Shown: positions 1 through 64,000 of the stretch, one piece after another
How positions within the stretch are numbered: the stretch's first letter is position 1
Layout: the number at the start of each line of letters is the position of its first letter
Origin: Oligoflexia bacterium
GTDB lineage: Bacteria > Bdellovibrionota_C > UBA2361 > JBGSMV01
Reading direction: 5' to 3'
DNA length: 64,000 nt
NCBI GenBank assembly: GCA_019694515.1
Contig: JAIBBU010000007.1
Coordinates: 6,573-70,572 of the forward strand
Notes under the pieces: model-generated
The model's database searches: none
What the model was told of the DNA's origin: nothing
The model's input: only the letters and a program-made list of their open reading frames with translations
Position numbers and translations under genes: made by a program

Positions 1-213
1 ACCGTACTGCTCGTAACGCACAACATTCGGGAAGCGGTATGTCTTGGGGATCGGGTGGTATTGATGACCGGAAGCCCTGGGATCATTAAAGATCAGTTTG
101 AGATCGATATGCCTAGACCACGCGATATAAATAGTGTGAGCTTGGCGCAAACCGCTACTAACATCACTCACGCGCTCAAAGGGGCGCCAGCGGTATTCCA
201 GGGGATCTAGCCG
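1..213 (+). CDS. ABC transporter ATP-binding protein, C-terminal fragment (gene starts upstream of window)
   Basis: Frame 1 reads ...TVLLVTHNIREAVCLGDRVVLMTGSPGIIKDQF... to TAG at 211-213. The TH-x-x-x-EA...DR-VV-M motif is typical of the ABC ATPase C-terminal H-loop region. The stop lies 2 nt before the permease start. Confidence 0.55.
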
Positions 214-215
214 CT

Positions 216-986
216 ATGAATATGCGCCGCATAACCGTCTCACTGTTGTTCTTCCTGGTGCTGTTGGGTGGTTGGGAGGCGCTTGTTAGGTTCGAAATTA
301 TCGACGAGTTCTTATTCCCTGCCCCTACCCAGATCCTGAGTTATCTGATAGGTGCGCTCAAAGATCGATCGCTGATCTTCGCCTCGGGCATTACACTTAA
401 ACGTTTGATGATGGGGTATGCGGTGGGGCTTATTTGCGGACTGCCGCTCGGAATGTTGTGTGCGCGCTTTAAAGCCCTCGATGATACGCTGGGGCTGCTG
501 GCGCTAGGTTTTCAGACTTTGCCCAGCGTGTGTTGGGTACCGTTGGCGCTGCTCTGGTTCGGACAAAGCGAGGGGGCGATGCTATTCGTCGTTATCATGG
601 GCTGTCTCTGGTCGGTGTTGCTGGCTGCGAAGCATGGCGTGGAGCATGTACCCCCTCTGTTTCACCGGGTCGCTAGCACCATGGGCTCCTCCGGGTTGCA
701 TCAGGCGCTCTTCGTAACTCTACCCGCAGCCCTGCCTGGAATTTTGGGTGGGATGAAGCAGGGCTGGGCCTTTGCTTGGCGCTCTCTAATGGCGGCGGAG
801 ATATATGTCACTATTCTCACCGGTTTTGGACTGGGTCACCTGCTTCATTACGGCCGTGAGTTGCATGCCATGGATCAGGTCTTCGGTGTAATGCTGGTGA
901 TTATGCTGTGTGGCTATCTGGTGGACCGTGTGGTTTTTTCGCCTGCTGAACGCTACCTCCATCGGCGCTGGGGAACGGCCGCTTGA
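216..986 (+). CDS. ABC transporter permease, NitT/TauT (SsuC/TauC-like) family
   Basis: 256 aa multi-TM protein. The EAA-like region (GMKQGWAFAWRSLMAAEIY) and overall layout resemble binding-protein-dependent transport permeases. Tightly coupled to the upstream ATPase fragment. Confidence 0.8.
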   Translation: MNMRRITVSLLFFLVLLGGWEALVRFEIIDEFLFPAPTQILSYLIGALKDRSLIFASGITLKRLMMGYAVGLICGLPLGMLCARFKALDDTLGLLALGFQTLPSVCWVPLALLWFGQSEGAMLFVVIMGCLWSVLLAAKHGVEHVPPLFHRVASTMGSSGLHQALFVTLPAALPGILGGMKQGWAFAWRSLMAAEIYVTILTGFGLGHLLHYGRELHAMDQVFGVMLVIMLCGYLVDRVVFSPAERYLHRRWGTAA

Positions 987-1038
987 TTTTTTAAGCTAGG
1001 CTGTTGAAGATAACTGCACACCTTTTGGAGGAATTTAG

Positions 1039-1629
1039 ATGAAATCAAAACTACTTCTGATCGCTGCAGCCTTCTTGCTTCCGGCTTCCGCGTTTGCGGC
1101 GCATTACGCCATCGACCCTGATCACAGCAACGTAACCTTTAAGGTCAGGCATCTGGCAATTTCTTCGGTCTCGGGGCGGTTTGCGGAATTTTCCGGCTCG
1201 TTTGATTACGATCCGGCAAAAATCGAACAGTCAAAGACTGAAGCGCTGATCAAGACTGTCAGTATCGATACCCGTCAGAAGAAGCGAGACGATCATTTGC
1301 GTAGCCCCGACTTCTTCGATGCAGCGCAGTTTCCGGAGATTAAATTTGTCAGCAAGGGCATTAAAAAGGCCACTGCGGAGGGTTTCGAACTAAGCGGCGA
1401 TCTAACGATGCGGGGCGTAGTTAAGCCGGTCGTATTGAATGTGGAGTTTGGCGGCTTGGCCAAGGACCCCTTTGGAAATGAGCGCGCCGCTTTTACCGCA
1501 ACGACAAAGCTTAATCGCAAGGATTGGGGAGTAAGCTGGAGTAAGGTGCTGGATAGCGGAGCGCTGGTAGTTGGCGACGAGGTTTCAGTTACCTTGGAGA
1601 TCGAAGGGATTCAACAGACCGCGGGATAA
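1039..1629 (+). CDS. YceI-family periplasmic protein (signal peptide)
   Basis: Signal peptide, then HYAIDPDHSNVTFKVRHLAISSVSGRFAEFSG, the YceI signature. GGAGG ribosome-binding site 6 nt upstream. Confidence 0.85.
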   Translation: MKSKLLLIAAAFLLPASAFAAHYAIDPDHSNVTFKVRHLAISSVSGRFAEFSGSFDYDPAKIEQSKTEALIKTVSIDTRQKKRDDHLRSPDFFDAAQFPEIKFVSKGIKKATAEGFELSGDLTMRGVVKPVVLNVEFGGLAKDPFGNERAAFTATTKLNRKDWGVSWSKVLDSGALVVGDEVSVTLEIEGIQQTAG

Positions 1630-1657
1630 TACGCTGTCAGTCTTGATCTCGCCCCGC

Positions 1658-2053
1658 CTATTTTACAGTACTTATGAAATAGGCGGCGGCGCCCATTACT
1701 GCGCTAAAAAATAGGCAGTAAGGAATCCCTAAGACCATCAGGACGAACAGGAACAGATCCACCCGCGGCCGGATCACCGGCATTCCACCCCACAAGATCA
1801 ATGCAAAAGCTGCCGCACCTCCTACTATTGCGAGCGCCACCAGCCACGAGCGCCTGGCCCGTAAGAAGTAAATCGTTGCAATCGAACACAGCAGCGCCAG
1901 CAGCTGTCCTAGCACCGGAATAAAGATAGCGGTCATGATCAAAAACGGAGTGGAGATCAGCGAAAACAAGAGCCAGCCGACGGCCTCTCTTCGTTCTGCG
2001 GGTGCGAGCAGAAAGCTGCATCGTTCTGGAGAAAATATCGCGGGTCCACTCAT
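1658..2053 (-). CDS. ExoD-family membrane protein (exopolysaccharide synthesis)
   Basis: 131 aa with 3-4 TM segments. Size and hydrophobic layout fit ExoD-like proteins. Convergent with the YceI gene. Confidence 0.6.
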   Translation of the reverse strand: MSGPAIFSPERCSFLLAPAERREAVGWLLFSLISTPFLIMTAIFIPVLGQLLALLCSIATIYFLRARRSWLVALAIVGGAAAFALILWGGMPVIRPRVDLFLFVLMVLGIPYCLFFSAVMGAAAYFISTVK

Positions 2054-2207
2054 GCGGGCGTTATTGTAGTCCGGCTTTGCGCAGTTTGTAATGTTGAAAA
2101 TGCAGCTCCGGATAGAGGGGCCTCAATTAAACGGATTGTTAGAACGGCAACCCTCTGTTAGTTTCAAAATGCTGTATTGTAAAAAGTTGATTGGTTCAGA
2201 GGCCCCT

Positions 2208-3893
2208 ATGAAATTCGGTTTGCGACTAGCTATTAGTCTATGTGCTTTGCTTGGGTTAGCTCCGCTAGAACTCGCGGCCATAACGATCGATCACTTTAAC
2301 GACAATCAGTTCGTTCAAACCCCGCCCTCCCCAACGCAGGGCACCCTTACCCCTGTAACTGCCCTTGGCGGGAGCCGGAAGATCCAAGCTAATAAGACCG
2401 TGGGTATTGGTCGGGTGAGCGGGGAGGTGTTCCTTGATACCTCGGTTTCTCCCAGTGTCGGCGCTTACTTTCATTCCCAGGACGCCGGCGTGAGCGGTGA
2501 TACCACGCTGATTTATGATGGCACCGTGGGACCCAGTTTAGACGGCGATGGGCTCGGCGGAATAGATTTTACTCGCGATGGCGGGTCCGCTTTTCTGCTC
2601 AAGACTTTGAACTTCAATCCGCCCGATTCAGGCGGTGTTCAAGCTAAAATCACCGTCACAAAGGCTTCGAATCCGGCGACACAGGCAAGTGTAGTATTGG
2701 CCATTACCACCTCGGGCGATCTCCTATTTCCCTTTTCCGGGTTCTTAATCGGCGGAAACCCCGCTAATCCATTTCCTTTTGCTGAGGTCGGCTCGGTACA
2801 GCTTCAGATCATCGGAGGACCCGCAGCTGATCTGGCCATTGATTGGTTCGGCACTAATGGCCGCTGCGATCTGATTCCCCTATCCTCTACCCAGGTGATC
2901 GTGGATGAGTGCGGAGTGTGCGGCGGAGACAACTCCACCTGTAAAGACTGTCTCGGAATACCAAATGGCCCCGCCCTTCCCGGTACGGCCTGCCAAACCG
3001 GGGTCAATGGACCTCCCAACTGTTCGACGAGCAGCTGGCAGCAGGTCGGTATTGCCATCCCAATTCAATGTTCCTGTACGCCAGTGCCCCAGCCTGAGAT
3101 CTGTGATGAGCTGGATAACAACTGTAACGGGCAGATCGATGAGGCCTTCCCACTCAAGGGACAGACCTGTGGTATCGGCAGCAACGGTTGCACGGCAGAA
3201 GGGACATATATCTGCAGCGAGAACGGCGGACTTTTCTGTACTGCCGAAAATCTGCAGCCCGAGGTGGACGAGTGCGAGAATTCACGTGGCTGTGATGGGG
3301 TTCCATATAGCGGGCTGGTTTACGATCAGTGTGAAGTATGCGGAGGAAACGGCACCTCTTGTTTAGACTGCGCCGGAACTCCGAATGGCATCGCCACAGT
3401 GGATAGCTGCGGGGTCTGCCAAGGAGATGGATCCACCTGTATTAGCTGTGATGAGAAGGAGAACACCGAGCACCAGGCAGCCCTAGATGGCACCGCCAAG
3501 GCGCAAGAGAAAGTGATCAAACTCGTACTTACCCGTATGCAACGAGAGTTTGGAAAGAAGCCAGGGCTGCTGCCGATGATTGAGGCTTGGAGAGACGAGA
3601 CCCACCGTTTGCAGATTAGGAACTGGATCATCTCGTGGACCCTGCCGAACATTACGGTGCAGTGCGCCAATAAGACCCCGCAGTGTATCACCACCAGCAA
3701 TGAGCCGTTGCTGACCGAGTATCGCAAGCATGCCAAAGAGCTCCGGGAGATGATGGACACGGTGTTGGCCAAATACCGGCAGCTTCTACGCAAGCGCAAG
3801 TTCGGGGGAAATTACGCCAAGATGGCTGAGAAGCTCTATCAACAAGGGCTGACCCTTGCTAATAGCTTCGCTCTTACGCAGGACGACTGTTGA
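2208..3893 (+). CDS. Secreted cysteine-rich repeat protein (three D-x-C-G/E-V-C-G/Q-G-D/N-x-S/T-x-C repeats plus a MopE-like C-D-x-x-D-N-N-C-x-G-x-x-D-E motif)
   Basis: The ORF track starts at 2091, but the signal peptide MKFGLRLAISLCALLGLAPLELAA begins at the ATG at 2208. Repeats: DECGVCGGDNSTC, DQCEVCGGNGTSC, DSCGVCQGDGSTC. ICDELDNNCNGQIDEAF resembles the putative metal-binding (MopE-type) motif common in myxobacterial and planctomycete secreted proteins. Confidence 0.65.
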   Translation: MKFGLRLAISLCALLGLAPLELAAITIDHFNDNQFVQTPPSPTQGTLTPVTALGGSRKIQANKTVGIGRVSGEVFLDTSVSPSVGAYFHSQDAGVSGDTTLIYDGTVGPSLDGDGLGGIDFTRDGGSAFLLKTLNFNPPDSGGVQAKITVTKASNPATQASVVLAITTSGDLLFPFSGFLIGGNPANPFPFAEVGSVQLQIIGGPAADLAIDWFGTNGRCDLIPLSSTQVIVDECGVCGGDNSTCKDCLGIPNGPALPGTACQTGVNGPPNCSTSSWQQVGIAIPIQCSCTPVPQPEICDELDNNCNGQIDEAFPLKGQTCGIGSNGCTAEGTYICSENGGLFCTAENLQPEVDECENSRGCDGVPYSGLVYDQCEVCGGNGTSCLDCAGTPNGIATVDSCGVCQGDGSTCISCDEKENTEHQAALDGTAKAQEKVIKLVLTRMQREFGKKPGLLPMIEAWRDETHRLQIRNWIISWTLPNITVQCANKTPQCITTSNEPLLTEYRKHAKELREMMDTVLAKYRQLLRKRKFGGNYAKMAEKLYQQGLTLANSFALTQDDC

Positions 3894-4663
3894 TACTAGC
3901 CCGCAAAGCTTTGGTCCTTGCGGGCATTTTGATCGTCGTCGGCAGTCCGCATAGTGCGCTCCCGCAAAGTAGTGCTTCTAGCCATGAAGTGCGTTGTCCG
4001 CCATTTATTGCAGAGCGTGCCGGGGGCCTATTCTATCCAAAAAGGAACTATGCCTGTTTCCCCAGCGCTCGCGCTGCACGCAAGGCCGGGCTAGCGGGCC
4101 CGGCACTGGCGCAGAGCCTTCCCGACTATACCGGTTGGTGGCGATTGGGATTTAAGAAGGTTAGCGATAGTTGTAGCGGCAACCTGTCGAGCGATCTCGC
4201 ACGCACTACTATCTTCCTCGAGATACGCCAAGATTCGGCAGGGCTATATGGGACCCTCTGCCCCAATTCGGCGACCAACTACAGTGGAGTAGCGCCGCCA
4301 TTGAAGCCGGTCGAAGCGCAGCGGCAGGGTTTTTCCGTGTCTACTCGTATTATTACCAGCGGAGACACGGACTGCGCGGGCGGGGATGCCGAGACCGTTA
4401 ATACGGTAGAAGCGCGCAATTTCGATCAAAATTATCGGAATGCGCTAACGGCTAGGTTCATTTCAGTCAAGAGTTGTGTGGATCCCGGTCAGTCGAGCTT
4501 TCGGTGCGCACGGGTATACGAGGGGCAAGGGGGGCGCGAAACTCCTGACCATCGATTTTGGCCCGATGTCCCGACTCGATTAGAAGAGTTCAGTCCCGCT
4601 TGTCAAACCGCGCTTACCAAGTGCTCTGGCTGCCACGGCGAACTGCCCGGACCCTTGGGCTAA
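3890..4663 (+). CDS. Secreted hypothetical protein (TTG start, signal peptide, Cys-containing)
   Basis: No internal Met in the ORF. The TTG at 3890 overlaps the upstream stop (TTGA). N-terminus ILARKALVLAGILIVVGSPHSA is signal-peptide-like. Confidence 0.4.
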   Translation: MILARKALVLAGILIVVGSPHSALPQSSASSHEVRCPPFIAERAGGLFYPKRNYACFPSARAARKAGLAGPALAQSLPDYTGWWRLGFKKVSDSCSGNLSSDLARTTIFLEIRQDSAGLYGTLCPNSATNYSGVAPPLKPVEAQRQGFSVSTRIITSGDTDCAGGDAETVNTVEARNFDQNYRNALTARFISVKSCVDPGQSSFRCARVYEGQGGRETPDHRFWPDVPTRLEEFSPACQTALTKCSGCHGELPGPLG

Positions 4664-4670
4664 GGAATTG

Positions 4671-5036
4671 TTATGGCAGACTGGACTGCACGGTAATTTC
4701 GCGGTGGCAGCTTTCACAAACATCAGAGAAGTTCTGCGTATAGCGGCGTGCCATCACCCGGAAGGCAGCACCGCAGGCCGGGCAGGACCCCGCCCCCGAG
4801 AGAACCATTGCTGAAGAACCCGCCGGAATAAAAGCTGATACAACGGTAATTACTAGGAGGAGCGGTGTCACAATCAGATGCACGATCGGAATTAGGGCAC
4901 TAGCGGCAGTAATCAGCAGCAGCAGCATCGTCCGTTTGAAGCGTTTCTTTAACAGATCGGCTGCCGATAGGAACTGCAGCGTTAGTACACCTGGAGAGGT
5001 TGAATTCGAGTAGGTAAGGGTAGCAGGAACTTCCAT
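4671..5036 (-). CDS. Hypothetical membrane protein with C-terminal CxxC...CxxC zinc-ribbon-like motif
   Basis: 121 aa. Two TM helices, then CPACG...CESCH. Confidence 0.4.
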   Translation of the reverse strand: MEVPATLTYSNSTSPGVLTLQFLSAADLLKKRFKRTMLLLLITAASALIPIVHLIVTPLLLVITVVSAFIPAGSSAMVLSGAGSCPACGAAFRVMARRYTQNFSDVCESCHREITVQSSLP

Positions 5037-5207
5037 CAGATATTTTGCTGAAGGCTTTCAGCCTATTCCAATTATCGTGATACCACCAATTCAATTTACA
5101 TGTGCTGGTTACAGAGCGCTGTGGCTACATAGCGCTCTGATCTACAACATGATCTGGCTTTGGCTGTTGGTATAAGATACGACTTATTAGACAGGTAGGA
5201 AACACAT

Positions 5208-5810
5208 ATGAAGATCATGATCATTGCAGGGAGTCATCGGGAGAACTCGGAATCGGAACGGGTGGCGAGATACATTGAAGGACTGCTTAAAGGGGATCAG
5301 ATCGAGTCAGATCTCTTTTCGCTACAAGATAATCCGTTGCCGCTTTGGGAGGAGGGTGCGGTTAAGGGCGATCCCGATTGGAAAACGCTTTGGCAGCCAG
5401 TCAGCGCCAGAGCGCGCGCGGCTGAGGGATTCGTAATTGTTTCGCCTGAATGGAGCGGCATGGTGCCTGCCGGATTGAAAAATTTCTTTTTGTTGTGTAA
5501 CGCCAATGAACTGGCCCATAAACCTGCGCTGATCGTTACCGTTTCGTCTGGGCTGGGTGGATCGTATCCGGTGAGCGAGCTCCGCACTTCCAGCTACAAG
5601 AATACCCGGATCTGCTACCTCCCCGATCATGTGATTGTGCGCAATTGTAATTTAATGCTGAAAGGCGATAGCCCGGCCAACGATCACGACGCCAGTCTGC
5701 GGAAACGCCTCGCATACTGCGCTAAACTGCTAGTTCAATACACCAAGGCGCTTGCGCTCGTTCGTGAGAGCGGTGTGATTGACCTTAAGAATTTCCCCTT
5801 CGGACTTTAG
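5208..5810 (+). CDS. NAD(P)H-dependent FMN reductase (flavodoxin-like fold)
   Basis: MKIMIIAGSHRENSESERVARYI..., the typical NADPH-dependent FMN reductase N-terminus, at 200 aa. AGGTAGGA ribosome-binding site upstream. Confidence 0.8.
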   Translation: MKIMIIAGSHRENSESERVARYIEGLLKGDQIESDLFSLQDNPLPLWEEGAVKGDPDWKTLWQPVSARARAAEGFVIVSPEWSGMVPAGLKNFFLLCNANELAHKPALIVTVSSGLGGSYPVSELRTSSYKNTRICYLPDHVIVRNCNLMLKGDSPANDHDASLRKRLAYCAKLLVQYTKALALVRESGVIDLKNFPFGL

Positions 5811-5874
5811 ACAGATAGGCTACGCGCGGCTCTGTCATTGCTGTAGATGTTACATATTTCGAGGACAATAATTC

Positions 5875-5924
5875 TGTCATTGCGAACCCGAGCTTGGCGA
5901 GGGTGAAGCAAACCCTAACATTAG
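5875..5924 (+). repeat. Interspersed repeat unit, forward copy (core ctgtcattgcga(a/g)c ... gcaaaccctaacatta)
   Basis: Shares both conserved termini with the copies at 6049-6118, 42837-42871, 43020-43053 and 43186-43220. Confidence 0.7.
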
Positions 5925-6048
5925 GTCGATGTAGGCTTTGTCTCTAGATAATAGTAAAAGTTTCCTACGAGCAGTAGGACTACGGCTTTTGGCTGGAAAA
6001 TGTGCAGAAAATTCGCCTAACTTTTTCAGTCCAGAGACCATTACGACT

Positions 6049-6118
6049 TAATGTTAGGGTTTGCCCGCCTCCGCTCATGCTACGGCGTGACAGGCTTTCG
6101 CGCCGCTCGCAATGACAG
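6049..6118 (-). repeat. Interspersed repeat unit, inverted copy with expanded middle
   Basis: Its reverse complement reads ctgtcattgcgagc...gcaaaccctaacatta. It forms an inverted pair with 5875-5924 around a spacer of about 124 bp, so the whole looks like a roughly 245-bp MITE-like element. Confidence 0.7.
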
Positions 6119-6251
6119 ATCAAAGCGCCGTTGCAGGACCGTAACGCCCGCGATGACACCTTTAAGCATTGCGGTATTAGTTTGCATGAGCGCAATCATG
6201 CAGAACCCCCCAGTTAGCGCCGTATAGTACCTCCAAATCGATGGAGGCATA

Positions 6252-6524
6252 ATGAAGCACAAACAGTTTAGAATAACGACGATCTTTGCTCTAGGGCTGC
6301 TGGTAATAACACCAATGCTGAGCGGGTGCGCAGGTCATAAGACCACCACCGAAACGACTACTGAGGTGCGGCATGATCTGGACGCACCACCCTACGATGG
6401 CGGTACTACCGTTGAAACCACCAAGATCGAACAGGTGACAAAAGATGATAATCACAAAGGCTTCTTTGGCATCATCGGAGATATTTTAGCGCTGCCTTTT
6501 CGCGCGATCGGATCGATTCTTTAA
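6252..6524 (+). CDS. Small lipoprotein (signal peptide plus LSGC lipobox)
   Basis: MKHKQFRITTIFALGLLVITPMLSGC..., then a Thr/Glu-rich mature region. GGAGG ribosome-binding site 5 nt upstream. Confidence 0.6.
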   Translation: MKHKQFRITTIFALGLLVITPMLSGCAGHKTTTETTTEVRHDLDAPPYDGGTTVETTKIEQVTKDDNHKGFFGIIGDILALPFRAIGSIL

Positions 6525-7112
6525 TCGGCTAAAAACTAAAGCACGTCCGCGAGTGTCGTACGTTCGAGCCGCTCAGCGACTACTACGCGGAGCTCTTTCA
6601 GCAGGCTAATCATCTTCTTCTCTTTGGCAATCGGGGTTGGTTCGTAAAAATACTTGCTGGCCGACCGGGTAGAGGCTAGGGGACCCTATGGGGCTGTGCG
6701 CTGACCTCAGTAGAGCCGATTCCTCAATTCTAGGCGCGGTAGTAGCGCGAGGACTTGGGGCTTATGATCCGCTGAGGCTGGGGCTGCGTACGGTGCACTC
6801 CGGTAATCTAACTGCCGCAGACGGAACCGTGCAGCGGGACATTTACACTCTGGGGGTGCTTAGAAGGGGAGATCTATGGGAGAGCACCGCGGTGCGGGAG
6901 CTGCGATCGCAGGCACAACGGATCGCTTCAACTGTGGCTCATCGCATTGAACTTGAGCCACAGGAAGTTGCTTCGGGTCGCGAGTTAAGGATGGCTGCTT
7001 CGATGTCGTAATGCCGTAGCGAGTTGCCCCTCAATGCGAAATGCCCCACAGCAGCGTGGGCTAGGGTGCGTAGGTTGACTTCGGGAGTTGGAAGGGACCA
7101 ATTTTAGGTATT

Positions 7113-7598
7113 TTATTTCCAGAACTCCCACCAGCGCTTAGCACCGCCTAGCGCTGCAATTACTAATTCAGAGGTTTTATTGATATCGGACTGTGTCGGC
7201 CTTCCTCGATGGACCTCAAATTGAACCGAGCCTCCAGGGGGAAAAGTTCCCTGTTGAGCGGCCGCTGGATCAATCCCGTGTTTCCGGAGCAAGCTTTCCA
7301 CTCGTGCGGGAAGATCAAGTTCCGCGCCATTCGGGCGCACCGTCACTTTCAAAATGGGGGTATCGCGCCCCCCAATAAATTCGCGCAGCGAACCATCGTC
7401 AACCACAATTGGTTCCGCTCGAAAGGGCGTACCCTCTTTTGCGAATGCGGTGGCCCCCATTCCGTACGGGACAGGAGATAGATTTTCAGTGCAAAGAAGA
7501 TCGAACAACTCATCTCTGAAGTTCTTCACGGCCTCCGGCCTAGCAACAGCGCCACAACTGTTGGGTCCTGGAAAAGATTCGTTCATACGGCCACTCAT
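7113..7598 (-). CDS. Hypothetical protein (low confidence)
   Basis: 161-aa ORF with protein-like composition and no recognisable motif. It lies in a 2-kb stretch (6.5-8.7 kb) without strong coding signal. Confidence 0.3.
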   Translation of the reverse strand: MSGRMNESFPGPNSCGAVARPEAVKNFRDELFDLLCTENLSPVPYGMGATAFAKEGTPFRAEPIVVDDGSLREFIGGRDTPILKVTVRPNGAELDLPARVESLLRKHGIDPAAAQQGTFPPGGSVQFEVHRGRPTQSDINKTSELVIAALGGAKRWWEFWK

Positions 7599-7904
7599 AC
7601 TTCAGCTCCTTCTCTAAGTCCCCGGGTGGGGGAGACAATGGTTGATGAGCCAATAGTTTTGCGCGGATCGAGATGCGAATCAACAGATCGCATAGGGCGG
7701 GGGCCACCGTACTGCGAACAGTGCCGCGAGCGGCAGCCACCGCGGCTGGTTCACCCGATGAGGTTTGAATTTTAATATCGTATTGAAAATATTGGTCCTT
7801 GAGGGGGAGGTTGTAGATCTCCGCCCTTTGAAACAATTAGGTTGGCAGCGCGAATAGTTGGCATAGACCAAGCGGGTGATGCAGTGGACCAATCATCACC
7901 GGTC

Positions 7905-8333
7905 TTACTTTTGCTGCGAGCCAAATACGCCCAATAAGATGCCGGTTGCATATCGGCGCAGGTTCAGCAATCTCGACTCGTCTGCGGATCTCGTAGTGTT
8001 GATACGGGTGCGTAGCACCATTTCCTGGAATTCACTTAGGGCCCCGGAGTCATCCTCTTGCAGCAGACGCACGACCTCGCTTGCTGCAGAGTTGGCTAAT
8101 GCATGAAGCTGATCGCTTCGAGACATCCAATTCGCGACTCTTGTCGCCATCTTTCGTTCCATCTCTTCCGTCCCGCGGGCGGGGAATTGGCTATATGAAC
8201 TCTTCAAGAATCCGATGAAAATCGATACAGAAGTTGAAGCTGCCTCGGATAGGTCTCTAGATACTGCTTGTAGCATGGCGATAAGCTCCCCAAATAGCGG
8301 GCCCAAGCTGCGAGGAGGCCTCTTTGACGGCAA
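7905..8333 (-). CDS. Hypothetical protein (low confidence)
   Basis: 142-aa ORF with no recognisable domain. Confidence 0.3.
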   Translation of the reverse strand: MPSKRPPRSLGPLFGELIAMLQAVSRDLSEAASTSVSIFIGFLKSSYSQFPARGTEEMERKMATRVANWMSRSDQLHALANSAASEVVRLLQEDDSGALSEFQEMVLRTRINTTRSADESRLLNLRRYATGILLGVFGSQQK

Positions 8334-8709
8334 AAGAGTAACGTAATCACGGGTATTAAGCTAGGACGTCGGCTGGCCGGTCTGGACATCAGGGCCCTTC
8401 ATGAGTTCTCGTGAGCAAATGATATTTCTTTTCCTGAGTAATCTCGAACTCTTCATGATCAAATTCGATCCCGCAGTTCTTACCTGAGTTGTTTGGTAGG
8501 AGTCCTACTCCTTGCTGCGGGCTTAAATCAGCGATTGTGTCGGATTAGACACCTCCCGAGTTATCTGCTAGACTGAACTCAGGAAATAATTGTCCGACCC
8601 CAATCCAAGTCGATTACGCGTTCAAAGCGCGTCCAACACAGGGCAGATCGTAGCAAGGAATATCAGGTCGTTATTATTTTAGCTTTAATTAACTAAAAGG
8701 CCTGATCCT

Positions 8710-9984
8710 ATGTCATTCGATCGTCTTGGGCTCGATCCCATTATATGTCGCGCTGTATCCGAAGCTGGGTATAAATCCCCAACCGCTATCCAACTTTCCG
8801 CCATTCCGGAGGTCTTAGCCGGCCGGGATCTGCTGGCTTCGGCGGATACCGGGACTGGGAAAACTGCGGCATTCATGTTGCCAGCATTGAATCGCTTGAC
8901 GCGCCCAAGCCGCGGAACCGGCAAAGGGCCGCGTGTCCTGGTGTTAACTCCGACGCGCGAACTTGCTACCCAGATCACCAACGCAGCCCGCAAATATAGC
9001 CGCCATATGCAGCGCATTAGAACCGTAAGCATTTTGGGAGGCATGCCTTATGAACCGCAGCGCCGCGATCTTAGTCAGCATGTCGATATCATGGTGGCGA
9101 CCCCTGGCCGTCTCCTCGATCATCACCGTGAGGGCCGGGTTGATTTCCGGCGGGTCGAATTGCTAGTGCTGGACGAAGCAGATCGAATGTTAGATATGGG
9201 GTTCTTTGAGGACGTGACGACGATCTCAAACGCGGCCTCTTCAGAGCGCCAAACTTTGTTGTTCAGCGCTACGTTAGGCAAACGCATCTTGTCGCTGGCG
9301 GACTCGGTCACTCGCGATGCTAAGCGCATCGAAATCGCGCGTTCAGCACAAACCAATGACAACGTCTCTCAGAGCGTGATCTGCGTTAACGATCAGAAGC
9401 ATAAGTTTAAAGTGTTGTTGCACCTCTTGGAGCGCGGGGCTGAAGGACAGGTAATCGTATTCAATGCAACCAAGCGTGGCGCCGATCGGCTGAGCGATGA
9501 ACTTTGCGATAGCGGAGTTTCGGCGATCGCGTTGCATGGCGATATGCGGCAGAACAAGCGCTTACAGGCGATCCGTAAGATCCGTGAGAACAAGTTCCGG
9601 GTGCTGGTTGCAACAGATGTCGCGGCTCGTGGCATCGATATCTGCTCAGTCGGTCTGGTCGTGAACTTCGATCTCCCACGGACCGCTGAAGATTATACGC
9701 ATCGGATCGGACGCACAGGGCGCGCCGGTGCGCAGGGTGAGGCGGTGACCTTTATTGCACGGCAAGATCTGCGTGATTTCAAAGCGATCGAACGGACATT
9801 GGGCCATGCGATTGCAGCCAACAGCATTGAGGGCTTGGAGGCTGGATTTGATCCGAACGCTCGGGCAGAACGTCGACCCGATCGGAGTGGACGAAACGGC
9901 GGCGGGGGTCGGCGTCCGTTCCGTGCTGGGGGCGGTCGATTCAAAAGAGCGCGGCGCGGCTTTAAGCGCGCTTCGGCGCATTAA
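8710..9984 (+). CDS. rhlE: DEAD-box ATP-dependent RNA helicase (RhlE-like) with RG-rich C-terminal tail
   Basis: Q-motif region; ADTGTGKT (motif I); PTRELATQ (Ia); DEAD; SAT; ARGID; HRIGRTGRAG. C-terminus rich in RGG and RR. Preceded by a leader of about 375 nt with no ORF. Confidence 0.9.
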   Translation: MSFDRLGLDPIICRAVSEAGYKSPTAIQLSAIPEVLAGRDLLASADTGTGKTAAFMLPALNRLTRPSRGTGKGPRVLVLTPTRELATQITNAARKYSRHMQRIRTVSILGGMPYEPQRRDLSQHVDIMVATPGRLLDHHREGRVDFRRVELLVLDEADRMLDMGFFEDVTTISNAASSERQTLLFSATLGKRILSLADSVTRDAKRIEIARSAQTNDNVSQSVICVNDQKHKFKVLLHLLERGAEGQVIVFNATKRGADRLSDELCDSGVSAIALHGDMRQNKRLQAIRKIRENKFRVLVATDVAARGIDICSVGLVVNFDLPRTAEDYTHRIGRTGRAGAQGEAVTFIARQDLRDFKAIERTLGHAIAANSIEGLEAGFDPNARAERRPDRSGRNGGGGRRPFRAGGGRFKRARRGFKRASAH

Positions 9985-10132
9985 GCACTGCCCGCCTAGG
10001 GCTTGAATATCAGCGTAAATGGTTGCTAACCAGCCCTAGGGATTGCTCTGCCTACGCGGCACCGTACACCTTGCCTAATATCCAACATAATCGGGATAGC
10101 GCTAATAGTCATTTTGGTGACGGCGACACTAA

Positions 10133-10885
10133 ATGTGCCCCAGTTCCTCTCAAAATCTTGCCCCAGCTCCGGCGCACTTTAGGGCGCCGGTCTCTGAGGT
10201 ATTTATCAGTGTTGATCAACCAGAGCTTGAAACTCTAGCGGCACCCAAACCCGCTCGGGAATTGTTAAAATCGCTGGCCGAGGAGGTGAAGCTAGAATTG
10301 CGGAGAGGGCCGGAGAGCGAGCCAGGCTCAAAATCGGTGGCGGCGTTAAGAATATTGGCTAAGTGTGAGTGGAAGCCTACCGAGGAGCTCCTAATCGCTG
10401 CCAGTGAGGCGGCCTTTCGGGGAGGGAAAGGGGACCGGAAGATAATCCAGGCACTATCAGAGTTCGACAGTCCTAGAACGAGATTGCAGCTTAGCAAAAT
10501 AGCCCAGGGGGATTTCTTCCGCACAGAAATTCTAGCGTTCCTGAACGATCCATATGAAGGCGCGCCCTTCAGCGACAAGCTAGCGGGGATTCTAAGGGCA
10601 CCGTTTTCCTTGGCCGGATCTGTTTTGAGTGATTCGGAGGAAACTTATAGTAGTTCTAGCATGTCCGGACGAGGGGCACTGGGCGTGCTGACCATCGCCT
10701 TGGCTATCGTAGTGGTGGGAGAGCCGGTTGCTTGCTTGATTGCGGGATCCTGGGCATTGAAGCGCGCCATTTTCGATAACCCCAAACGCCCCGTTCATAA
10801 CGATGCGATGCAAGAATTCGCCAAGTTGAAATTAGCCGAGCGCACGCAGCGGCCTGAGAATATAGGCTCTGAACATCCCGTGTAA
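10133..10885 (+). CDS. Hypothetical protein (possibly shorter; C-terminal hydrophobic segment)
   Basis: 250-aa ORF with no recognised domain. Its 3' end overlaps the convergent CHAP-like gene by 54 bp, so its extent is uncertain. Confidence 0.3.
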   Translation: MCPSSSQNLAPAPAHFRAPVSEVFISVDQPELETLAAPKPARELLKSLAEEVKLELRRGPESEPGSKSVAALRILAKCEWKPTEELLIAASEAAFRGGKGDRKIIQALSEFDSPRTRLQLSKIAQGDFFRTEILAFLNDPYEGAPFSDKLAGILRAPFSLAGSVLSDSEETYSSSSMSGRGALGVLTIALAIVVVGEPVACLIAGSWALKRAIFDNPKRPVHNDAMQEFAKLKLAERTQRPENIGSEHPV

Positions 10886-11422
10886 CGTCGCATAATTCAC
10901 CCAGCTGTTCGTGTTGGGATCAAACTTTGCTCCTACCAGCCAATGGGTGGCATCCGCCTCTGCAGCTCCGTCTTTATGGGCTCCCACCGACCAGATGCGG
11001 CCAGCTGCCCGATTGACGGAAGTTATGATCTCAACGTGAGCGCCATTTGATCCCTGTGCTGCCCAGTCCAAAACCAGGAGATCTCCTGATTGAATCTGTT
11101 CCAGAGCCCTTACCCGGGCGAAGTATTGGCCGGCGCGTGGTAACGACTCCGCCTGCACATAGTGTTCGCTGCCATCGGACATGCGCCAGGTCGGCATGCG
11201 GTAGCCCGCATAGGTTAAGCTGTCGCCGACGAATTGATTGCACTTGTAACGGCCTCGTAGCCATTCCAATGGAGTGGACCCCGGGACACTGTTGCCGCTT
11301 AAGTGGGAATAGGGGCTGACCGGAGCGCCATTGAGACCGTAGCTCGACCCTCTTTGTGCCGCGAGTCTCAGCGCGATTTGCGCCAAATTCGAGGGGCTTG
11401 GGAAATTTAATGGCGATGGCAC
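10832..11422 (-). CDS. CHAP/NlpC-P60-like cysteine peptidase-domain protein (putative peptidoglycan hydrolase)
   Basis: Cys in YKCNQFVGDSL and His in NGAHVEIITSV, spaced as in CHAP-domain catalytic Cys/His. Signal-less N-terminus. Confidence 0.45.
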   Translation of the reverse strand: MPSPLNFPSPSNLAQIALRLAAQRGSSYGLNGAPVSPYSHLSGNSVPGSTPLEWLRGRYKCNQFVGDSLTYAGYRMPTWRMSDGSEHYVQAESLPRAGQYFARVRALEQIQSGDLLVLDWAAQGSNGAHVEIITSVNRAAGRIWSVGAHKDGAAEADATHWLVGAKFDPNTNSWVNYATLHGMFRAYILRPLRALG

Positions 11423-11512
11423 CTGGGTCGATCCTCGATTATCCTGCCCGAATTAGCAGTGCAATTCAGCTTGATGCCATTTGTTCGTCGATCTGCTTTA
11501 GTAGTTTCCTAA

Positions 11513-12406
11513 ATGTTTGGAATCGCTCTCGCAATAATATCATGCTTCATACTGACCTGCGGCGATGCGGGCAAGAGACACTTAGCGGGGAGCACGCACC
11601 CTCTTTACGTGCCTTGGCTCACACTCGGATTCCTCTCGCTCAGCGGCACGATCTATTTTGGCGTAATGTATTCTGCCGCGGCGCATTTGCAGATAACGGA
11701 TCTCAGAAGATTTCTATGGCTGGCTGGAGCAATGGCCGGATTTAGCTTTATCGCCGAGATCTTATTTATTCACGCTGTTAATGCGGGGGATTTTTCGCGT
11801 GTGATGCCGCTGGGCGCATTCACACCTATCGTCACGATGCTGTTGGCATGGCTGACCTTCGACGAAGCGCCGACTAAATTGGCTTTAGGGGGGGTGCTCC
11901 TATTGATTTTGGGGGCCTATGTACTTTATCTGCCGCAGGTGAATTCTCGTTCCTTGATCGCTCCACTCAAGCTTTTAGTGTCCGACACCTCGGCCCAATG
12001 CATGGGGTTGGTCACAATCTGCTTTGCCTTTATGGCCACTCTGCAAAAGCTGGGGGCCGAGCTAAGTTCCCCGATCTTTTTTATTTATTTTTCATCTCTT
12101 CTGGCCTATTTAGGATTTACGGTGATGATGATCGCGCGAGGGACGTGCTCCTTTCGCCCGCTAGAGGGAAGGAAGCTTGTAGCCCTGGCTACAGTGGCAT
12201 CATGGACCGTGGGCTACGTAGGAATGTTCGTTTCCTTTAGCTATACTGTGGCTGTTTATGCTGCGGCGCTGAGCAAGTTGAATGTGCTGTTTGCGCTGGC
12301 TATCGGGCATTTTGCGTTCAAGGAAGATCGCGCTATGACTCGATTAGTGCCTGCGCTGCTCATGCTGCTGGGTGCTGCGCTGGTGATTGCGGGAGGGATG
12401 GGATGA
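11513..12406 (+). CDS. EamA/DMT-family transporter (10 TM)
   Basis: 297 aa. Two repeated 5-TM halves typical of drug/metabolite transporters. Confidence 0.7.
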   Translation: MFGIALAIISCFILTCGDAGKRHLAGSTHPLYVPWLTLGFLSLSGTIYFGVMYSAAAHLQITDLRRFLWLAGAMAGFSFIAEILFIHAVNAGDFSRVMPLGAFTPIVTMLLAWLTFDEAPTKLALGGVLLLILGAYVLYLPQVNSRSLIAPLKLLVSDTSAQCMGLVTICFAFMATLQKLGAELSSPIFFIYFSSLLAYLGFTVMMIARGTCSFRPLEGRKLVALATVASWTVGYVGMFVSFSYTVAVYAAALSKLNVLFALAIGHFAFKEDRAMTRLVPALLMLLGAALVIAGGMG

Positions 12407-13176
12407 ATCAGCAATTGGAAATTGTTTTTGAACAGTTCAATAATGGTGAATTACGCGGTTCAGATCCCGTTGCGCGTCAGCGGCTGCTGGACGCTTTTTC
12501 GGAATTCCCCGTTCAATATCTGAGCTCCGATGGAGCCTTTCAATCCGAGTCTACGCATGCTGCCGGGATTGATAAGTTTGGCAGTTTGCTCAATCGTCGC
12601 GCCCCGAAATTGAAAGCCGATGGCAATCGGATCGTCCCGGGAGCGATGATCCGGGATGGCGTACATATCGGCAGACACAATATTTTTATGTTCCACGCTG
12701 CAGTTAATATCGCTGCATATATCGGCGACGATAACATGATCGATTCGCACGCCTCGGTGGGGAGCGCCGCGCAAATTGGGAATGGTAATAAGATTGGCTC
12801 GTTCGTGAGTCTCGAAGGTGTCTTAAGTCCAGCGAATGCTGAGCCGGTCATTATCGGAGACCATAATTTTCTAGGAAGCTTTGTTCGAATCGGCACCGGC
12901 ATTGTCATGGGCAATCATAATTTCATCGGTTCAGGGGTGAACGTTTCGCTGGGGACTAAAATTCGGGATTGCCGCGCGGCCTCCTCCACTCGGGGCGGGT
13001 ATGTGACCTTCCATGACTTGAATCGCAAGTTCGATCATGCGGTGCTGATGCTCAATAACGCTGTCAGAACCTTCGAAGGGGTAGAGGTGTTACCGGGAGA
13101 GTATCTGCTCTTTGAGAACTCCGAGGGCTTCATGGCCCGTTTTGAGGCCGACCCCAGAATTAAGGCGGCGCGTTAG
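12403..13176 (+). CDS. dapD: 2,3,4,5-tetrahydropyridine-2,6-dicarboxylate N-succinyltransferase (DapD), hexapeptide-repeat left-handed beta-helix
   Basis: RIVPGAMIRDGVHIGRHN...NIAAYIGDDNMIDSHASVGSAAQIGNGNKIGSFVSLEGVLSP...IIGDHNFLGS aligns closely with E. coli DapD (RVVPPAAVRQGAFIARN...[42 protein letters not shown]...IIEDNCFIGA). ATGA-coupled to the EamA gene. Confidence 0.8.
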   Translation: MNQQLEIVFEQFNNGELRGSDPVARQRLLDAFSEFPVQYLSSDGAFQSESTHAAGIDKFGSLLNRRAPKLKADGNRIVPGAMIRDGVHIGRHNIFMFHAAVNIAAYIGDDNMIDSHASVGSAAQIGNGNKIGSFVSLEGVLSPANAEPVIIGDHNFLGSFVRIGTGIVMGNHNFIGSGVNVSLGTKIRDCRAASSTRGGYVTFHDLNRKFDHAVLMLNNAVRTFEGVEVLPGEYLLFENSEGFMARFEADPRIKAAR

Positions 13177-13602
13177 TGCCGGCTTACAGCTTGGGTGCTA
13201 AGTAATTCCGGCTCTGCTTGCCAGTTTGAGTAGCGATCGCGCTCGAATTATATTGAATTGTCGCCCTGCTGCAGGGCCTGGATTAGTTTCTGCGATCGTA
13301 GAAATTATTCGAGGTACAACAAGCAATTAGGTTCCACGCACATTGCTCGGGCAATGTGCTCGCGCGGCCCTTAACAAGGAGGTGTTTATAGCGGAGCCAT
13401 CTTGGACGTAACATAGCGCGAGCTGCGGGGGCAGTTGAACCGGTTGGTGAGACTGTCCCCGCAGACAAAACCCGCTATTTTGCTTTGCAAGCTGCACCGT
13501 TCTGACTGTTAAGCTGGTTGTGCCTCAATTTTTTGAGGCGGCCCAAAATATGAGGGAGAGTGCTCTTGCAGCTTATCCCGTTCGCTGCATGCTCCAATTT
13601 TC

Positions 13603-13630
13603 TTGACTTGTAAACTTATTGGCGTAAATT
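13603..13630 (+). promoter_or_regulatory. Candidate sigma70-type promoter (TTGACT, 16 nt, TAAATT)
   Basis: Lies in an AT-rich 600-bp intergenic region, about 145 nt upstream of the ORF at 13776. Confidence 0.3.
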
Positions 13631-13775
13631 GATCGCGATGTTCCATGCCTTTTCCTACCGCTTTTTTTTCTATTTTGCGTCGTAACGACGCAGTAAATCC
13701 CCTTTCGTTCGAAAACTAGGCTGTTCTTTTTAAAATAACCAATAGTTTGGCCATTTTTGGTCAAAGGAAAATCGT

Positions 13776-14150
13776 ATGATTTCAGTCGAAAAAAGAGTTC
13801 TTTTAGCAGTTAATGGTCTTCCACCCTCCAGGGTTTTGCTCGAACTACAACATGCTGCGCGTGATTCGGATGGACATTGTCATGATCCGTATTCTGTCGG
13901 ATCGCGTGACATCACCACGGAAGAGGCAGCGACCCGAGTTGGACAGCTGGATCTCGATGGCTACCAGGGCGTGGTAAATGGCCGCTTGCTGTGTGTAGAT
14001 CTTCGTCCTGATGAGAGTGGGCAGATCGATTTGACCGACTACTGCCGGCTTAACGGTCCGCAAAGCGGCATGGCTGTCATTCGAGCAGTACGAACTTTAC
14101 TTGGCGTAGAGGAAGGAGCAGCGCTCTTACAGCCTCTAGTTGAGGATTAG
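13776..14150 (+). CDS. Hypothetical small protein
   Basis: 124 aa. AAAGGAAAA ribosome-binding-site-like sequence upstream. No recognisable domain. Confidence 0.45.
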   Translation: MISVEKRVLLAVNGLPPSRVLLELQHAARDSDGHCHDPYSVGSRDITTEEAATRVGQLDLDGYQGVVNGRLLCVDLRPDESGQIDLTDYCRLNGPQSGMAVIRAVRTLLGVEEGAALLQPLVED

Positions 14151-14154
14151 GCGA

Positions 14155-15066
14155 TTAACCCGTGGATCCCCGCACCTTCATGCAGAGCTGATTGAGCGTC
14201 GTCTCCATTGTGTCTGCCAGTTGATCGAGATTGGCGAGATTTTGGAAGCTTCCTACGATTACAGGCAGTGGCACCGCCGGAGAATGTTGATTGTAGCCAT
14301 GCGCCAATGCCGCAAAAAATCGTTGTTGCTCCTCCACAGGCAGAGCGGCTCTGCCGACGAGTGCACCGGGATGAATCACTCCGCGGAGGTCCTGAAGCAG
14401 CCACTTGGTACGTTCGCCGAAATCGTAATTGATGCTCCAGGTAAGGAGGCGCTGATCTCTTAGCAACGAATTTAATTCAGTTCGTCGCTCAGGCGGCAGC
14501 AGTGGAGGGATCGGGTTCTCGTCGGGGCCGGTAGCGATAGCGCCAGCTGCTACACGCAGATTATGAACAGCCAGGCCGATTGCTGCTTTTTCGGTGTAAT
14601 TCGGAGATCGAAAAGGCGGGATATGATATCCTTCCAGATCGCGTGCCAATGCTGCGCTAAAGAGAGCTGCAGGATCCCATGCGTGCAATGCCTCTGTCAT
14701 GTTGCGTTTGGTGCTAAAGGTCACACGCGCGCTGGACCAGCTCGCGTGCATAGCTCGCCAGTTTCTTTCAAGAACGTGCTGGATATTGGAGGGAAACCAA
14801 TGACGAGGAAGATTGTCGACTTGGTTAACGACCCTTTGAAACTGCTGCTGCAGCTCGAGATGCACCTTTTGAATGGCGGACTGAGAACAGAGATATCGAG
14901 CGCTGGATTCTTCCAGGTCGTTTACCAATATTGCCAATGATTCGCCCAGCCGCGTCGCAACGGCCGAGAGTTCCGACCCTGGCACTGTCTCGGAAATCTC
15001 GACCTCACTCCGTCCCGCCGATGGAAAGATAACTGATTGTGGACCCCTCTCAATTCTGGTTTCCAT
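14155..15066 (-). CDS. Hypothetical protein
   Basis: 303-aa ORF convergent with 13776-14150. No recognisable domain. Confidence 0.45.
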   Translation of the reverse strand: METRIERGPQSVIFPSAGRSEVEISETVPGSELSAVATRLGESLAILVNDLEESSARYLCSQSAIQKVHLELQQQFQRVVNQVDNLPRHWFPSNIQHVLERNWRAMHASWSSARVTFSTKRNMTEALHAWDPAALFSAALARDLEGYHIPPFRSPNYTEKAAIGLAVHNLRVAAGAIATGPDENPIPPLLPPERRTELNSLLRDQRLLTWSINYDFGERTKWLLQDLRGVIHPGALVGRAALPVEEQQRFFAALAHGYNQHSPAVPLPVIVGSFQNLANLDQLADTMETTLNQLCMKVRGSTG

Positions 15067-15164
15067 TTCGCGCTCTTACTTGCCTTTCCTCAGTTATGCC
15101 CCTTTTCGTGCTATCTGTAAGGAGGGAGCGTCCTAAGCGCATGGCAAGCGGCGCATGGTGCATC

Positions 15165-15180
15165 CCAACATTTCTTAAGT
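15165..15180 (+). repeat. Direct repeat ccaacatttcttaagt (left copy) flanking the AT-rich cassette
   Basis: An identical 16-mer recurs at 16426-16441. A degenerate third copy (ccccaacatttttcaag) sits at 16406-16423. Confidence 0.7.
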
Positions 15181-15290
15181 GCCAGGCAAGGAGGCTTCGG
15201 TTGGTTGAGCCACCGCGAATGTGGGTGTCTACCTCGACATGGGCTGACTACGACGATTAGCGATAGGCATGGAAGAGCTTCTTCGGCCTT

Positions 15291-15812
15291 CTATTGAATA
15301 AACCGCTCAATGATTTCACCTTCCGATAAATGTTCACGTTTGGCTAACTCGGTTAGTTTGGACGCCACCGATCTCTTAAGCCTAAAAGAACGCATCACCT
15401 TCTTTTCACTCAGCGGAACTACGCGCTTATCTTTTGGCTTAAATTCGGTCCACATTTTAAACATTTCATAGGTAAAACCTTGGTAACTTGGGCCAGTCGG
15501 CGCTTGCAATTTAAGTTGATCGACTATCTCGGTAAGCTGTTTTGGGAGTTTGTTGACATTGATAGCTGTCTTTGGAAAATGAATCACTACTGCAGGTAGT
15601 AATTCTAATACCCGCGGCTCAACGTTCTCGCCAACCCAGAGAGCATCAACGACATTGAACTTTATTGATGGGCGGGCAGGAATCCAATCGACAAGCAATA
15701 AACCCTTAGCTTTTAAGAACCCCAAGACTCTAGTTGCGCGGGGATCCTTGCTGCGTTTTTCATGTAATTGAGCAAGTTCTTTCGCTTTGTCAATAATATC
15801 TTGATCGCGCAT
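15291..15812 (-). CDS. Hypothetical protein with C-terminal ribbon-helix-helix (CopG/antitoxin-like) DNA-binding motif; inside the AT-rich cassette
   Basis: C-terminus KVMRSFRLKRSVASKLTELAKREHLSEGEIIERFIQ fits a beta-strand plus two-helix RHH pattern. The gene is visibly AT-richer than its surroundings. Confidence 0.5.
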   Translation of the reverse strand: MRDQDIIDKAKELAQLHEKRSKDPRATRVLGFLKAKGLLLVDWIPARPSIKFNVVDALWVGENVEPRVLELLPAVVIHFPKTAINVNKLPKQLTEIVDQLKLQAPTGPSYQGFTYEMFKMWTEFKPKDKRVVPLSEKKVMRSFRLKRSVASKLTELAKREHLSEGEIIERFIQ

Positions 15813-15818
15813 ACGAGT

Positions 15819-16313
15819 TTATTTCAAAAACAGATTTATATTGCCGCCATTTTGCCTAATGCACCTGATTAGAGGGGAGCCGTATATCCCAATTGCTTGC
15901 TGAATTAAAAATCGATTCTTGTGGGGTGCCTTCACCGCTTTACTGACAAGCGCAAACAAAGGTTCAATTGCTTCTATTCTTAGGTTGCTTGATTCGTACA
16001 GTAAAATAAACTTAGAATTTGGCGGGATCCAAATCTCTTCGCTATGTTCGTCATAAACGAACCCGAGTCCGAGGAGTACTTCTTTAATTGCGGTTCGTGC
16101 CGACCAATCACACTTAAGCAATGCATCCACATCAACAGTATTTGCCAGCTGAAGTTTAGAATTAACTTCTGGGTTGACGATTAACGAAAACTGACCCAAC
16201 AACGAGATCTCGGCCAGACTCAAGGACAACAAACCGTCTTTGAGTCTTTCCTGATTCAGGACGGTAAGCTTTGCCTCAATTTGCTGCGCAAGTTTCCCAA
16301 GTAGCTCGTTCAT
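15819..16313 (-). CDS. Hypothetical protein (first gene of the AT-rich cassette)
   Basis: 164 aa, 6 bp upstream of the RHH gene on the same strand. Preceded by a very AT-rich 5' region (16314-16400). Confidence 0.5.
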   Translation of the reverse strand: MNELLGKLAQQIEAKLTVLNQERLKDGLLSLSLAEISLLGQFSLIVNPEVNSKLQLANTVDVDALLKCDWSARTAIKEVLLGLGFVYDEHSEEIWIPPNSKFILLYESSNLRIEAIEPLFALVSKAVKAPHKNRFLIQQAIGIYGSPLIRCIRQNGGNINLFLK

Positions 16314-16425
16314 ATATACAGTATAACATTATATATAGGTAATGCAATACAATATTATCATATTGATAACAGTGAATATAATAACTTATCCGGGGTCGGC
16401 TTTCGCCCCCAACATTTTTCAAGCA

Positions 16426-16441
16426 CCAACATTTCTTAAGT
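16426..16441 (+). repeat. Direct repeat ccaacatttcttaagt (right copy)
   Basis: Exact copy of 15165-15180. Confidence 0.7.
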
Positions 16442-16609
16442 TTCAGTTGGGAGGGTGAATGTTCATAAATCCTATAAATTTTGGGTGATTAGGCACCTAG
16501 AACGCATAGCCGTTTGAGAAAAAAGCTTGGTGCACTCGGGGGGTCAGAGCCGCGGCGCAACGGATGCCGGAAGCGGGGGTAGAAATATGAGGTGGCCGCT
16601 GTCTACGCC

Positions 16610-17842
16610 CTACGAACAGGTCGATGCGTGCCCGACTCCGCTGCTAAGCTCGCTGACAAAGGAACAGGTCACGGTCCCGCCACTGGCTGTGCCTGCGTGA
16701 AGGGCCGCGTCAATTTGAATTTGATTAACGATGATTGTTGCAGAGGCACCGTTGGCGTAGAGGGCGTAGCTGCCTCCTCCATTCAGGGTGGAATGCGTAA
16801 ATTGTATGCGACTATTCGAGGCGTAGATGCCCACCCCGTCGGTGTCAATGGTGGCGCCACTAATGTAAGTAGTGAGGGTAGATCCCGAAGTTAGAATCGC
16901 ATTACCGTTTCCGCCGATAATCCGGAAAGAAGTCCCCTCAACTCGAGCTACCTTCGTAGAGCCGCTTCCCGAGAAATAGGCCCCATAGTCAATCGTGGCA
17001 TTTCCGACTCGGACGGCCGAGTGTCGAAGCAGTACGTCGGCATTGGTGGCGTAGAGCCCGTAGTGACCGGTGCCGGTCGCCCCTGTTACGTCCAAGTAAA
17101 CGTGGTCCAGGAATGTAGTGAAAGTGGATGGATCTGCCGTGTCAGAGGCGCTTATATTTGAGGCACAGATGGCAGTCGCGTGGTTGGTAGTGGCTGCATT
17201 CCTGATTCCCAGATAGGAGAGGGATGCGCCCGAGGATAGATTGAGAAGGCATCCAGAGGCAACCGATCCGGCGCTGATTGAGCCTTCGAGAGTAGTGGCA
17301 TACATCCCGGCGCCCCGAACGTGGACGCCGCTCGGTATCGTCAGCGCAGAATCCACGGCAAAGCTGCCGGGACCGACAATCACCAGGTAAGGATTGTCCT
17401 CCGCAGCATCACTGATGGCGGCGATCGCGGTTGCAAGCGAGCTGTAATCGCCTCCAGAAACTGAGACGCGGATCACATGGTCATCGCGCGTCTCGGTTTC
17501 GAGATCAGAGACTCTGGTGGTAACGGTGCTCAGATCGGAAGCGCTGCTGAAATCGGCGCTGGAATGTCCATCGAGTGTGTCTGCATCGAGTCCACTGCCC
17601 GAGCCGTCTACTCCGGAAATATCACTGAGTAGGGCGCTCGCGGCAGGGCGGTATACTTCCTGGTATTTCGCGGGACAGGTGGATGTCGATGTGGTGAAGG
17701 AGTTTGAGATCTTCACCTTTCCATTGGACAGCTTAACCGTCCTCTTAGCACAGAGCGCACTTTCCGCGTGAACAGATGACGCGATGCAGAGGACTATCAG
17801 AGATAGCGGAAGAAAAATTGCAGCAATCGATTTAGATCTCAT
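16610..17842 (-). CDS. Secreted right-handed beta-helix repeat protein with phage tail-fibre/collar-like N-terminal motif
   Basis: The signal peptide MRSKSIAAIFLPLSLIVLCIASSVHA starts at the ATG at 17842; the ORF track extends to 17983. The motif GSGLDADTLDGHSSADF is followed by Gly/Ser/Thr/Asn-rich beta-helix-like repeats. Confidence 0.65.
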   Translation of the reverse strand: MRSKSIAAIFLPLSLIVLCIASSVHAESALCAKRTVKLSNGKVKISNSFTTSTSTCPAKYQEVYRPAASALLSDISGVDGSGSGLDADTLDGHSSADFSSASDLSTVTTRVSDLETETRDDHVIRVSVSGGDYSSLATAIAAISDAAEDNPYLVIVGPGSFAVDSALTIPSGVHVRGAGMYATTLEGSISAGSVASGCLLNLSSGASLSYLGIRNAATTNHATAICASNISASDTADPSTFTTFLDHVYLDVTGATGTGHYGLYATNADVLLRHSAVRVGNATIDYGAYFSGSGSTKVARVEGTSFRIIGGNGNAILTSGSTLTTYISGATIDTDGVGIYASNSRIQFTHSTLNGGGSYALYANGASATIIVNQIQIDAALHAGTASGGTVTCSFVSELSSGVGHASTCS

Positions 17843-18125
17843 ATTTAGTTTCCGGCCAGGTCGCAAACAGCAAGGCGGAACCTGGATATTTATGGGTAAC
17901 AATGGAGCGCCCTTTGGCGTTAAGATCGGAGCTCTGAGCAATCCGCTTGAGCACTTGAATGTGAACGGTGTGCTAGTCGGCAAGGCCGAACCTGAGAGTT
18001 TGATTCAAGTTTCGGGCCAGTAATTTCGCCATATTCCCTGCCTTTCACCCCGCATGTGAGGCGTTGTTTCTGACAGTCGCGTCAACTGGACGCATAAAAG
18101 GATAGGTAATCCGGAGAAGAAGAAG

Positions 18126-18914
18126 ATGGTTACACAAGCAAGCGCCCACCAGAGGCAGCCAGGCGATGGGGCTACCCCATGGATCTCGGCTCACCAGCCG
18201 GAGGGCAATACGCTACATGACCTGACTGCCGAGGCGATTACCTCACCGCCCGAAGCAATCATGCACAAGCTCAGCATTGAGGAGCGCATGAAAAACTATC
18301 AGAGTGGGGTCGATGCGGCCTTAGCGAGAATCGATCGGGCTTCCAGCCTCTATACCAGAAATTTCTTGATCGCCGCGGGTGCGCTATTGGCTGCATCAGT
18401 AGGTGGTTGTTTTGCAGCCAATGCGCTGGAGTCGACCGGCACGGCTATCGCGGGATTTTTTGGAATTTGCGGTGCGATTGGCCTGTTTTTTACCGGCGCC
18501 TGCACCGCGAACCATAGACAGAGCCCAGAAAATACTTTACTGAGTTTGATCTCTAACTTTAGGGAGCTACGATCTGATGCTCCTGGGCAGTTGTTGCAGG
18601 TCTCGGGGATGTCACTTGCAGAGATGGGAATCTTGGTGGAATCCATGGCCAATCCTATTCGACGGGGAGACAGTGGGACCATCAAACTCAGTACCGATAT
18701 GGCGGTCAACACGCTTCAAGAGATTGGCGAATTCATGCTGAAACACCGCTCGGAACTGGAATCAATGGGCACTTCCGTTCCTCCGGCTCAGTGGTTTGCG
18801 GCAAAATTCCGTGATTTGGCGAAGAGCCAGCAGATGTCGAAGGAGACAGCTTCGTTCGCCGGCAAAGCTTACAAATACTTTACGGAGTTCAAAGAAGCGA
18901 GCGTAGAGAGCTGA
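18126..18914 (+). CDS. Hypothetical membrane protein (2 TM)
   Basis: 262 aa. GGAGAAG ribosome-binding-site-like sequence upstream. No recognised domain. Confidence 0.45.
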   Translation: MVTQASAHQRQPGDGATPWISAHQPEGNTLHDLTAEAITSPPEAIMHKLSIEERMKNYQSGVDAALARIDRASSLYTRNFLIAAGALLAASVGGCFAANALESTGTAIAGFFGICGAIGLFFTGACTANHRQSPENTLLSLISNFRELRSDAPGQLLQVSGMSLAEMGILVESMANPIRRGDSGTIKLSTDMAVNTLQEIGEFMLKHRSELESMGTSVPPAQWFAAKFRDLAKSQQMSKETASFAGKAYKYFTEFKEASVES

Positions 18915-18918
18915 GCTG

Positions 18919-19938
18919 CTACGAGATACAGAGGACGCGCATCTCTTTTAGATTATCGACGATTTTTCCAACACCGCGTACGACGCAGCTCAACGGGTCT
19001 TTAGCTCGGTGGAACTGAATTCCCGTTTCCCGATTCAACCGTTCACTAAGCCCTTTAAGCAGGGCCCCGCCTCCGGCTAAGTACACACCTCGGGCGATGA
19101 TATCATGGGCTACCTCGGCGCTGGTCTGCTCAAGGGCGGTTACTACAGAGGAGATAATTGCTGAGATCGGCTCATTTAGTGCCTCCCGAACCAGCTCGTC
19201 AGAAATCTCGATTTGATGCGGCATCCCGGTGGCGAGCTCGCGCCCGCAAGAGGTAATACTGCGGGCCTTGCCGAATGGCAGCGCTGAACCGATCACCAGC
19301 TTAATGCGCTCGGCTTCAAAGATCCCGATCTGGAGTCCAAAATGCCGCTTCACTTCGCGCTGGATGGCTTCATCCATTTCATCGCCTGCAACTCGAATGG
19401 AGTGCGAATATAGGGTGCCGTTTAAGCTAATAATTGCGACCTCGGTCGTGCCTCCGCCGATATCCACGACCATGTTTCCCACTGGCTTCTCGACCGGCAG
19501 GTCGGCGCCCAATGCCGCCGCCATGGGTTCTTCGACTAACATCACCTCGCGCACCCCTGAGGCTAGAGCAGCATCGATCACCGCACGTTTCTCAACCTGA
19601 GTGATGCCGGAGGGGACCCCGATCACTATTCTGGGTTTATGAACCGACCTCGATCGACGGGCCTGCCGCAGCATGAAGTCGATCATCAAGGAGGTCATAT
19701 CAAAGTCGGCAATCACGCCGTCCTTCATCGGCCTGATGCAGCGCACGGCGCGGGAGGTCTTGCCGAACATACGTTTAGCAGCGTTTCCCACGGCGACCGC
19801 TTTGCCGCTCTCTTCATCGACCGCCACCACGGAAGGTTCATTCAGGATGATGCCGCGATTGCGCACGTATACGAGGGTATTGGCGGTTCCCAAGTCCATG
19901 GCCATGTCATGCGACCACAGCGAACCCAGAAAACCCAT
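18919..19938 (-). CDS. mreB: Rod shape-determining protein MreB (actin homologue)
   Basis: MGFLGSLWSHDMAMDLGTANTLVYV..., then DIGGGTTEVAIIS and the actin-fold phosphate motifs. Start placed at the ATG at 19938, preceded by AGAGGG; the ORF track extends to 20010. Confidence 0.9.
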   Translation of the reverse strand: MGFLGSLWSHDMAMDLGTANTLVYVRNRGIILNEPSVVAVDEESGKAVAVGNAAKRMFGKTSRAVRCIRPMKDGVIADFDMTSLMIDFMLRQARRSRSVHKPRIVIGVPSGITQVEKRAVIDAALASGVREVMLVEEPMAAALGADLPVEKPVGNMVVDIGGGTTEVAIISLNGTLYSHSIRVAGDEMDEAIQREVKRHFGLQIGIFEAERIKLVIGSALPFGKARSITSCGRELATGMPHQIEISDELVREALNEPISAIISSVVTALEQTSAEVAHDIIARGVYLAGGGALLKGLSERLNRETGIQFHRAKDPLSCVVRGVGKIVDNLKEMRVLCIS

Positions 19939-19990
19939 CAACCCTCTGCCGGAGGGCCGCGGAAGCTCCAGCGCCGAAGGAACGGAGAGA

Positions 19991-21151
19991 CTAAGCTCGG
20001 CGGAACTCATACAACTCTCCCTGTTTAAGCTGGGAACTTTCGAGGACCGCGGTGTCGGCGATTAATCGCTCCAAGGTTGATGATTTGTAACGGCGATCGC
20101 GCATGCTGCGGCGTGAATAGAGGAATTGCGGCTGCGCGCGACCCACGCAAACGCGTGAGCAGGCCGCCGAAATTCGATTTTCATAGAAGGAGCTGGTCAT
20201 AGTGTCGAGGCTAGCGAGCAAGTCGCCATTCGCCAGGGTGAGGAGCGGGCAGCCTGGGGGCAAGGACTGTTTCACCAGGCGATGCATCTGCTCTACCAGT
20301 TTTAAGCATTCGCCGGTGCCGAGCTCGATCTCAAGCTCTTCAAAATTCTTGAGCTTGATCCGCAGCACTTCAAGTGAGTCGCGTCCGATCGTCTCCACGA
20401 GTTTGATCGTCTCCGACAAAAAGTGTGACCAGGTCTCGGCGTTGCGAGTAACTGGAGCTCCGCGAGCATGCAATCGGAGCAGATTGGAAACCTCGAGCGA
20501 AAGATCTTCAAGCAATTTCCCCTGCAGTTTGGAAAATGCAAAGGCCTTGCGGCTGTCGCATGCTATTACACCGGACATCGCAGTCGCATCTTGCGTCACA
20601 TCTCCCCGCATTGGCAGAGCCACTGGAATGCCGATAAAGCTCTTGAGCTGCTGATCATGGGTGTAGATTCCGAGTGTGCGGCTGTCCCTCTCGAAAGGAG
20701 AGACGTGAATTGAACGGCGATGTTTTGCGACCCAGCCGATTAATCCGGTGCTAACCGCCAAACGGCAATTAGGCAGCAGTTCTCGGCTCAGCGAGTGCAG
20801 CCCGGCCAATCCGAGATAGCTCTCCGCGGAGGAAGCCGTTCTGCCTAGCGCGGTTGCTTGGCCTTCTAAATATTCTTCCGGCAAAAAAATGAAGCAGCTA
20901 TGCGCATCCGAAATGTTTGCACCAAAACGCGCCAATCGGCAGAGATCCCGTTTCATGCCGCTTTCAAATCCGGCACCTGCATGCATCGGTGGAGCTGAGC
21001 TGCTGATATTCCGGCTGGCTGAACTCCGCGCTTGAAGATCATCAAACGCACTATGCTCTATGGGACTGTTCTCTATGGGACTGCTCTCTAGGGGATTTTT
21101 CACCACAACGAAATTCCTTGCCCAGCAAAGTCGTGGACTTCCGAGCGACAA
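19991..21151 (-). CDS. Hypothetical protein with GAF-like domain
   Basis: The central region STGLIGWVAKHRRSIHVSPFERDSRTLGIYTHD...IGIPV resembles a GAF small-molecule-binding domain. The N-terminus contains the short tandem repeat SPIENSPIE, so the true start is uncertain. Confidence 0.5.
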   Translation of the reverse strand: MSLGSPRLCWARNFVVVKNPLESSPIENSPIEHSAFDDLQARSSASRNISSSAPPMHAGAGFESGMKRDLCRLARFGANISDAHSCFIFLPEEYLEGQATALGRTASSAESYLGLAGLHSLSRELLPNCRLAVSTGLIGWVAKHRRSIHVSPFERDSRTLGIYTHDQQLKSFIGIPVALPMRGDVTQDATAMSGVIACDSRKAFAFSKLQGKLLEDLSLEVSNLLRLHARGAPVTRNAETWSHFLSETIKLVETIGRDSLEVLRIKLKNFEELEIELGTGECLKLVEQMHRLVKQSLPPGCPLLTLANGDLLASLDTMTSSFYENRISAACSRVCVGRAQPQFLYSRRSMRDRRYKSSTLERLIADTAVLESSQLKQGELYEFRRA

Positions 21152-21237
21152 ATGGATCTATGCGCTATAAATCCGCGAAATTAAAGGTAACAGACGAGGC
21201 TGTCTTGGACAATCTGCAAAATTGCAGGAGCTGCGGA

Positions 21238-22824
21238 TCAGGTCACTTCTTCGGCTGGTTCGCCAGCGGAGTTGTCATCCTCGAGGGAGCTGGCCGGCTC
21301 CGGAATGGGAATATGGCCGTGCTGCACAGTAGTGCGCTGTTCCCGACTGGATTCAAACTCAAACTCGTATTCGTCGGCCCTCAAGCGGCCGTCTGCCAGG
21401 ACAAAAATCTTGGCGCCATAGTGGGTTTCAAGCTCATTTAGGTCGCGTTTCTTGCTATTCAGGAGAAAAAGCGCAGCGCCGGGTGCTAAACGTGCCTTGA
21501 CCAGGCTGACGTGCCCAACAATGATCCCCGATTGGATCTTACGCAGGGCTTCCAAAGCTACCAGCTCCGGATTACGGATCCTCCCCGTTCCCTGACATTC
21601 AGAACAATCCAGATGGCTCTGGCTGGTTAAGGCGCCCCGCAGCCTTTGCCGGGACATCTCTAGCAGACCGAACTTGGAAAGCCTGCCGATCTCGATCCGG
21701 GCCTTATCGGTCTTGATCGCTTCTCTCAGACGGCGCTCTACCCCCGCTTTGTGGCGTCGGTCGGTCATATCGATGAAATCCACCACGATCAGTCCGCCCA
21801 AATCGCGCAACTTTAGCTGTCTAGCGATCTCGTCGGCCGCTTCGAGGTTGGTCTTGTAGGCTGTTTCTTCGATACTGCCCTCATTGGTAGCCTTTCCAGA
21901 GTTAACATCTATAGCTACGAGCGCTTCCAGCGAGTCAATCACTATGGCGCCGCCCGATCGAAGCTTAACCTCAGGCTTGAAGGTCTCAAGAACCTGTTCC
22001 TCGATCCGGTGATGCGCCAAGAGCGGCTGCTTGTCCTTGTAAAGTACAACGCGCGAACGATATCGCGGCATTACCTCATCCACGAAGGCGCGCACACGCT
22101 TAAATGTCTCGACGTCATCGATCAAGATCTCGCGGATCTCAGGGGTAAAATAGTCGCGGATGACGCGGGTGGCTAAGTCACTCTCTTTATAAAGCAGCGC
22201 TGGGCAGCTGGCGTTCTGCGAATCATTGGTGATCCGCTCCCACAGCTTTAGCTGCAAGGAGAGGTCCCGTCCTAAGTCACTGAGTGAACGATCCAGCCCG
22301 GCGGTACGTATGATCATGCCGACCCCGGCGGGCATCTCCAGCTCCTGAGCCAGCTTCTTTAGCCGTTTGCGCTGCTCGGAATCACTAATTTTTCGCGAAA
22401 TTCCGCCGCGTTCGCTGCCTGGCATAACCACCAGGTAACGTCCCGGAAGCGAAAGGTAGGTTGTCAGGGTCGCGCCCTTAAGGTCACGCTCCTCCTTGAC
22501 TACCTGTACTACCAGCTCCTGACCGGGCTCCAAGACATCCTGGATCCGGACCCGATAGCCACGCCCCGTCTCTCGCGAGCTAGAGCGGAAATAGGCGGGG
22601 TGTACGTCGTTAATCTGGAGAAAGCCGTTACGCTGGGTCCCGATATCGAGAAAGGCCGCCTGAAGACTAGGCTCGATTCTGGAAATTCGAGCCTTATAAA
22701 TATTCCCTTTTAGTTTGCGCCCGAGATCGGATTCGATCTCAAGTTCAACCAAACTGGAACCTTCGGTAATTGCGATCCTGATCTCTTCCGGATGGACCGC
22801 ATTGATGAGCATGCGCCGATCCAT
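21238..22824 (-). CDS. rng: Ribonuclease E/G family endoribonuclease (RNase G-like: S1 domain plus catalytic core, no scaffold tail)
   Basis: S1 domain (GNIYKARISRIEPSLQAAFLDIG); DNase-I-like catalytic region (LVAIDVNSGKATNEG...GGLIVVDFIDM). 528 aa, the size of RNase G. Confidence 0.9.
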   Translation of the reverse strand: MDRRMLINAVHPEEIRIAITEGSSLVELEIESDLGRKLKGNIYKARISRIEPSLQAAFLDIGTQRNGFLQINDVHPAYFRSSSRETGRGYRVRIQDVLEPGQELVVQVVKEERDLKGATLTTYLSLPGRYLVVMPGSERGGISRKISDSEQRKRLKKLAQELEMPAGVGMIIRTAGLDRSLSDLGRDLSLQLKLWERITNDSQNASCPALLYKESDLATRVIRDYFTPEIREILIDDVETFKRVRAFVDEVMPRYRSRVVLYKDKQPLLAHHRIEEQVLETFKPEVKLRSGGAIVIDSLEALVAIDVNSGKATNEGSIEETAYKTNLEAADEIARQLKLRDLGGLIVVDFIDMTDRRHKAGVERRLREAIKTDKARIEIGRLSKFGLLEMSRQRLRGALTSQSHLDCSECQGTGRIRNPELVALEALRKIQSGIIVGHVSLVKARLAPGAALFLLNSKKRDLNELETHYGAKIFVLADGRLRADEYEFEFESSREQRTTVQHGHIPIPEPASSLEDDNSAGEPAEEVT

Positions 22825-23311
22825 AAAACTCGTCCTGCATTTGGGATCAGACGATTGCCAGCTCGAGCATCACCGGTCGACCGATCTACGGTCTCCCGAT
22901 TAGTACGCAGCATTGTTCCCGAAACTCGGGCGGCTGCAGAGCAATGTTCCAAGGCTTGAAAAATCATCGAGCTAAGCGAAATAGAAATCTGATCCGGTTA
23001 AGGTTAAAAAGAAAAAACTCTCAAAGAAAAATCTATGCAATTCTACTCATTAGAATTTTTCGCCGTAGGTTTCTTGGAAGTACCGTCTGGACCGGCGGGG
23101 CCGAACCAGACATCAAGTGTACTCGTCCCAAGATTCCAGGGCTATCCGGACACCAATTGGCTGTCCGGAACCTGTGGAGTATACCTATAGATATAGGAGG
23201 ACAGAAGGGCCATCAAGTTTTCAGAAATAAAAGACGTTAATCCATTGAAATAACTTGCGGGAATCCTATCTGCCCCGAAAAACTAACGATTTACCCTATC
23301 GGTGTTCTATT

Positions 23312-23632
23312 ATGAGACTAGTTGTTTTACGTGGTTCAGGCCAGGGAAAGGCTTTTCAGTTGGAGCAGGGTAGCAATCTGATCGGTCGCTGGGATCCCGA
23401 CAGCGGGGCCTTCCCCGAGATCGACCTGGAGGAGGAAGACCCGGAAGCTAAGGTCTCCCGCAAACATGCGGTGATCGAATGTACGGGTGAAATGGTTACG
23501 ATTGAGGACCTGGGGAGCAGAAATGGTACCTATCTAAATCGCGACCAAAAGCTCGAACCCGGTAGGCAGTACGACCTGAAAGTTGGCGACGAGCTGATTG
23601 TAGGCAAGACTTTCTTGCGGTTCGAAAATTAG
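23312..23632 (+). CDS. FHA-domain protein (single domain, about 106 aa)
   Basis: MRLVVLRGSGQGKAFQLEQGSNLIGR...VSRKHAVIECTGEMVTIEDLGSRNGTYLN is a canonical FHA domain. The ORF could start at 23255 instead. Confidence 0.7.
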   Translation: MRLVVLRGSGQGKAFQLEQGSNLIGRWDPDSGAFPEIDLEEEDPEAKVSRKHAVIECTGEMVTIEDLGSRNGTYLNRDQKLEPGRQYDLKVGDELIVGKTFLRFEN

Positions 23633-23651
23633 CTTCCGGTCTGCAGCTATT

Positions 23652-24014
23652 TTATTTTAATAGCGTTTCGATGTGATTGACCAAAACCGCAGGTTTGCAC
23701 GGTTTGGTGAGCACTAAATTACATCCTGCATCCAGGGCTTCCTGATGAACCTCGGGGTCATCGAGCGCCGTGAACGCAACTATCGGCAGCTTCAGCCCTT
23801 TGGCTCTAATTTGCCGGACGCACTCTTGCCCATTCATCTTAGGCATCATCAGGTCGATCAGAATTATATCGGGACCGACTTCCTCAACGCACTGCAATGC
23901 TGAAATGCCGTCGGTGCGACGGACAACCTCAAAACCTTTATCTTCGAAAAGATAGTCAACGATATCGAGCGCCGTGAGGTCGTCGTCAATAATTAGTATT
24001 TTTTTATTATCCAT
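23652..24014 (-). CDS. CheY-like single-domain response regulator (receiver only)
   Basis: ILIIDDD...DIILIDLMMPKMNG...LTKP. The phospho-acceptor Asp and Lys are conserved. 120 aa. Confidence 0.85.
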   Translation of the reverse strand: MDNKKILIIDDDLTALDIVDYLFEDKGFEVVRRTDGISALQCVEEVGPDIILIDLMMPKMNGQECVRQIRAKGLKLPIVAFTALDDPEVHQEALDAGCNLVLTKPCKPAVLVNHIETLLK

Positions 24015-24406
24015 CTACGCCGATACGTTTTGCTAAAATTTAGACCACTTCTACTTATATCCTATTACTTGATGCGCGGGCGCGTGGGAAAGATCCAGCG
24101 GTAAATTCAGTAACGGCGCGAAACGAAGTTTTAACCACGAGCGCGCTTGGTATAAGCAAAATCCTGTTTAAATCTACAGATTTCCGGATCTTATTAACAA
24201 CACCGTGTCTCCTATATACAGTACAGCCCAAATGGGCTTTTTAGATACTAAGCTCCGGTTGCCAGGAATTGAGTGCTGAAGTCGTTGTCGAAGTAAGATT
24301 GCGGCGCCCCGCCTCATTCCGCGCTATGAGTCCTGCGGTTGTAACATAATCCGGGAAGCGCTTTAGTATCGCATTCCGAACTGTATTTTCAGTTTGGTCA
24401 TAAAAC

Positions 24407-25747
24407 ATGTTCGCACTTGAAATAGATTTTCGCGACGGCATCTCCGATCCGGAGACCATCTTCGTGCGCCGCCCGCACGCGCTGGTTGGCGCTTCCGACT
24501 ACGCGCATGTCGTGGTGGAGGACATGAAAGAGTTGGGATATCAAATCCGCTTAACTCGCGACCTGGGGCGCAGCTTTCGTTGTCGTTTAGTCTCAAACGA
24601 ACCGGTCGAGGCCGCGGCTCATCTTGAAGGGCTGTATGAGGGAGAGGCGCTGCTGGATACGGGCAGCGTAAAGCTCCGCATCACAGCGCTTGATACAGAT
24701 TTGGTGTTCAAGGACGGCGAAACCCCGGATAGTGCAGGCGCAAGGATTCTACGGCAGGCTTGTGCTGCAGGTAGTCCAACCTTTCCAGCATTGGTGGTGG
24801 CCGGAAGCTTTCCGCTCGTGATCTCTTTTTCCGAAGAGCAGCCGCTTTACCTCGGGCGCTCCAAGCAGTGCGTAGTGCGCTTTGATTCCTCCGAGATCTC
24901 CGCGCGGCATGCGCGGATGGGATTTGAAAACGGTAAATTCTGGATCGAGGATTTGGGTTCCACGAACGGGACCTTTGTAAATCAGCAGCAGGTATCCGGA
25001 AGAGTTAATGTCGAACCTGGAGCTCCGGTAACTCTGGGACGTGAGATCTCAATTGCGGGTGTGACTTCTCCGCAGGAGCTGGCGCAAGCGCTGCACGCAG
25101 AGGAGCCGCGCATCGATCGCAATGCGCCGCTGGCGAATAGATTTCCCGTGTTGATTTCCACCTCCGAAGTCGCCCGGCCAGCTCGAATGGTTTTAAGTGC
25201 CGGCGCAACGGTGACGATCGGGCGGGACCCATCCAGCGATATGTGGATTGGGGCTCCGCATGTATCGCGCAAGCACTGTGCGGTGTTCTTGCATGATAAC
25301 GGTACACTATCGGTCACCGACCACAGTACCAATGGGACCGCCTATACAGGCGGGGTCCTAAAACGTGGCAGCTCGATTCAGGTACGGGAAAGGCCGGAAA
25401 TCCTCGATTTGGGCAGCGGAGTGACGGTGGCGGTCTGTTTAAACGAGGAACAGGAGCGCGTCTTTATCGCTGCGCATGGCTCGCCGCTGGCTTTTGGCGA
25501 ACCTGAAAGAGACCTGCCCAAGCGGGAAAGCCCTGTCATCGCTCATGGCACCCGCTTTTCCGGAGAAGATACGATCTGGAATACCCAACAGATGCGGGCG
25601 CATATGGAGCGCAGCTTCGTGGTATGGCTGCTGGAATACTTCAGATCGTGCGGGTTTTTCGGACGGGCCGCTTTGTTTTGTCTCGTGTTCGCCTTTATAA
25701 TGGTTTTGGCTTTTATTGTATTGATTTTGGGACGCGTTTTCCTGTAG
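24407..25747 (+). CDS. Multi-FHA-domain protein with C-terminal TM anchor; candidate SctD (YscD/CdsD-like inner-ring component)
   Basis: Three FHA-like segments, e.g. LYLGRSKQCVVRF...ARHARMGFENGKFWIEDLGSTNGTFVN and VTIGRDPSSDMWIG...SRKHCAVFLHDNGTLSVTDHSTNGTAY. C-terminal hydrophobic helix FCLVFAFIMVLAFIVLILG. Sits at the head of the sctJ operon. Confidence 0.7.
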   Translation: MFALEIDFRDGISDPETIFVRRPHALVGASDYAHVVVEDMKELGYQIRLTRDLGRSFRCRLVSNEPVEAAAHLEGLYEGEALLDTGSVKLRITALDTDLVFKDGETPDSAGARILRQACAAGSPTFPALVVAGSFPLVISFSEEQPLYLGRSKQCVVRFDSSEISARHARMGFENGKFWIEDLGSTNGTFVNQQQVSGRVNVEPGAPVTLGREISIAGVTSPQELAQALHAEEPRIDRNAPLANRFPVLISTSEVARPARMVLSAGATVTIGRDPSSDMWIGAPHVSRKHCAVFLHDNGTLSVTDHSTNGTAYTGGVLKRGSSIQVRERPEILDLGSGVTVAVCLNEEQERVFIAAHGSPLAFGEPERDLPKRESPVIAHGTRFSGEDTIWNTQQMRAHMERSFVVWLLEYFRSCGFFGRAALFCLVFAFIMVLAFIVLILGRVFL

Positions 25748-25823
25748 CAGAAGGCTGCGCGCGGACCGCGTGAATTTTTGGTTTTTGCAGTTTTTGGTTT
25801 TCAGATAGTAACGGGAGAGAGTC

Positions 25824-26855
25824 ATGGCAACTGACAGTACTGAATTGACCTTCGTTCGATGCCCTTCATGCCGCAGCTTAGTGCCGGCTTCTCAGACACG
25901 CTGCCGGATGTGCGGTGCATCGCTGGATGCTGGAACCCAGCAGGGTGGCGATGATGCCGCGCGGAAGTCGGGACGAGTCAAGCAGCGTACTATGTCGCAG
26001 CCGCAAAGCGACTTAAATTCGGCTGCCGATCAGCTGCGCAAAGAGCATAAGAGCTCCGGTATGGAAGAGCTTCCGGATAGTGGCGATGAGATCTCAGTCG
26101 ATGATCCGTTGAGCGGATATGTCGAAGAAGTCGAGAGCGCCGAAACGGATGCGCCGGCTGAAGCCCCGGCGGCAAAGAGCGCTAATGGTGGCGGGTATGC
26201 ATCGCATGAACGGCCTAAAGAGGCTTCGCCGATGCCTCCCAAGCCGCGCGATGAGCAGAAACCGAAAGTATTCGCTGAGAGCGGTAGAAAGCAGAGTGGC
26301 GGTTTGTCCTTCAATAAGGAGCGATCCGAGCCGCCGGTTGCACGCAATTTGGCTTCCGCTGCCGAGTCTGACGATGCTTGGAGCAGTGTCAATGAAGAAT
26401 TACCGGTTGAAGAACCGGTGCGTGAGCCGCGTGCTTCACGTGAAAAGGAACAGCGCCACACACCGCCGTCAGCTGCGCCAGCTCGCGAAGGAGCTAAGAA
26501 GGCTGAGCAGCGCCCCGGCCGGCTCTTTGGGTGGCTGGTAAGCTATGCCAATCCGGATGGAAGCGCCTTAGAGCTGCGCGAAGGGAAGTTCTTCGTCACA
26601 GCCGGCAGCCTCAAGCCTAGTGATATGATCATTCAAGACCCTAGCATTTCGACTCCGCACGCTTTGGTCAACATCAGCGCGGCGCAGGGATTCGCAGTGC
26701 AGGACCTGATGAGCGATCGCGGTGTCTGGATTAGGCGTCGTGAAGGCGACACCTACCAGCGTGAGGAGAGTCTGCAGGTTAAGCATGGCGACTGGCTGCG
26801 GTTTGGTGATGTTGAGTACCTGGTGACTTTGATCGCACACGTCGGCGCGAAGTAA
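25824..26855 (+). CDS. Zinc-ribbon plus disordered linker plus C-terminal FHA-domain protein
   Basis: N-terminal CPSCRSLV...CRMCG zinc ribbon. Long Ala/Glu/Pro/Ser-rich low-complexity region. C-terminal FHA (GKFFVTAGS...SISTPHALVNISAAQGFAVQDLMSDRGVWI). Confidence 0.7.
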   Translation: MATDSTELTFVRCPSCRSLVPASQTRCRMCGASLDAGTQQGGDDAARKSGRVKQRTMSQPQSDLNSAADQLRKEHKSSGMEELPDSGDEISVDDPLSGYVEEVESAETDAPAEAPAAKSANGGGYASHERPKEASPMPPKPRDEQKPKVFAESGRKQSGGLSFNKERSEPPVARNLASAAESDDAWSSVNEELPVEEPVREPRASREKEQRHTPPSAAPAREGAKKAEQRPGRLFGWLVSYANPDGSALELREGKFFVTAGSLKPSDMIIQDPSISTPHALVNISAAQGFAVQDLMSDRGVWIRRREGDTYQREESLQVKHGDWLRFGDVEYLVTLIAHVGAK

Positions 26856-26978
26856 GAACGTGTGCCGAGGGGGCCCAAATGCTAAGCTTTGGGCTGCCCC
26901 TGACAATGCTCGGGTGGCCGGACGCTTGCGGTTGCGGCACCGGAAAATCTCTAGGAAAGAGAACGTCCTGGAACTGAA

Positions 26979-27854
26979 ATGGGTTATCGAACTAGGTTAA
27001 GCGCATTCAAGGCACTTCGCATCGGCGTCTTAGTCGGCGTTTTGCTGCTGATTTCGGGATGCAATACCTCCGTAGTGCTGAATGACCTCTCGCAGTCAGA
27101 AGCCTTGGAAGTCATAGCGGCGCTCAATGCCACCGGCATTAGCGCCTATTCAGCGGAAGATTCGGGCGCCCGGGGAAAATTTAGTGTGACCGTTGATTCA
27201 GCCCGCTATTCCGAAGCGGTCGCAATCATCAATGACAAACGGCTGCCGCGCCGCAGCGAATTTCGCAAGATGATTGAACCCAAAGGGCTGCTGCCGAATT
27301 CCCGCGAGCTTGAAGCGTTGCGGGTGGATAAGGCGCGCGCGATCGAACTTAAAGAACTTCTCGAGAATCATCCTGATATTGCCTCTGCCGAAGTCACGGT
27401 TCGTCAAAAATTTCTGGCTGAGGATGAAGCCCCCTCAGTTGGAGCTATGGTCGTAACGCGGTCCGGCTCGACGCTATCCACTGATCAGCTGCGCACGATG
27501 ATCCAAAGTTTCGTGCCCGGTATTAATCCTGAGCGGGTGGTCGTGGTTGCACACGCGCTGGATTCTTCAGGCAATGTGTTCAAGGCCGAAGGAATCCTGA
27601 ATGATAATCAGAAACTTATCCATGTGCCGCTAGCGGGCTTCCTGCTGGGTTGGCGTGTGGCTGAAGCCGATCAGAATGGATTGGCGATTACGATTGTGGC
27701 CTTCGTCCTGGCGGTAGGAATTCTAGGGGCAATTTTGGGTTACTCCTACGGTTCATTCAAACGTTCGGAAGATGCTTTAAATGATGCACTCCCGGAACCC
27801 GCAATTCGGGCGGGGCGCTTTGAACGACCGGTTAAGACTTTACCGGAGGAATAA
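26979..27854 (+). CDS. sctJ: Type III secretion inner-membrane ring lipoprotein SctJ (YscJ/EscJ/PrgK family)
   Basis: Signal peptide plus LISGC lipobox, then LSQSEALEVIAALNATGISA (compare YscJ [20 protein letters not shown]). About 290 aa with a C-terminal TM. A lipoprotein of this size argues against flagellar FliF. Confidence 0.85.
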   Translation: MGYRTRLSAFKALRIGVLVGVLLLISGCNTSVVLNDLSQSEALEVIAALNATGISAYSAEDSGARGKFSVTVDSARYSEAVAIINDKRLPRRSEFRKMIEPKGLLPNSRELEALRVDKARAIELKELLENHPDIASAEVTVRQKFLAEDEAPSVGAMVVTRSGSTLSTDQLRTMIQSFVPGINPERVVVVAHALDSSGNVFKAEGILNDNQKLIHVPLAGFLLGWRVAEADQNGLAITIVAFVLAVGILGAILGYSYGSFKRSEDALNDALPEPAIRAGRFERPVKTLPEE

Positions 27855-28073
27855 ATGGATTTGCAGCGTTTTCGAGCTCTATCAGAGAAAGATCGCGCCT
27901 TAGTGGCCGTGGCTGTATTAATGGATGGCCGCGATGCGGGTGTGTATTTGGAGAATGATGCTCAGAGCGGTGCGGTGTTAAAGCGGGCGGCGGATGACTT
28001 GGCAGCACAAGAACTCGAGCTGCGAATGACCTACGCTGCTACGCAGTTGCGGGCAGCGCTGAAGGAGGGGTAG
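27855..28073 (+). CDS. Small helical protein of the T3SS operon (function unknown; in the SctK/SctI position)
   Basis: 72 aa. Its ATG starts immediately after the sctJ stop (TAA at 27852-27854, ATG at 27855). Confidence 0.4.
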   Translation: MDLQRFRALSEKDRALVAVAVLMDGRDAGVYLENDAQSGAVLKRAADDLAAQELELRMTYAATQLRAALKEG

Positions 28074-28391
28074 GTGGATAGCCCCGAGCGGCGTGAGGAG
28101 ATTGCGGCATATATCGATAAGGTCAATGCGGAGCTGGCGAAGCGCCGCAAGCGGGTGCTGGAGCTGGAGAAGGAATTAAGTGATTTGCAGATGCAGGTAG
28201 AAGAGGCTGGTACAAAGATCAGAAGAGGGGTGGGGGATGCGGCCGTTGCCGCCGCTTCAGCCAGCTTTATGGCCTCCGTCGGCAAACGCCGTAAATTATT
28301 GGATGAGCAGTTAGGGGAGGCGCGCAGCGATGTACAACGAGCCGAGGATCGGCTTAGGACCGCCACCCAGGAAATGGATCAATTGAATTAG
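28074..28391 (+). CDS. Coiled-coil protein of the T3SS operon (candidate SctL/SctO, FliH/FliJ-like)
   Basis: 105 aa, charged heptad-repeat-rich. GTG start immediately after the upstream TAG, with GGAGGGG upstream. Confidence 0.45.
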   Translation: MDSPERREEIAAYIDKVNAELAKRRKRVLELEKELSDLQMQVEEAGTKIRRGVGDAAVAAASASFMASVGKRRKLLDEQLGEARSDVQRAEDRLRTATQEMDQLN

Positions 28392-28405
28392 GGAGCAACT
28401 TAGCC

Positions 28406-29434
28406 GTGAAGGCCCAAGCAGGAACGGACAGCGATATTTCAGTGGTACCTTGGGAGCCCGAGAAGACTCTTGAGAAGATGGCGCTGCTGCAGGCCAGGCT
28501 GTCGCGGGGGTTTTTGCGCTCTGACCCTTCGAAATGGTTCCCGGGATTTGCGATGCAGTGGATTCCGCTTACCAGCGCCTTCGGTGTTGAGCTGCAGATA
28601 CGAACTGTCGAGCCGGTGCTGGCCGCACCCCGCGGTTTGAGCGGCTACGTTGGTGCAGTGGACGATGAGCCGATTGCAGTGGGGATGGAAGATCGAGATG
28701 CGCGGCTGTTGACGGCAGCTTTCTGTAGTGGCGCACTGGCGGGAGCTCAGGGGGTCCTGCGGGAATATTTGGCGCGCCGCTTCATAACCAGCATGGCTTT
28801 ATCATGGAGCGGTCCCGAGTCTTCGGTGGTGACCTTTGATCGCAGCATGAATATGTCGCATATGCGCGAGTCGGCAGCGATTCGGATGGAACTCTTGGTC
28901 AATGATCAGGCCTGCAATCTATGGGTCTTGATGGGGAAATTTTTGGTTGAACGTTTGGACGCATTGTGGCGCAAACAGGTGCGTTCCACTGCGCGCCAGG
29001 AGTCCGGTGCAGCGCGCGAACTAGCTCTAGAGGTTACACAGTTAGCTGTGCCGCCTTCGCTTCTAGCGGAGTACATGAAGCCTCGGGCAATCATCGATCT
29101 CGAGACGATCGTCTCAGACCGGGTCTTGCTCCGCGAAGGCGGCAAGCCGCTTTCCTATGCGCGGTTGGTGAACATCGAGGGTCGCTACGGCATCTCCTTG
29201 CTAGACGAGCCGGTAGCCAACCCTAGACTGCCCGACGGTACTACCAGACTAGCTGTCGAGCTGGGGCGCATTGCGGTCGATGGCAATCAATCAGCGGAAT
29301 TTCTTCAGAATGGCGCAATCTGGGAGACCGGTCTGAAACTGGGTCCCGCGGCCAACATGGTAATAAACGATGAAAAGGTCGGCTCTGCCGAGCTGATGAT
29401 CTTTGAGGGGCGCTTTGCGCTGCGGGTAACCTAG
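28406..29434 (+). CDS. sctQ: Type III secretion cytoplasmic-ring protein SctQ (YscQ/FliN/FliM family; C-terminal SpoA domain)
   Basis: The C-terminus LQNGAIWETGLKLGPAANMVINDEKVGSAELMIFEGRFALRVT is a FliN/SpoA-type domain. A second SpoA-like segment lies upstream (VLLREGGKPLSYARLVNIEGRYGISLL). Confidence 0.7.
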   Translation: MKAQAGTDSDISVVPWEPEKTLEKMALLQARLSRGFLRSDPSKWFPGFAMQWIPLTSAFGVELQIRTVEPVLAAPRGLSGYVGAVDDEPIAVGMEDRDARLLTAAFCSGALAGAQGVLREYLARRFITSMALSWSGPESSVVTFDRSMNMSHMRESAAIRMELLVNDQACNLWVLMGKFLVERLDALWRKQVRSTARQESGAARELALEVTQLAVPPSLLAEYMKPRAIIDLETIVSDRVLLREGGKPLSYARLVNIEGRYGISLLDEPVANPRLPDGTTRLAVELGRIAVDGNQSAEFLQNGAIWETGLKLGPAANMVINDEKVGSAELMIFEGRFALRVT

Positions 29435-29526
29435 TTCTCGGTCGAGCGCTTTGAATCAATCTGCATTTGTCAGCCACACCCCTTAAGTGGGTAGCCTCAA
29501 AAGTTGCGATTGCTTATAGTTGAAGC

Positions 29527-30111
29527 ATGGATGGCTTTCTGCAGTCGCTGCTGGCAATTTTAGTCTTCACCGGCTTTGTTAAGATCTTCACAGCTCTGTG
29601 TATTGCGCGCTACGGTCTGGGCCTCGATCAAGCGGGCTTCGGCATCGTCATCGGAGTTTTGGCTTTGGCCCTCTCGATCTTCGCAGTGGAGCCGCAGCTT
29701 AGGCCCTATGGGGGCTGGAGCATCCTGAATGGTGGTGAAAACCAGAAGGTAGATCTGCCTAGGACCTTTACGCCGTTCTTGGTCAAGCATTCGGATGCGA
29801 AAATTATTTCGGAACTTGAAAAGCTGCGCCCAAATTCCGAAGGGCAAAAGAACGACACACCGGAGTTCTCATTACTGACAGTGAGTTTTTTGCTGAGTGA
29901 GTTGAAATCAGCATTCGAAATTGGGCTGTTACTTCTCATTCCGCTGATCATCATCGATCTTTTAACCTCCAATATTTTAATGGCGCTGGGTATGCAGCAG
30001 CTTTCCCCGGCGTTGGTCTCCCTGCCGATTAAGTTGCTGCTATTCTTAGCGCTGGATGGCTGGACTCTGTTTAGCGAAAAGCTGCTCAATTCATATACGG
30101 GGGCTGGATAA
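29527..30111 (+). CDS. sctR: Type III secretion export-apparatus protein SctR (YscR/FliP family)
   Basis: LIPLIIIDLLTSNILMALGMQQLSPALVSLPIKLLLFLALDGW matches the FliP/YscR signature (...GMMMLSP...PFKLLLFVLVDGW). No cleavable signal peptide, as in non-flagellar SctR. Confidence 0.85.
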   Translation: MDGFLQSLLAILVFTGFVKIFTALCIARYGLGLDQAGFGIVIGVLALALSIFAVEPQLRPYGGWSILNGGENQKVDLPRTFTPFLVKHSDAKIISELEKLRPNSEGQKNDTPEFSLLTVSFLLSELKSAFEIGLLLLIPLIIIDLLTSNILMALGMQQLSPALVSLPIKLLLFLALDGWTLFSEKLLNSYTGAG

Positions 30112-30366
30112 ATGGACGCCGTATTATACAGCATGTTTATTGAGGCTATTCGCGTACTGCTGTTGGTCGGGGTGCCATCGGCGCTGCTGATCGGCTGTGC
30201 AGGGGTATTGGCTGGCGCGTTTCAGAGCGTTACCTCGATTCACGATCCGGCGATTGGCTACACTGCGCGGCTGCTGGCGCTGATTGCGGCGTTGTATTTC
30301 TTGGGCGGATTTTTTTGGGAACGGGTGCGGAACCTGCTTGAGCAGGCACTGCTCGCACAGTCATGA
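30112..30366 (+). CDS. sctS: Type III secretion export-apparatus protein SctS (YscS/FliQ family)
   Basis: 84 aa, two TM. Overall FliQ-like pattern (AIRVLLLVGVPSALLIGCAGVLAGAFQSVTSIHDPAIGY). ATG immediately follows the sctR stop. Confidence 0.8.
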   Translation: MDAVLYSMFIEAIRVLLLVGVPSALLIGCAGVLAGAFQSVTSIHDPAIGYTARLLALIAALYFLGGFFWERVRNLLEQALLAQS

Positions 30367-30980
30367 TCTTAGAAATCTCATTGCTGACGATGCTGCTCGG
30401 CGGCGCCCTGTTGTTCGGAATGTGGCCGGGACTGGTGATGTTAGCGGGGACTTTTGCCTACGCCGCCTCTCAGTACCATCCCGCTGCCGTTGGTCTGGTA
30501 GTCTTAACCTGTGCCGCGGTGACGGCGGTTCCGCTTAGTGCCGCAGTGTGCGGTGCCGCGCTCGAGCGCCATACTTTTGTGCATGTGCGACGTAATGGGC
30601 AGCTGAATGCGCTGGTCCTTGCCACTGCTACAACCGCATTCTTGCAGACAGGGCTGCCGGTTTCCTTTTTCACTGTGATTGAACGTGCGCAATTGCATGG
30701 CAAAGCGCTCGATTATGGGCAGGCTATCGCAGGGATTATCAGCGCCGCACTGTCAGTCGGTTCATTTGCCGCGCTGCTAATCATGGGTGTCGTATTGCTG
30801 GCAGAGGTGCCGCTAGTGATTGCCGGCCGCATCGGAGAATTTAAAGCAGACCATCACATCACACTTTTTCGGCCGCTGCTTGTGGTATTTGTGCTTTCCA
30901 TGGCGATGAACCTCTTGCTGGGCTTGTTTTTCGAGGAGCTCGCACCGTTACGCATTTTGCCGCTGGGGAATCAACCATGA
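30363..30980 (+). CDS. sctT: Type III secretion export-apparatus protein SctT (YscT/FliR family), short form
   Basis: 205-aa polytopic membrane protein in the canonical R-S-T-U position. ATGA overlaps on both sides. Confidence 0.6.
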   Translation: MILEISLLTMLLGGALLFGMWPGLVMLAGTFAYAASQYHPAAVGLVVLTCAAVTAVPLSAAVCGAALERHTFVHVRRNGQLNALVLATATTAFLQTGLPVSFFTVIERAQLHGKALDYGQAIAGIISAALSVGSFAALLIMGVVLLAEVPLVIAGRIGEFKADHHITLFRPLLVVFVLSMAMNLLLGLFFEELAPLRILPLGNQP

Positions 30981-31639
30981 GCGAGAGGACGGAATGGCCG
31001 ACTGCTGCCAAGCTGGGAGAACTAAGGGAGCGCGGTTTAGTGCCGGTCAGCAGGCTGGCGCTTTGGTCTGGCGCGTTAATCGGCTGTGTTATTGCAGTCT
31101 TTGTTCTAGGCAGCACCTGGAATTTCCCGCAGCGCTGGCTGGAAATTGGTGCGGCGACCCAAGCAGATTCTCCGAATCTAATGGCCGAGCTAGCGGCGCA
31201 TCAGGGCGAGATAGTTAAACTGTTATGTCTGCCGGCTTTGGGAGCAGCTCTCTTGGTAATCCTTGCGGGGGTAGTTCAAACCCGCTTTCTTTTCAGGCCT
31301 GCCACGCTCGCGCCTCAGGGTGAGCGGTTGTGGAACCCAGCAGCAGCAAGCTTTGCAAGGCCCATTGCCCGCCCCCTATCGGCGGTGCTCTGGCTGGTGC
31401 TTGGAATTTTTTGTGGATTCCTGCTTTTTAGTTCGCAGTCGGCGCTGCTCTTAGGACTGCTAAATCAGAGCGTTGCTCCGGGGATTGCCCGGCTGACCGA
31501 CATGCTGAAGAGCTATGCCTTGATCGCCGCAGCGGCTGCTTTGGCAGGGGCTATTCTTGGTTGGATTGCGGCACGCCTCATTTTTATGCTGAGACATCGC
31601 ATGACTCGCCGTGAGGTGCAAAGCGAGGTTGGTGAGTAA
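30977..31639 (+). CDS. sctU: Type III secretion SctU (YscU/FlhB family), membrane domain only; lacks the C-terminal autocleaving (NPTH) domain
   Basis: The N-terminus RTEWPTAAKLGELRERGLVPVSRLA matches the FlhB/YscU N-terminus (KTEAPTPKRL...G.VPKS.EL). Four TM segments. The ORF ends at RMTRREVQSEVGE, equivalent to the MSKQEVKDE linker that normally precedes the cytoplasmic domain. Confidence 0.7.
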   Translation: MSERTEWPTAAKLGELRERGLVPVSRLALWSGALIGCVIAVFVLGSTWNFPQRWLEIGAATQADSPNLMAELAAHQGEIVKLLCLPALGAALLVILAGVVQTRFLFRPATLAPQGERLWNPAAASFARPIARPLSAVLWLVLGIFCGFLLFSSQSALLLGLLNQSVAPGIARLTDMLKSYALIAAAAALAGAILGWIAARLIFMLRHRMTRREVQSEVGE

Positions 31640-31708
31640 CTCGGTGTAATTTGTGGCTTTGCCTGATCTGGCCGCCCCGAGCTATCATCAGCCTGAGTTA
31701 GTAGAACC

Positions 31709-31966
31709 ATGAAACGCAGCATATTTGACCCCCCTGAAGCCTTCTCGTTGTCCCCGCTACTCGCATTGCTGCCGCAAAAAGGACAGCTCTCAAAATTAGA
31801 GACCCTCTCGGCTTCGCTCTTTGCCCGCTATGAAAGGGTTACAGGGCTGCTGGGCGAGATTGCGGCGGGCTCCTCCCCTGAGTTAGAAACCCGTCTTTCG
31901 CGGGAGCAAAATATGCTGCGCCAGGTCTTGGAGTGGCTCAACATTAAGCCCGAAGGTCAGGCATGA
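31709..31966 (+). CDS. Small hypothetical protein, ATGA-coupled to the TPR chaperone gene (candidate chaperone partner or substrate)
   Basis: 85 aa. Its stop overlaps the next start. No needle (SctF) signature. Confidence 0.4.
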   Translation: MKRSIFDPPEAFSLSPLLALLPQKGQLSKLETLSASLFARYERVTGLLGEIAAGSSPELETRLSREQNMLRQVLEWLNIKPEGQA

Positions 31967-32397
31967 ACCAGGTGCGTCCGCGAGTGCCCTCTGAAATCCT
32001 GAAGCGCGGTTATACCGACGACGAAATCGCGAACATTTACGAATTAGGCCGGCTATTCTTAGAGAATGGCGATCTAAGACGCGGTGAGACGATTATGTTG
32101 GGCTTGCTGGAGATCATGGGCGAATACTCACCGGCCTGGTTAGCCATGAGTTACATTCATTTTGCGAACAAGGCCACCGAGTCGGCAGTAAACGCGGCGC
32201 AAAACGCGTTGAAGCACGATCCCGAAAGTGTCGAAGCCATGTTGGCCCTGGTGGCGGGGCTTCTTACTCTGGGCGACTTTAATAGCGCCGGTACATATCT
32301 GGGTGAGGTGGGTGAGAAATTAGACGCCGGACTTAGCGACGATCCGCGAGTCGTACGTTTCTATAAGGCCATGCTGGCGCGTTATCAAAATCGCTGA
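31963..32397 (+). CDS. TPR-repeat protein, candidate T3SS class II chaperone (SycD/LcrH/CesD-like)
   Basis: 144 aa. Three TPR-like helical hairpins (GDLRRGETIMLGLLEI...; AWLAMSYIHFANKATESAVNAAQNAL; AMLALVAGLLTLGDFNSAGTYL). Size and location are typical of translocator chaperones. Confidence 0.55.
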   Translation: MNQVRPRVPSEILKRGYTDDEIANIYELGRLFLENGDLRRGETIMLGLLEIMGEYSPAWLAMSYIHFANKATESAVNAAQNALKHDPESVEAMLALVAGLLTLGDFNSAGTYLGEVGEKLDAGLSDDPRVVRFYKAMLARYQNR

Positions 32398-32445
32398 GTT
32401 CGTTTTGACCGCAGGACCTGCACCTAGTGCGTGCCGGACTGAAAT

Positions 32446-33045
32446 ATGAGCAGAGCACGTCTCGTACCCTTCCTGATATTTTTGAGCTGCGCCGTCGCGC
32501 TGCAAATTCTAACCATGTGGTTAATGGGGCGTGTGTGGTGGTGCGGCTGCAACGAGTTTTTCATCGCATCGTGGAGTATTTGGAGCCGCCATAATTCGCA
32601 GCATCTGATTGATCCCTACTCATTCAGCCATCTCTCTCACGGGTTGATATTTTTTCTTTTTTTGAGATGGTGGGGGCCGCGGCCGAATGTCGATCTAAAG
32701 TTGGCGATCGCCTGTACGATCGAGATTGTTTGGGAGATTGCCGAGAATACCAGCTTCATAATTGAGCGCTATCGTAGTGTAACGATCTCCCTGGACTATT
32801 TCGGTGATAGCATCGCCAACTCGGTTGCTGATTTGATCTGCTGCCTCGCAGGATACTTGCTGGCACAAGCGCTCGGAGTGCGCCGTACGATCTTGCTATT
32901 CATCATGATCGAAATAGTACTGCTTCTCACGATCAGAGACTCGCTCACGATCAATGTGATCATGCTGCTTTGGCCGTTGCAATCGATTCTGCGTTGGCAG
33001 CAGGCAGGACTGCTGGAGCTTGGTACGATGCTAATGCCGACTTGA
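32446..33045 (+). CDS. Polytopic membrane protein, DUF2585/UPF0314-like
   Basis: 199 aa. Motif WWCGCNEFF early in the sequence. Five or six hydrophobic helices. The family assignment is tentative. Confidence 0.45.
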   Translation: MSRARLVPFLIFLSCAVALQILTMWLMGRVWWCGCNEFFIASWSIWSRHNSQHLIDPYSFSHLSHGLIFFLFLRWWGPRPNVDLKLAIACTIEIVWEIAENTSFIIERYRSVTISLDYFGDSIANSVADLICCLAGYLLAQALGVRRTILLFIMIEIVLLLTIRDSLTINVIMLLWPLQSILRWQQAGLLELGTMLMPT

Positions 33046-33092
33046 GCGACACTTGGCGATCGTTTTACAGTAATTCGCAGCGAACGGCCGCG

Positions 33093-33443
33093 CTATTTTT
33101 TGGATTTAGGATCGGTCGCTTCTTGCGCGGACATCAATCCGATATCCACGGCCATCTTCACGGCATTGACGACTTTTTGCTTGTTGGCATTAGAGGCCGA
33201 CTTCCCGAACATGTCTTCGGCTTCTTCCTCGATCAGCCGCAGGAGCTCTTCGCGCTCGGCCATAGTCATGGAACGGGTTGCCCCGCGCTTACCAATGCCG
33301 CCGGCCTTGGTTACACCCCCGATGGCGGAGGTTGGCTTGATCCCCTGAACATTCCCGACAGCTTGAGTACCCTCAACCTCGGTCGCCCGGTTGGTGGAGG
33401 TTACCTCACCGACTTTTTTCTTATCGCCGATCTTTTTGGTCAT
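33093..33443 (-). CDS. Small hypothetical protein downstream of the sigma factor (candidate anti-sigma/FlgM-like, speculative)
   Basis: Start at MTKKIGDKKK, with GGAGGA 5 nt upstream. Disordered Gly/Thr-rich N-terminal half and helical C-terminal half (MTMAEREELLRLIEEEAEDMF...). Confidence 0.45.
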   Translation of the reverse strand: MTKKIGDKKKVGEVTSTNRATEVEGTQAVGNVQGIKPTSAIGGVTKAGGIGKRGATRSMTMAEREELLRLIEEEAEDMFGKSASNANKQKVVNAVKMAVDIGLMSAQEATDPKSKK

Positions 33444-33453
33444 CTGTTCCTCC

Positions 33454-34251
33454 TCATCCACTCCGCAGCAAGCGCCGGAACTCTCCCTGTTCAGACTTCT
33501 TTCGTAACTTTATCGCAACTTGCTTCAGTCCGGGACGTACTTTTACGGCTGTGCGCCGTTTGCCCTTCGATAGGCTTTCAAGCAGATGCTCCAAAAGCAC
33601 TTTATGTTCTCTAATTACATTTAATTCGTCCGTTTCCCACTCATCGGCGACGTTACGTAGCGAGCAGCCCTCCCAGTAGATCTTCCAAATCAGGGATTGA
33701 TGAACGGGGTCCATGTCAGCCACCACTTCGATCATCTTCTTGTAATCAAGGGCTTCCTCAGGAGTGGCAGTAGCCAGACCCTGCCGCGCGGCGATCAAGG
33801 TGGCGCCGATCAAGAGTTGTCGGACCGCCATGCGGGTATCGGCTTCATCATTACCTGAGGATTCGTCGCTCAGCGGCAGCTGTCCGGTTCGTAAGTCCGG
33901 ATAGACATTTAATAATTCAGCAGAAATCTCGCGGGTTTGAACTTCCGCGCGTGAACCGCTGCGCCAGCCGCGTGATTTTCGCGCGGCTTCAGTTGAGGCT
34001 TCATGAATGCGCTTGCGCGCATAGCCGCGGAAAGGCACTCCCCGGGAGGGTTGGAAGCGGCGCGCACAGAACAGCAGCGCCTCCATAGCGGCTCCATCCA
34101 GCCCGTCCAGCTGCCAGTCCAAATTCCAGCCCCGGGCGACCGACCGGGCGATACTTTCGGCCCAGCCACGATGCTCCAGCGCCAGCTGATCAGCTTCCTC
34201 AATCGGGAGGGTAGGATGTTGACCCACTGTCGAAGGCGTTTTTGTCTGCAT
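33454..34251 (-). CDS. Sigma-70 family RNA polymerase sigma factor (sigma-28/FliA-like; regions 2 and 4)
   Basis: Region 2: ADQLALEHRGWAESIARSV...DGLDGAAMEALLFCARRFQPSRGVPFRGYARKRIHEA. Region 4: SLIWKIYWEGCSLRNVADEWETDELNVIREHKVLLEHL. Start chosen at MQTKTPS (34251); the ORF extends to 34374. Confidence 0.65.
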   Translation of the reverse strand: MQTKTPSTVGQHPTLPIEEADQLALEHRGWAESIARSVARGWNLDWQLDGLDGAAMEALLFCARRFQPSRGVPFRGYARKRIHEASTEAARKSRGWRSGSRAEVQTREISAELLNVYPDLRTGQLPLSDESSGNDEADTRMAVRQLLIGATLIAARQGLATATPEEALDYKKMIEVVADMDPVHQSLIWKIYWEGCSLRNVADEWETDELNVIREHKVLLEHLLESLSKGKRRTAVKVRPGLKQVAIKLRKKSEQGEFRRLLRSG

Positions 34252-34559
34252 ATCCGCTAAGTTAACTGATGCTGGAAAGCTCTCCTCGGACTCTAGCTTA
34301 TTAGATCCATCTCCGGCCAGCCGGGGAGCGGATAAGTTGCGGAACCGATGTGACTTATCTCCCCGATAATTCAATTAATTCAATAAGTTAACAAAAAACT
34401 GAAGTGCTTATACGTATTCGGCTGATAGGTGGCAAGAGGACCTGTTACGCCCTGCAACGGGAGGTTTGGGCGGACATCTTCTCGACAGTACGTCCTCGCA
34501 ACGTACCGAGTTCGAAAAGGGAAAGCTCACTTCCGGTTGTCAGTTAGGAGATGGAATCA

Positions 34560-35459
34560 ATGCCTGCAAGTAATCTCAAAGTAAAAGATTTCGATCATGC
34601 AGTTGACGCCAAGCGCGCCGTTGTTAAGACAGCGAAGAGCGCGAAGGTCGTTTCGCTTTTCAAAGCTCCCCGCGCCGGCATTCTAACCCAGCGTCAAAAA
34701 GATAATTTAGTTATCACTTACCAGATCAAAGCTCGTAAGATGGCATTTAGCATTTTGCGTCGCTGGCATTCGCGTCTGGATCTGCAGGAAGTTCACAGCA
34801 TCGTAGATCTATCGCTGTGTGAGGCCGTTAAGCATTTCAATCCCACCAAGGGTGCGAGCTTCTTGACCTTCCTGTTCTACCATCTGCGCGGCAATTTGAT
34901 TCGCGCCGTAACAACCGCGGCTAAACTGAATGCAATTCCGCTGAGCGATCTGGATCCGATGCAGCCCGAGGATCAAGATTCTGCGAAGCAATCTGATGGA
35001 CGTGGTATCAGTGCCGCAGAGGTAGCCGACGCGCTTTCGAGCCGCGAAGCACCGCTGCCCGATGAGGTCTTGGCTCGTAAAGAATTGATCAGAGCAAGTT
35101 TGGATGCGTGTCAGAAGCTGGATACGCTGGAGCGTGAAGTCCTGTTCAGAATCTTCTTGCAGGAAGAGCAGCTGCTGGATGTCGCGGCTTCGCTTGGTTA
35201 CAGCCGCTGCCATATCTCACGGGTTAAGCGCCGTGCATTAGAAAGTTTATACGGCGAGGTATGTCGCGCCGTGTATGGCGAGGAAGGAGCATCGATGAAA
35301 CGGCCTGAGGTGGAGGAGTTAGAGGCGGTAGCAACACGCCGTCCAATTCACCGCCGTAAGCCGCGCGCCGGAATGAAGGCCGGCAAGTTCAGAGCGAGTG
35401 CTGGTGCGCTTAAGCGTTCGATGGATAAGGCAAATTCAATTGTAGCAGCCTATTCCTAA
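34560..35459 (+). CDS. Sigma-70 family RNA polymerase sigma factor (sigma-28/FliA-like), divergent from the upstream one
   Basis: Region 2: ITYQIKARKMAFSILRRW...EVHSIVDLSLCEAVKHFNPTKGASFLTFLFYHLRGNLIRAV. Region 4: LDTLEREVLFRIFLQEEQLLDVAASLGYSRCHISRVKRRALESL. AGGAG lies 9 nt before the ATG at 34560. Confidence 0.7.
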   Translation: MPASNLKVKDFDHAVDAKRAVVKTAKSAKVVSLFKAPRAGILTQRQKDNLVITYQIKARKMAFSILRRWHSRLDLQEVHSIVDLSLCEAVKHFNPTKGASFLTFLFYHLRGNLIRAVTTAAKLNAIPLSDLDPMQPEDQDSAKQSDGRGISAAEVADALSSREAPLPDEVLARKELIRASLDACQKLDTLEREVLFRIFLQEEQLLDVAASLGYSRCHISRVKRRALESLYGEVCRAVYGEEGASMKRPEVEELEAVATRRPIHRRKPRAGMKAGKFRASAGALKRSMDKANSIVAAYS

Positions 35460-35722
35460 TCCGATCGAAATGGTGTTATATAAGCCCGCCGCTATGAATC
35501 AGAAGGGTTCGTAGCGGCGGTTGCTTTATGAGGGTGTCTACAGCTCAGACCCCGACGAAAGTTTCAGATCGGCTCTGGTCAACTCACCGCGGATGGGACT
35601 TATAATGGGTAAAGTTTGAGGTATTTTTTGTGACGATCTTCGAATTATTCGCATTTGTCTGCGCGGGTGCCATGGTGCTCACCATGGTATTCGGCGGCTG
35701 GTCTTAAAGCGATCACCATCCA

Positions 35723-37429
35723 TTGACCGAAACCCGATCAAGCTCCGGCACAATACTGCTGCTACTGGCCTTAGCCTTAGTTCCATTTGTATATCTTTGC
35801 GGCCTTCTGCCGGTCGGTTCGTCCACCGAAGCACGTGAGCTGCTGGTAATTGATACGATCTTGCGTGACCATGCCTGGCTCCTACCGCTCCGCAATGGGC
35901 AGGTGCCATCTAAGCCGCCTCTCTATCACTGGCTAAATGCGATCATAAGTTTCCCGGTCGGCGCTGCTTCTGTATGGCTGGCGCGCCTTCTTTCAGCATT
36001 GCTGGGGGGATTGACCGTGTATTCGACCGCGTTGATTGCAGATGCGGTGGGCGGCAGACGTCCGCGCCTGACACTGCTCAGCGCCGCGCTGCTCTTATCC
36101 ACCTATGGCTTCGTAAAGCTTATGGGCGAAGCCCGCGTGGACATGCTCTTCGCATTCTTGAATACGCTGGCGATGTTCATCGTGCTGCGCCGTTTTGTCC
36201 CTGATTTTACTAGCCGGACGGGGCGCCTCATTCCGCTCGAGGATTTAGATCTTAATCTTTTTTATGCGATCTGCGGCATTAGTGTACTGGCGCGCGGCCC
36301 CCTTGGGATAGTGCTCCCCCTCCTTAGCCTTGGGGCGGTTTTAATCTATACAGCTGGCTTTCGGGCTGCCGTGGTTTACCTATTACGTCCGCGAGCAGGC
36401 TGGTTCATAGCAGCAGCAATCTTTTTGCCGTGGTATTGCAGCGCATTTTTTCGTGGAGGCGATGCCTTCATCAACCGGCAGCTGATCTTTGAGAATATGC
36501 GCCGCTTTTTCGGCGGGGAGCAGGTGAACACTGAAGTTTGGTGGTTCTATCTGCCTTCGTTGCTGCGCACTGCGTTTCCGGTTTCGCTGCTGTTTCTCAT
36601 TTTTCATCGTCGGCTGCGGGATCCGCAGGCCCGCATAATCTCCATCTGGTTCTGGACCGGCTTTCTGTTTTTTTCGCTCGCCTCTGGTAAGCGCCATTCC
36701 TATCTTTTACCTCTTTACCCCGCGTGTGCCGTGTTCGCCGCGCTCTATCTCGAACAGTGGCTTTCACGGCTTTCCGATCGCAGTGGCGAGCGTCTGCGCA
36801 GCATCGCGCGCGCCTTAAATCCCGGAACGATATTCGCAGGGGCGATCTTGGTGTTAGAGGCCTTGCGGGTGTTTGATGAGTTTCACAACCCGGCGGTGCT
36901 GAACGCTAAGATTAGCTTTAATCTGATCTTAGTTCGTACCGAGCTGTTATTGAGTGCCTGCGGAGTTGTGATGCTAGCGTTGTCTATGCTACCAAGCGCG
37001 CGCGCTTATTACCGCAGCCCAGTGCTCTCATGGAGCGCGATTTTGATCGTTTTTTATGCGGCCATCCTGTTGGGGGACGGGTTTAAGAATCAGCTTAAGG
37101 AGTATCCAGCCCAGAGTGCTGCACTGGCTGCAGCCATTCCCGCCAACCAAAAACTAGTGGTTATGAAGAGTGAGTGGGACGAATCCTTTGACGTATTGTT
37201 ATATTATTTGAAACGTCCGGTGATTGTGCACCCTCCGGACGCCCAACCGCTACCGGGCCTGCTGCTGGCTAGCCGTAGCTGGATCGATACCCAGCGTGTG
37301 AAGTGGGTGCAAGCTGGCTGGTCGATGCAGGAAAGGCTCAAGTTAAGCTCCTCATATGATCGGGTGCTCGGGCGGGTTGAGCGCGAGAAAATCCTGTTAG
37401 AGCTTGTGCGATCCGGGCCGCGCCAATAG
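35723..37429 (+). CDS. Glycosyltransferase family 39/83 (ArnT/PMT-like) integral membrane protein
   Basis: The N-terminal loop EARELLVIDTILRDHAWLLPLRNGQVPSKPPLYHWL is typical of undecaprenyl-phosphate-sugar-dependent glycosyltransferases (ArnT-like). 11 or more TM, 568 aa. Confidence 0.7.
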   Translation: MTETRSSSGTILLLLALALVPFVYLCGLLPVGSSTEARELLVIDTILRDHAWLLPLRNGQVPSKPPLYHWLNAIISFPVGAASVWLARLLSALLGGLTVYSTALIADAVGGRRPRLTLLSAALLLSTYGFVKLMGEARVDMLFAFLNTLAMFIVLRRFVPDFTSRTGRLIPLEDLDLNLFYAICGISVLARGPLGIVLPLLSLGAVLIYTAGFRAAVVYLLRPRAGWFIAAAIFLPWYCSAFFRGGDAFINRQLIFENMRRFFGGEQVNTEVWWFYLPSLLRTAFPVSLLFLIFHRRLRDPQARIISIWFWTGFLFFSLASGKRHSYLLPLYPACAVFAALYLEQWLSRLSDRSGERLRSIARALNPGTIFAGAILVLEALRVFDEFHNPAVLNAKISFNLILVRTELLLSACGVVMLALSMLPSARAYYRSPVLSWSAILIVFYAAILLGDGFKNQLKEYPAQSAALAAAIPANQKLVVMKSEWDESFDVLLYYLKRPVIVHPPDAQPLPGLLLASRSWIDTQRVKWVQAGWSMQERLKLSSSYDRVLGRVEREKILLELVRSGPRQ

Positions 37430-37525
37430 ATCTCGATCCGGCAAACGGGTTGAAATTACCCTTGGGCCCCGGCAGAGCTAGCGATTCACTATAATTGCGA
37501 TCTGCAGCCTGAGTTGCGGACTGAC

Positions 37526-38005
37526 TCAGCTCCCTGTTCCGATCTCGGCTTCTTTGACGCCGCTCTTGGCTCGAACGTATGAGAGCAGCATGTGTACCAA
37601 TCGCAGTGAATAGATCGCGGCCAAGGCTACGAGGGTAGCCGAAACGGCTAACGGAAACTTATCAAATCCAACCGCGGTGCCGATTGCGGCCGTGATCCAC
37701 ATCAAGGTGGCCGTAGTTATTCCGGATACGCCGCGGGTGCTCTTAAAAATCGCGCCCGCACCTAAGAAGCCGATACCTGGCACGATCTGGGCTGCTATAC
37801 GCCCGGGATCGGCACCAGGGACCGTCTGGGCTACATAACGCGACATCAGTGCGAAGATACATGAACCCATGCAGATCAGGGAAAAGGTCCGCAGGCTCGG
37901 ATCTTTCCCGGCTAGCTCCCGTTCCAGCCCGATAACTGCACCCAGCACGGCGGAGAGAATTAAATGCCTTGATATCTCAGGGTCCCAAAAAAGTGATAAA
38001 TCCAT
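37526..38005 (-). CDS. MgtC/SapB family membrane protein
   Basis: HLILSAVLGAVIGLERE...TFSLICMGSCIF...GIGFLGAGAI...GITTAATLWITAAIG is the MgtC family signature. Confidence 0.8.
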   Translation of the reverse strand: MDLSLFWDPEISRHLILSAVLGAVIGLERELAGKDPSLRTFSLICMGSCIFALMSRYVAQTVPGADPGRIAAQIVPGIGFLGAGAIFKSTRGVSGITTATLMWITAAIGTAVGFDKFPLAVSATLVALAAIYSLRLVHMLLSYVRAKSGVKEAEIGTGS

Positions 38006-38068
38006 CCGTCAAATATAGCTGAGACTGGGTGCTTTAAGAACCTACCTTTTCGCGGGTATATTGCCCGA

Positions 38069-38671
38069 ATGTATCCAAAGCCCGACTTAATATTATTTGC
38101 CTCCACCAACAGTGGGAAGGCCGTTGAAGTTAAACGGATTGGCTCTGCACACGGTATTAAAGTGGTGCTGCCAGCGGAGCTTGAACGCGGTCTTCCGCCA
38201 GAGGTCGCGGAAACCGGCCTAACCTTTCAGGCCAATGCGAAACTTAAGGCTGAGGCTCTTTATGCCTGGAGCGGCGTACCAACCCTGGGGGATGACAGCG
38301 GTCTTGAGGTTGATGCGCTAAATGGAGCACCCGGCATTCATTCGGCACGATATGCCGGTCCGCAAGCTAGCGACGAAGATAACCGCGCAAAATTGCTTTC
38401 CGCACTGCAGGGGGTGAAGCGTCGTACCGCCCGTTACCGCTCGGCACTCTGTCTCAAGCTGAATCAGGAGCAGTTGTTGATGGCCGATGGAGTATTAGAG
38501 GGAGAGATTGCGCACGCGGAGGCGGGGACGGGAGGCTTTGGTTATGATCGACTCTGCATCATCGCAGGAACCGGAATGACCCTAGCGCAACTGAAGGAGC
38601 AGGGCGTCGAGGTCGAAACCCATCGCGTGCAGGCCTTAAGAAAACTCTTTGCGCGGCTCAAGAGCGGATAG
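38069..38671 (+). CDS. rdgB: dITP/XTP pyrophosphatase (RdgB/HAM1 family)
   Basis: ILFASTNSGK...GDDSGLEVDALNGAPGIHSARYAG...FGYD match the HAM1 motifs. 200 aa. Confidence 0.85.
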   Translation: MYPKPDLILFASTNSGKAVEVKRIGSAHGIKVVLPAELERGLPPEVAETGLTFQANAKLKAEALYAWSGVPTLGDDSGLEVDALNGAPGIHSARYAGPQASDEDNRAKLLSALQGVKRRTARYRSALCLKLNQEQLLMADGVLEGEIAHAEAGTGGFGYDRLCIIAGTGMTLAQLKEQGVEVETHRVQALRKLFARLKSG

Positions 38672-39125
38672 GGCGCTGGGCGATTTGTCGTCTAGCTTCA
38701 TACAATGCGATCGAAACGGCATTGCTTAAATTAAGACTCCGAACCCCGTCACAATCGATCGGAATGCGGAGTGCCTGATCCGGGGGGAAGTGCGACATAA
38801 ATTCCTTCCCCAGCCCTTTGGTCTCGCTGCCAAATACCAAGGCATCCTCAGCAAAGAAATCGGCTTCGTAGTAGCAGCGCGTAGCAAATTTGGAGAATAA
38901 CCAGACTCTGCGGCTGGGAGAACGAGCGCTATATTCCTCCCAGGTGGCATGCAGCTGCAGATCGACAAAGGGCCAGTAATCCAGTCCAGCCCGTCTGACG
39001 GTACGCTCGGAGATCTCAAAGGGAGTCTTTCCCACGATATGCAGCGGGGTATAGGTAGCTGCGCAGGTTCGGGCAATAGAGCCGGTATTTTGAGGGATTT
39101 GCGGTTCGACTAGTACGACTTGCAT
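38658..39125 (-). CDS. trmL: tRNA (cytidine/uridine-2'-O)-methyltransferase TrmL (SpoU-TrmH family)
   Basis: MQVVLVEPQIPQNTGSIARTCAAT matches E. coli TrmL ([25 protein letters not shown]). C-terminal LNLSNAVSIALYEA SPOUT motif. Confidence 0.85.
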   Translation of the reverse strand: MQVVLVEPQIPQNTGSIARTCAATYTPLHIVGKTPFEISERTVRRAGLDYWPFVDLQLHATWEEYSARSPSRRVWLFSKFATRCYYEADFFAEDALVFGSETKGLGKEFMSHFPPDQALRIPIDCDGVRSLNLSNAVSIALYEARRQIAQRPIRS

Positions 39126-39253
39126 CTCAATCAACCCATCTTTTCTGAACTGTTACTATCCGAGGATATGCTGAAAGTCTACTCGACCGGAAAAATCCCC
39201 CAACTTTGCATCACCCCCACCCTTTGCTATCATCCCAAGGGCTAATTTAGGAC

Positions 39254-40048
39254 GTGTTTGTTTTAGGGTTGGTTGTGTTAAACGCCGCGATTACAAAAAG
39301 ATTTGAAGTCACTCCAGATCTAATCATCTTTCAGATCAAACCGGATACCGAAGTGCCGGATTTTTCTCCCGGTCAATACGTAGCTCTAGGATTGCCCGGG
39401 TCGGCTGCTCGCCCATCAAACTTTCCGCCGGAAGCCCAGCTGCCTGCGCCTGACAAGATCATCAAGCGCGCTTATTCGATCGGTTCTCCCCCCCAACAAA
39501 AGGAGTACCTGGAGTTTTACATCGCGATTGCTCCTTTGGGTGCTTTAACTTCGCGCCTGGCGATGTTGCATGAGGGAGACCGTCTGTTCATGAATCCTAA
39601 GATTACCGGAACCTTTACGCTGCATGAGGTCCCAGCTGATCATAATTTGATTCTAGTATCGACCGGCACAGGCATCGCCCCGTATATGTCGATGCTTCGC
39701 ACTGAAAGTAGCTGGACACCGCAGCGCCGCATTACTCTGCTGCATGGTGCGCGGCATGCACAGGATCTGGCTTATCGGGAAGAATTATTGGCGCTGGCTG
39801 CACGCGAGCCACGCTTCACCTATCACGCCATCGTAAGTCGTGAAGATCCAGCCTGGCACGGACCGCGCGGCTATGTGCAGAGCTTCTTCAATGACGGCAC
39901 TATCGTGCTCGACCCGCGGGTGGACCATGTCTTTATGTGCGGCAATCCGGGGATGATTGATCAAACTCAGAAGTATCTTGAGGCGCACGGGTATACCGTG
40001 CACTCGAAACGAGTGCCCGGTAATTTGCATTTAGAAAAATACTGGTAG
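39254..40048 (+). CDS. fpr: Ferredoxin/flavodoxin-NADP+ reductase (Fpr-type)
   Basis: RAYSIGS (FAD-binding motif); GTGIAP (NADP-binding motif); C-terminal ...LEKYW aromatic stacking residue. GTG start; an alternative start lies 21 nt downstream. Confidence 0.85.
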   Translation: MFVLGLVVLNAAITKRFEVTPDLIIFQIKPDTEVPDFSPGQYVALGLPGSAARPSNFPPEAQLPAPDKIIKRAYSIGSPPQQKEYLEFYIAIAPLGALTSRLAMLHEGDRLFMNPKITGTFTLHEVPADHNLILVSTGTGIAPYMSMLRTESSWTPQRRITLLHGARHAQDLAYREELLALAAREPRFTYHAIVSREDPAWHGPRGYVQSFFNDGTIVLDPRVDHVFMCGNPGMIDQTQKYLEAHGYTVHSKRVPGNLHLEKYW

Positions 40049-40057
40049 GCTTCCCAG

Positions 40058-40405
40058 CTATTTCTTCCTCAGTGAGTGCACGAACTCAATCAGGCTGGCA
40101 ATATCTGCGTCAGACAGTCCGGCCTGCGGAGGCATCAGCGCGTTCAAACCGAAAGCGGTGCCCCCCTTCAGAATTAGCTCCTTAAATTTTGCATCGTCGA
40201 CTGCCACCTTCATTGTCCCGGTTTGCAGGTCGCGCGGCTTCATGTCCGCGGGAAGCCCAGCAGCAATTGGGCCATCGCCTTTACCCTCAGTACCGTGACA
40301 GGTAATGCAGCGTTCCATGAAGATGGCCTTGCCCTTTTCCAGGTCCGCGGCAGCGGTAAATGGGAGTGCAAGAATAACTAAAATTAGAGCGTATCTAGCA
40401 ATCAT
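40058..40405 (-). CDS. Class I c-type cytochrome (periplasmic, CxxCH)
   Basis: Signal peptide, then CITCHG haem-binding motif and a distal Met (NALMPPQ). 115 aa. Confidence 0.8.
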   Translation of the reverse strand: MIARYALILVILALPFTAAADLEKGKAIFMERCITCHGTEGKGDGPIAAGLPADMKPRDLQTGTMKVAVDDAKFKELILKGGTAFGLNALMPPQAGLSDADIASLIEFVHSLRKK

Positions 40406-40536
40406 TTGCCTCTATAAGGTTAAATAAGTTAGAAGAGTATACGCTTTGGCATGAGGGCTTGGAATCCCTCGAAAATCGGATCGGTGCTTCAGACCCCACT
40501 GTTTCGCCCTGCATTTGAGTAGATGAAACATTTATT

Positions 40537-40812
40537 ATGCCATTCAAACCACTTGAAATTATCCGCAGTAAAAGCCGAGAGGAATGGGAAGCGCTAGCGC
40601 GCGAACGCTGGACCAATGCCCGGATCTGGACCCAAGAGAACGGCGAGCTTGCACTGGTCTTTGGTTTACTGGCCGGTATCTTCTTTGTGCTGGCGCTAAA
40701 GCTTGTGGTTATGTTGCTGGTGATTGCGGGATTGGCTGCGTTTGGAGTTTGGCTATACGCCCTTCCGGACGGACAGAAGCGCGGTCCCTCCTCTGACGAG
40801 AACCCGTCGTAA
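40537..40812 (+). CDS. Small hypothetical membrane protein (2 TM)
   Basis: 91-aa ORF with two hydrophobic helices. Confidence 0.4.
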   Translation: MPFKPLEIIRSKSREEWEALARERWTNARIWTQENGELALVFGLLAGIFFVLALKLVVMLLVIAGLAAFGVWLYALPDGQKRGPSSDENPS

Positions 40813-40998
40813 GGGGGCCCTCTCGGGAATGATTATTCTAGTCGAAGTACTGCTTCCAACTGTATCTAGTTAACATCTTAATATTGAGCATGAATTAGGC
40901 TTCGCCCTGCCGGATTGCAGGGCCGCCAGATTTAAGGCTTATTGGCAGCTTGCCGATATAACTATATTATCTTCATTTACTGGAGGTTTTGTTATTCG

Positions 40999-41385
40999 AT
41001 GGGCACCGTGCCGTTCATCGAGATTGCGGAACATCTTGAGCTAGCCGGTTTAATCTGGCAGCCCGAAATCGGAGACGAGGTCTCCAAACGCGCCCAGCGA
41101 GCGTCGGTCTCGATTCTCGTTGATCCCCAGGGGATGACCCCTACAGAGCTCCGATCGACCTTCCTGTGGCTTCCTACAGTGGAGCAGATCGTGCTGCAAT
41201 TTGAGAGCCGTCAGGCGATTCTGTTTCATGCTGGGCTCGAACTTTCCAACTATTCTATGCTTTATAAGACCGTCGTTCAAAAACGCGACGAACAGATTGA
41301 ACAAAAAGGCGAAAGCTTGAGGATTGCCATGGGACTCGCGCTCAGGGATCTGCTGCTAATCGATAACCAGGCGGCCGTTAATTAG
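40999..41385 (+). CDS. Hypothetical protein
   Basis: Start at MGTVPFIEIAEHL, with GGAGG 12 nt upstream; the ORF track begins at 40942. No recognised domain. Confidence 0.45.
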   Translation: MGTVPFIEIAEHLELAGLIWQPEIGDEVSKRAQRASVSILVDPQGMTPTELRSTFLWLPTVEQIVLQFESRQAILFHAGLELSNYSMLYKTVVQKRDEQIEQKGESLRIAMGLALRDLLLIDNQAAVN

Positions 41386-42079
41386 CTGAGCCCGATTGGT
41401 TGGGCGCATCGCTATCCCCTGAATCATTCTCTCCCAATACCAGCGATTCGAGCTGGCGACGGCGGCGGCGATATATCCAGTAGCCGACTGTGCCCAATAA
41501 GATCGTTGCAATTACCGTCATGAACTTCGCTTCGGAAATATAATGCAGCGCCATCTTGTAATTGTCTGCGACTAAATATCCCACAGCCAAGAAAAAAGGC
41601 AGACTGACCAGTGCGGCTAAACAGTCAGCCACCAAAAATTTTCGAAGATTCATGCGGACGGCACCGCACGTTAGAAACGTGACTGTCCTCAATGTAAAGA
41701 GATGCCGGGCCACGAAAATCATCAGCAGGCTGCGGCGTTCAAGACGACCGCGAATGCTTTTGATTTTTCCGCTTGGCACACGCGATCTGAACCAGCGCGT
41801 CTTGAAAAGAGCTAAGCCGAAGCGACGGCCCACGAAATATACAACTAGATCGCCTAGAATCAACGCCGCGTAACACACGCCTAGGGTGGGCCAAAGCTGC
41901 ACCTGCTCAGTTTGAATTAGAACGCCGCCCAAAATCAGGGGAAGATCCTCAGGCAGCGGCAGCCCGACAGCTCCAGCCATCAGCATGAAAAAGAGGGCGA
42001 GATAAAGTACTAGCCCATGTTGTCCGAGCAGCCACGCGTCCATTCGGCTTAATATGTTACTTAATGCTAATTCAGGCAA
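41378..42079 (-). CDS. DedA/SNARE-associated (VTT-domain) family membrane protein
   Basis: GLPLPEDLPLILGGVLI..., then the conserved F(V/I)ARHL...R motif region. 233 aa. Confidence 0.75.
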   Translation of the reverse strand: MPELALSNILSRMDAWLLGQHGLVLYLALFFMLMAGAVGLPLPEDLPLILGGVLIQTEQVQLWPTLGVCYAALILGDLVVYFVGRRFGLALFKTRWFRSRVPSGKIKSIRGRLERRSLLMIFVARHLFTLRTVTFLTCGAVRMNLRKFLVADCLAALVSLPFFLAVGYLVADNYKMALHYISEAKFMTVIATILLGTVGYWIYRRRRRQLESLVLGENDSGDSDAPNQSGSAN

Positions 42080-42103
42080 TAAGAGGACCAGTCGCTTGCG
42101 CGA

Positions 42104-42460
42104 CTATTTCTTATCGAGCACAGAAAGAAATTCAGCGACCTTAAAAGGTTTTTGTAAGTAAAGATCGGCGTGCACAGATTGGTCGAGCACCATCGGTGAA
42201 TCGGAATTTGCAGAGAGCATAATCACTGGGACACCGGCTGTGCGCGTATTTTGTCTGAGCTGCTTCAGTACGTCGATGCCATTCATGCCCGGCATTTGAA
42301 GATCGAGAATCAGGACATCAGGGAGCGCATTGTCCATGCTGTGCAGGCAGTCTTCGCCCTTTTCAAAGGCTTCCACCGTGTGGCCGGCACTCTCCGCGAT
42401 ATCACTAATCAGGGTGCGAATCACCGGATCATCGTCAACTATCATGATTTTCTTGGTCAT
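42104..42460 (-). CDS. CheY-like single-domain response regulator
   Basis: IMIVDDD...DVLILDLQMPGMNG...LQKP. 118 aa. Confidence 0.85.
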   Translation of the reverse strand: MTKKIMIVDDDPVIRTLISDIAESAGHTVEAFEKGEDCLHSMDNALPDVLILDLQMPGMNGIDVLKQLRQNTRTAGVPVIMLSANSDSPMVLDQSVHADLYLQKPFKVAEFLSVLDKK

Positions 42461-42836
42461 CTTTGCACCTTAATTTCCTATGGCTATATCGGAAGATTTC
42501 TGAGGAATCTTGAATGCTGAAGTTTTGAGGGGCTGATTGCGGCGGTGCTGCATTTGAAGGGGGAAACATGGCCTTGGGAGAAGCGGCGTAAGGTTTATAC
42601 ATACGGGACTGCCGGAGGTTGGAGGAGCAGCTAATTGCTAACGGCGTCGGACTTTGGATGGGTATGGGGCCTGGTAGTTCTCCGATTCGAGCATGAAGTT
42701 CCGGCCAGTGCGCTTGGTCCGTCCTTGCGAGCGGAGCGAAGTAATCTAAGATTTTGCCTGGCAGTGCAAACACCCTGCGATGGGGGGAGGGGAACACGCT
42801 TCCGATCATAACTGGGTAAAATAGAGCGTGCCTCAG

Positions 42837-42871
42837 TGTTAGGGATTGCTTCGCTCTGCTCGCAATGACAG
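42837..42871 (-). repeat. Interspersed repeat unit (compact 35-nt copy, inverted)
   Basis: gtgttagggattgcttcgctctgctcgcaatgacag is the reverse complement of the ctgtcattgcgagc...gcaatccctaacac core. Confidence 0.7.
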
Positions 42872-43019
42872 AGAATCTGTTCTCGAATTGCGTAACTCGT
42901 ACAGCAATGACAAAACAGAGCACAAGACGAACGGTTTTCGTGCTCGAAACCGGGGAAAGCTTTAATTGCCGATATTTCATATTTCGACAACGGAATAATC
43001 GCCACCAATCCGGACGGCT

Positions 43020-43053
43020 CCGTCATTGCGAGCGAAGCGAAGCAAACCCTAAC
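43020..43053 (+). repeat. Interspersed repeat unit (forward copy)
   Basis: ccgtcattgcgagcgaagcgaagcaaaccctaac. Confidence 0.7.
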
Positions 43054-43185
43054 TTTAAGTCGAAATGAACGCTCTATTGAAGAAGCTAGGGGAATTTCCT
43101 GTGCATATTCCAGTCATTGGCGGTAGCTTGCATGCTTGTAAGAAGTTTTTGCAATTACCAAAGAACAAAGCCTCCTTCGGTACAA

Positions 43186-43220
43186 TGTTAGGGATTGCTT
43201 CGCTCTGCTCGCAATGACAG
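43186..43220 (-). repeat. Interspersed repeat unit (inverted copy, near-identical to 42837-42871)
   Basis: tgttagggattgcttcgctctgctcgcaatgacag. Forms an inverted pair with 43020-43053 around a spacer of about 130 bp. Confidence 0.7.
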
Positions 43221-43416
43221 GGTCGCGCGTTTAGCCCCCTATTTTCGGCGTCGAGTGTTAGAGACGGGTTTCGGATTCAGCATCAGCTCTGCGCACCGGC
43301 AAACTGCGCGCTGATTCCGTTTCGGAATTCAGAGATGCAAGCCGGATGCTGGCCCACGGCGATTAGTTAAGGGACGCGGTCTTCTGACTTTGATGCGGTC
43401 AACGCGACAGCTACAT

Positions 43417-45867
43417 CTAATGAGGGCCGTGAGCACCACTATCGATGCGGGGGCTTTGGCTGACTGAAGGAGCCGAGGCCAGAGCCTGTTTCACGGCTTT
43501 TGCCAATGTTTGCAGATCGAACGGCTTGGGGATCACGGTCTCGCTGGGATCGCCGCCGGGAGGATTAAGACCGTAGCCGGTCATAACCAAAGTGCGCACT
43601 GAGGAATCGCTAGCTTTCAATTTAGAGATCAATTCGGTGCCGTTCATCTTCGGCATAATCATGTCGACCAACACCAAATCGAAATCCTCACTATGCTGTT
43701 GCTTTAGAGCATCTTGGCCATTTGAACAGCTTGAGACGTTATAGCCTAAGGTCGCTAACATCTTGGCGATTAATTCTCGAACTGTCGGCTCATCTTCTAC
43801 CACCAGGATCTTCTGGCGATTGCCACGCAGTGTTGAGTTGATTTCCTTGGTGTCATTCATGGAGCCTGCTTTCGACTCGGCAGCCAGTGAATCGATTCGA
43901 GCATCCTCTTTTAGCGGTAAATACAGGGTGATAGTCGTCCCTTTTTCGGGGTGACTTTCGGCGGCTAAGAAGCCGTCATGCGCGCGCACGATTGCGAAGA
44001 CCATCGAAAGACCGAGCCCGGAATGCCCGCTGGCCGATCGGGTGGAGAATAGGGGATCAAAGGCCCGTGCCAGGATCTCGCGACTCATACCCTGCCCATG
44101 GTCGCGCACCCGAATGCGCACAAACCGGCCGGCATGCGCGCCGCTGTGCAAATACGCCACGTTCTGGTCGAGTTCCTCTTGGTCTAGAACAATTTCAATC
44201 TCGCCTGGTTTGCCGTTGTAGGATTCTTTGGCATTTAGCACTAAGTTGGTCAGGGCCTGCAGCATTAGGTTAACGTCGCACTCAACCGGCATCTTTTGTC
44301 CGCTGTGCGCCAGTTTAATTTCGTAATTTTCGCCAGCCATGCGTTTAATCAGTTCTAAACGGCTGGTTAAGACATCGGTTAGATCAACCTGTTTGATTTC
44401 ATCCGGCTTGCCCTGGGCAAAATCCATGAGCTTGCGCACCAAATCACCAGCGCTCTTGGCAGCTCCCAAAATTTTGTTCAAGCACTGTTGGACCTCGGCT
44501 TGATCAGGAGTGTGACGCGCGTAGCTGGCGTGGCCAATGATGGTGGTTAGAGAATTATTGAAGGAATGCGCAATCCCGCCGATGACCTCGCCAATTGATC
44601 TCACTTTTTGGGCTTGCAGTAGTTGACCCTCTACAGTGCGTTTGTCGGTGATGTCCTGCACGGTTAAAATCACGCTGTCTGGTCCGCTTGAAATCGACGA
44701 ATCGTCAAAACTTTCGGGACGCGAGGAACACAGCTCGAAGAATCTTAGCTTGTCGGGAAGCTGATTTAATTTGAATTCGACTGTCCGTGCGCCAACAGTG
44801 CGGGTGGTTTCCACCAGCTCCAAGATGGGTTTCAAGATCTCCGGATTGATGCCCAGCGACGCGATATTCCTGCCCGTTATCTCACCCTCGGGTAAGTTAA
44901 GGATCGTGCGTAATTTACGGTTGGCATAGGTGACCGTCCCGGTTGTATCGATCGCACACACGCCTCTTGTCCCCGCAAAGGAGAGCAGGGCGCCGCCATC
45001 GCTCGATTTCTCTTTGCGTTGATCCTCGCTGGGCGGCTGGATGTTGACCGAACTGCGCCGCCGCCAGTAGTCGCTTGAAAGTCCTGAGAAGGTTTGCCCA
45101 CGAGAGTCGGGCATTAGCTGAGCAGCGAAATATTGACGGAAGTCCCGTCGCAGCACGCCGCACAAGCGCCAGGCGCTTAAGGCTGGAACTGCTATGCAGA
45201 ATGTGACCAACAGCAGCAGATTGCCGGCCGCAATCTGTTGTAGCAGCCCGCTCGGCTGCTGGCTGCCGCCGCCAATCCATAGCACACAGAATATCGTGAG
45301 CACTGACACCAAGGTTACGGTGTGGATCAACAAGGCATCGAGAGCGCCGCGGCGCGGCTTCTGCGTACACCAGCCCCACAGTACCGGACTAAGAGACAGA
45401 GCTCCTGCAAGCAGCGTCATGAGCGTCTCTTGCAACAGCTGAAATATCACACCGAAATTGTGAATGATCGGATTAGGGATAGTGTTGGGGCCAATCCAGT
45501 ATGCCAGCGGCCCGAAAACTAACAGCCATGCGGCGAAGGTCACGGTGAAGCTCGGCAGCTGCGGCGCAAGAATATTGGCATAACCGATCGCTACGGCAAT
45601 CGTGACAATTCGCAGCGCTTCGAAGTATTCGCCGCTAGCAAAAAAAGGAAAAACCAGCGCTACGGCGCAGGCACTGAGCGCTCCAGAGGGACCGAAAGCC
45701 AACGCGGCAAAGAAAATAAAGATCGTTCCCAAATTATAGAGTGGGGTCGGCGCAAAATTGCTGCAGGTCACGTTGACGGCCAGCGCGGCCAGACCCAGTC
45801 CGAGTGAGAACTTCAAATCCCTCTTGGAAAATTGCGGATTGATCAAAATTTTAGCTCCAAAAAGCAC
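43417..45867 (-). CDS. Hybrid sensor histidine kinase (polytopic membrane sensor, PAS, HisKA, HATPase_c, C-terminal receiver)
   Basis: About 8-10 N-terminal TM segments; PAS-like region; H-box IGGIAHSFNNSLTTIIG; G-boxes DHGQGM...GLGLS; C-terminal receiver ILVVEDE...LVLVDMIMPKMNG. Confidence 0.85.
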   Translation of the reverse strand: MLFGAKILINPQFSKRDLKFSLGLGLAALAVNVTCSNFAPTPLYNLGTIFIFFAALAFGPSGALSACAVALVFPFFASGEYFEALRIVTIAVAIGYANILAPQLPSFTVTFAAWLLVFGPLAYWIGPNTIPNPIIHNFGVIFQLLQETLMTLLAGALSLSPVLWGWCTQKPRRGALDALLIHTVTLVSVLTIFCVLWIGGGSQQPSGLLQQIAAGNLLLLVTFCIAVPALSAWRLCGVLRRDFRQYFAAQLMPDSRGQTFSGLSSDYWRRRSSVNIQPPSEDQRKEKSSDGGALLSFAGTRGVCAIDTTGTVTYANRKLRTILNLPEGEITGRNIASLGINPEILKPILELVETTRTVGARTVEFKLNQLPDKLRFFELCSSRPESFDDSSISSGPDSVILTVQDITDKRTVEGQLLQAQKVRSIGEVIGGIAHSFNNSLTTIIGHASYARHTPDQAEVQQCLNKILGAAKSAGDLVRKLMDFAQGKPDEIKQVDLTDVLTSRLELIKRMAGENYEIKLAHSGQKMPVECDVNLMLQALTNLVLNAKESYNGKPGEIEIVLDQEELDQNVAYLHSGAHAGRFVRIRVRDHGQGMSREILARAFDPLFSTRSASGHSGLGLSMVFAIVRAHDGFLAAESHPEKGTTITLYLPLKEDARIDSLAAESKAGSMNDTKEINSTLRGNRQKILVVEDEPTVRELIAKMLATLGYNVSSCSNGQDALKQQHSEDFDLVLVDMIMPKMNGTELISKLKASDSSVRTLVMTGYGLNPPGGDPSETVIPKPFDLQTLAKAVKQALASAPSVSQSPRIDSGAHGPH

Positions 45868-46300
45868 AATAGGGTTTGCTTCTGCTTATAGATGCAGGTC
45901 GGGAACCCAGAGAACGAAATAAAGTTATAATGCTCCCCGATGCGCTAGAAACCTGTTTTAATAATCGTCAGATTCTCCTAGCTAGTTAAGGACTTAACTG
46001 TAATATATTAGAAACATGGAGAATTCATGATTGCTGAGATTTGCGAGCGGTTCGCAGGACCGTGTCAACGCTGTTATTTTAAATTTTCTCCACCCGGCCT
46101 CAAATGATAGCCGATAGTTAATTGGAGAATTCCTGTTCCCATTCCGAACTGGATGAATCTACTATACTGACAGAGTAGTTTATTTAAATTGCTAAGAGTC
46201 TGATCTGCCGGAGTCCAGCGTGCCCGCGGCGCGTGTTTTTGTTGGCTTCGCCACGCTCACTGGTTGGGCTCACTGGTTGTGTTTTGGAGGATGTCTACTA

Positions 46301-47056
46301 ATGAATCGCCACTATAGTCTGATCGTTATTCTATTTGCTGCGTTGGTCTCTGTTCAGAGCGCCATCGCTCAGGACGTCCTGCCGGCCGATAATGGGTTGG
46401 CTACATATCATACGGCTCCGCGCTATCGCGAAAGTGAGTCGCACCCATTAAGAATTCTTGCTTACGTCGCGCATCCGATCGGGTGGGTGGCGCGCGAGGT
46501 GCTGTTTAGGCCGCTAAGTTATTTTGCCTCATCCACTGAAACCACCCGAAGCGTGATGGGATACCGCGAGCCGTTCGACTATCGGCAGCCTGAGTGTTTC
46601 TCAGCCGATGATAGCATTCCGGATTGTCGGGCGATCTCGCCGTTTAACTACGACTCCGGGGCGGGCAACGCTGACACCCAGGAAACCGCGCTTAACACGG
46701 GGGATCATGTACGCGAGGTGTATATGCCTGATGTGAATTTCGACTTTAACGTTCGTACCTTGAATGATTTGGGCAAAGGTCAGGCACGCCGGATTAAGGC
46801 CATGCTTGATAAGGAGCCCAATCTAAAAGTTGTGCTTGAGGGCCACACTGACTACAAGGGTGGTGATACCTACAACGAAAAGCTGGGCATGGATCGCTCC
46901 GAAGCAGTGCGGCAGGAATTGCTGGCGCTGGGAGTACCGGCTGAAAGACTTTCAACCGTCACCTTTGGAAAGACCAAGCCGATCTTCTCCGATCAAACAG
47001 ATTGGGCACGCGCTGTGAATCGTCGTGTGCAGGTGCATGTTGACGGCGAAGGCTGA
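46301..47056 (+). CDS. OmpA-family peptidoglycan-binding protein (signal peptide; C-terminal OmpA-like domain)
   Basis: The signal peptide MNRHYSLIVILFAALVSVQSAIAQ starts at 46301, with GGAGGA 9 nt upstream. The C-terminus VVLEGHTDYKGGDTYNEKLGMDRSEAVRQELL...NRRVQV is the OmpA/MotB signature. Confidence 0.8.
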   Translation: MNRHYSLIVILFAALVSVQSAIAQDVLPADNGLATYHTAPRYRESESHPLRILAYVAHPIGWVAREVLFRPLSYFASSTETTRSVMGYREPFDYRQPECFSADDSIPDCRAISPFNYDSGAGNADTQETALNTGDHVREVYMPDVNFDFNVRTLNDLGKGQARRIKAMLDKEPNLKVVLEGHTDYKGGDTYNEKLGMDRSEAVRQELLALGVPAERLSTVTFGKTKPIFSDQTDWARAVNRRVQVHVDGEG

Positions 47057-47084
47057 GATTAGCCTTAGTCAAAATTAGATTTTT

Positions 47085-47113
47085 AGAGGCGGATTTATTC
47101 CGCCTCTTTTTTT
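47085..47113 (+). terminator. Rho-independent terminator (agaggcgga-tttatt-ccgcctct plus T7)
   Basis: A 9-bp GC-rich stem followed by tttttttg, 29 nt after the OmpA-like stop. It may also act on the convergent EEP gene. Confidence 0.7.
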
Positions 47114-47175
47114 GCCTGATCAGCACTTCGCGCCGGCTTTAAGTGCAGAGGTTAAAGTTGCAGGGCAGCGCCGTG

Positions 47176-47802
47176 CTAGAGTTCGAACTCAACAATCAGG
47201 GGTAAATGATCGGAGGCTGTCCGGGTCAGCGTAGTGCTTGGAGCTTCCACCCCTAACACTTTCATATTGGCTGTGGCGAATACATGATCGATCCGGCCTA
47301 ACCTGAACCTGCTGGGATAGGTGCGTTGCGGACGCCTTGCGGCTGAGGCCTGTTGAGTATCCTTGAGTGCCCGCACGGTTGCCCGCCAAACGAACGATCG
47401 AGGCAGGGCGTTGAAATCACCGAGCAGCAGCGCCGGCGCCGTGCAGCTAGGATGGCGGAGCCAATCCGGGCCGAGCAACGCTTCGATCTGCAGCCGCTTC
47501 TCCGCGGGGCGCAATCCCAGGTGGGTATTAATAATTTGGATCTTCTGTTCGGCGGCGCTGATCTCCACCCACAGCGCGCCGCGCGGTTCGAGGCTGGGGT
47601 TGAGTTCGAGCCCCGGTAGCGCGGCAGCCTTGATCAGACGCATCGGTAGGCGACTAAAAATAGCGTCGCCGTACTGCTCGCCCTGGGCTTCCAGTGCGGG
47701 GCGAAAGTGAAAGTTCATATCGAGCTCGTGCGCAATTTCTTCAACCTGATGCACTAAGCCGCTGCGGCTGCGCTTAACATCCAGCTCTTGAAGCGCGACC
47801 AC
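47176..47802 (-). CDS. Endonuclease/exonuclease/phosphatase (EEP) family protein
   Basis: Catalytic motifs LLGDFN and the C-terminal SDHLPLIVEFEL. Confidence 0.8.
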   Translation of the reverse strand: MVALQELDVKRSRSGLVHQVEEIAHELDMNFHFRPALEAQGEQYGDAIFSRLPMRLIKAAALPGLELNPSLEPRGALWVEISAAEQKIQIINTHLGLRPAEKRLQIEALLGPDWLRHPSCTAPALLLGDFNALPRSFVWRATVRALKDTQQASAARRPQRTYPSRFRLGRIDHVFATANMKVLGVEAPSTTLTRTASDHLPLIVEFEL

Positions 47803-47921
47803 CTCCAGTATTCAATTAATATGGCCTGCCGCGGTATGACGTATTACAGTCTGAAGCCGAATATACATAACAGAGACATGCTCATTTTTGGGAAATAACG
47901 CCGAGAACTAATACAATCGAT

Positions 47922-49424
47922 ATGCAAAGAACCAGACAGATCAATCTTCATGAAATTGCGGACGAGGCTTTGCGGGAGCGCGGACTGCGTACCGATTTCT
48001 CGGCGGAGGCCAAGCGCCAGGCGGCCGCAGTAGAACTTCCCGATTTCTCAGCATTGAAGATCCCCGATCTTTCTGCACTACCGTGGTCATCCATCGATAA
48101 TGATGATTCCAAGGATCTTGACCAGGTCGAGTGTGCGACGGTTGAGGGTAAACGTACCCGAATTCTTGTTGGAATTGCCGATGTTGCGGCCGTAATCCCT
48201 AAGGACAGTCCCCTCGATCAGCACGCCCGTAATAACACCACCTCAGTGTATACAGGGGTGCAGACCTATCCGATGCTGCCGCCGCGGCTCTCAACTGATT
48301 TAACCTCGCTGAATGAGTCGGAAAAGCGCCTGGCGGTAGTGATTGAGGCGGTGGTTTCAAAAGAAGGAGAAGTCGAAAGCTTCAAGGTGTATCCGGCGAT
48401 TGTGCAGAATAAAGCGCAGCTCACCTATGAGGCGGTGGCAGCCTGGTTAGAAGATCATCAGCCGGCGGATTCTGAAATTACTCAGCGGATGCTGGAGAAG
48501 ATCCGTGCCAACCCCGAACTACAAGCACAATTAAAGATTCAGGACGAAGCGGCGCAGGCCTTGCGCCGGAATCGGCATGAGAACGGGGCGCTGGTTTTTG
48601 GAACGCAACAACTTCGGCCAACGATCGAACCAGATGGCTCTATTCACCTGGCTGCGCAGAAATCCAATCGCGCCACGCAGCTAATCGAGGAGTTCATGGT
48701 AGCGGCAAACCAGTCGGTTTTGGAATATTTGGACTCTAAGGGCTACCCGGATCTCGAACGAATCGTCCGCGAGCCGGAAAGGTGGCAGCGTATGGTGGAG
48801 CTCGCTGCGGAGCACGATGGCGATCTTCCGGCGCAACCAGATGGTAAAGCTTTGGCTAAGTTTCTAGTGAGTCAGGAGCGTAAAGATCCCGATCGTTTTC
48901 CGGATCTGTCACTGGCCATGATTAAATTGATGGGTCGGGGCGAATATGTAATGAAGGCACCGGGTCAGAAAGGTGAGGGCCACTTTGGATTGGCGGTACC
49001 TGGTTACGGGCACACGACTGCACCCAATCGGCGCTTTCCCGACCTGATTAAGCAGCGCATTCTGCATGCTGCATTTGAAGGCAAGAAATCTCCCTATAAC
49101 AGAGCGGAGCTGCAGGAACTGGCAACGCGATGCTCCATGATGGAGCAAGCTGCCAGCAAAGCAGAGCGACAGGTGCATAAGAGCATCGCTGCCCTGGCGC
49201 TGCAGGATCGCATCGGCGAGAAGTTCTCAGGATTCATCACCGGTGCCGGTGAAAAGGGCGTTTGGGTGCGCATTGCCAATCCGCCTGTGGAAGGCAAGGT
49301 TGAAGGACTGACCGCTGGCCTAAAGGTCGGCGACCAGGTCGAGGTGCGGCTGCTCAGCACCAATGTGGAGCGCGGTTATATCGATTTCGGGGTGGTAGAT
49401 TTTGGCAAGCGGCGCCGTCGTTAA
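47922..49424 (+). CDS. RNase II/R family 3'-5' exoribonuclease (RNB domain plus C-terminal S1), lacking N-terminal cold-shock domains
   Basis: RNB motif I SIDNDDSKDLDQ. C-terminal S1 (FSGFITGAGEKGVWVRIANPPVEGKVEGL). 500 aa. Confidence 0.8.
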   Translation: MQRTRQINLHEIADEALRERGLRTDFSAEAKRQAAAVELPDFSALKIPDLSALPWSSIDNDDSKDLDQVECATVEGKRTRILVGIADVAAVIPKDSPLDQHARNNTTSVYTGVQTYPMLPPRLSTDLTSLNESEKRLAVVIEAVVSKEGEVESFKVYPAIVQNKAQLTYEAVAAWLEDHQPADSEITQRMLEKIRANPELQAQLKIQDEAAQALRRNRHENGALVFGTQQLRPTIEPDGSIHLAAQKSNRATQLIEEFMVAANQSVLEYLDSKGYPDLERIVREPERWQRMVELAAEHDGDLPAQPDGKALAKFLVSQERKDPDRFPDLSLAMIKLMGRGEYVMKAPGQKGEGHFGLAVPGYGHTTAPNRRFPDLIKQRILHAAFEGKKSPYNRAELQELATRCSMMEQAASKAERQVHKSIAALALQDRIGEKFSGFITGAGEKGVWVRIANPPVEGKVEGLTAGLKVGDQVEVRLLSTNVERGYIDFGVVDFGKRRRR

Positions 49425-49561
49425 AGGCGATTGGTCCGCGGCATTGGGCGATCCGTGACAAGTTTTCGGGTTCCCATCCGCGTGTTCCAAATTCTATTAT
49501 AAGCCTATTTGGCGCATCGCCTGCTGTGTGCAGGCCTGTGTCGGTATCTGAGTAGGCAGCA

Positions 49562-51667
49562 ATGAATCTATTAGCTCTATTCTTTGTGCTCGCGGCAATT
49601 TTTTGGTGCGCGGGCTTGCCGGCCTTCGAGTTTGCAGTGGGCGTCATGCTGCTTACTCCGATTATAGCTTATTTGGTGCAGCTGCAGTTTGGGGCCTTTC
49701 TTTGGGTTCACTTTCTAATCATGGCGCTGCTGATCGTCGCAGCCTATTTCTCGGTACCGCGCCGCCGGGAGCTGGCGAAGAGGCGCGAGCTAAAGCAGCT
49801 CTTTCCGTGCGGCATATTCGCTCTGGCATATCTGATTCTACTTTCTTTGTGTTTGCGCTGGCCCGACTTCATTGCGATGGGGGAGCGGCTTCGTGACTAT
49901 GCCATCCTGGGGTCAAGCGTGCTTGACCCCGTGCATATCAAGGAGCCCTGGATGTCAGGGGCATTGCTCTATTACTATGCCTATTGGTACCGCTTTGGCG
50001 CCATGCTGAGCACGGCTTTGGCCATGCCGGTATGGAGCACCTACCACGCTCTGGTTGCCTTTAGCTTGGCGCTGTATTTCACCTGTGCTTTTCTAATTTT
50101 TCAACGTCATTTGGGATTCAAGAGTGCCAGTGCGCTCTTTGCTGCACTATTGGTGGCGATCGGATCCAATGTTGAGGGCATGCTCAATTTCTTTCGTTCC
50201 GACAGCAATTGGTGGGGGCCTTCACGGGTAATTCCTGGAGCAATTAACGAATTTCCCGCCTGGTCTTTTCTGCTCGGCGATTTACATCCGCATTATCTGA
50301 ATCTTTGTTTCTTTCCGCTAATCTTGCTGCTTTTTTTGGAAGTCGCGAACCATTCTGCAATTCACATCCAGTTACGTCCTTCCCCCCAAAAGGTTTTGTT
50401 TTACGGGGCGCTGATCCTGATCCCCCCGCTTTGGCTCTATAATGCCAACGCTTGGGAGGTTCCAATGTGGCTCGGGCTCGTTGGAATCTTCGGACTGCTC
50501 CTCTTGGTTTCAACTCGCGGACGGATGTTCAGCATTGGCTATCGCCTCCTCCCGCATTTACGAACATTTGTCACGCCGGCGAGTCTTTTAATTGCCGGTT
50601 TAATCTTGCTGACTGCGGTCTCGCTGCTCCTCTCCTGGCCTTCAATACCCGGCGGAACTGAAAGCAAGTTTAGTTTAGTGCGTGATCCGATTCAGCGCTC
50701 GCATTCATGGAATCTAGTGCAGCATTGGGGATTACCGCTCGCCCTAATTGCAATATCTACAATCATGCTCATTCCCGATCTTAGCTGGCGCTGGCTGGGG
50801 GGCGCGTTTCTGGCGGGATCGCTGCTATTTGAGGATGGTTTGACGTTTCTTTATCTGCTGTTGTTTCTGAATTTGCTGCGTTTGATTCCTATTTTCGGAC
50901 TGGGAGCGACAAAGGCCAAACACCCCGACACCAAGAACTTGCTTTTTAATGCGGTTGGGCTCTGGAGCATCATGCTTTTGATCATACCAGAGCTGGTGTT
51001 CTTGGACGATGCATACGGCGGTGAAAACGAGCGCATGAATACGATCTTTAAGATCTACACCACCGACTGGTTCTTGCTGTACTGCTTTGCGTTCTACTTA
51101 ACGGCGCGCGCATTTGCAGCCTGGATTTCTACGGCCCATCGCCAGCGCGTCCTCCGCGTCGGTCAGGGCATCTTAGCAATCTGCTTGATCGGTTTTTTTG
51201 TACACACCGCCCGTGAGCTAAGACCCACAGTGGATCGAGCAGATGACGTGCCGACGGAGGAGGGGCTTTCGACTGTCCAAAAACTCTTCCCGGGGTCCAG
51301 CGAAACGATACGATATCTGCGCGGTTTGCCTCCGGGGGTCGTACTCGAGGCCCAGGGAAATCCCTACGATTACACCACTTTCGTGAGCACCTTGGCGAAT
51401 CACCAGAGCTTCCTTGGATGGGCCAATCACGTGGAGCTACTGACGCGGCAATACGCCGAGGTGCGGCGTCGGGATAAGTTGACCGAGGAGCTTTATCGCG
51501 AGGGTGATTGCTCCAACAAGGCCGCGGGGCTGCGTCGTGAGGGTATCGAGTATCTGGTTTACGGCAGTCTAGAGAAGCGCAAGTACCACGGAGTTGATGC
51601 CGCGAGCTTTGGATGTTTAAAGACGCTCTTTAGTTCGGGGGACTATACTCTGTACGGACTACCGTAA
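49562..51667 (+). CDS. Large polytopic membrane protein, DUF2298 (Chlor_Arch_YYY, TIGR03662-like)
   Basis: GALLYYYAYWYRFGAML is the YYY motif. 701 aa with more than 12 TM. Confidence 0.7.
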   Translation: MNLLALFFVLAAIFWCAGLPAFEFAVGVMLLTPIIAYLVQLQFGAFLWVHFLIMALLIVAAYFSVPRRRELAKRRELKQLFPCGIFALAYLILLSLCLRWPDFIAMGERLRDYAILGSSVLDPVHIKEPWMSGALLYYYAYWYRFGAMLSTALAMPVWSTYHALVAFSLALYFTCAFLIFQRHLGFKSASALFAALLVAIGSNVEGMLNFFRSDSNWWGPSRVIPGAINEFPAWSFLLGDLHPHYLNLCFFPLILLLFLEVANHSAIHIQLRPSPQKVLFYGALILIPPLWLYNANAWEVPMWLGLVGIFGLLLLVSTRGRMFSIGYRLLPHLRTFVTPASLLIAGLILLTAVSLLLSWPSIPGGTESKFSLVRDPIQRSHSWNLVQHWGLPLALIAISTIMLIPDLSWRWLGGAFLAGSLLFEDGLTFLYLLLFLNLLRLIPIFGLGATKAKHPDTKNLLFNAVGLWSIMLLIIPELVFLDDAYGGENERMNTIFKIYTTDWFLLYCFAFYLTARAFAAWISTAHRQRVLRVGQGILAICLIGFFVHTARELRPTVDRADDVPTEEGLSTVQKLFPGSSETIRYLRGLPPGVVLEAQGNPYDYTTFVSTLANHQSFLGWANHVELLTRQYAEVRRRDKLTEELYREGDCSNKAAGLRREGIEYLVYGSLEKRKYHGVDAASFGCLKTLFSSGDYTLYGLP

Positions 51668-51685
51668 TTTAAACTGGAGGTGCTC

Positions 51686-52441
51686 ATGGTTGCGCAGGTG
51701 GAACTTAGACCGCTGCGAGTTGTCGAGATCCTGGATCGTGCTTTCAAAGTAGTGAAGGAGAATCTGCAAGCTCTGATGACTCTTGCTTTGATCCCGGCCG
51801 TCTTTACGGCAGCCTCGCATGTAGTTGGCCCAGATCACATCGGCTTGATGATGTTGTTCGGGATATTGGGCGCTATCGCAGGATTGTATATTAACCTGCT
51901 TTATCTGTTCATTCTTGCAGACGGCTGGCACGGCAGCCCTAGTTCTATCAGCAGCGCACGTGAAAGGACCACTTTTGGATTGGCGGTTCGATGGTGTCTC
52001 TTGTCGGTCTGGGTGGCAATTATCGGCGGGCTGCTTTTGCTTCTATTGATCATTCCGGGTTTGATCTACCTCGTTAATCGCACTCTGGCTTATACCGTTC
52101 TTGTGCTGGAAGGATGCAGCATTTCTGAGGCGCTAAGTAACAGCAAGATGCTGATGACCGGGGAGCGCTGGTATAAGCTTAGTAGTCCTACGATGCGCTT
52201 GGGAGGCCTCTGGATAATCTTGATGGTTATTTGGCTTACCGGGTATGTTTTGATAGGGGCCTTAGCGGTGCCGTTCATCTCGGAAGCGGGAATTGTGAGC
52301 GGCATTGCGCAGGGAGCCCAGGTGTTCTTTCAATCGGTGCTCTCGTGCTTCGGGATAGCGGCCTTGATCGGTTTTTATTACGACTTGCGAAATCGATATG
52401 AGGGTCATGATCTGAGCCAACAAATCAGCCAACTCTCCTGA
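51686..52441 (+). CDS. Hypothetical polytopic membrane protein
   Basis: Start at the ATG at 51686, with GGAGG 5 nt upstream. Six to seven TM. Confidence 0.55.
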   Translation: MVAQVELRPLRVVEILDRAFKVVKENLQALMTLALIPAVFTAASHVVGPDHIGLMMLFGILGAIAGLYINLLYLFILADGWHGSPSSISSARERTTFGLAVRWCLLSVWVAIIGGLLLLLLIIPGLIYLVNRTLAYTVLVLEGCSISEALSNSKMLMTGERWYKLSSPTMRLGGLWIILMVIWLTGYVLIGALAVPFISEAGIVSGIAQGAQVFFQSVLSCFGIAALIGFYYDLRNRYEGHDLSQQISQLS

Positions 52442-53175
52442 TGCGCGGGCTTTTTTGGCTGATTATAGTGGTAGCGCTGGGGTGCTCGGCAGCATTGGCT
52501 GAAAGGCTGCCACCGGACGGGTCACAAAAGCTTACCCAAATTCTTTCTGCTCCGGAGTTTCAACCGCGCTCGGTCAACCCTGGCTGGCGTGAGCGTTTGG
52601 GACAGTACCTGATGCACCAAGCGCAGGAATTTCTCAATCGGATCGAAGATTGGGGTCGCAATAATGCCATCGATTCCTGGCTGCCGCAGGGTCTGAGGAA
52701 CTTTCTGGGTAATTTGGCCGCGATGCTAAAACAGCTGGGGGAGCTGCTCGGCGCTCTGGCGCAAACTTTGGTGCTCGTGCTCTTGCTTGCAGCACTCTGG
52801 ATCTTTGCTCGAATTGCGTATTCATATCTGCGCCCATATTTCCAAGAGTCCGGCAACATCGCGCCGCTGGGGGAAGAGCGCGCGGAGCTTACTGCGGCCA
52901 ACTTAAATGCCTATCTGAGCGCCGGGCAATACTCGGCGTTACTGGAAGGTTTACGGCTAATTTTGCGAGGCCAGTTCGAAAGACGCTATGCTCTTCAGAG
53001 CGGAATGACGGACCGTGAAATGCTAGGCGCCGCGCCCCGCGGACTTGCTGCCTTGGAGCTTTTCCGGGACGCGAGCTTGCTCTTCGAGCAGCGCGCCTTC
53101 GAGGGTGGCACTCTCGATGCTGATGCGGTCGTAAGCTTATTTGGACGATTTTGTAGAATCGCAGATCGGCCGTGA
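52441..53175 (+). CDS. DUF4129-like protein (MoxR-operon associated, N-terminal signal/TM)
   Basis: Position immediately upstream of the DUF4350-like, MoxR and DUF58 genes. One internal TM. TGATG overlap with the upstream gene. Family assignment from context and architecture. Confidence 0.5.
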   Translation: MRGLFWLIIVVALGCSAALAERLPPDGSQKLTQILSAPEFQPRSVNPGWRERLGQYLMHQAQEFLNRIEDWGRNNAIDSWLPQGLRNFLGNLAAMLKQLGELLGALAQTLVLVLLLAALWIFARIAYSYLRPYFQESGNIAPLGEERAELTAANLNAYLSAGQYSALLEGLRLILRGQFERRYALQSGMTDREMLGAAPRGLAALELFRDASLLFEQRAFEGGTLDADAVVSLFGRFCRIADRP

Positions 53176-54326
53176 AGAAACGATATGTCGCGCTGATTGT
53201 TGTAGCCCTGCTGTTAATGCTGCTGGGGCCTCTGTTTCAAAAGCCTGCAGCGCCAACTTCATTTGCCGCAAATCCCCCGGGCGCTAAAGCATTCTTCTTG
53301 TTTTTGAGCCAAGTTGGAACGCCGGTCGAGCAATGGCTCTATCCTTTTAAAGATCTCGTTCGAGCGCCGCAGGGTTCCGTTCTCATTCTGGCAGCACCAA
53401 TTACTCCCGTCGCGGGGCATCAGGGGCTGCTTGATTGGGTCAGGAAGGGAAATACTCTAGTGCTTCTCGATGACCAGAAGAATTCGATCTTTGATGCTCT
53501 TGACCTCGAATGGAAAGCGGCTGAAGGACGGCAGTTACTGATGCAAGCAGCAGGCTTCGCTGACCAGGGCGTGCCCGTCAACTGTAGCGGAGAATTCAAT
53601 TCGATCTGCGAAGGGGTGCGCTTAATCAGCACACCGCTGGGACATTTCGAAACGGTCCCAGCGGGCGCTCAGATCTTGGCAGGAACAACCGGCAATGCGT
53701 TGGCCGTCGGTATGGCGCTAGATCGGGGCAAGCTGTTCGCCTTTCCAGGGCCCGAACCGCTGCTTAATTCGAATATCGATAAATTCGATAATTTACGCTT
53801 GCTCTTTCAGATCGTATCGAGCGGCAAGCGCATCCTGATCGATGAGTTTCATCATGGATTCACGGCACCCGTTGCGGCCGAGAATGCTGCACGCTGGGAT
53901 TCGATTTTGATGCTGAGCGGTTATCTAACGCTGCTGCTGGTCCTGGCAGCCCTCAGTCGATCTGTGCGCTTTGGACCGCCGACGCCGGAGCTGCCCGCGC
54001 CGCACTCATCCAGCGTGCAGTTTACCCAGGCCCTCGGTTTGCTGTATGCCGAGAACGGAGCGCAGGATATGCTGAAATACTACCGCGCAGCGTGGAGATC
54101 GAGATTGCAGCGTGCTTTCGGAATCCCCACCAGTCTTGCTCACAGCAGTGCGGTTGAGGAGCTCTTGCACCGCCGGCTGCTGAACGCGGCCTCGGCAGCG
54201 GCTATTATTAGGACATCCAAAGCGATTGATGCAGGCGCACCTCTGGAAGCCTCGCAGCTTCAGGCGCTGGAGAGAATTTTCACAAGTTCGGGAGAGATAA
54301 ATGCAAGACCGGGAGATCATCAGTAA
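53172..54326 (+). CDS. DUF4350-like protein (MoxR-operon associated)
   Basis: N-terminal TM. Conserved ILIDEFHHG motif. Internal TM before the C-terminal domain. GTGA overlap with the upstream gene. Confidence 0.55.
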   Translation: MKKRYVALIVVALLLMLLGPLFQKPAAPTSFAANPPGAKAFFLFLSQVGTPVEQWLYPFKDLVRAPQGSVLILAAPITPVAGHQGLLDWVRKGNTLVLLDDQKNSIFDALDLEWKAAEGRQLLMQAAGFADQGVPVNCSGEFNSICEGVRLISTPLGHFETVPAGAQILAGTTGNALAVGMALDRGKLFAFPGPEPLLNSNIDKFDNLRLLFQIVSSGKRILIDEFHHGFTAPVAAENAARWDSILMLSGYLTLLLVLAALSRSVRFGPPTPELPAPHSSSVQFTQALGLLYAENGAQDMLKYYRAAWRSRLQRAFGIPTSLAHSSAVEELLHRRLLNAASAAAIIRTSKAIDAGAPLEASQLQALERIFTSSGEINARPGDHQ

Positions 54327-55284
54327 TTTAACAACCAAGGTAGTGACGCAGATTGGCGAGACCGTGCTTGGTCAAGCCAAGGTAAGCGAGCTGCTGTTCG
54401 GAGCGCTCTTGATTGGCGGTCATGTGCTGCTTGAGGGGCCTCCGGGGGTGGCCAAGACGCTATTGGCGCGCTGTTTTGCAGAAACTCTCGGACTTAGCTT
54501 TCGCCGTATCCAATTCACACCGGACTTGATGCCCTCTGATATCACCGGGGTGAATGTGTTCGATCGGGAAAGTTCGACCTTCAGATTCGCACCCGGTCCG
54601 CTCTTCGCGGACATTGTTTTAGCCGATGAGATTAATCGCACTCCCCCCAAGACGCAGGCGGCGCTGCTTGAGGCCATGGAGGAACATCGTGTGACTGTGG
54701 ATGGAAAGCCCTATGAGCTGGGTGAACTTTTTACCGTTGTAGCAACGCAAAATCCAATTGAAATGGAGGGGACCTTTCCATTACCGGAAGCACAGCTGGA
54801 CCGCTTCTTGTTCAAGCTCCAGATTTCTTATCCCGACAAGACAGCGGAACAGCAGATGTTGGAGCGATTTAGTTCCGAACCGCAGCTCAGAAGCTTGCAG
54901 CCCAGTCCCGAGCGGAGTCCTGGCCGGGCTGGCTTGCAGTTAAGTGACCTGCTAGAAGCGCGCGCTGCTTTGCGGCGGGTACGGCTGGCTCCAGCGATCT
55001 CCGATTATGTGCTGCGATTGGTCAGCGCCACCCGTACCCACGGCGCCCTCGAACTGGGCGCTAGTCCCCGCGCCGGACTCGGACTGGCCTTGGCTGCTAA
55101 GCTTAGCGCGGCGCTAGAGCGGCGTGACTTTGTGATCCCGGACGATGTGAAGAAAGTTGCGCGCCCAGTACTGCTGCACCGCCTCATTCCGAAGAGCGAC
55201 CTATACGATTCCGCTGACGGAGTAGAATCGGTTTTGGATCAGCTCCTAAAGACTACCCCAGTGCCTTCAAAGGTGGAGGGGTAA
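54301..55284 (+). CDS. MoxR-family AAA+ ATPase
   Basis: Walker A GPPGVAKT. ...ADEINRTPPKTQAALLEAMEE (Walker B/sensor). Typical MoxR length of 327 aa. Confidence 0.9.
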   Translation: MQDREIISNLTTKVVTQIGETVLGQAKVSELLFGALLIGGHVLLEGPPGVAKTLLARCFAETLGLSFRRIQFTPDLMPSDITGVNVFDRESSTFRFAPGPLFADIVLADEINRTPPKTQAALLEAMEEHRVTVDGKPYELGELFTVVATQNPIEMEGTFPLPEAQLDRFLFKLQISYPDKTAEQQMLERFSSEPQLRSLQPSPERSPGRAGLQLSDLLEARAALRRVRLAPAISDYVLRLVSATRTHGALELGASPRAGLGLALAAKLSAALERRDFVIPDDVKKVARPVLLHRLIPKSDLYDSADGVESVLDQLLKTTPVPSKVEG

Positions 55285-55291
55285 TGCGCAG

Positions 55292-56656
55292 ATGAAAAAG
55301 AACCCCCGACAGGCGCTGTTGTTGCCGCTGCTGACGGTTAGAGGGGTCACATTCCTGGCAGTTGGTTTGATCTTTCCGCTGCTTGGGGTCGCCTTGGATC
55401 TGCCGTTCAATGCAGTCGTCACGCTCTGCAGTCTTTGGCTGGTGCTCGCGTTGGTGCTCTTTGGAAGCGAGTGGCTCAAACTCAGCCGCACAGTTCAGGC
55501 GCTCAAGGTACGGCTGACCCTCCCCGGCCGGCTGCCCGCGCTAAAGGCGATCAACGCGGAGGTGCAGGTGGAGAGCCGTGTCAGCTCGGACGCCACCGAA
55601 TTGATGCTGAGATTCGCACCGGTTACAGGAGTGCGCTTCGTGCAGCCGCAGCTAAACTTCATGCTTCAACGCCGCGGTACCCTGGTCTCGCAGCCGCTGC
55701 AGATACGGCCGATCATGCGGGGCAGCGTGGAGATCGTCAACTTCGACGTGCGCGCTCGGCTGAGGCGGGGCCATCTCACTGTTCAGACGGCGTTGCGACT
55801 AGAACCAGGGGTGAGAACTGTCGTCACTCCGGCCTCCGACGGCAACGACCGTCGAATTAGACGTAGCGCGATTAAATATATCTCCGGTAACCGTCTCTTT
55901 CATTATAATGCGGGGGAGGGGCGTGAATTTGATTCTCTAAAATACTACTCGCCCGGAGAAGATCTGCGCCGGGTTGACTGGAAGCGCAGTGCGCGCAGTG
56001 ATGCGCTGCTTGTGCGACTGTATCGTCCTGAATCACACCAGCGTGTAATGATCGCCATCGATTGTAGCCGCCGGATGTCAACCCGCGTGGGGGAACGTCT
56101 CTATCTAGACTATGCCGCTGATGCTGCCGCGCATCTGGTTCAGACGGCCTACCGCTGTTCGGACCAGGTCGGCCTTTTGGCTTTTGATCATAGGCGCCTT
56201 TGCTTTCGTCCCTGTGCTCAGGGGGCCGCGCATGCCGGCAAGCTGCTTGAAGAACTGACCTCCATTCAGCCGGGAGACTTTGAGGCGGACTATCAGATTG
56301 TGGCGCAGTGTGCAGCAGCGTTGCGCCGGCGCACGATGCTGGTATTGATCACTAGTGTTTCCAATAGTGCAGCAGTCGAGAGTTTGTGCGCCAGTTTAAC
56401 ACGGCTAAAGAAGAAACATCTGCCGCTAGTGCTGGCGATCGCCGATCGTGACCTGATCGCGCTGAACAGCGAGCCGGCGCGTAGCATCGAGGAAGCTTTC
56501 ATCATCAGCGCTGCTAACCAGCAGATCACAGGGTTACGCACCCGACTAAACGGGCTGGCCCGTCAGGGTATCGAATGCGCATACGGCGATGCGCTTGAAC
56601 TGGAATCTTTGCTTGAACGGCGCTATTTCCAATTAAAGCTCGGCGGCCGGCTCTAA
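55292..56656 (+). CDS. DUF58 (vWA-like) protein, MoxR partner
   Basis: DLRRVDWKRSARSDALLVRLYRPESHQRVMIAIDCSRRM is the DUF58 signature. N-terminal TM pair. Confidence 0.8.
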   Translation: MKKNPRQALLLPLLTVRGVTFLAVGLIFPLLGVALDLPFNAVVTLCSLWLVLALVLFGSEWLKLSRTVQALKVRLTLPGRLPALKAINAEVQVESRVSSDATELMLRFAPVTGVRFVQPQLNFMLQRRGTLVSQPLQIRPIMRGSVEIVNFDVRARLRRGHLTVQTALRLEPGVRTVVTPASDGNDRRIRRSAIKYISGNRLFHYNAGEGREFDSLKYYSPGEDLRRVDWKRSARSDALLVRLYRPESHQRVMIAIDCSRRMSTRVGERLYLDYAADAAAHLVQTAYRCSDQVGLLAFDHRRLCFRPCAQGAAHAGKLLEELTSIQPGDFEADYQIVAQCAAALRRRTMLVLITSVSNSAAVESLCASLTRLKKKHLPLVLAIADRDLIALNSEPARSIEEAFIISAANQQITGLRTRLNGLARQGIECAYGDALELESLLERRYFQLKLGGRL

Positions 56657-56753
56657 AGATACAATAAATCGCCGCTAGTAGTTGCCGCACCAGCATCTTC
56701 GTATATATATATAGCAATAAGATGTTGTGCCGATCGTCGTTCCATAGAGGGGC

Positions 56754-57824
56754 TTGATGGAGCCCGAAACAGGTCCTCAGCATATCGCTCCGGAAGAGGA
56801 TCGGTCCGGAATAACAAGATCCAATCCGGGAATATTAAGTGCAATCCAGGGCGCATTTAGCGCTGGCATGACCCGCTTTCGCGCGGAGCCGGGTGAAACA
56901 CCTGAAATTGACCCAACCGCGCTGCCGCGCAAGGCGCTCTCATTCGGAATTGACCTAGAGGAGGAGCTCCCGAAGGAATTCGTGCGTCATGCTCAGCCGG
57001 TGGTGCTGCAGGGTCGGGTCGACGCTCCGGTGTTGCAGTTCTATGGGGGGCTCGGTCAAACCTCGCTGCCGTGTTTGGAATTGGCACGGCTCTTTAATCA
57101 ACAATCCGGTTATACCTGTGAGCTTTACAGCTTGGAGGGTCACCAGGGCTCCTGGCGTAAGATCATTGCTCAGTCGGAAATCCACTGGGTGAGGGATGTA
57201 ATCGAGCGCGCAGAGAGGGTCTTGGCAGAAACTGGAAATCCCACTACGGGATTCGGGTTTTCGACCGGTGGTTTGACGTTGCTAAAAGCGGCCGCAGAGC
57301 GCCCTGAATTGTTCAGTAAATTGGTCCTGATCGGCACACCGCTTGAATTGCGCAACCGTGTCCACGTGGCTGCGCTCGAAGTGGCCGAGATGTTGGCCTC
57401 CCATTTCACCGCATTGCGTATGCTCACACCCTATATCCCGGTGCCCCTGGCGTGGAACGATCTGCTGGTGAAGAACACCTTCAATGCCAAGGGGCGACGG
57501 CGCCTAGAATTTCTGCCGCTCTCCCGATTTCTATGTCTAAAGCGGCTACAGCTGAAGACCGTGGCATCCTTGACCCGGGTTTCATGCCCCGTAATCTTCG
57601 TACATGGCAGTGAAGACGAGTTTTCTACTCCAGCTACGATCAAGAAGCACTTTGGGCGGCTCGGTACCTCAGATAAATATCTGCACCAGGTAAGTGGTGG
57701 ACACATGTTAATCTTGGATGGCGATGTAGTAAGGCTCTACGGTGAACTGGAGCGCTGGTTAGAGGCTAGAAGCGTGCCAGCAGCGGTGCGCGGGGCGAAA
57801 GGGGCCAGTAACGTCAGCCAGTAA
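56754..57824 (+). CDS. Alpha/beta-hydrolase fold protein
   Basis: Nucleophile elbow GFSTGG. VIFVHGSEDE. Catalytic His in GGHM. Confidence 0.7.
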   Translation: MMEPETGPQHIAPEEDRSGITRSNPGILSAIQGAFSAGMTRFRAEPGETPEIDPTALPRKALSFGIDLEEELPKEFVRHAQPVVLQGRVDAPVLQFYGGLGQTSLPCLELARLFNQQSGYTCELYSLEGHQGSWRKIIAQSEIHWVRDVIERAERVLAETGNPTTGFGFSTGGLTLLKAAAERPELFSKLVLIGTPLELRNRVHVAALEVAEMLASHFTALRMLTPYIPVPLAWNDLLVKNTFNAKGRRRLEFLPLSRFLCLKRLQLKTVASLTRVSCPVIFVHGSEDEFSTPATIKKHFGRLGTSDKYLHQVSGGHMLILDGDVVRLYGELERWLEARSVPAAVRGAKGASNVSQ

Positions 57825-59533
57825 GCCGCCCCGAGGGCCAGGCCGAAAATCAATTTCACAGCGGTTGGAAGCTGCTCGTAGGGTGAAACAAAACCCTCCA
57901 CTAAACCTGCGACGACCAAACCCATGGAGCTGAATATTATCAGATCAAACAATGCTCGCCCGCGAAGCTGCAGAGATTTAACGCGGGTTAGATCTCGGGG
58001 ATGTAATAGGGCGTCGCCCAGGGCCAGGCCGCACCCTGCGGCGACCGCAATAATCGACATTTCCAAGAAACCGTGGGCCACTACAAAATTGAAGAGCCGG
58101 TGCGCCATGCCATAGTGGGAGAGCGCTGCAAAGATTCCTCCGAGGGAGGCGCCGTTGAAGACCAGAACCAGAATTGTGCCGAAGCCCCCCGCTATTCCCA
58201 GAGTAAATGCGAGGATCGAAACCTGAATGTTGTTAGTCATGATGCGTGAAGACGATACGGCATTGAGCCCCTTGATGCCTTCAGTCCATAACCTTCCCTC
58301 AGTTAGTGATTGAATCGCGTCTTCCGACAGGATCAGCCAGGAGAGGTTCGGGTTCAGAATCACTAATGCTGCCGTTAGCCCGGCGCTGATCGTCATCAAG
58401 CCGATTGCGCCCATAATGAAGGGCCACGCTTCGCGATAGCCATGGCGCACCCGATCGATCCATGGAGCTTGCCGCCGATCCTCACGATCTACTAACCGCC
58501 GTCCATAAATTACGCGCCGTCCGAAGCGTACCAACGAAGCTGCGCGGAGTGCTTCCTGCGTGTCGGGGAAAAAAGTGGAGAGTTCGGAATAAAGCTGACA
58601 CAAACGCTGATAAGCCAGGGCGATGCGATGGAGAGTTTGCGAAGACAGCATCCCCGTGGCGCGTCGGAGCTGTCGAATTTCACCTTCAGCTAGATTCAGA
58701 TCATACTGCAGTTTTCGCCATTTAATCGGATCGGAGCTCTGGGCGCGATGGTATTGCTGGGATTTTTCAGGCTGTGCTCGCTTAAAAAGTTCGTCCAACC
58801 ACTGATCAAGCCGCTCAGGACTCGACCCCTGGGCTGGGGGCAAAGCTTTCGGCTGTGCCTGCGTGATGGAGCGGATTAACTGCTGCTGCAGTTCGGCTTT
58901 TTCGGCGGCATGAATCTGCTCCCTGCGCCGCAGATAAGCTTCGAGTACCCGGTAGTGTTGTAGCGGCAGAGTCAGGGCGTCAGTAGCTACAGCGGATTTG
59001 TGGATTAGATCTTCGCGTCCCTTGAAGTCATATACTACGAGAGTACGTGCAACCAGATCTCCAATACGCTGGGAGCGGGGTGTAAAAAGCATGCTAATGA
59101 AGCCCACCGCGCCGACTCCAGGCAGCAGATCGATCAGCATAAAGGCATTGCGCAGGAAGGATGAGGCCAGTGAGATTGAAAAACCACGCTCGTCCACCAC
59201 GCGGAGCCCCACCAGCTTCTTCCCCGGAGTAAGCCCGTCGCGCCGAACCTCAAAATAGATCGCATAAGCCCATTCGGTCAGGAAGAAGAGTAGCACGATG
59301 CAGGCTAGTAGGGCGCTGCTGATATGAGAGCCCCCATTTTGGGCAACGCTTCTGACAGCGCCCCAAATATTCAGCGACTCCATTAGGGGTGTAAGCGATA
59401 AAATCAGATAGATTAAGAGCAGAATTATGGTCCAGCGGATGGCGAAATCGATTAAGTACGCCATCGCCCGGCTGCCAAAGCTAGCCGGCTGGTAATCGAT
59501 CCAGGCCTGTTCGGGAAGCAAAATGCGCATCAC
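57737..59533 (-). CDS. Fused RDD-family / SpoIIM-like (DUF95) membrane protein
   Basis: N-terminal RDD (AYLIDFAIRW...GLRVVDERG...LIDLLPG). C-terminal TNNIQVSILAFTLGIAGGFGTILVLVFNGASLG matches the stage II sporulation protein M / DUF95 core. Confidence 0.7.
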   Translation of the reverse strand: MMRILLPEQAWIDYQPASFGSRAMAYLIDFAIRWTIILLLIYLILSLTPLMESLNIWGAVRSVAQNGGSHISSALLACIVLLFFLTEWAYAIYFEVRRDGLTPGKKLVGLRVVDERGFSISLASSFLRNAFMLIDLLPGVGAVGFISMLFTPRSQRIGDLVARTLVVYDFKGREDLIHKSAVATDALTLPLQHYRVLEAYLRRREQIHAAEKAELQQQLIRSITQAQPKALPPAQGSSPERLDQWLDELFKRAQPEKSQQYHRAQSSDPIKWRKLQYDLNLAEGEIRQLRRATGMLSSQTLHRIALAYQRLCQLYSELSTFFPDTQEALRAASLVRFGRRVIYGRRLVDREDRRQAPWIDRVRHGYREAWPFIMGAIGLMTISAGLTAALVILNPNLSWLILSEDAIQSLTEGRLWTEGIKGLNAVSSSRIMTNNIQVSILAFTLGIAGGFGTILVLVFNGASLGGIFAALSHYGMAHRLFNFVVAHGFLEMSIIAVAAGCGLALGDALLHPRDLTRVKSLQLRGRALFDLIIFSSMGLVVAGLVEGFVSPYEQLPTAVKLIFGLALGAAYWLTLLAPFAPRTAAGTLLASNQRSSSP

Positions 59534-59588
59534 CTCTAGGCTACTATAACCGCGTGCCGAGGCGTACTCGTTATCCTTTAAATCGAGC

Positions 59589-61541
59589 CTACTTACGGGT
59601 CAAAAGCGCCACATTGCTGAAACCGCTCGGATCTCCACCCCAGCCGGGCTTCCAAGGGGTGTGCAGCAATGCATACTTAAAGAAACCTTTAACCGTCATT
59701 TGGGTATAATCCGGTACCCACCAACCCCGCAGCTTCAACTTGCGAATCTCGAAACCCTCCGGAAGATCGGGATCGTTGTCCTTCCAGTCTTGGAGAATGT
59801 ACTTGTAGTCTTTCTTTTGTTCCTTCGTAGCTTCATAACGCAGCGGCAGATTTCGCAGATACCAGACGGTCGGCCACACCGATTCACCGCTGACTAGCAC
59901 CTGATCCCGCTTCTCCTCAGGCTGCAGCAGCAGCTTCGTGCGAATATCTCGCACCACCTGATCGTACTCGTAGGTGGTATGAACCTGGCTCAGGAGCTCG
60001 TTAGGTTTCCCAGCGTAGGTGAAATTAGTCAGGATTGAGATATGCAGCAGATATAATCCGATCACCACAAAGCCGGTCGAAATCAAGCTGACACGCGCCG
60101 AATCACCGAGCCACGAATATACCAGCGCAAAACCGGTCAGCAGGGCGCCATACACGAAAAACATCAGATTGTGGGACATGCCATCGTCCAACAAGCCAAA
60201 CAGCAGGCCCAGAAAGATGCTGCAAATTCCAGCGCCGCCGATTAAGTATTCCAACGGAAATACGCGCCAGTCCTTAATCGGATTTTTGGCGAAGTAATCG
60301 TCAAAATATAGGGTCAAATACACCAACCCACAGACGAAGGGATAGATCGAGAGCCAGGGGGTTTTCTCCCCGGCGTAGCTGTAGGCAAAGAAATTGGCAT
60401 AAAAGAAATAGCCGAAGAAGGCCAGTTTACGCTCGCCCCTCAGCAGATGATAAGTTGTAATGATCAGCGACTGGCCGACCAAGAAAATCAGCCCGAAGAT
60501 GTCGATCCCATCTTTAAGTTTGAAGAGTTTCCAAAGTTCGAATTCCGGAGTGGGCTTGGTTTGTGACATTAGCGCGCAGAGCAGAGCGGCGCTCAGACAG
60601 GACGCAATTGCAATTCTGAAGCGATCGCTGGCGGTTGAGAGCAGTAGCAGCGTTTGTGCTGCCATTACAATAATGAAAGGCAGTTCGTACCAAGAAAGCA
60701 CATAGAAGTGGAACATGAAGGGCCCCACAATTCGTTCTTTATTGTGCTGATCTAACCAATAGCTGAAACCCTTGCGGTAGAGTCCGTCTAAGATTCCATC
60801 TGTGTACCGGAAGCCGGAGGAATAGAAGTAACAAAAAATGAAGGCTGCTGCCGCAAGTCCGAACAGGACGCCAGCCCAGTTGGCTCGGACATAACGACCG
60901 AGCTTGCCCGCGCATGTATCTCCCGCCAAGCCGACGACTCGGCTGATAATTACTTCATAGAAAAGATAAGCCACTAAAAGTGCTACCGTAATATATACGT
61001 TGGCCTTGACTGCCCATTGCACAGCAATGCCGCAGAGAAAAAATAATGCGCGCTGTTTTTCGCGGGATAACGTTGCCCCGTAGAGCATCAAAATCCACCC
61101 CAGTAATACCAATAGATCATGGTGAATCAACCTGGACCAGTAAACGAGTGTGGGCGAGAGGGCCACAGCACCGGTCAGCGCCAGCAATGCGGTTGATGAA
61201 AAATAACGCCGGAAAATAAATGGGACAAAAATGAAGATCGATCCCAGAAATGCAATCGGCGCCCGGATCGACCAGTCTGAGATCCCCAGGATTGCGTAAA
61301 CCAAAGGATATAGGTTGTACATCATCGGGCCATGGAGCATCGGGTCGTAACGATAAAATTTCTCATCGGGCCAATCGAAGAAATAAATACCGTACATGGC
61401 GTGGAGTGATTCATCGTGATGAATCGGCCGCACATCGAGCTGCAGCCAGCGTAATAGCAACCCCGCCCCAACTAGCAGGAGAAAGACCGCCCATTCGCGG
61501 TTTGTCAGGTATGATGCATTGCCCCGTTCTGATGTGCTCAT
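59589..61541 (-). CDS. Large polytopic membrane protein, TIGR03663-like (glycosyltransferase-39-like), usual partner of DUF2298
   Basis: The N-terminal loop DVRPIHHDESLHAMY is characteristic. 650 aa with more than 12 TM. Confidence 0.65.
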   Translation of the reverse strand: MSTSERGNASYLTNREWAVFLLLVGAGLLLRWLQLDVRPIHHDESLHAMYGIYFFDWPDEKFYRYDPMLHGPMMYNLYPLVYAILGISDWSIRAPIAFLGSIFIFVPFIFRRYFSSTALLALTGAVALSPTLVYWSRLIHHDLLVLLGWILMLYGATLSREKQRALFFLCGIAVQWAVKANVYITVALLVAYLFYEVIISRVVGLAGDTCAGKLGRYVRANWAGVLFGLAAAAFIFCYFYSSGFRYTDGILDGLYRKGFSYWLDQHNKERIVGPFMFHFYVLSWYELPFIIVMAAQTLLLLSTASDRFRIAIASCLSAALLCALMSQTKPTPEFELWKLFKLKDGIDIFGLIFLVGQSLIITTYHLLRGERKLAFFGYFFYANFFAYSYAGEKTPWLSIYPFVCGLVYLTLYFDDYFAKNPIKDWRVFPLEYLIGGAGICSIFLGLLFGLLDDGMSHNLMFFVYGALLTGFALVYSWLGDSARVSLISTGFVVIGLYLLHISILTNFTYAGKPNELLSQVHTTYEYDQVVRDIRTKLLLQPEEKRDQVLVSGESVWPTVWYLRNLPLRYEATKEQKKDYKYILQDWKDNDPDLPEGFEIRKLKLRGWWVPDYTQMTVKGFFKYALLHTPWKPGWGGDPSGFSNVALLTRK

Positions 61542-61545
61542 GGTA

Positions 61546-63963
61546 CTAACCTGTCATTTCAGTTCGAGACAGCGCACTCAGCGCCGAATCCCGAACAGTA
61601 TAAATCTTAAAATCACCACTAACAAAAAGCGGCGGAAACAGATCCGATCGCTCCTCGAATTTTCTTAGACCCTCGGCAGAGTATGTGGCGCGTTCTACGT
61701 CGCCCACCACAATAACCTGGGCCGCATACTTGCGCGCAATCTCTAACGCCAAATTAACATTGCCCGTATTGTAAAAAGTTTTTACATCGGCCTTGCGGCG
61801 TTCAAGGTCGCCATTTGAGGAGCCGCGCTGACTGGCATGATATTGCCACCCCAATACCACCGGAATTCCGGTGTGCATTACGATCCGGCTAAACTCTCGG
61901 TAGCCGTCGCCTTGGGCCTCAAACATCGTCGGCAGCCCCGGAACATGCTGAGCCAGCCACTGAATGCCTTTGTATTCATCGGCCTTCTTAGGATCAGCTC
62001 CAAGAAAGGCCTGACCATCTAATGCGGGCTTGGGACCGGGTACGCGGTTAAAGCCCATCATTACGTACAAATTGATCAGGCTTCCGCTGCCGGCGATCAG
62101 GAGTAACGCAGAAATCAAGCACAGTCCCGCGACGCGCGGTACTTTGAGCCCCAAGGTGGCGCTGTGAGCGCGCAGCGCAGTAATAAGACCCGGCAGCGTT
62201 AACAGCGCCGCAGCAGCCAAGAATATCCAGGTAGGAATAAAAAACTTAAAGATCGTGTTCATGCGATCGTTCAAGAAAACCAGCTCTGTGGTGCTGATTA
62301 CGAATCCCCCCATCACTGCTAAAACACCGCCAAAACGGATCGCCGGACGGGTGGATGCCACGAGGTAAAGAACCATGCCGGCCGCGATGAGCAGCGCGGC
62401 GAGCGTCTCGATCGCCCAGGGCATATTGCGAATGCCGCTGGCGAAACTGCATCCGGTCAGAATGAAGGGGTAGCAGACCAAAACTGCGCCGACTAATGCC
62501 GGTAAGCGATTGCGGCGCAGCGTGCTGCGTAGCGCACGAACTTCGAGACTCGCAGCGAGGAGAATCGGAACAATCCATAGTCCGAAATGCCTTAAGATCT
62601 GCCAGACCGAATTAAATTCGGAGGATTGTACCCAGCCATAGTGGGTGTGAATCGCCTCGCCCGAGGAGAGCACGAAGGGCACCACACTTACGAGTGCCAA
62701 CGCCAGGATGGAGAATCCATCGAACAATAATTCGTCGAGCATCTTAGCGGCTGGCACCCGTTCTGAAATGAACTGTATCAGTCGCAGCAGAAAGATTAAC
62801 GCCAGTAGTGCGCCATATATGATCAGATCCCAGGAGTTGATCACGAACAACGAGCCAAATGAAACGCCTAAGAGAGCGCGCAGCAGGAATGCGCCGCGGC
62901 TGCCCGCACCTGGAGGCTCAAGAAAAAGCTGCGAAGCTAGAAATAGCGTAACGATGCCGAAAGGGATCGCCATAAAATGCGCGTGCAGATCGGCAAATAG
63001 AATCGACCAGAGCGGATACTCGGTAAATGAAGGCGAGGTGAAGAGCCGGGTGCTGGCCCAAAATAGATCGAAGCCCATTTTGATCGTGCCGAAGCAGGTC
63101 AAATACAGCACCTCCAAATTGCTTAGAATGATCGCCGCGAAGGCGCAAAGCGCGGCGATCCAGAGGCGTGCGGCAAAGGCTGCGAAGAGCGAGAAGGCGG
63201 CTGAGCAAAGCCATCCGGCCACCGTAGCGATGGCCAGATTATAGGCTACCCCGGGCAGCACGGCCGTGCACTTTTGCATCACACCGAAAAGCAGCGATCC
63301 GAAATAATAGTAATGCATCGCATTGCGCGCAGCCCAAGGGTCCTGAGGAGGAGGATAGTCCAGCCGTGCAAAAAAATTCAGGAATGAAAAATCCATCGGT
63401 TTTTCACCCCAGAAAACTTCGGGTTGAAAGGAGCGCACCACCAGGAAGAAGAAAAAGCAGCTCAGCCAGAATACCTCTGAAACTAGCAACGCCGGTCCCA
63501 TCTCCTCGGCCAATTGGCGCCATGATCCCCATCGCCGCATCACGAAGGTGTGACTGATCGTAAGCAGCACGGCTAGGATGCCGAATAGGCTGTGGGCGCG
63601 AAGCGTTGCCAGTTCAAAATAGGAAAGCACCCATGTAATCAGAGTTAATGCTAATAGTCCGAGCGCTTTACTCACGCCAAATCCGCGATCGGCGGCCTTA
63701 GGGAGAGCCGCGGCCAGGAATGGGAAGATCCACAGTCCTGCGATCTCAAGAATACAGAGCCACCAAAGCGCCTGGAGCAGTGTGGGGACCCGCAGGAATG
63801 CGCGGCTGCCCTGCGCATCAGTAGAGTCGGTTTGCATGATTTCCCTGAGCGTCGGAAGCATGCGCTCCTCGGGGGGGTGCAGCATCCTGGCTTTCAGATC
63901 AGTCACGCTAAGATGCTGCTGATTCTTGAAGATCGTCACTTTGGGATGATCATAAACCGACAA
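61546..63963 (-). CDS. Large polytopic membrane protein, DUF2298 (YYY-motif) family, second copy
   Basis: DPWAARNAMHYYYFGSLLFG is the YYY motif. 805 aa. Lies 4 bp upstream of the TIGR03663-like gene. Confidence 0.7.
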   Translation of the reverse strand: MSVYDHPKVTIFKNQQHLSVTDLKARMLHPPEERMLPTLREIMQTDSTDAQGSRAFLRVPTLLQALWWLCILEIAGLWIFPFLAAALPKAADRGFGVSKALGLLALTLITWVLSYFELATLRAHSLFGILAVLLTISHTFVMRRWGSWRQLAEEMGPALLVSEVFWLSCFFFFLVVRSFQPEVFWGEKPMDFSFLNFFARLDYPPPQDPWAARNAMHYYYFGSLLFGVMQKCTAVLPGVAYNLAIATVAGWLCSAAFSLFAAFAARLWIAALCAFAAIILSNLEVLYLTCFGTIKMGFDLFWASTRLFTSPSFTEYPLWSILFADLHAHFMAIPFGIVTLFLASQLFLEPPGAGSRGAFLLRALLGVSFGSLFVINSWDLIIYGALLALIFLLRLIQFISERVPAAKMLDELLFDGFSILALALVSVVPFVLSSGEAIHTHYGWVQSSEFNSVWQILRHFGLWIVPILLAASLEVRALRSTLRRNRLPALVGAVLVCYPFILTGCSFASGIRNMPWAIETLAALLIAAGMVLYLVASTRPAIRFGGVLAVMGGFVISTTELVFLNDRMNTIFKFFIPTWIFLAAAALLTLPGLITALRAHSATLGLKVPRVAGLCLISALLLIAGSGSLINLYVMMGFNRVPGPKPALDGQAFLGADPKKADEYKGIQWLAQHVPGLPTMFEAQGDGYREFSRIVMHTGIPVVLGWQYHASQRGSSNGDLERRKADVKTFYNTGNVNLALEIARKYAAQVIVVGDVERATYSAEGLRKFEERSDLFPPLFVSGDFKIYTVRDSALSALSRTEMTG

Positions 63964-64000
63964 ACTTTCGTCGGCTAAGTCGTCATCGAAGAAACTTGAA

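What the first reader, a model, noticed from the sequence alone, without database searches (positions are those of the whole stretch)
23312..26855. Three FHA-domain proteins plus a CheY-like receiver precede the T3SS operon
These are a stand-alone FHA protein, a triple-FHA membrane-anchored protein and a zinc-ribbon/FHA protein. A divergently oriented single-domain response regulator sits between them. FHA domains read phospho-threonine, so the system appears wired to Ser/Thr-kinase signalling, as in chlamydial CdsD and Pseudomonas Fha1-type regulation. The zinc-ribbon, long acidic disordered linker and FHA architecture is unusual.
Basis: partly seen in the sequence, partly recalled or inferred. 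Interest (0 to 1): 0.6.

Follow-up and report, generated by a model that had tools for sequence, protein, structure and literature searches.

The report
FHA phospho-signalling genes heading a Tad-linked T3SS-like operon
In an uncultured Bdellovibrio-related lineage, two phosphothreonine-reader (FHA) proteins are a fixed part of a stripped-down type-III-secretion-like machine whose missing parts lie next to pilus (Tad) genes, a Ser/Thr kinase and a phosphatase, an arrangement that recalls the two-machine prey-killing apparatus of Myxococcus and was not described in the papers searched.

Summary
The four genes sit exactly at 23312-26855: a 106-aa FHA protein, a 120-aa CheY-like receiver on the minus strand, a 446-aa membrane-anchored FHA protein and a 343-aa zinc-ribbon/linker/FHA protein. 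A divergent T3SS-like operon follows directly: SctJ, SctQ-like, SctR/S/T and a membrane-only SctU.

The 446-aa protein has two canonical phosphothreonine-binding FHA domains. Its third, N-terminal domain is FHA-like only by predicted fold. It ends in a C-terminal tail anchor with no periplasmic part, so it is not a true SctD.

In relatives from 81 loci (273 species-level genomes matched), the 446-aa/343-aa pair always directly precedes SctJ/SctQ. CheY and the small FHA protein are lineage-specific extras.

No kinase or phosphatase lies in the window. In five relatives, one with a complete genome, the array PP2C, FHA, Hanks kinase, TadZ, Flp, RcpC, TadABC, SctV, pseudokinase forms a second locus. 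In eight others the Tad-SctV-pseudokinase part of that array is fused directly upstream of the 446-aa gene.

However, the machine is an atypical Tad-linked T3SS-like system, closest in logic to Myxococcus Kil/T3SS*. No T3SS ATPase or secretin was found. I rate it a new variant of a known kind, with fairly high interest.

The parts
23312..23632 (+). FHA106: stand-alone canonical FHA protein (106 aa). Accessory, lineage-specific.
   Evidence: Pfam FHA scores 55.1 bits. G25-R26, S49-R50-x-H52 and S69-x-N71-G72-T73 are conserved in 25 orthologues. It is present in only 21 of 47 CheY-type loci.
23652..24014 (-). Single-domain CheY-like receiver (120 aa), divergent from the 446-aa gene. Accessory.
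   Evidence: Response_reg scores 92.9 bits. D10-12, D54, T82 and K104 are conserved in 53 orthologues. It is present upstream in 47 of 66 loci, absent from the 8 fused-type loci, and absent from 11 others.
24015..24406 (.). 392-bp AT-rich divergent intergenic region, the presumed promoter region for CheY and for the FHA/T3SS-like array.
   Evidence: Sequence read. It contains only chance-level sigma-70-like matches and no sigma-54 consensus.
24407..25747 (+). FHA446: tail-anchored tri-domain FHA protein. D1 (residues 1-100) is degenerate and FHA-like. D2 (about 122-222) and D3 (about 243-346) are canonical FHA domains. Residues 366-402 form a disordered tether, and the TM helix spans about 417-445.
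   Evidence: Pfam and NCBIfam hits. The 33-sequence alignment shows invariant G150, S165, H168, S185, T186, G188, T189, G272, R273, S287, R288, H290, S307, N309 and G310. The AlphaFold model has pLDDT 82. Foldseek hits to GarA, OdhI, Rv1747 and CT664 FHA domains have E about 1e-7 to 1e-6.
25824..26855 (+). ZnFHA343: zinc ribbon (C13, C16, C27, C30), a 199-residue mixed-charge linker carrying the conserved motifs RV[RK]QxT (T56), DDPLSxY and ESGR..LSF, and a C-terminal non-canonical FHA domain (about residues 232-340).
   Evidence: Pfam FHA scores 31.1 bits. The zinc ribbon is present in 67 of 67 orthologues. The Thr motif is strict in 55 of 67, and with variants in roughly 62-64 of 67 by eye. 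The FHA domain lacks the Gly-Arg and has S-x-R-G in place of S-x-N-G-T. It lies directly downstream of FHA446 in 64 of 64 loci.
26979..27854 (+). SctJ-like inner-membrane ring lipoprotein (291 aa).
   Evidence: YscJ_FliF scores 49 bits against a cut-off of 24.4. TIGR02544 SctJ scores 70 bits, below its equivalog cut-off of 162. It has the lipobox LISGC and a C-terminal TM at about 235-253.
27855..28073 (+). o72: small conserved helical protein of unknown role.
   Evidence: Detected in 64 of 83 loci. It has no Pfam, NCBIfam or PDB match.
28074..28391 (+). o105: coiled-coil protein with weak FliJ/SctO-like similarity.
   Evidence: Weak FliJ hits at E about 0.007-0.01. A coiled-coil ORF occupies the same position in most of the 50 loci examined (some recovered fragments look like off-frame noise), but there is no room for one in L050.
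28406..29434 (+). SctQ-like C-ring/sorting-platform protein (342 aa).
   Evidence: FliMN_C scores 34.2 bits against a cut-off of 23.8. There are weak FliN and SctQ hits. Orthologues are 334-369 aa in 59 of the 61 recovered.
29527..30980 (+). Export-gate genes: SctR (29527-30111), SctS (30112-30366) and SctT (30363-30980, assigned by position only).
   Evidence: FliP scores 131 bits, with EscR/YscR 136 bits against FliP 107 bits. Bac_export_3 scores 37.9 bits. SctT has no Pfam hit. NCBI names this SctR 'hypothetical protein'.
30977..31639 (+). SctU, membrane half only (220 aa). The cytoplasmic autocleavage domain is absent.
   Evidence: Bac_export_2 matches profile positions 2-219 of 335. Among 18 orthologue ORFs, most are 208-247 aa; the outliers are one 62-aa fragment and three 284-aa ORFs that are over-extended copies of one gene called as 210 aa.
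31709..32397 (+). o85 (small helical protein) and a 144-aa TPR protein with a 4-bp overlap, possibly a substrate/chaperone-like pair that ends the array.
   Evidence: TPR_19 and TPR_14 hits. o85 has no match. The pair is conserved in about 35-40 loci.

Best explanation
The 446-aa and 343-aa FHA proteins are integral components of the machine encoded next to them, not stray neighbours.

**The machine.** It is a deeply divergent, reduced type-III-secretion-like inner-membrane apparatus. It has an SctJ ring, an SctQ-like platform, the SctR/S/T gate, and an SctU with only its membrane half. It occurs in an uncultured Bdellovibrionota lineage. Its remaining core part, SctV, is encoded with a Tad-type pilus gene set and a Ser/Thr phospho-signalling module (PP2C phosphatase, a small FHA protein, a Hanks kinase and a membrane pseudokinase).

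**Proposed mechanism**

1. FHA446 is held at the cytoplasmic face of the inner membrane by its tail anchor. It does the cytoplasmic half of the job of SctD, linking the ring to the SctQ platform. Its degenerate N-terminal FHA-like domain would serve as a phospho-independent contact.
2. Its two canonical FHA domains read phosphothreonines written by the Hanks kinase and erased by PP2C.
3. The zinc-ribbon protein and its paralogue next to the kinase carry a conserved N-terminal R-x-[RK]-T motif, a disordered linker and an FHA domain, a GarA/OdhI-like layout. They are the likeliest kinase substrates and adaptors.
4. Phosphorylation thereby gates the assembly or activity of the T3SS-like apparatus together with the Tad pilus. 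This would work as FHA proteins do for T6SS firing in Pseudomonas, and as suspected for Myxococcus Kil/T3SS*.
5. CheY and FHA106 are later additions, sitting where the ancestral single array appears to have been split. They give this sub-lineage an extra two-component input.

**Shown:** gene content, domain identity, residue conservation, membrane topology, invariant gene linkage, and the existence and linkage of the kinase and phosphatase in relatives.

**Inferred:** all protein contacts, the identity of the phospho-sites, the direction of regulation, the order of rearrangement, and the biological role (probably contact-dependent interaction with other cells).
For: **Gene linkage**

- ZnFHA follows FHA446 in 64 of 64 loci. 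SctJ/o72/SctQ follow in 56 of 56 (tables).
- The block FHA446-ZnFHA-SctJ-o72-SctQ stays together in every arrangement seen. The upstream genes differ: RNase G side, or Tad-SctV-pseudokinase side. SctRSTU was not detected next to SctQ in about 9 loci, where o85 abuts SctQ so there is no room for it. In one such genome an SctT-family gene lies beside PP2C.
- In L050 seventeen genes form one co-directional array with small gaps: RcpC-TadA-TadB-TadC-SctV-pseudokinase-FHA446-ZnFHA-SctJ-o72-SctQ-SctR-S-T-U-o85-TPR. Seven other loci share the pseudokinase-FHA446 junction.
- The second locus PP2C-FHA-STK-TadZ-Flp-RcpC-TadABC-SctV-pseudokinase appears in 5 of 5 loci whose flank is visible (RcpC was not called in L086). 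One of these is the complete genome that has the window's own arrangement.

**Protein features**

- The kinase has GxGxxG, VAIK, HRDLKPEN and DFG motifs and scores 305 bits to the PknB-type kinase model.
- SctV scores higher as SctV (552 bits) than as FlhA (493 bits).
- Phosphothreonine-binding residues are invariant in D2, D3 and FHA106.
- The tail anchor, with no periplasmic domain, holds across 232 family representatives.
- FHA243, encoded beside the kinase, is a paralogue of the ZnFHA FHA domain (E 1e-16) and shares the RxRT motif.

**Literature**

- FHA proteins are over-represented in Myxococcus Kil clusters, and Kil cooperates with a needle-less T3SS* (PMC8460266, PMC12075869, PMC10433427).
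Against: - No kinase, phosphatase, SctV or Tad gene lies in the 64-kb window.
- The second locus could not be shown for the window's own MAG.
- Two of the five FHA(-like) domains lack the phosphate-binding Arg and Asn.
- D1 is called FHA-like only from a predicted structure with weak Foldseek E-values.
- The kinase-like protein that abuts FHA446 in the fused loci lacks the HRD and DFG motifs and is probably inactive.
- No SctN, SctL, SctC, needle or periplasmic SctD was found, so whether the apparatus secretes anything is open.
- Upstream synteny with MreB-GAF-RNase G is also conserved. Some of the linkage may therefore be phylogenetic inertia in a clade of related genomes.
- There is no expression or biochemical evidence.
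Confidence: 0.6

Rival explanations
1. FHA446 is simply this lineage's SctD: a purely structural inner-ring or platform-anchoring protein. Its FHA domains would be protein-protein modules that do not depend on phosphorylation, as is argued for YscD and PrgH.
For: It is encoded just upstream of sctJ, separated only by the ZnFHA gene. It has FHA domains followed by a single TM. Pfam Yop-YscD_cpl scores 54.5 bits against a cut-off of 33.2. There is a weak SctD equivalog hit at E 0.0012. D1 is degenerate like the YscD and EssC FHA domains, and YscD (4a0e, 4d9v) is among its fold hits.
Against: No periplasmic ring-building domain exists in any family member, so the protein cannot form the outer inner-membrane ring or contact a secretin. 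D2 and D3 keep every canonical phosphothreonine-binding residue, invariant over sequences about 50% identical. Their closest sequence relatives in the PDB are phospho-binding FHA domains (ArnA, GarA, OdhI, Rad53), not YscD, PrgH or MxiG. A kinase and a phosphatase are linked to the system.
Confidence: 0.2
2. The FHA, CheY, kinase and phosphatase genes regulate the Tad pilus, or general envelope and cell-cycle processes, rather than the T3SS-like genes. Their adjacency to sctJ is a by-product of a slowly rearranging genome.
For: PP2C-FHA-STK lie at the Tad end of the second locus. Tad and Kil loci in predators are known to be rich in FHA genes (PMC8460266; bioRxiv 10.64898/2026.07.08.737194). 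The upstream MreB-GAF-RNase G synteny is also conserved.
Against: The FHA446-ZnFHA pair stays with SctJ-o72-SctQ whether the upstream genes are Tad-SctV-pseudokinase or RNase G-GAF-MreB, and whether or not SctRSTU is detected beside it. The gaps are short and the genes co-directional. SctV itself sits inside the Tad array, so the two gene sets are not separable.
Confidence: 0.12
3. The sct-like genes are a decaying remnant of a flagellar or injectisome export apparatus, and the FHA genes have no working machine to control.
For: All components score far below the equivalog cut-offs. SctU has lost its cytoplasmic domain. SctT has no Pfam hit. No ATPase, secretin or needle was found. NCBI annotates SctR as hypothetical.
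Against: Intact ORFs of near-constant length and order are conserved at 40-57% protein identity across the 81 loci examined (273 species-level genomes matched in the scan). The truncated SctU is itself conserved. The same argument was used to reject decay for the Myxococcales systems (PMC3459982).
Confidence: 0.05

Closest known systems
SctD family (YscD, PrgH, MxiG, chlamydial CdsD/CT664)
   Same: It has cytoplasmic FHA-type domain(s) followed by one transmembrane helix and is encoded close to sctJ. It hits Pfam Yop-YscD_cpl. The CT664 FHA domain is among the best structural matches, with TM 0.83-0.85 to the target. Like CdsD, it has more than one FHA domain.
   Different: It has three domains, two of them fully canonical phospho-binders. 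The protein ends five residues after the membrane helix, so the periplasmic ring-building half that defines SctD is missing. It scores 17.9 bits against the SctD equivalog cut-off of 86.
Myxococcus xanthus Kil (Tad-like) plus needle-less T3SS* predation machinery
   Same: A T3SS-like basal apparatus with no secretin or needle gene in the loci examined works with a Tad-type system whose gene clusters are rich in FHA proteins. A TPR (LcrH-like) protein is present. The lineage is related to known predators (PMC10433427, PMC12075869, PMC8460266, PMC3459982).
   Different: Here the two gene sets are physically interleaved: SctV sits inside the Tad array, and in eight loci the Tad-SctV block abuts the FHA genes, with one continuous 17-gene array shown in L050. 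No SctN, SctL or periplasmic SctD was found. A Hanks kinase, a PP2C and a pseudokinase are part of the array. The phylum is different. A review states that Kil/T3SS* co-occurrence appears restricted to Cystobacterineae (PMC12428579). Phylogenetic relatedness was not tested.
Threonine-phosphorylation pathway of the Pseudomonas H1-T6SS (PpkA kinase, PppA phosphatase, Fha1)
   Same: The logic is the same: a membrane Hanks kinase, a PP2C phosphatase and an FHA scaffold are encoded with an envelope nanomachine. Seef et al. cite this as a model for Kil (PMC8460266).
   Different: The machine is different (T3SS-like/Tad rather than T6SS). There are several FHA proteins, including a tail-anchored one with three domains. 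No sequence orthology is implied.
GarA/OdhI-type FHA phospho-switches
   Same: ZnFHA343 and FHA243 have an N-terminal conserved Thr motif, a disordered linker and a C-terminal FHA domain. FHA243 is encoded between the phosphatase and the kinase. GarA and OdhI are top PDB matches of the family's FHA domains.
   Different: The FHA domain of ZnFHA and FHA243 lacks the canonical Arg and Asn. ZnFHA has an added zinc ribbon. The target is a membrane machine, not a metabolic enzyme.
EssC/YukB (type VII secretion) N-terminal tandem FHA domains
   Same: Tandem, partly degenerate FHA domains are tethered to the membrane at the cytoplasmic face of a secretion machine. EssC FHA (5fwh) is the best fold match of D1.
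   Different: EssC is an FtsK-type ATPase with the FHA domains N-terminal to its TM helices. FHA446 has no enzymatic part.
ArnA of Sulfolobus (zinc finger plus FHA regulator of the archaellum)
   Same: The architecture is zinc-binding N-terminus plus FHA, regulated by Ser/Thr kinases and controlling a surface filament machine (my own knowledge). The ArnA FHA domain is the top PDB sequence match of the FHA446 family profile, not of ZnFHA.
   Different: It is archaeal, a transcription-level regulator, and has no long conserved-motif linker.

Membership tests
FHA domain (PF00498) | Profile match above the curated threshold | tested here: met
   FHA106 scores 55.1 bits, FHA446 scores 103.3 bits in two stretches, and ZnFHA343 scores 31.1 bits, against a cut-off of 20.7. 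D1 of FHA446 does not match.
FHA domain (PF00498) | Canonical phosphothreonine-contacting residues: Gly-Arg, Ser-x-x-His and Ser/Thr-x-Asn-Gly-Thr | tested here: met
   Met for FHA106, D2 and D3, where the residues are invariant or at least 90% conserved. Not met for D1 or for the ZnFHA343 FHA domain, which has no Arg and has S-x-R-G.
FHA domain (PF00498) | Beta-sandwich FHA fold | tested here: met
   The whole model has pLDDT 82. Its top 50 PDB hits are all FHA domains, with E about 1e-7 to 1e-5 and TM to target up to 0.85. The D1-only model has pLDDT 91. Its hits are almost all FHA folds but weak, with E at least 0.013 and TM 0.5-0.6. D1 is therefore best called FHA-like.
FHA domain (PF00498) | Binding of phosphothreonine peptides | not testable with these tools
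   This needs biochemistry.
SctD (T3SS large inner-membrane ring protein) | N-terminal cytoplasmic FHA-type domain followed by a single TM helix | tested here: met
   Yop-YscD_cpl scores 54.5 bits. The TM is at 423-441 and appears as a model helix at 417-445.
SctD (T3SS large inner-membrane ring protein) | Periplasmic ring-building domains C-terminal to the TM helix | tested here: not met
   The protein ends 5 residues after the TM. The longest relatives (up to 693 aa) only have longer cytoplasmic linkers.
SctD (T3SS large inner-membrane ring protein) | Equivalog-level sequence match (TIGR02500, cut-off 86 bits) | tested here: not met
   It scores 17.9 bits, E 0.0012.
Non-flagellar T3SS (core SctC, J, N, Q, R, S, T, U, V; Abby & Rocha 2012) | SctJ, SctQ, SctR, SctS, SctT and SctU present | tested here: met
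   Pfam hits are above threshold for J, Q, R, S and U. T is assigned by position only. U has only its membrane half. All are below the NCBIfam equivalog cut-offs.
Non-flagellar T3SS (core SctC, J, N, Q, R, S, T, U, V; Abby & Rocha 2012) | SctV present | tested here: met
   SctV is not in the window. In relatives it lies in a second locus or directly upstream: FHIPEP E 1e-158, with SctV 552 bits against FlhA 493 bits. It was not shown for the window's own genome.
Non-flagellar T3SS (core SctC, J, N, Q, R, S, T, U, V; Abby & Rocha 2012) | SctN ATPase and SctC secretin present | tested here: not met
   Neither appears in the window ORFs. SctN/FliI motif scans (sensitive for the ATPase; the secretin pattern was crude) found neither in 1.3 Mb of 86 loci, and neither appears in the Pfam tables of six second-locus loci. 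Absence from whole genomes was not testable.
Myxococcus-type needle-less T3SS* working with a Kil/Tad system | T3SS-like cluster without secretin, needle or translocon, co-occurring with a Tad-like system rich in FHA proteins | tested here: met
   The definition comes from PMC10433427 and PMC12075869.
Myxococcus-type needle-less T3SS* working with a Kil/Tad system | SctD, SctI, SctN and SctL present in the cluster; phylogenetic grouping with the Myxo clade | tested here: inconclusive
   SctN, SctL and full-length SctD were not found in the loci. Phylogeny was not run because no Myxococcus sequences were in hand.
Hanks kinase / PP2C / FHA threonine-phosphorylation module | Catalytically competent Hanks kinase and a PP2C phosphatase encoded with the system | tested here: met
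   Met in relatives only. STK504 has GAGSMG, HRDLKPEN and DFG and scores 305 bits. PP2C Pfam hits appear in 5 loci. Neither is in the window.
CheY-like receiver (PF00072) | Acidic pocket, phospho-acceptor Asp, and conserved Thr and Lys | tested here: met
   D10-D12, D54, T82 and K104 are present, and the protein scores 92.9 bits.

The most novel reading that the evidence does not exclude
The genes encode one chimeric envelope machine, not two cooperating ones. A Tad pilus motor and platform (TadA/B/C, RcpC, Flp) would be combined with a T3SS export gate (SctR/S/T/U-membrane half/V), an SctJ ring and an SctQ platform. The machine would have no T3SS ATPase, no SctD outer ring and no SctU switch domain. 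A tail-anchored tri-FHA protein would replace SctD and make assembly depend on a dedicated Hanks kinase/PP2C switch. This would be a natural 'missing link' for how Tad/Kil pili and needle-less T3SS* work together in contact-dependent attack on other cells.
Probability: 0.3. Interest if true: 0.85.

Novelty: new variant of a known kind. Interest (0 to 1): 0.72.

Why it matters
How the Myxococcus Kil pilus and the needle-less T3SS* cooperate, and what the many FHA proteins in such clusters do, are stated open questions (PMC12075869, PMC12428579).

This lineage writes the answer into its gene order. SctV sits inside a Tad operon together with a kinase, a phosphatase and FHA proteins. In some genomes the Tad-SctV block directly abuts the FHA genes and the rest of the T3SS-like genes (one continuous 17-gene array in L050).

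That gives three things:

- a compact, testable parts list for a phospho-gated Tad/T3SS-like machine;
- evidence that such tandems are not confined to Cystobacterineae;
- a natural experiment on which T3SS parts are dispensable, namely the ATPase, the SctD periplasmic ring and the SctU switch domain.

It also shows that standard annotation misses the system. NCBI calls the SctR here a hypothetical protein and calls related SctV proteins FlhA.

Tried and rejected
- **Exact look-up of the 446-aa protein.** Nothing was on record, although an identical NCBI entry exists.
- **Regulatory signals in 22800-32600.** Promoter-like and terminator-like sites occur at chance level. There is no sigma-54 consensus near the operon start, with 38 matches against 36 expected across the window. 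There is no Rfam family in the window.
- **Sequence evidence that D1 is an FHA domain.** hhalign against D2 and D3 gives probability 0.1-0.2%. A Pfam scan of 25 orthologues gives one weak Yop-YscD_cpl hit. Only the predicted fold supports it.
- **Identity of o72 and o85.** Profile searches against PDB sequences found nothing meaningful. An idea that o85 plus TPR is a needle-subunit/chaperone pair, and that o72 is FliG-N-like, therefore remains unsupported.
- **Search for a T3SS ATPase.** FliI/SctN Walker and C-terminal motif scans over all loci found nothing. The only two motif hits were GH3-like (NagZ-type) glycosidases, judged by reading their sequences.
- **Search with the window's SctR** to reach the genome where SctRSTU moved. 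Only 74 hits came back and the wanted contig was not among them.
- **Linking a candidate SctV (P0157) to the window's own MAG by accession.** It belongs to a different MAG, SSF8.
- **Rejected idea.** I considered that longer family members might carry a periplasmic SctD-like domain. Their extra length is all disordered linker before the tail anchor.

Full report
**Observation.** The window comes from an uncultured bacterium that NCBI labels 'MAG: Oligoflexia bacterium' (protein MBX7137398.1 is identical to the 446-aa product).

- FHA106 (23312-23632, +) is a canonical FHA protein, scoring 55.1 bits on Pfam.
- The 120-aa gene on the minus strand (23652-24014) is a complete receiver. It scores 92.9 bits and keeps D10-12, D54, T82 and K104.
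- The 446-aa protein (24407-25747) has two Pfam FHA stretches and a Yop-YscD_cpl hit.
- The 343-aa protein (25824-26855) has a CxxC-X10-CxxC ribbon, a 199-residue low-hydrophobicity linker with acidic blocks, and an FHA domain scoring 31.1 bits.

A co-directional array follows with short gaps or overlaps. It comprises an SctJ lipoprotein, two small ORFs (72 and 105 aa), an SctQ-like protein, SctR, SctS, a positional SctT, an SctU with only its membrane half, an 85-aa ORF and a TPR protein, ending at 32397. All T3SS calls pass the Pfam thresholds but lie far below the NCBIfam equivalog cut-offs. No SctV, SctN, SctC, Hanks kinase or PP2C is encoded in the 64 kb.

**Anatomy of the 446-aa protein.** An alignment of 33 family members at about 50% identity shows three conserved blocks, a variable stretch, and a hydrophobic C-terminus of variable sequence.

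- Blocks 2 and 3 are canonical FHA domains. G150-R151, S165-x-x-H168 and S185-T-N-G-T189 are invariant or nearly so. So are G272-R273, S287-R-x-H290 and S307-T-N-G-T311. The two blocks align to each other with hhalign probability 95%.
- Block 1 (residues 1-100) has no detectable sequence relation to them or to Pfam FHA.
- The AlphaFold model (pLDDT 82) shows three beta-sandwich domains, a disordered tether at 366-402 and a terminal helix at 417-445.
- Foldseek places the whole model among phospho-binding FHA domains, including GarA, OdhI, Rv1747, Rad53 and chlamydial CT664.
- A model of block 1 alone (pLDDT 91) retrieves almost only FHA folds, led by EssC and including YscD, but weakly (E at least 0.013, TM 0.5-0.6).

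'Triple FHA' is therefore two certain domains plus one FHA-like domain by prediction. The hydropathy peak is at 423-441, five residues from the end. In an exhaustive profile search, 232 cluster representatives belong to the family. The longest of them (up to 693 aa) only have longer linkers, and the membrane helix is always terminal. The protein thus has the cytoplasmic half of an SctD but not the periplasmic ring-building half, and I do not file it as SctD.

**The zinc-ribbon protein.** In 67 orthologues (301-556 aa) the ribbon is present in all. The linker varies in length but holds conserved short motifs: RV[RK]QxT (Thr56 here), DDPLSxY and ESGR..LSF. The FHA domain is conserved but non-canonical, with no Gly-Arg and with S-x-R-G in place of S-x-N-G-T.

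**Conservation.** A pattern scan of one genome per species found relatives in 273 genomes. All are uncultured MAGs, and most are labelled Bdellovibrionota, Bdellovibrionales or Deltaproteobacteria. Eighty loci were fetched.

- The zinc-ribbon gene follows the 446-aa gene in 64 of 64 loci with at least 1.5 kb downstream.
- SctJ/o72/SctQ follow in 56 of 56 loci with at least 4.5 kb downstream.
- The upstream side varies. CheY is present in 47 of 66 loci, and FHA106 in 21 of those 47. Eleven loci have only non-coding DNA after RNase G. Eight have something quite different (below).

The conserved core is therefore the 446-aa/343-aa pair with SctJ-o72-SctQ. CheY and FHA106 are accessory.

**The rest of the system.** In eight of the more divergent relatives the gene directly upstream of the 446-aa gene is an ~800-aa membrane protein with a degenerate kinase domain and HEAT repeats. 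That protein lacks the HRD Arg and the DFG Asp. It is preceded by SctV (FHIPEP, E 1e-158), TadC, TadB, a TadA-type ATPase and RcpC. In L050 the seventeen genes from RcpC to the TPR gene form one co-directional array.

In genomes arranged like the window, SctV is elsewhere. In the complete 2.28-Mb genome CP129486.1, whose FHA/Sct locus has the window's gene order apart from the far downstream genes, SctV lies 1.4 Mb away. There it sits in the array PP2C, FHA (243 aa), Hanks kinase (504 aa), TadZ/CpaE-like, Flp, RcpC, TadA, TadB, TadC, SctV, pseudokinase. The same array recurs in four more genomes, with RcpC not called in L086, and in truncated form in a fifth. One of these carries an SctT-family gene just upstream of PP2C.

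- The kinase has all catalytic motifs and a C-terminal membrane helix.
- SctV scores better as SctV than as FlhA.
- The 243-aa FHA protein is a paralogue of the zinc-ribbon protein's FHA domain (E 1e-16) and starts with RARNRTVMLTPE, which echoes the RVRQRT motif.
- One locus (L039) has a Hanks kinase fused to a receiver domain right after the TPR gene.
- No SctN/FliI-type ATPase appeared in 1.3 Mb of flanks. A crude secretin pattern also found nothing.

**Interpretation.** It is not supported by anything in the window itself. I propose the following model.

1. The tail-anchored tri-FHA protein is the phospho-dependent cytoplasmic scaffold of the SctJ/SctQ module.
2. The zinc-ribbon protein and its paralogue are GarA-like substrate/adaptor proteins.
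3. The Hanks kinase and PP2C write and erase the marks.
4. The whole system works with, or as part of, a Tad pilus machine.

All contacts and phospho-sites in this model are inferences.

**Comparison with what is known.** The nearest described system is the Myxococcus Kil/T3SS* pair. That is a needle-less, secretin-less T3SS-like complex recruited by a Tad-like pilus whose clusters are rich in FHA proteins (PMC8460266, PMC10433427, PMC12075869). Abby and Rocha regarded it as an early NF-T3SS form (PMC3459982). A recent review states that Kil/T3SS* co-occurrence seems restricted to Cystobacterineae (PMC12428579).

The differences here are as follows:

- the gene sets are interleaved or fused;
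- SctN, SctL and the periplasmic part of SctD were not found;
- SctU lacks its switch domain;
- a kinase, a phosphatase and a pseudokinase are built into the array.

Four literature searches found no description of this arrangement.

**Limits.**

- I could not read whole genomes, so absence of the ATPase and secretin is shown only for the loci.
- The second locus is not shown for the window's own MAG.
- No phylogeny against Myxococcus was possible.
- Two structure libraries were unavailable.

**Verdict.** I rate this a new variant of a known kind, with interest 0.72.

Noticed in passing
window 30977-31639: SctU/FlhB homologue has only the N-terminal membrane half (220 aa, matching profile positions 2-219 of 335). 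The cytoplasmic autocleaving switch domain is missing. Most orthologue ORFs across the clade are equally short (208-247 aa), apart from one fragment and one over-extended gene.
   Followed up: partly
window 31709-32397: An 85-aa helical ORF overlaps by 4 bp a 144-aa TPR protein at the end of the array. The pair is conserved in about 35-40 loci and looks like a small substrate with a TPR chaperone, but o85 has no match to needle or other families.
   Followed up: partly
window 27855-28073: A 72-aa ORF abutting sctJ is one of the best-conserved genes of the locus (found in 64 of 83 loci, with invariant L22, D24, G25, R57 and R66). It has no Pfam, NCBIfam or PDB relative.
   Followed up: partly
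window 18919-22824 (minus strand): MreB, a 386-aa GAF-domain protein and an RNase E/G-family gene (assigned by synteny with Pfam-annotated orthologues, not scanned here) form a block upstream of the FHA genes. It is conserved in most relatives with the window's arrangement. Any functional tie to the FHA/T3SS-like genes is unknown.
   Followed up: no
L039 15040-16299: A Hanks kinase fused to a C-terminal receiver domain (419 aa; Pkinase E 4e-54 plus Response_reg) lies directly after the TPR gene in one relative. It links the kinase theme and the CheY theme in a single protein.
   Followed up: partly
L020, L022, L026, L029, L038, L040, L051, L052, L077; L027 with L086: In a sub-clade the SctR/S/T/U genes were not detected between SctQ and o85, and o85 abuts SctQ. 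In the one genome where they could be traced, an SctT-family gene lies just upstream of the PP2C-kinase-Tad-SctV array.
   Followed up: partly
L084, L086-L089 (second locus): In the Tad part, RcpC is followed directly by TadA (RcpC itself was not called in L086), and no RcpA secretin is visible between them. The only ATPase in the combined gene set is the TadA-type one.
   Followed up: no
window 25756-25772: A short GC-rich hairpin followed by a T-run lies nine bases after the stop codon of the 446-aa gene. It might attenuate read-through into the zinc-ribbon gene. Terminator-like sites in the region are not above chance overall.
   Followed up: no
window 29527-30111: The public record names this SctR homologue 'hypothetical protein K1X83_05420', and related SctV proteins are named FlhA. 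Routine annotation therefore does not recognise the system.
   Followed up: yes
window 33454-35459: Two divergently transcribed sigma-70-family proteins (306 and 302 aa, with weak region 2 and region 4 hits) lie just downstream of the array, after a DUF2585 gene. In the one relative whose downstream genes were annotated (L001), other genes occupy this position.
   Followed up: no
window 43417-45867 and 53172-56656: A hybrid histidine kinase (PAS-HisKA-HATPase-receiver, 816 aa) could in principle feed the orphan CheY. Separately, there is a MoxR AAA / DUF58 / VWA cluster with DUF4350.
   Followed up: no
window 49562-51667 and 59589-63963: Two large DUF2298 membrane proteins and two PMT-like glycosyltransferase-family proteins (35723-37429 and 59589-61541) suggest an envelope glycosylation theme in the neighbourhood.
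   Followed up: no

What the first reader, a model, noticed from the sequence alone, without database searches (positions are those of the whole stretch)
30977..31639. SctU/FlhB homologue terminates at the linker; the autocleaving NPTH cytoplasmic domain is missing
The ORF encodes the four-TM N-terminal domain (RTEWPTAAKLGELRERGLVPVS...). It stops at ...RHRMTRREVQSEVGE*, which is where FlhB/YscU continue into the domain that autocleaves at NPTH and controls substrate-specificity switching. The following ORFs (85 aa, TPR chaperone) do not encode that domain. The cause is either a natural split or truncated SctU, with the switch domain encoded elsewhere or lost, or a frameshift or assembly issue.
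Basis: seen in the sequence. Interest (0 to 1): 0.7.

Follow-up and report, generated by a model that had tools for sequence, protein, structure and literature searches.

The report
Naturally short SctU lacking switch domain
This Oligoflexia bacterium's type III secretion-like gene cluster encodes a version of the core protein SctU/FlhB that keeps only the membrane part and naturally lacks the self-cleaving "switch" domain; the shortening is real and conserved in over a hundred related sequences, so this machine probably exports proteins without a substrate switch.

Summary
ORF 30977-31639 (+) encodes 220 aa matching only the membrane half of SctU/FlhB (Pfam PF01312 positions 2-219 of 335). 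No NPTH motif or SctU C-domain occurs in any frame of the 64-kb window.

It is not a frameshift or assembly error. An exhaustive HMMER search found that 140 of the 150 best representatives lack the C-domain. Of these, 132 are 195-235 aa, and they typically stop about 11 residues after a conserved HRM(T/S)RxE motif.

Eleven distinct related loci with a complete gene carry the same order: sctR-sctS-sctT-short sctU, a roughly 85-aa gene, then a 144-aa TPR gene. In some, the sctU stop overlaps the next gene's start. A C-domain HMM that detects every full-length relative found nothing in 227 kb of window plus loci.

The cluster has FHA/SctD-like, SctJ and SctQ genes, the export gate, an LcrH-like TPR protein and adjacent FliA-like sigma factors. 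No secretin, needle, ATPase or SctV gene lies in the window. It resembles the needle-less T3SS* of Myxococcus.

Best reading: a switch-less, structural and gating SctU in a T3SS-like exporter with no early-to-late substrate hierarchy. A trans-encoded C-domain elsewhere in the genome could not be tested.

The parts
30977..31639 (+). Short SctU/FlhB homologue (220 aa): N-terminal TEWPT motif, four TM helices, FlhB_L-like loop (QTRFLFRP..LAP..RLWNP) and the first ~15-20 residues of the linker (HRMTRREVQSEVGE). No NPTH and no C-terminal domain.
   Evidence: family of 132 similar-length representatives
29527..30111 (+). SctR/FliP export-gate subunit (194 aa)
   Evidence: Pfam FliP E 5.8e-38; NCBIfam EscR/YscR family 136 bits against FliP 107 bits, both below cut-off
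30112..30366 (+). SctS/FliQ export-gate subunit (84 aa)
   Evidence: Pfam Bac_export_3 E 1.7e-9; FliQ and SctS models score about equally
30363..30980 (+). SctT/FliR-position membrane protein (205 aa). Assigned by position only, with overlapping start and stop codons on both sides.
   Evidence: No Pfam or NCBIfam hit; a 176-224-aa gene without a family hit sits in the same place in the related loci
31709..31966 (+). Conserved 85-aa protein that always follows short sctU. It has an invariant F-S-x-x-P-L-L-A-L-L N-terminal motif and a helical hairpin. It is not an SctU C-domain. It may be an exported substrate or a partner of the TPR protein.
   Evidence: 41-59% identity among 9 homologues; AF2 all-helical, pLDDT 72; no significant PDB fold match
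31963..32397 (+). 144-aa TPR protein, weakly LcrH/SycD-like (class II T3SS chaperone-like)
   Evidence: Pfam TPR_19 and TPR_14; TIGR02552 LcrH_SycD E 0.0024, far below cut-off; syntenic in all related loci
28406..29434 (+). SctQ/FliN-like C-ring protein (342 aa)
   Evidence: Pfam FliMN_C E 2.4e-8; FliN and SctQ models both weak
28074..28391 (+). 105-aa coiled-coil protein, a possible SctO/FliJ-like stalk. Evidence is weak, and it is not among the called genes of L010, L016 and L017.
   Evidence: FliJ E 0.0067 and YscO E 0.037, both below cut-off
27855..28073 (+). Conserved 72-aa protein between sctJ and sctQ, family unknown
   Evidence: No family hit; a 72-76-aa gene in the same position in L010, L016 and L017
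26979..27854 (+). SctJ-type inner-membrane ring lipoprotein (291 aa, lipobox LISGC)
   Evidence: Pfam YscJ_FliF E 8.4e-13; TIGR02544 SctJ E 1.9e-19, below cut-off
24407..25747 (+). SctD-like protein with two FHA / YscD-cytoplasmic domains and a C-terminal TM segment (446 aa)
   Evidence: Pfam FHA E 9e-30 and Yop-YscD_cpl E 1.5e-14; sequence
25824..26855 (+). Second FHA-domain protein (343 aa)
   Evidence: Pfam FHA E 3.2e-7
33093..34374 (-). Operon of a sigma-70 region-2-like 306-aa protein (33454-34374) and an overlapping 122-aa protein of unknown family (33093-33461). The pair is syntenic with the cluster in other loci.
   Evidence: the same pair in L010, L013, L015 and L017
34551..35459 (+). 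FliA/SigF-like sigma-70 family factor (302 aa), syntenic with the cluster
   Evidence: Pfam Sigma70_r2 and r4; NCBIfam sigma70-ECF superfamily 54.7 bits, above cut-off; FliA_WhiG E 1.3e-9

Best explanation
The gene is an intact, naturally short sctU. It encodes only the part of SctU/FlhB that is built into the export gate.

Retained parts:
- the cytoplasmic N-terminus;
- four helices that wrap around SctRST;
- the conserved loop that lies across the cytoplasmic mouth of the gate;
- the first turns of the linker.

The autocleaving NPTH domain has been lost in this lineage. That domain normally docks early substrates and flips secretion from needle or hook subunits to later substrates.

The surrounding apparatus resembles a needle-less T3SS. 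It has SctD-like, SctJ and SctQ genes, SctRST and short SctU, with SctV adjacent in a related locus. No secretin or needle gene lies nearby. Such a machine has no length-controlled early structure to finish, so it has no need for a specificity switch.

Shown here: the gene is intact, the truncation point is conserved, the gene belongs to a large family, and the retained motifs are under selection.

Inferred: the protein acts as a structural and gating subunit only, and the system exports a single substrate class. Substrate recognition would then fall to SctV, the sorting platform and the TPR chaperone. Candidate cargo includes the conserved 85-aa protein, or a regulator linked to the adjacent sigma factors.
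For: 1. The match covers the whole TM domain and nothing more. The best structural neighbour of the model is FlhB in the FliPQR-FlhB complex.

2. The exhaustive HMMER search gave 140 of the top 150 representatives without a C-domain. Of these, 132 are 195-235 aa (median 219). In 122 sequences with an RM[TS] motif, the protein ends a median of 11 residues later, and 84 of the 122 end at +10 to +12. In the four full-length relatives where the same motif was located, NPTH lies about 48 residues after it and the protein continues a further 80-90 aa.

3. Pairwise identity is only about 25-34%. Even so, E6, P8, L16, R17, G20, S25, Q101, F203, R208, M209 and E213 are at least 90% conserved in 60 sequences. 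This indicates purifying selection on the N-terminus, the loop and the linker start.

4. The order sctR-S-T-short sctU-~85 aa-TPR is conserved in L001, L003, L007, L009, L010, L013, L015, L016 and L017. Start and stop codons overlap at the sctU/next-gene junction in L010 and L016.

5. The C-domain HMM scores E 1e-43 to 1e-59 on full-length relatives but nothing better than E 1.5 in 227,586 bases of six-frame translation. No NP[TES]H occurs in the window.

6. No secretin, SctN or SctV family hit was found in any window ORF that was scanned, which included every ORF of at least 400 aa.

7. Published structure work shows that FlhB_TM is an integral part of the export gate. Its loop is the most conserved region and is essential for secretion. 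The N-terminus and the start of FlhB_CN lie together under the gate aperture (PMC7064499). These are the parts retained here.

8. There is a functional precedent for a T3SS-like machine without needle or secretin: Myxococcus T3SS* (PMC10433427 and PMC12075869; PMC3459982).
Against: - Only the 64-kb window and up to 10 kb either side of the gene in the related loci were searched. A free-standing SctU/FlhB C-domain gene could exist elsewhere in the genome. Small FlhB-C-like proteins are known in other bacteria (my own knowledge).
- In studied systems the C-domain is required for secretion, so a working gate without it is unproven.
- Absence of a needle and secretin from the whole genome was not tested. 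SctV and SctN are not in the window.
- No expression or secretion data exist, and all members come from uncultured organisms.
- Whether the short family forms a single clade could not be resolved.
Confidence: 0.62

Rival explanations
1. Split SctU. The C-terminal autocleaving domain is encoded by a separate gene elsewhere in the genome and joins the short membrane protein non-covalently, so the switch still exists.
For: The window covers only 64 kb of the genome, and SctV and SctN of this system are also encoded outside it. Free-standing FlhB C-domain-like proteins exist in other bacteria (my own knowledge). After autocleavage, canonical SctU already works as two associated polypeptides (PMC7064499).
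Against: No C-domain was found in 227 kb of window plus 16 related loci, using an HMM whose positive controls score E 1e-43 or better. The break lies about 35 residues upstream of where NPTH would be, inside the linker. A separate domain would therefore lack the tether. None of the conserved neighbouring genes has an alpha/beta C-domain-like prediction.
Confidence: 0.12
2. Functional replacement. The conserved 85-aa protein and the TPR protein encoded immediately downstream take over the substrate-docking or gating role of the missing C-domain. This overlaps with the best explanation rather than excluding it.
For: The pair follows short sctU in every locus examined and is better conserved than sctU itself: 41-59% identity against 25-34%. 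In two loci its start overlaps the sctU stop, which suggests translational coupling.
Against: The fold is a helical hairpin unrelated to SctU_C, and no interaction evidence exists. A small hairpin protein paired with a TPR protein looks more like a substrate-chaperone pair. The matches to YscE, EscE and needle or rod chains are all non-significant.
Confidence: 0.15
3. Sequencing, assembly or gene-decay artefact: a frameshifted or truncated pseudogene of a full-length sctU.
For: None beyond the short length itself. Abby and Rocha dismissed 'shorter matches for sctU' in two proteobacterial replicons as probably degraded (PMC3459982 Table S2).
Against: The same length and C-terminus recur in 132 representative clusters from independent assemblies. 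No C-domain remnant exists in any frame downstream. The intergenic gap to the next conserved gene is 69 bases here and zero in L010 and L016. Retained motifs are strongly conserved at 25-34% overall identity.
Confidence: 0.02
4. A non-functional relic: the whole T3SS-like cluster is decaying and loss of the C-domain is one step in that decay.
For: All components score far below the curated equivalog cut-offs. The ATPase, SctV and secretin genes are missing from the window.
Against: Gene order, overlapping start and stop codons and intact ORFs persist across homologues that share only about 25-34% identity. The conserved housekeeping flanks indicate long vertical inheritance. The same argument was used to rehabilitate the Myxococcus loci, which were later shown to function in predation.
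Confidence: 0.06

Closest known systems
Canonical SctU/FlhB export-apparatus switch proteins (YscU, SpaS, EscU, FlhB; Pfam PF01312)
   Same: The N-terminal TE-x-PT motif, the four gate-wrapping helices, the conserved helix2-helix3 loop and the (K/R)M(S/T)(K/R)xE linker start are all present. The gene sits immediately after sctRST.
   Different: The protein ends about 11 residues after the linker motif. It lacks the rest of the CN segment, the NPTH autocleavage site and the whole globular C-domain, roughly 125-160 aa. It scores far below the equivalog cut-offs: about 50 bits against cut-offs of about 350.
Needle-less T3SS* of Myxococcus xanthus (mxan_2434-2464) and the 'Myxo' NF-T3SS class of Abby and Rocha 2012
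   Same: Both are T3SS-like clusters with SctD, SctJ, SctQ, SctRSTU and LcrH-like TPR chaperones but no secretin, needle or translocon genes nearby. Both occur in a predatory 'delta' lineage and diverge deeply from both the flagellum and the injectisome.
   Different: The papers read describe SctU without remark, so whether Myxococcus SctU is full-length is unknown here. The present cluster also carries FliA-like sigma factors and the 85-aa/TPR pair.
'Shorter match for sctU' systems in Agrobacterium radiobacter K84 chr. 2 and Burkholderia phytofirmans PsJN chr. 2 (Abby and Rocha 2012, Table S2)
   Same: They are earlier reports of T3SS loci whose sctU matches only partially. One of them also lacks a secretin.
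   Different: Those loci were judged to be degraded and were excluded from that study. No relationship to the present family was tested. Here the truncation is precise and conserved across a large family.
Free-standing FlhB C-terminal-domain-like proteins (my own knowledge; not examined here)
   Same: They show that the two halves of FlhB/SctU can exist as separate genes.
   Different: They are the reciprocal half. None was found in the window or in related loci.
Natural FliR-FlhB fusion of Clostridium (cited in PMC7064499)
   Same: It is another natural rearrangement of FlhB domain architecture within the export gate.
   Different: It is a fusion that keeps the C-domain, not a loss.

Membership tests
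SctU/FlhB (PF01312, Bac_export_2) | Significant sequence match to the family profile | tested here: met
   PF01312 E 2.8e-19, 70 bits against a cut-off of 24.4. The family profile matches solved FlhB and SpaS chains at E 1.7e-20 to 2.5e-11.
SctU/FlhB (PF01312, Bac_export_2) | N-terminal domain of four long hydrophobic helices joined by a conserved loop (FlhB_TM and FlhB_L) | tested here: met
   Alignment to FlhB residues 8-233. AF2 helices at 26-47, 76-101, 128-163 and 166-206. Top PDB fold hit 6s3l_K, TM-scores 0.46/0.51, although Foldseek E is 0.59.
SctU/FlhB (PF01312, Bac_export_2) | NPTH (NPxH) autocleavage motif | tested here: not met
   No NP[TES]H in the protein or in any of six frames of the window. 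It is also absent from 140 of the 150 best family representatives.
SctU/FlhB (PF01312, Bac_export_2) | Globular cytoplasmic C-terminal domain (profile positions ~220-335) | tested here: not met
   The Pfam match stops at position 219 of 335. The C-domain HMM finds nothing in the window or loci, while positive controls score E 1e-43 to 1e-59.
SctU/FlhB (PF01312, Bac_export_2) | Gene adjacent to sctR/sctS/sctT (fliPQR) | tested here: met
   sctR 29527-30111, sctS 30112-30366 and the sctT-position gene 30363-30980 lie directly upstream with overlapping codons.
Injectisome (non-flagellar T3SS) | SctJ lipoprotein and an SctD with a cytoplasmic FHA-like domain | tested here: met
   TIGR02544 SctJ E 1.9e-19, below cut-off. 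Yop-YscD_cpl plus FHA in 24407-25747.
Injectisome (non-flagellar T3SS) | Outer-membrane secretin SctC, needle SctF and translocon | tested here: inconclusive
   No such family appeared among the window ORFs scanned, which included every ORF of at least 400 aa, or in the Pfam tables of the related loci. Small needle-like genes were not searched specifically. The rest of the genome was not available.
Injectisome (non-flagellar T3SS) | SctV and SctN ATPase present | tested here: inconclusive
   Neither is in the window. An SctV (FHIPEP, 703 aa) lies next to the cluster in L010. SctN was not seen in any locus.
Myxococcus-type needle-less T3SS* | T3SS basal-body, export-gate and sorting-platform genes with LcrH-like chaperones but no secretin, needle or translocon | tested here: inconclusive
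   The gene content of the window and loci fits this description. However, absence was shown only locally.
Myxococcus-type needle-less T3SS* | Orthology or phylogenetic grouping with mxan_2434-2464 components | not tested
   No Myxococcus sequences could be retrieved with the tools and caps available.
Flagellar T3SS | FliF-size MS-ring, FliG/FliM switch, rod/hook genes and MotAB | tested here: not met
   None is present in the cluster. The ring protein is a 291-aa SctJ-type lipoprotein. The FlhB, FliQ and FlhA models score about as well as the Sct models, so the system is about as similar to the flagellar models as to the injectisome ones.

The most novel reading that the evidence does not exclude
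The short SctU marks a distinct third kind of T3SS-derived machine, widespread in uncultured Oligoflexia/Bdellovibrionota-like lineages. It would run constitutively without any substrate-specificity switch. Its conserved partners are the 85-aa hairpin protein, an LcrH-like TPR chaperone, and a sigma factor with a small-protein module. Together these would form a minimal export-coupled regulatory or predation device. It would be a natural experiment showing that the SctU/FlhB C-domain is dispensable for gate assembly and protein translocation.
Probability: 0.3. Interest if true: 0.8.

Novelty: new variant of a known kind. Interest (0 to 1): 0.6.

Why it matters
SctU/FlhB is one of the universally conserved core T3SS proteins. 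Its autocleaving C-domain is treated as essential, both for substrate docking and for the early-to-late secretion switch.

A large, conserved, natural family that keeps only the gate-embedded half separates the two roles genetically. It suggests that the membrane domain, its loop and the linker start suffice for building and operating the gate. It also suggests that the C-domain exists for ordered secretion.

This gives structural biologists a minimal SctRSTU gate to study. It gives evolutionary biologists a marker for needle-less, deeply branching T3SS-like systems in predatory lineages. Annotators should note that NCBI names this protein an 'export apparatus switch protein' although it lacks the switch domain.

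Tried and rejected
- The search for related loci on genome contigs with two family alignments failed because no stretch was conserved enough. A degenerate DNA pattern for the N-terminal motif then returned 8 loci, six of them true family members.
- The look-up of encoding contigs does not hold the window's own protein, so the rest of the source contig and genome could not be read.
- Word-indexed protein searches recovered few relatives. Only the exhaustive search showed the family.
- The listing of cluster members gave no organism names.
- A neighbour-joining tree of N-terminal domains was saturated (mean distances 0.83-0.93). It could not show whether the short proteins form one clade, so I make no claim about monophyly.
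- The idea that the 85-aa ORF is a diverged C-domain was rejected. It is all-helical, has no PDB fold match and no HMM signal.
- My guesses that the 72-aa protein is FliG_N-like and the 122-aa protein FlgM-like found no family support.
- Literature searches found no paper describing a natural SctU without its C-domain. The papers read on Myxococcus T3SS* do not give the length of its SctU.
Full report
**1. The observation**

ORF 30977-31639 (+) is real. It starts with an ATG that overlaps the stop of the preceding gene, encodes 220 aa (MSERTEWPTAAKLGELRERGLVPVS ... RHRMTRREVQSEVGE) and ends in TAA.

Every family match covers only the membrane half:
- Pfam PF01312 (FlhB/HrpN/YscU/SpaS) matches at E 2.8e-19, over profile positions 2-219 of 335.
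- NCBIfam SctU (TIGR01404) matches positions 1-221 of 341, and FlhB (TIGR00328) positions 2-225 of 348. The two score almost equally and both are far below the equivalog cut-offs.
- A profile of the family aligns to solved FlhB chains over residues 8-233 of 383 and to Shigella SpaS over residues 3-219 of 342.

So the protein stops inside the linker, about 35 residues before the position of the NPTH cleavage site.

An AlphaFold model (pLDDT 72) has four long helices. Its only meaningful PDB neighbour is FlhB in the Vibrio FliPQR-FlhB complex, 6s3l_K, with TM-scores 0.46/0.51; the next hits are at or below 0.23.

No NP[TES]H tetrapeptide occurs in any of the six frames of the 64-kb window.

**2. 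It is not an artefact**

I ran an exhaustive HMMER search of 1.84 billion representative proteins with a two-sequence profile. It gave 835 hits at E <= 1e-3. Among the best 150:
- 140 lack the C-domain, and 132 of those are 195-235 aa (median 219).
- Ten carry C-domain sequence: eight full-length proteins of 344-378 aa and two shorter sequences with only part of the domain. All ten rank low in the list.

In 122 short sequences with an RM[TS] motif, the protein ends a median of 11 residues after it, and 84 of the 122 end at +10 to +12. In the four full-length relatives where the same motif was located, NPTH lies about 48 residues after it and a further 80-90 aa follow.

Pairwise identity to the window protein is only 23-34%. 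Even so, E6, P8, L16, R17, G20, S25, Q101, F203, R208, M209 and E213 are at least 90% conserved across 60 members.

Independent assemblies show the same gene order: sctR, sctS, a gene in the sctT position, short sctU, a gene of about 85 aa (79-108 aa), then a TPR gene of about 144 aa. This holds in L001, L003, L007, L009, L010, L013, L015, L016 and L017. In L010 and L016 the sctU stop overlaps the next gene's start.

I built an HMM of the C-domain from nine full-length relatives. It recovers every full-length protein at E 1e-43 to 1e-59. It recovers even an NPTH-less one at 6e-21. It finds nothing better than E 1.5 in six-frame translations of 227,586 bases of window plus 16 loci.

Frameshift, assembly error and recent pseudogenisation are therefore excluded for practical purposes.

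**3. The surroundings**

The cluster on the + strand contains:
- a small FHA protein (23255-23632);
- an SctD-like protein with two FHA/YscD-cytoplasmic domains and a C-terminal TM segment (24407-25747);
- a second FHA protein (25824-26855);
- an SctJ-type lipoprotein (26979-27854);
- a conserved 72-aa protein (27855-28073);
- a 105-aa coiled coil with weak FliJ/YscO similarity (28074-28391);
- SctQ (28406-29434), SctR (29527-30111), SctS (30112-30366), the gene in the SctT position (30363-30980) and short SctU (30977-31639);
- the 85-aa protein (31709-31966) and the TPR protein (31963-32397).

A response regulator (23652-24014) lies on the opposite strand.

Downstream lie two further elements. 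One is a pair on the opposite strand: a sigma-70 region-2-like protein and an overlapping 122-aa protein (33093-34374). The other is a FliA/SigF-like sigma factor (34551-35459). These are also syntenic in L010, L013, L015 and L017.

No secretin, SctN or SctV family appears in any window ORF that I scanned, which included every ORF of at least 400 aa. In L010 an SctV (FHIPEP) gene lies just upstream of the cluster.

All components score well below the curated cut-offs, and the flagellar and injectisome models score about equally. SctR and SctJ lean towards the injectisome; FlhA outscores SctV.

The housekeeping flanks are shared by several loci: RNase G upstream, and MgtC, Ham1 and an NAD-binding oxidoreductase downstream. 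This indicates vertical inheritance within one lineage. NCBI assigns the window protein to an Oligoflexia MAG. Other carriers are labelled Bdellovibrionota or Bdellovibrionales, or are unclassified 'delta' MAGs.

**4. The two downstream genes**

The 85-aa protein is better conserved than SctU: 41-59% identity, with an invariant F-S-x-x-P-L-L-A-L-L motif. Its model is an N-terminal extended segment followed by a helical hairpin.

It has no significant PDB match. YscE, EscE and a needle or rod chain appear only at E > 2. It is not the alpha/beta SctU C-domain.

The TPR protein is weakly LcrH/SycD-like, at E 0.0024 and far below cut-off. The pair looks more like a small substrate with its chaperone than a substitute switch, but this is inference only.

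**5. How it probably works**

Kuhlen et al. (PMC7064499) showed several things about FlhB:
- FlhB_TM is an integral part of the export gate.
- Its helix2-helix3 loop is the most conserved region. It inserts between the FliQ subunits and is essential for secretion.
- The N-terminus and the start of FlhB_CN lie together under the gate aperture.

These are exactly the parts the short family retains. The C-domain is where NPTH autocleavage enables the switch from hook or needle subunits to later substrates.

In a machine with no needle, ruler or secretin there is no early structure to complete. Myxococcus T3SS* is such a machine, and it is functional in prey lysis (PMC10433427 and PMC12075869; PMC3459982).

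I therefore read the short SctU as a switch-less structural and gating subunit of a needle-less T3SS-like exporter with one substrate class.

The steps shown are intactness, conservation, family size and absence of the domain locally. The steps inferred are loss rather than relocation of the domain, single-class export, and the identity of the cargo.

**6. Rivals**

- A trans-encoded C-domain elsewhere in the genome is the main untested alternative (about 0.12).
- Replacement of the C-domain's function by the 85-aa/TPR pair is possible and would not exclude the main reading (about 0.15).
- A decaying relic is unlikely, given the conserved order, coupling and motifs (about 0.06).
- An artefact is essentially excluded (about 0.02).

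**7. Comparison and novelty**

The protein is a member of the SctU/FlhB superfamily by its N-terminal domain. It fails two defining features of the 'switch protein': the NPTH motif and the C-domain.

The system works like, and may be related to, the Myxococcus needle-less T3SS*. Orthology could not be tested.

I found no paper describing a natural C-domain-less SctU. [quoted passage not shown]

I rate it a new variant of a known kind, with moderate to high interest. This depends on checking the length of Myxococcus SctU and searching the whole genome for a free C-domain.

Noticed in passing
window 31709-32397 (+); also L001 4266-4965, L010 10675-11363, L013 10789-11486, L017 5715-6421: A conserved two-gene module always follows short sctU. 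It comprises an ~85-aa protein with an invariant FSxxPLLALL motif and a helical hairpin, and a 144-aa LcrH-like TPR protein. It may be a substrate-chaperone pair. No known family or fold match was found for the small protein.
   Followed up: partly
window 33093-34374 (-) and 34551-35459 (+): Two sigma-70-family genes, one of them FliA/SigF-like, and an overlapping 122-aa protein of unknown family are syntenic with the T3SS-like cluster in L010, L013, L015 and L017. This suggests export-coupled sigma regulation, but the small protein has no FlgM or other family hit.
   Followed up: partly
window 27855-28073 (+): A 72-aa gene between sctJ and sctQ is conserved in position and size (72-76 aa) in L010, L016 and L017. 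It has no family match.
   Followed up: partly
window 23255-26855: Three FHA-domain proteins and a divergently transcribed single-domain response regulator lie at the head of the cluster. In L010 a 795-aa protein with a weak protein-kinase match and HEAT repeats sits between SctV and the SctD-like gene. This hints at Ser/Thr-phosphorylation control.
   Followed up: no
window 21238-22824 and 37526-40048; L013, L015, L016, L017: The housekeeping flanks (RNase G upstream; MgtC, Ham1-like and an NAD-binding oxidoreductase downstream) are conserved around the cluster in distantly related assemblies. This indicates an old, vertically inherited chromosomal locus rather than a mobile island.
   Followed up: partly
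window 30363-30980 (+): The gene in the sctT/fliR position has no Pfam or NCBIfam hit here or in the related loci. It is either extremely diverged or replaced.
   Followed up: no
window 49562-51667 (+) and 61546-63963 (-); 35723-37429 (+) and 59589-61541 (-): The window holds two large DUF2298 membrane proteins and two PMT-like glycosyltransferase-family membrane proteins. One of the PMT-like genes is syntenic with the T3SS-like cluster in L015 and L017.
   Followed up: no
annotation of P0001 / P0089 (NCBI): NCBI names these short proteins 'EscU/YscU/HrcU family type III secretion system export apparatus switch protein', although they lack the switch domain.
   Followed up: yes

What the first reader, a model, noticed from the sequence alone, without database searches (positions are those of the whole stretch)
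33093..35459. Two divergently transcribed sigma-28-like sigma factors immediately downstream of the T3SS block, one followed by a small candidate anti-sigma
Both ORFs show clear sigma-70 regions 2 and 4 of the FliA/WhiG-like size class. They flank a 300-bp divergent promoter region. The 116-aa protein downstream of the minus-strand sigma factor has a disordered N-terminal half and a helical C-terminal half, as FlgM does. Paired FliA-like sigma factors next to a non-flagellar T3SS suggest dedicated transcriptional control, analogous to chlamydial sigma-28 or flagellar FliA/FlgM export-coupled regulation.
Basis: partly seen in the sequence, partly recalled or inferred. Interest (0 to 1): 0.55.

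Follow-up and report, generated by a model that had tools for sequence, protein, structure and literature searches.

The report
Paired sigma-28-like factors with partner protein
This is a three-gene regulatory cassette kept in about 80 uncultured Bdellovibrionota species: two diverged flagellar-type (sigma-28-like) sigma factors, each with its own conserved promoter, plus a small half-disordered protein that is probably an anti-sigma factor. Its link to the neighbouring type III secretion genes rests on position alone.

Summary
Window 33093-35459 carries a 116-aa ORF and a 265-aa sigma-like ORF on the minus strand, then 299 bp of spacer, then a 299/302-aa sigma ORF on the plus strand.

Both large proteins are group-3, sigma-28-like factors, not ECF. 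They are paralogues of each other, and both score far below the curated FliA/WhiG cut-off.

The cassette is conserved in about 80 species-level MAGs of an uncultured Bdellovibrionota lineage:
- The divergent sigma pair is present in 74 of 80 loci.
- The small ORF follows the minus-strand sigma in 76 of 76 assessable loci, often with overlapping stop and start codons.

The spacer holds two conserved sigma-28-class promoters with the same spacing:
- TGAAGCA-N13-GCGGATAAG points at the plus-strand sigma. It occurs in 65 of 75 species and in the window at 34399-34429.
- The second promoter, TTAAG-N17-CCGATA, points at the minus-strand sigma. It occurs in about 35 of 75 species but not in the window.

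The small protein has FlgM's layout (residues 1-54 disordered, then two C-terminal helices) but no detectable homology to FlgM.

T3SS genes lie next to the cassette in 32 of 47 loci. Neither promoter type occurs upstream of T3SS genes. Dedicated or export-coupled T3SS control is therefore possible but unsupported.

The parts
33093..33443 (-). 'small': a 116-aa protein with a disordered, pattern-conserved N-terminal half and a C-terminal helical hairpin. It is the candidate anti-sigma or partner of sigM.
   Evidence: ORF. 100% identical to P0241, which NCBI names 'hypothetical protein'. An HMM finds it immediately after sigM in 76 of 76 assessable loci, one copy each. The gap to the sigM stop runs from -23 to +87 nt and is often a 4-nt ATGA overlap. 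AF2 gives pLDDT below 50 over most of residues 1-54 and helices at 61-82 and 85-103. The family has 224 representatives at 50% identity among 1.84 billion proteins; the 150 listed are 57-161 aa. No FlgM match was found.
33454..34251 (-). 'sigM': a 265-aa diverged sigma-28-like sigma factor. It is annotated 'hypothetical protein' in NCBI.
   Evidence: ORF. The start at M42 of the maximal ORF is supported by the alignment of 37 homologues. All 37 members hit FliA_WhiG TIGR02479 (best E 2.7e-8) and 34 of 37 hit FliA PRK06986, all far below the cut-offs. The AF2 model has pLDDT 83.9. Foldseek PDB ranks 1-13 include sigma-28/FlgM 1rp3 and 1sc5, WhiG 6pfj and 6pfv, SigB and P. aeruginosa sigma-28; ECF sigmas rank lower. 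In the ungapped alignment to P. aeruginosa FliA it keeps Y76, R80, D87 (as Glu), R90 and K91 (residue roles for Y76, R80 and D87 from PMC12784957).
34252..34550 (.). Divergent regulatory spacer between sigM and sigP (299 bp).
   Evidence: Sequence. The divergent arrangement is kept in 74 of 80 species-level loci. k-mer enrichment in the orthologous spacers: TGCCGATA in 23 of 75 (0.3 expected) and TGCTTCAG in 18 of 75 (0.4 expected).
34399..34429 (+). P_sigP ('M2'), a sigma-28-class promoter variant: CTGAAGTG-N13-GCTGATAGG. Family consensus is tttttcTGAAGCA-N13-gC(g/a)GATAAGgGgGTg. It sits about 120 nt upstream of the sigP start.
   Evidence: First found by a regular expression with a fixed 21-nt offset. 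The refined model scores above 12 in 65 of 75 spacers. It is the only hit in the window (25.9, against a shuffle maximum averaging 9.2). In 1.15 Mb of loci, 63 of 64 hits at score >=18 lie upstream of sigP; the 64th lies where sigP is cut off by a contig end. The core model at >=15 gives 72 observed against 1 in shuffles.
34551..35459 (+). 'sigP': a 302-aa (or 299-aa from 34560) sigma-28-like sigma factor. It has a basic N-terminal extension and a conserved basic C-terminal tail (RRxIHRRRPRSK).
   Evidence: Pfam Sigma70_r2 and Sigma70_r4 are above their cut-offs. The best specific NCBIfam matches are SigBFG (4e-12) and FliA_WhiG (1.3e-9), both far below cut-off. The family profile against PDB gives FliA 1rp3 (9.6e-8), FliA 9wsm (3e-7), SigF and WhiG. 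Family alignment. In the alignment to P. aeruginosa FliA it has F, H and R at Y76, R80 and D87.
35486..35520 (+). Terminator-like hairpin 27 nt after the sigP stop codon.
   Evidence: 15-pair stem with 9 G-C pairs and a 5-nt loop, followed by TTGCTTTATG. This is a consensus match only.
23255..32397 (+). Context: the neighbouring non-flagellar T3SS block, convergent with sigM-small. It holds three sctD-like FHA proteins, sctJ, an SctO/FliJ-like coiled coil, sctQ, sctR, sctS, a putative sctT, a truncated sctU, an 85-aa ORF and a TPR chaperone-like protein. A response regulator lies on the minus strand at 23652-24014.
   Evidence: Pfam. Homologous genes lie within 10 kb downstream of 'small' in 32 of 47 loci that have at least 6 kb of flank.
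40932..40958 (+). Sigma-28-type promoter TTAAG-N16-CCGATA, 40 nt upstream of a 128-aa ORF of unknown function (ATG 40999 to 41385). It is evidence that the window organism has a sigma-28-type regulon.
   Evidence: PWM hit. ORF. A similar site lies 33-63 nt upstream of the orthologues in L003, L005, L008, L009 and L013. The ORF has no Pfam match. The site matches the B. bacteriovorus attack-phase consensus TTAAG-N16-CCGATA (PMC3627812).

Best explanation
The region is a self-contained two-sigma regulatory cassette of the sigma-28 class. It is specific to an uncultured Bdellovibrionota lineage.

Shown:
- sigM and sigP are paralogous, strongly diverged sigma-28-like factors.
- The small protein is always encoded directly behind sigM.
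- Each sigma gene is preceded by a conserved two-block promoter of the sigma-28 type. Both have the form T(A/G)AAG-N17-C(C/G)GATA.

Inferred:
- sigM keeps FliA's -10-reading residues. It reads the canonical promoters (TTAAG-N16/17-CCGATA): its own operon in about half the species, and the 128-aa gene at 40999 in the window.
- The small protein binds sigM and holds it inactive, as FlgM does for FliA, so the sigM-small operon feeds back on itself.
- sigP has changed -10-reading residues (R80 to His, D87 to Arg). It reads the variant promoter with G or A in place of C at -13, which occurs only in front of sigP itself, so sigP is autoregulated.
- The regulon lies mostly elsewhere in the genome. 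By analogy with B. bacteriovorus, where FliA drives the attack-phase programme, it is probably a life-cycle or motility programme rather than the neighbouring T3SS operon specifically.
For: Sigma identity and class:
- Pfam and NCBIfam matches.
- PDB profile hits to FliA, SigF and WhiG.
- AF2 model plus Foldseek hits to sigma-28/FlgM and WhiG.
- Paralogy by hhalign: E 5e-6 over 204 columns.

Conservation:
- 80 species-level loci.
- The divergent pair in 74 of 80.
- The small ORF in 76 of 76 assessable loci, with frequent stop/start overlap.

Promoters:
- k-mer enrichment in the spacers.
- 35 CCGATA sites aligned in register upstream of sigM.
- M2 in 65 of 75 spacers, including the window.
- At score >=18, M1 occurs only at sigM (29 of 29). 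M2 occurs at sigP in 63 of 64 hits across 1.15 Mb; the 64th is where a contig end cuts off sigP.
- M1 and M2 share the same 24-nt offset from the T of TAAAG/TGAAG to GATA (sites listed).
- The canonical motif equals the B. bacteriovorus attack-phase FliA consensus (PMC3627812). Its blocks match the P. aeruginosa fliC -35 and -10 elements (PMC12784957).
- A conserved canonical site precedes the 128-aa gene in the window's own clade.

Residue inference:
- Alignments to P. aeruginosa FliA, combined with the roles of Y76, R80 and D87.

Small protein layout:
- AF2 prediction.
Against: - No binding, transcription or secretion data exist. Which sigma reads which promoter rests on a few aligned residues, and the sigM alignment to FliA scores only 13 bits.
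- The window itself has no canonical promoter upstream of sigM, so sigM autoregulation is not universal.
- An orthodox FliA encoded elsewhere in these genomes could read the canonical promoters. I could not inspect whole genomes.
- The small protein has no detectable homology to any anti-sigma factor. Its AF2 model is of low confidence (pLDDT 56, from an alignment of 8 sequences).
- The promoter models were trained on the very sites they score, so absolute scores are inflated.
- The Foldseek E-values are weak (6e-3 at best), because the domain orientations differ.
Confidence: 0.55

Rival explanations
1. The sigma pair is the dedicated transcriptional control of the adjacent non-flagellar T3SS. 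The small protein is an anti-sigma factor exported through that T3SS, so secretion competence releases the sigma factor. This would copy FliA/FlgM, or Bordetella BtrS/BtrA.
For: - T3SS genes lie within 10 kb downstream of 'small' in 32 of 47 species, against 19 of 41 for unrelated genes on the other side.
- The small protein has a conserved, disordered N-terminal half, as T3SS substrates and FlgM do.
- Weak TyeA (T3SS gatekeeper) hits occur in 4 of 108 members.
- A secreted anti-sigma factor in an injectisome system has precedent in BtrA/BtrS (PMC10732220 and PMC7498569).
Against: - Neither promoter type occurs upstream of any T3SS gene, in the window or in 1.15 Mb of related loci.
- The cassette is intact in 13 of 47 loci with no T3SS gene within 10 kb and in L003.
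- The T3SS operon and sigM-small are convergent and are separated by variable unrelated genes, such as DUF2585 in the window. The distance from the sigM match to the nearest T3SS gene has a median of 3.5 kb.
- The window's T3SS block lacks sctV, sctN and sctC, and its SctU lacks the C-terminal switch domain.
- The TyeA hits are at chance level.
Confidence: 0.2
2. sigM-small is simply the lineage's very diverged flagellar FliA-FlgM pair. It would be exported by the flagellar T3SS and control late flagellar genes. sigP would be an extra paralogue, and the injectisome-like neighbours would be irrelevant.
For: - A canonical sigma-28 promoter precedes sigM-small in about 35 of 75 species, as is known for fliA and flgM.
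- sigM keeps FliA's Y76, R80, D87(E), R90 and K91.
- The best structural match is the sigma-28/FlgM complex.
- JGI names some members of both families FliA.
- Cultured Bdellovibrionota are flagellated (established knowledge).
Against: - sigM scores 27 bits against a FliA_WhiG cut-off of 190, and NCBI leaves it as 'hypothetical protein'.
- The small protein fails the FlgM model, whereas true FlgMs pass it.
- Pfam scans of the main ORFs found no flagellar gene in the window. The related loci were compared only with window proteins, so flagellar genes there were not looked for.
- Whether these organisms have flagella or an orthodox fliA could not be checked.
Confidence: 0.2
3. The small protein is not an anti-sigma factor. 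It could be a positive cofactor or chaperone of sigM, or an unrelated small protein that merely shares the operon.
For: It has no homology to any known anti-sigma factor. Only the operon link ties it to sigM.
Against: Adjacency holds in 76 of 76 loci, often with overlapping stop and start codons, across species whose sigM identity to the window falls to 45%. That pattern is typical of stoichiometric partners. The size and the disordered-plus-helical layout match FlgM-type anti-sigma factors.
Confidence: 0.15

Closest known systems
FliA (sigma-28) / FlgM of flagellated bacteria (structures 1rp3, 1sc5, 9wsf, 9wsm, 6pmi)
   Same: - Group-3 sigma fold.
- Best sequence and structure matches for both sigM and sigP.
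- TAAAG / GCCGATA-type promoter blocks.
- sigM keeps the -10-reading Y, R and acidic residues.
- A partner protein of about 110 aa with a disordered N-terminal half and a helical C-terminal half.
   Different: - Both sigmas score 27-38 bits against a family cut-off of about 190.
- There are two paralogues, arranged head to head.
- The partner has no FlgM homology and is fused into an operon with the sigma factor.
- The promoter spacer is 1-2 bp longer than in E. coli or P. aeruginosa.
- sigP has extra basic N- and C-terminal extensions.
- Pfam scans of the window's main ORFs found no flagellar genes.
Bdellovibrio bacteriovorus FliA (Bd3318) as global attack-phase regulator (PMC3627812)
   Same: - Same phylum.
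- Near-identical promoter consensus (TTAAG-N16-CCGATA), found here at the 128-aa gene and, with N17, at sigM.
- It shows that sigma-28 in this phylum controls much more than flagella.
   Different: - Bd3318 is annotated as an ordinary FliA, and the paper describes no paired paralogue or operonic partner protein.
- Orthology of sigM or sigP to Bd3318 could not be tested here.
Bordetella BtrS (ECF sigma) / BtrA (T3SS-secreted anti-sigma) and Pseudomonas syringae HrpL
   Same: A sigma factor encoded at a non-flagellar T3SS locus.
   Different: - Those sigmas are ECF (group 4); these are group 3.
- Those sigmas' promoters precede the T3SS operons; here no shared promoter is found at T3SS genes.
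- There is no sequence relationship.
WhiG / RsiG of Streptomyces and chlamydial sigma-28
   Same: Sigma-28-family factors re-used for non-flagellar developmental programmes. WhiG structures are among the top fold matches to sigM.
   Different: - RsiG needs c-di-GMP and is a coiled-coil protein unrelated to 'small'.
- Chlamydiae have no FlgM-like partner.
- Neither system has a divergent paralogue pair.

Membership tests
FliA/WhiG sigma-28 family (NCBIfam TIGR02479) | Scores above the curated family cut-off (189.6 bits). | tested here: not met
   sigM scores 26.7 bits and sigP 38.1 bits. All 37 sigM relatives hit the model, but with a best E-value of only 2.7e-8.
FliA/WhiG sigma-28 family (NCBIfam TIGR02479) | Three-domain group-3 architecture (sigma2-sigma3-sigma4, without region 1.1). 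| tested here: met
   For sigM, the AF2 model (pLDDT 83.9) has helical segments between regions 2 and 4, and Foldseek aligns 229-245 columns to the 226-235 residue sigma-28 chains of 1rp3. For sigP, regions 2 and 4 pass Pfam, and a linker of about 65 aa, partly conserved, lies between them. No Sigma70_r3 hit was obtained, so the result for sigP alone is less certain.
FliA/WhiG sigma-28 family (NCBIfam TIGR02479) | The -10-reading residues of region 2.3/2.4 (P. aeruginosa Y76, R80 and D87; PMC12784957). | tested here: inconclusive
   sigM has Y, R and E at these positions (conservative). sigP has F, H and R (changed). Both readings come from ungapped HMMER alignments to 9wsm_F, and the sigM alignment is low-scoring.
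FliA/WhiG sigma-28 family (NCBIfam TIGR02479) | Associated TAAAG...GCCGATAA promoters. | tested here: met
   A canonical motif lies upstream of sigM in about 35 of 75 species and upstream of the 128-aa gene in the window's clade. A variant lies upstream of sigP in 65 of 75. Which protein reads them was not tested.
FliA/WhiG sigma-28 family (NCBIfam TIGR02479) | Controls late flagellar or motility genes. | not testable with these tools
   Pfam scans of the window's main ORFs found no flagellar gene.
FlgM anti-sigma-28 (Pfam PF04316) | Sequence match to the FlgM C-terminal domain. | tested here: not met
   None of 108 family members hits FlgM at E <= 10. hhalign against a FlgM alignment gives probability 0.4% over 12 columns. 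The three FlgM controls all match PF04316.
FlgM anti-sigma-28 (Pfam PF04316) | About 100 aa, with an intrinsically disordered N-terminal half and a helical C-terminal half. | tested here: met
   Locus ORFs are 103-142 aa. AF2 gives pLDDT below 50 over most of residues 1-54 and helices at 61-82 and 85-103.
FlgM anti-sigma-28 (Pfam PF04316) | Binds and inhibits its sigma-28, and is exported by a T3SS. | not testable with these tools
   Only the genetic link is available: the ORF lies directly downstream of sigM in 76 of 76 loci.
ECF (group 4) sigma factors | Two-domain sigma2-sigma4 architecture with a short linker, and best matches to ECF subfamilies. | tested here: not met
   The best specific matches are FliA/WhiG and SigBFG. 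ECF structures rank below group-3 sigmas in Foldseek (6dv9 at E 1.5; 1or7 at E 2.7). TIGR02937, despite its name, is a generic sigma-70-family model.
T3SS-dedicated sigma/anti-sigma systems (HrpL; BtrS-BtrA) | The sigma factor's promoter motif precedes the T3SS operons. | tested here: not met
   No M1 or M2 site above background lies upstream of sctD, sctJ, sctQ or the chaperone genes, in the window or in the related loci.
T3SS-dedicated sigma/anti-sigma systems (HrpL; BtrS-BtrA) | The sigma gene is encoded within or beside the T3SS cluster. | tested here: inconclusive
   It is adjacent in 32 of 47 species and absent within 10 kb in 13. Unrelated neighbours are retained in 19 of 41.

The most novel reading that the evidence does not exclude
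An injectisome-coupled sigma-28 checkpoint in uncultured predatory-type bacteria. The FlgM-like small protein would be exported through the neighbouring non-flagellar T3SS and so free sigM. sigM and its re-specified paralogue sigP, each with its own promoter variant, would then form a two-sigma switch driving a biphasic life cycle. This would be the first FliA/FlgM-style export checkpoint transplanted from the flagellum to an injectisome with a group-3 sigma factor.
Probability: 0.15. Interest if true: 0.75.

Novelty: new variant of a known kind. Interest (0 to 1): 0.45.

Why it matters
Sigma-28 with FlgM is the textbook example of gene expression coupled to the assembly of a secretion machine. 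In Bdellovibrio, sigma-28 has already been co-opted as the master regulator of the attack phase.

Here a whole uncultured Bdellovibrionota lineage carries two re-specified sigma-28 paralogues. Their promoters are cleanly separable, differing at one base of the -35 block and one base of the -10 block. They come with an obligatory partner protein from a family unrelated in sequence to FlgM.

This gives a natural, readily testable case of how sigma specificity and anti-sigma partners diverge after duplication. It also supplies defined promoter motifs for mapping the regulon in metagenomes. If the T3SS link turned out to be real, it would extend export-coupled transcription to injectisomes that use a group-3 sigma factor.

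Tried and rejected
- T3SS promoter search. I ran k-mer enrichment upstream of the sctD-like, FHA2, sctJ, sctQ and 85-aa genes in up to 37 loci. I also ran full and core PWM scans and a flexible-spacer regular expression, and read 22800-23280 and 23990-24420 by eye. No M1- or M2-like promoter appeared. The single regex hit upstream of the L016 sctD-like gene is at background rate.
- FlgM homology of the small protein: rejected.
- TyeA and DUF7645 hits to the small protein are weak, in 4 and 14 of 108 members at E around 0.003-0.1. I treated them as chance.
- A T3SS needle-protein reading of the small helical hairpin: rejected. The C-terminal tail is variable and acidic, and the link to sigM holds even where no T3SS gene is nearby.
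- A riboswitch or sRNA in the long sigP leader: no Rfam family at the gathering threshold in the window, and only chance-level hits in 32900-35800.
- A generic sigma-70 promoter scan of 32900-35800 found fewer sites than in shuffles.
- A conserved sigM promoter in the window's own clade: none shared by all 31 spacers that lack M1. By eye, some near relatives show a sigma-70-like TGGATy-N17-TAnnnT; the window does not fit it.
- The CCCCGATAA at 34361-34369 and the GCGGATAAG at 34328-34336 on the plus strand have no -35 partner at the family spacing. I set them aside as probable remnants or chance.
- Looking up the window's sigP (302-aa form) by exact sequence found nothing. The 299-aa form lies only on two short ENA contigs.
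- I could not walk along the long contigs to look for fliA, flagellar genes or sctV/N/C.


Full report
**1. What is there**

The reported interval holds three ORFs.
- The small ORF is 33093-33461(-). Read from the ATG at 33443 it gives the 116-aa product that public gene callers report (P0241).
- The sigma-like ORF is 33454-34374(-). An alignment of 37 homologues places its start at the ATG at 34251, giving 265 aa (P0121, which NCBI names 'hypothetical protein').
- The sigma ORF is 34551-35459(+): 302 aa, or 299 aa from 34560. A ribosome-binding site AGGAG at 34546-34550 fits the 34560 start better (P0001, 'sigma-70 family RNA polymerase sigma factor').

I call the three products small, sigM and sigP. 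All three are 100% identical to proteins of an 'Oligoflexia bacterium' MAG.

**2. Surroundings**

A non-flagellar T3SS block lies upstream, on the plus strand and convergent with sigM-small. It holds:
- three FHA/YscD-type proteins (23255, 24407, 25824);
- an SctJ-size lipoprotein (26979);
- an SctO/FliJ-like coiled coil (28074);
- SctQ (28406), SctR (29527) and SctS (30112);
- a putative SctT (30363);
- an SctU that is only the N-terminal membrane domain (30977; 220 aa);
- an 85-aa ORF and a TPR chaperone-like protein (31963).

A DUF2585 gene (32446-33045) separates the block from 'small'. Pfam scans of the window's main ORFs found no sctV, sctN, sctC or flagellar gene. Downstream of sigP lie a PMT-type glycosyltransferase, MgtC, Ham1 and an FNR-like reductase.

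**3. Are they sigma factors, and of which class?**

sigP:
- It passes Pfam Sigma70_r2 and Sigma70_r4.
- Its best specific NCBIfam matches are SigB/F/G and FliA/WhiG.
- Its family profile finds FliA (1rp3 at 9.6e-8; 9wsm at 3e-7), then SigF and WhiG, among solved structures.

sigM:
- Alone it is sub-threshold.
- All 37 relatives hit FliA_WhiG, and 34 hit FliA PRK06986.
- Its AlphaFold model is confident (pLDDT 83.9).
- The best Foldseek matches are the Aquifex sigma-28/FlgM complex, WhiG, SigD, SigB and P. aeruginosa sigma-28, aligned over 229-245 columns. ECF sigmas rank lower.
- The Foldseek E-values are weak (6e-3 at best), because the relative domain orientation differs.

The two families align with each other over 204 columns (hhalign E 5e-6). 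They share idiosyncratic motifs: ARS(I/V)xRxW, and PDE ahead of region 4. They are therefore paralogues.

Neither is a member of the curated FliA/WhiG family: they score 27 and 38 bits against a cut-off of 190.

**4. Conservation**

A scan of one genome per species found 80 loci. All are uncultured Bdellovibrionota, variously labelled Bdellovibrionales, Deltaproteobacteria, Oligoflexia or 'Dadabacteria' MAGs.
- The divergent sigP/sigM arrangement is present in 74 of them. The rest are cut off by contig ends.
- A family HMM finds 'small' immediately after sigM in 76 of 76 loci where sequence is available, one copy each.
- The gap to the sigM stop codon runs from -23 to +87 nt and is often a 4-nt ATGA overlap.
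- In a library of 1.84 billion representatives, the small family has 224 members. The 150 listed are 57-161 aa, and no larger family is attached.

**5. The spacer holds two promoters of the sigma-28 class**

k-mer counts over the 75 orthologous spacers singled out TGCCGATA (23 spacers, 0.3 expected) and TGCTTCAG (18, 0.4 expected).

M1:
- Aligned on CCGATA, 35 sites oriented towards sigM and lying within 200 nt of it give cT(T/A)AAGgTTT...tGCCGATA, that is TTAAG-N17-CCGATA.
- This is the sigma-28 consensus. P. aeruginosa fliC has TCTAAAG at -36 to -30 and GCCGATAA at -15 to -8 (PMC12784957).
- The B. bacteriovorus attack-phase consensus is TTAAG-N16-CCGATA (PMC3627812).

M2:
- On the other strand, pointing at sigP, a second motif reads tttttcTGAAGCA-N13-gC(g/a)GATAAGgGgGTg.
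- It scores above 12 in 65 of 75 spacers.
- Its offset from the T of TGAAG to GATA is 24 nt, exactly as in M1 (sites).
- M2 therefore has the same architecture as M1, with G instead of A at position 2 of the -35 block and G or A instead of C at -13.

In the window:
- M2 is at 34399-34429 (CTGAAGTG-N13-GCTGATAGG), about 120 nt upstream of sigP. It is the only hit in 64 kb (score 25.9, against a shuffle maximum averaging 9.2).
- The window and its nearest relatives have no M1 upstream of sigM. I found no alternative promoter shared by that clade.
- A TTAAG-N16-CCGATA site sits 40 nt upstream of a 128-aa gene of unknown function (ATG at 40999). A similar site is kept at about the same distance in five relatives. 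So the window organism does use sigma-28-type promoters.

Specificity:
- In 1.15 Mb of related loci, both strands, M1 at score >=18 occurs only upstream of sigM (29 of 29 hits).
- M2 at score >=18 occurs upstream of sigP in 63 of 64 hits. The 64th lies where a contig end cuts off sigP.
- Because the models were trained on these sites, I repeated the scan with core columns only. The excess over shuffles is again explained by sigM and sigP.

**6. Which sigma reads which promoter (inference)**

The basis is the ungapped HMMER alignments to P. aeruginosa FliA. The paper gives these roles: Y76 stacks on the flipped -11A, R80 contacts -12G, and D87 contacts -13C.
- sigM has Y, R and E at those positions. 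It also keeps R90 and K91, whose roles were not looked up here.
- sigP has F, H and R, all invariant in its family.
- The Asp-to-Arg change sits opposite the very base that differs between M1 (C) and M2 (G or A).

I therefore assign M1 to sigM and M2 to sigP. This rests on a few aligned residues, and the reverse assignment (cross-regulation) is not excluded. An orthodox FliA elsewhere in the genome could also read M1.

**7. The small protein**

- AlphaFold predicts disorder for residues 1-54 and two helices at 61-82 and 85-103. Confidence is low overall (pLDDT 56) and moderate in the helices.
- The N-terminal half is nevertheless conserved in pattern: MTKKIG.KKIGGV, followed by V residues recurring at intervals of 3-6.
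- No member of the family matches FlgM or any solved anti-sigma factor.
- A profile-profile comparison with FlgM gives 0.4% probability.
- The resemblance to FlgM is therefore one of layout and genetic context, not of family membership.
- The strict, often overlapping, operonic link to sigM is the main argument for a stoichiometric partner, most simply an anti-sigma factor.

**8. The T3SS link**

- Homologues of the window's T3SS genes lie within 10 kb downstream of 'small' in 32 of 47 loci with enough flank. They are absent in 13. The distance from the sigM match to the nearest T3SS gene ranges from 0.4 to 7.2 kb.
- In L003, a 187-kb contig, the cassette and its other-side neighbours are kept without any T3SS gene in the 20.9-kb locus read.
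- The unrelated genes on the sigP side are retained in 19 of 41 loci. T3SS adjacency is thus somewhat better conserved than background synteny, but not strikingly.
- No M1- or M2-like site precedes any T3SS gene.
- The export-coupled model has a real precedent in Bordetella BtrS/BtrA (PMC10732220 and PMC7498569). Here it rests on position and on the FlgM-like layout only.

**9. Verdict**

The most likely reading is a lineage-specific two-sigma cassette of the sigma-28 class, with a cognate partner protein and self-directed promoters.

Its regulon is probably a broader life-cycle or motility programme, as in Bdellovibrio, rather than the neighbouring T3SS operon. I rate it a new variant of a known kind and of moderate interest. 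The T3SS-coupled reading keeps about a 15-20% chance and would be considerably more interesting if it proved true.

Noticed in passing
window 30977-31639 (+), and the whole T3SS block 23255-32397: The SctU/FlhB homologue is only 220 aa and covers positions 2-219 of the 335-position Bac_export_2 profile. It lacks the C-terminal autocleaving switch domain, and the following 85-aa ORF has no NPTH motif. Pfam scans of the window's main ORFs found no sctV, sctN or sctC. The block starts with three FHA/YscD-type proteins.
   Followed up: partly
window 40932-40958 (+), and ORF 40999-41385 (+): A sigma-28-type promoter (TTAAG-N16-CCGATA) lies 40 nt upstream of a 128-aa protein with no Pfam match. A similar site sits at about the same distance in orthologues in L003, L005, L008, L009 and L013. 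The gene is a likely member of the sigma-28-type regulon.
   Followed up: partly
window 35300-35459 (+) (sigP C-terminus), and 34551-34700 (sigP N-terminus): The sigP family carries a conserved basic C-terminal tail (RRxIHRRRPRSK) after a variable acidic linker, and a basic N-terminal extension of about 45 aa. Neither is usual for sigma-28-type factors.
   Followed up: no
window 34328-34336 and 34361-34369 (+): GCGGATAAG and CCCCGATAA are two further -10-like blocks in the spacer, oriented towards sigP, with no -35 partner at the family spacing. They may be remnants of older promoters, or chance matches.
   Followed up: partly
related loci L005, L006, L010, L013, L019 (sigM upstream regions): In several close relatives that lack the sigma-28 promoter, the sigM upstream region shows a sigma-70-like TGGATy-N17-TA(g/t)nnT arrangement. 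The window does not fit it. I saw this by eye only.
   Followed up: no
related loci L035, L040, L062: A strict sigma-28-type site (T[TA]A[AT]G-N15-18-[CT]CGATA) precedes a gene of about 806 aa in three loci (48 nt upstream in L035). The gene was not annotated. It may be another regulon member.
   Followed up: no
window 53172-56656 (+): A DUF4350 / MoxR AAA+ ATPase / DUF58-VWA gene cluster (BatA-like), preceded by a DUF2298 membrane protein at 49562-51667.
   Followed up: no
window 32970-33614 (+): A 214-aa ORF runs antisense across 'small' and the 3' end of sigM. It overlaps two conserved genes and is almost certainly spurious.
   Followed up: no
window 23652-24014 (-): A stand-alone response-regulator receiver gene sits between the first and second FHA genes of the T3SS block, divergent from the sctD-like gene. 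It is a more obvious candidate for local T3SS regulation than the sigma cassette.
   Followed up: no
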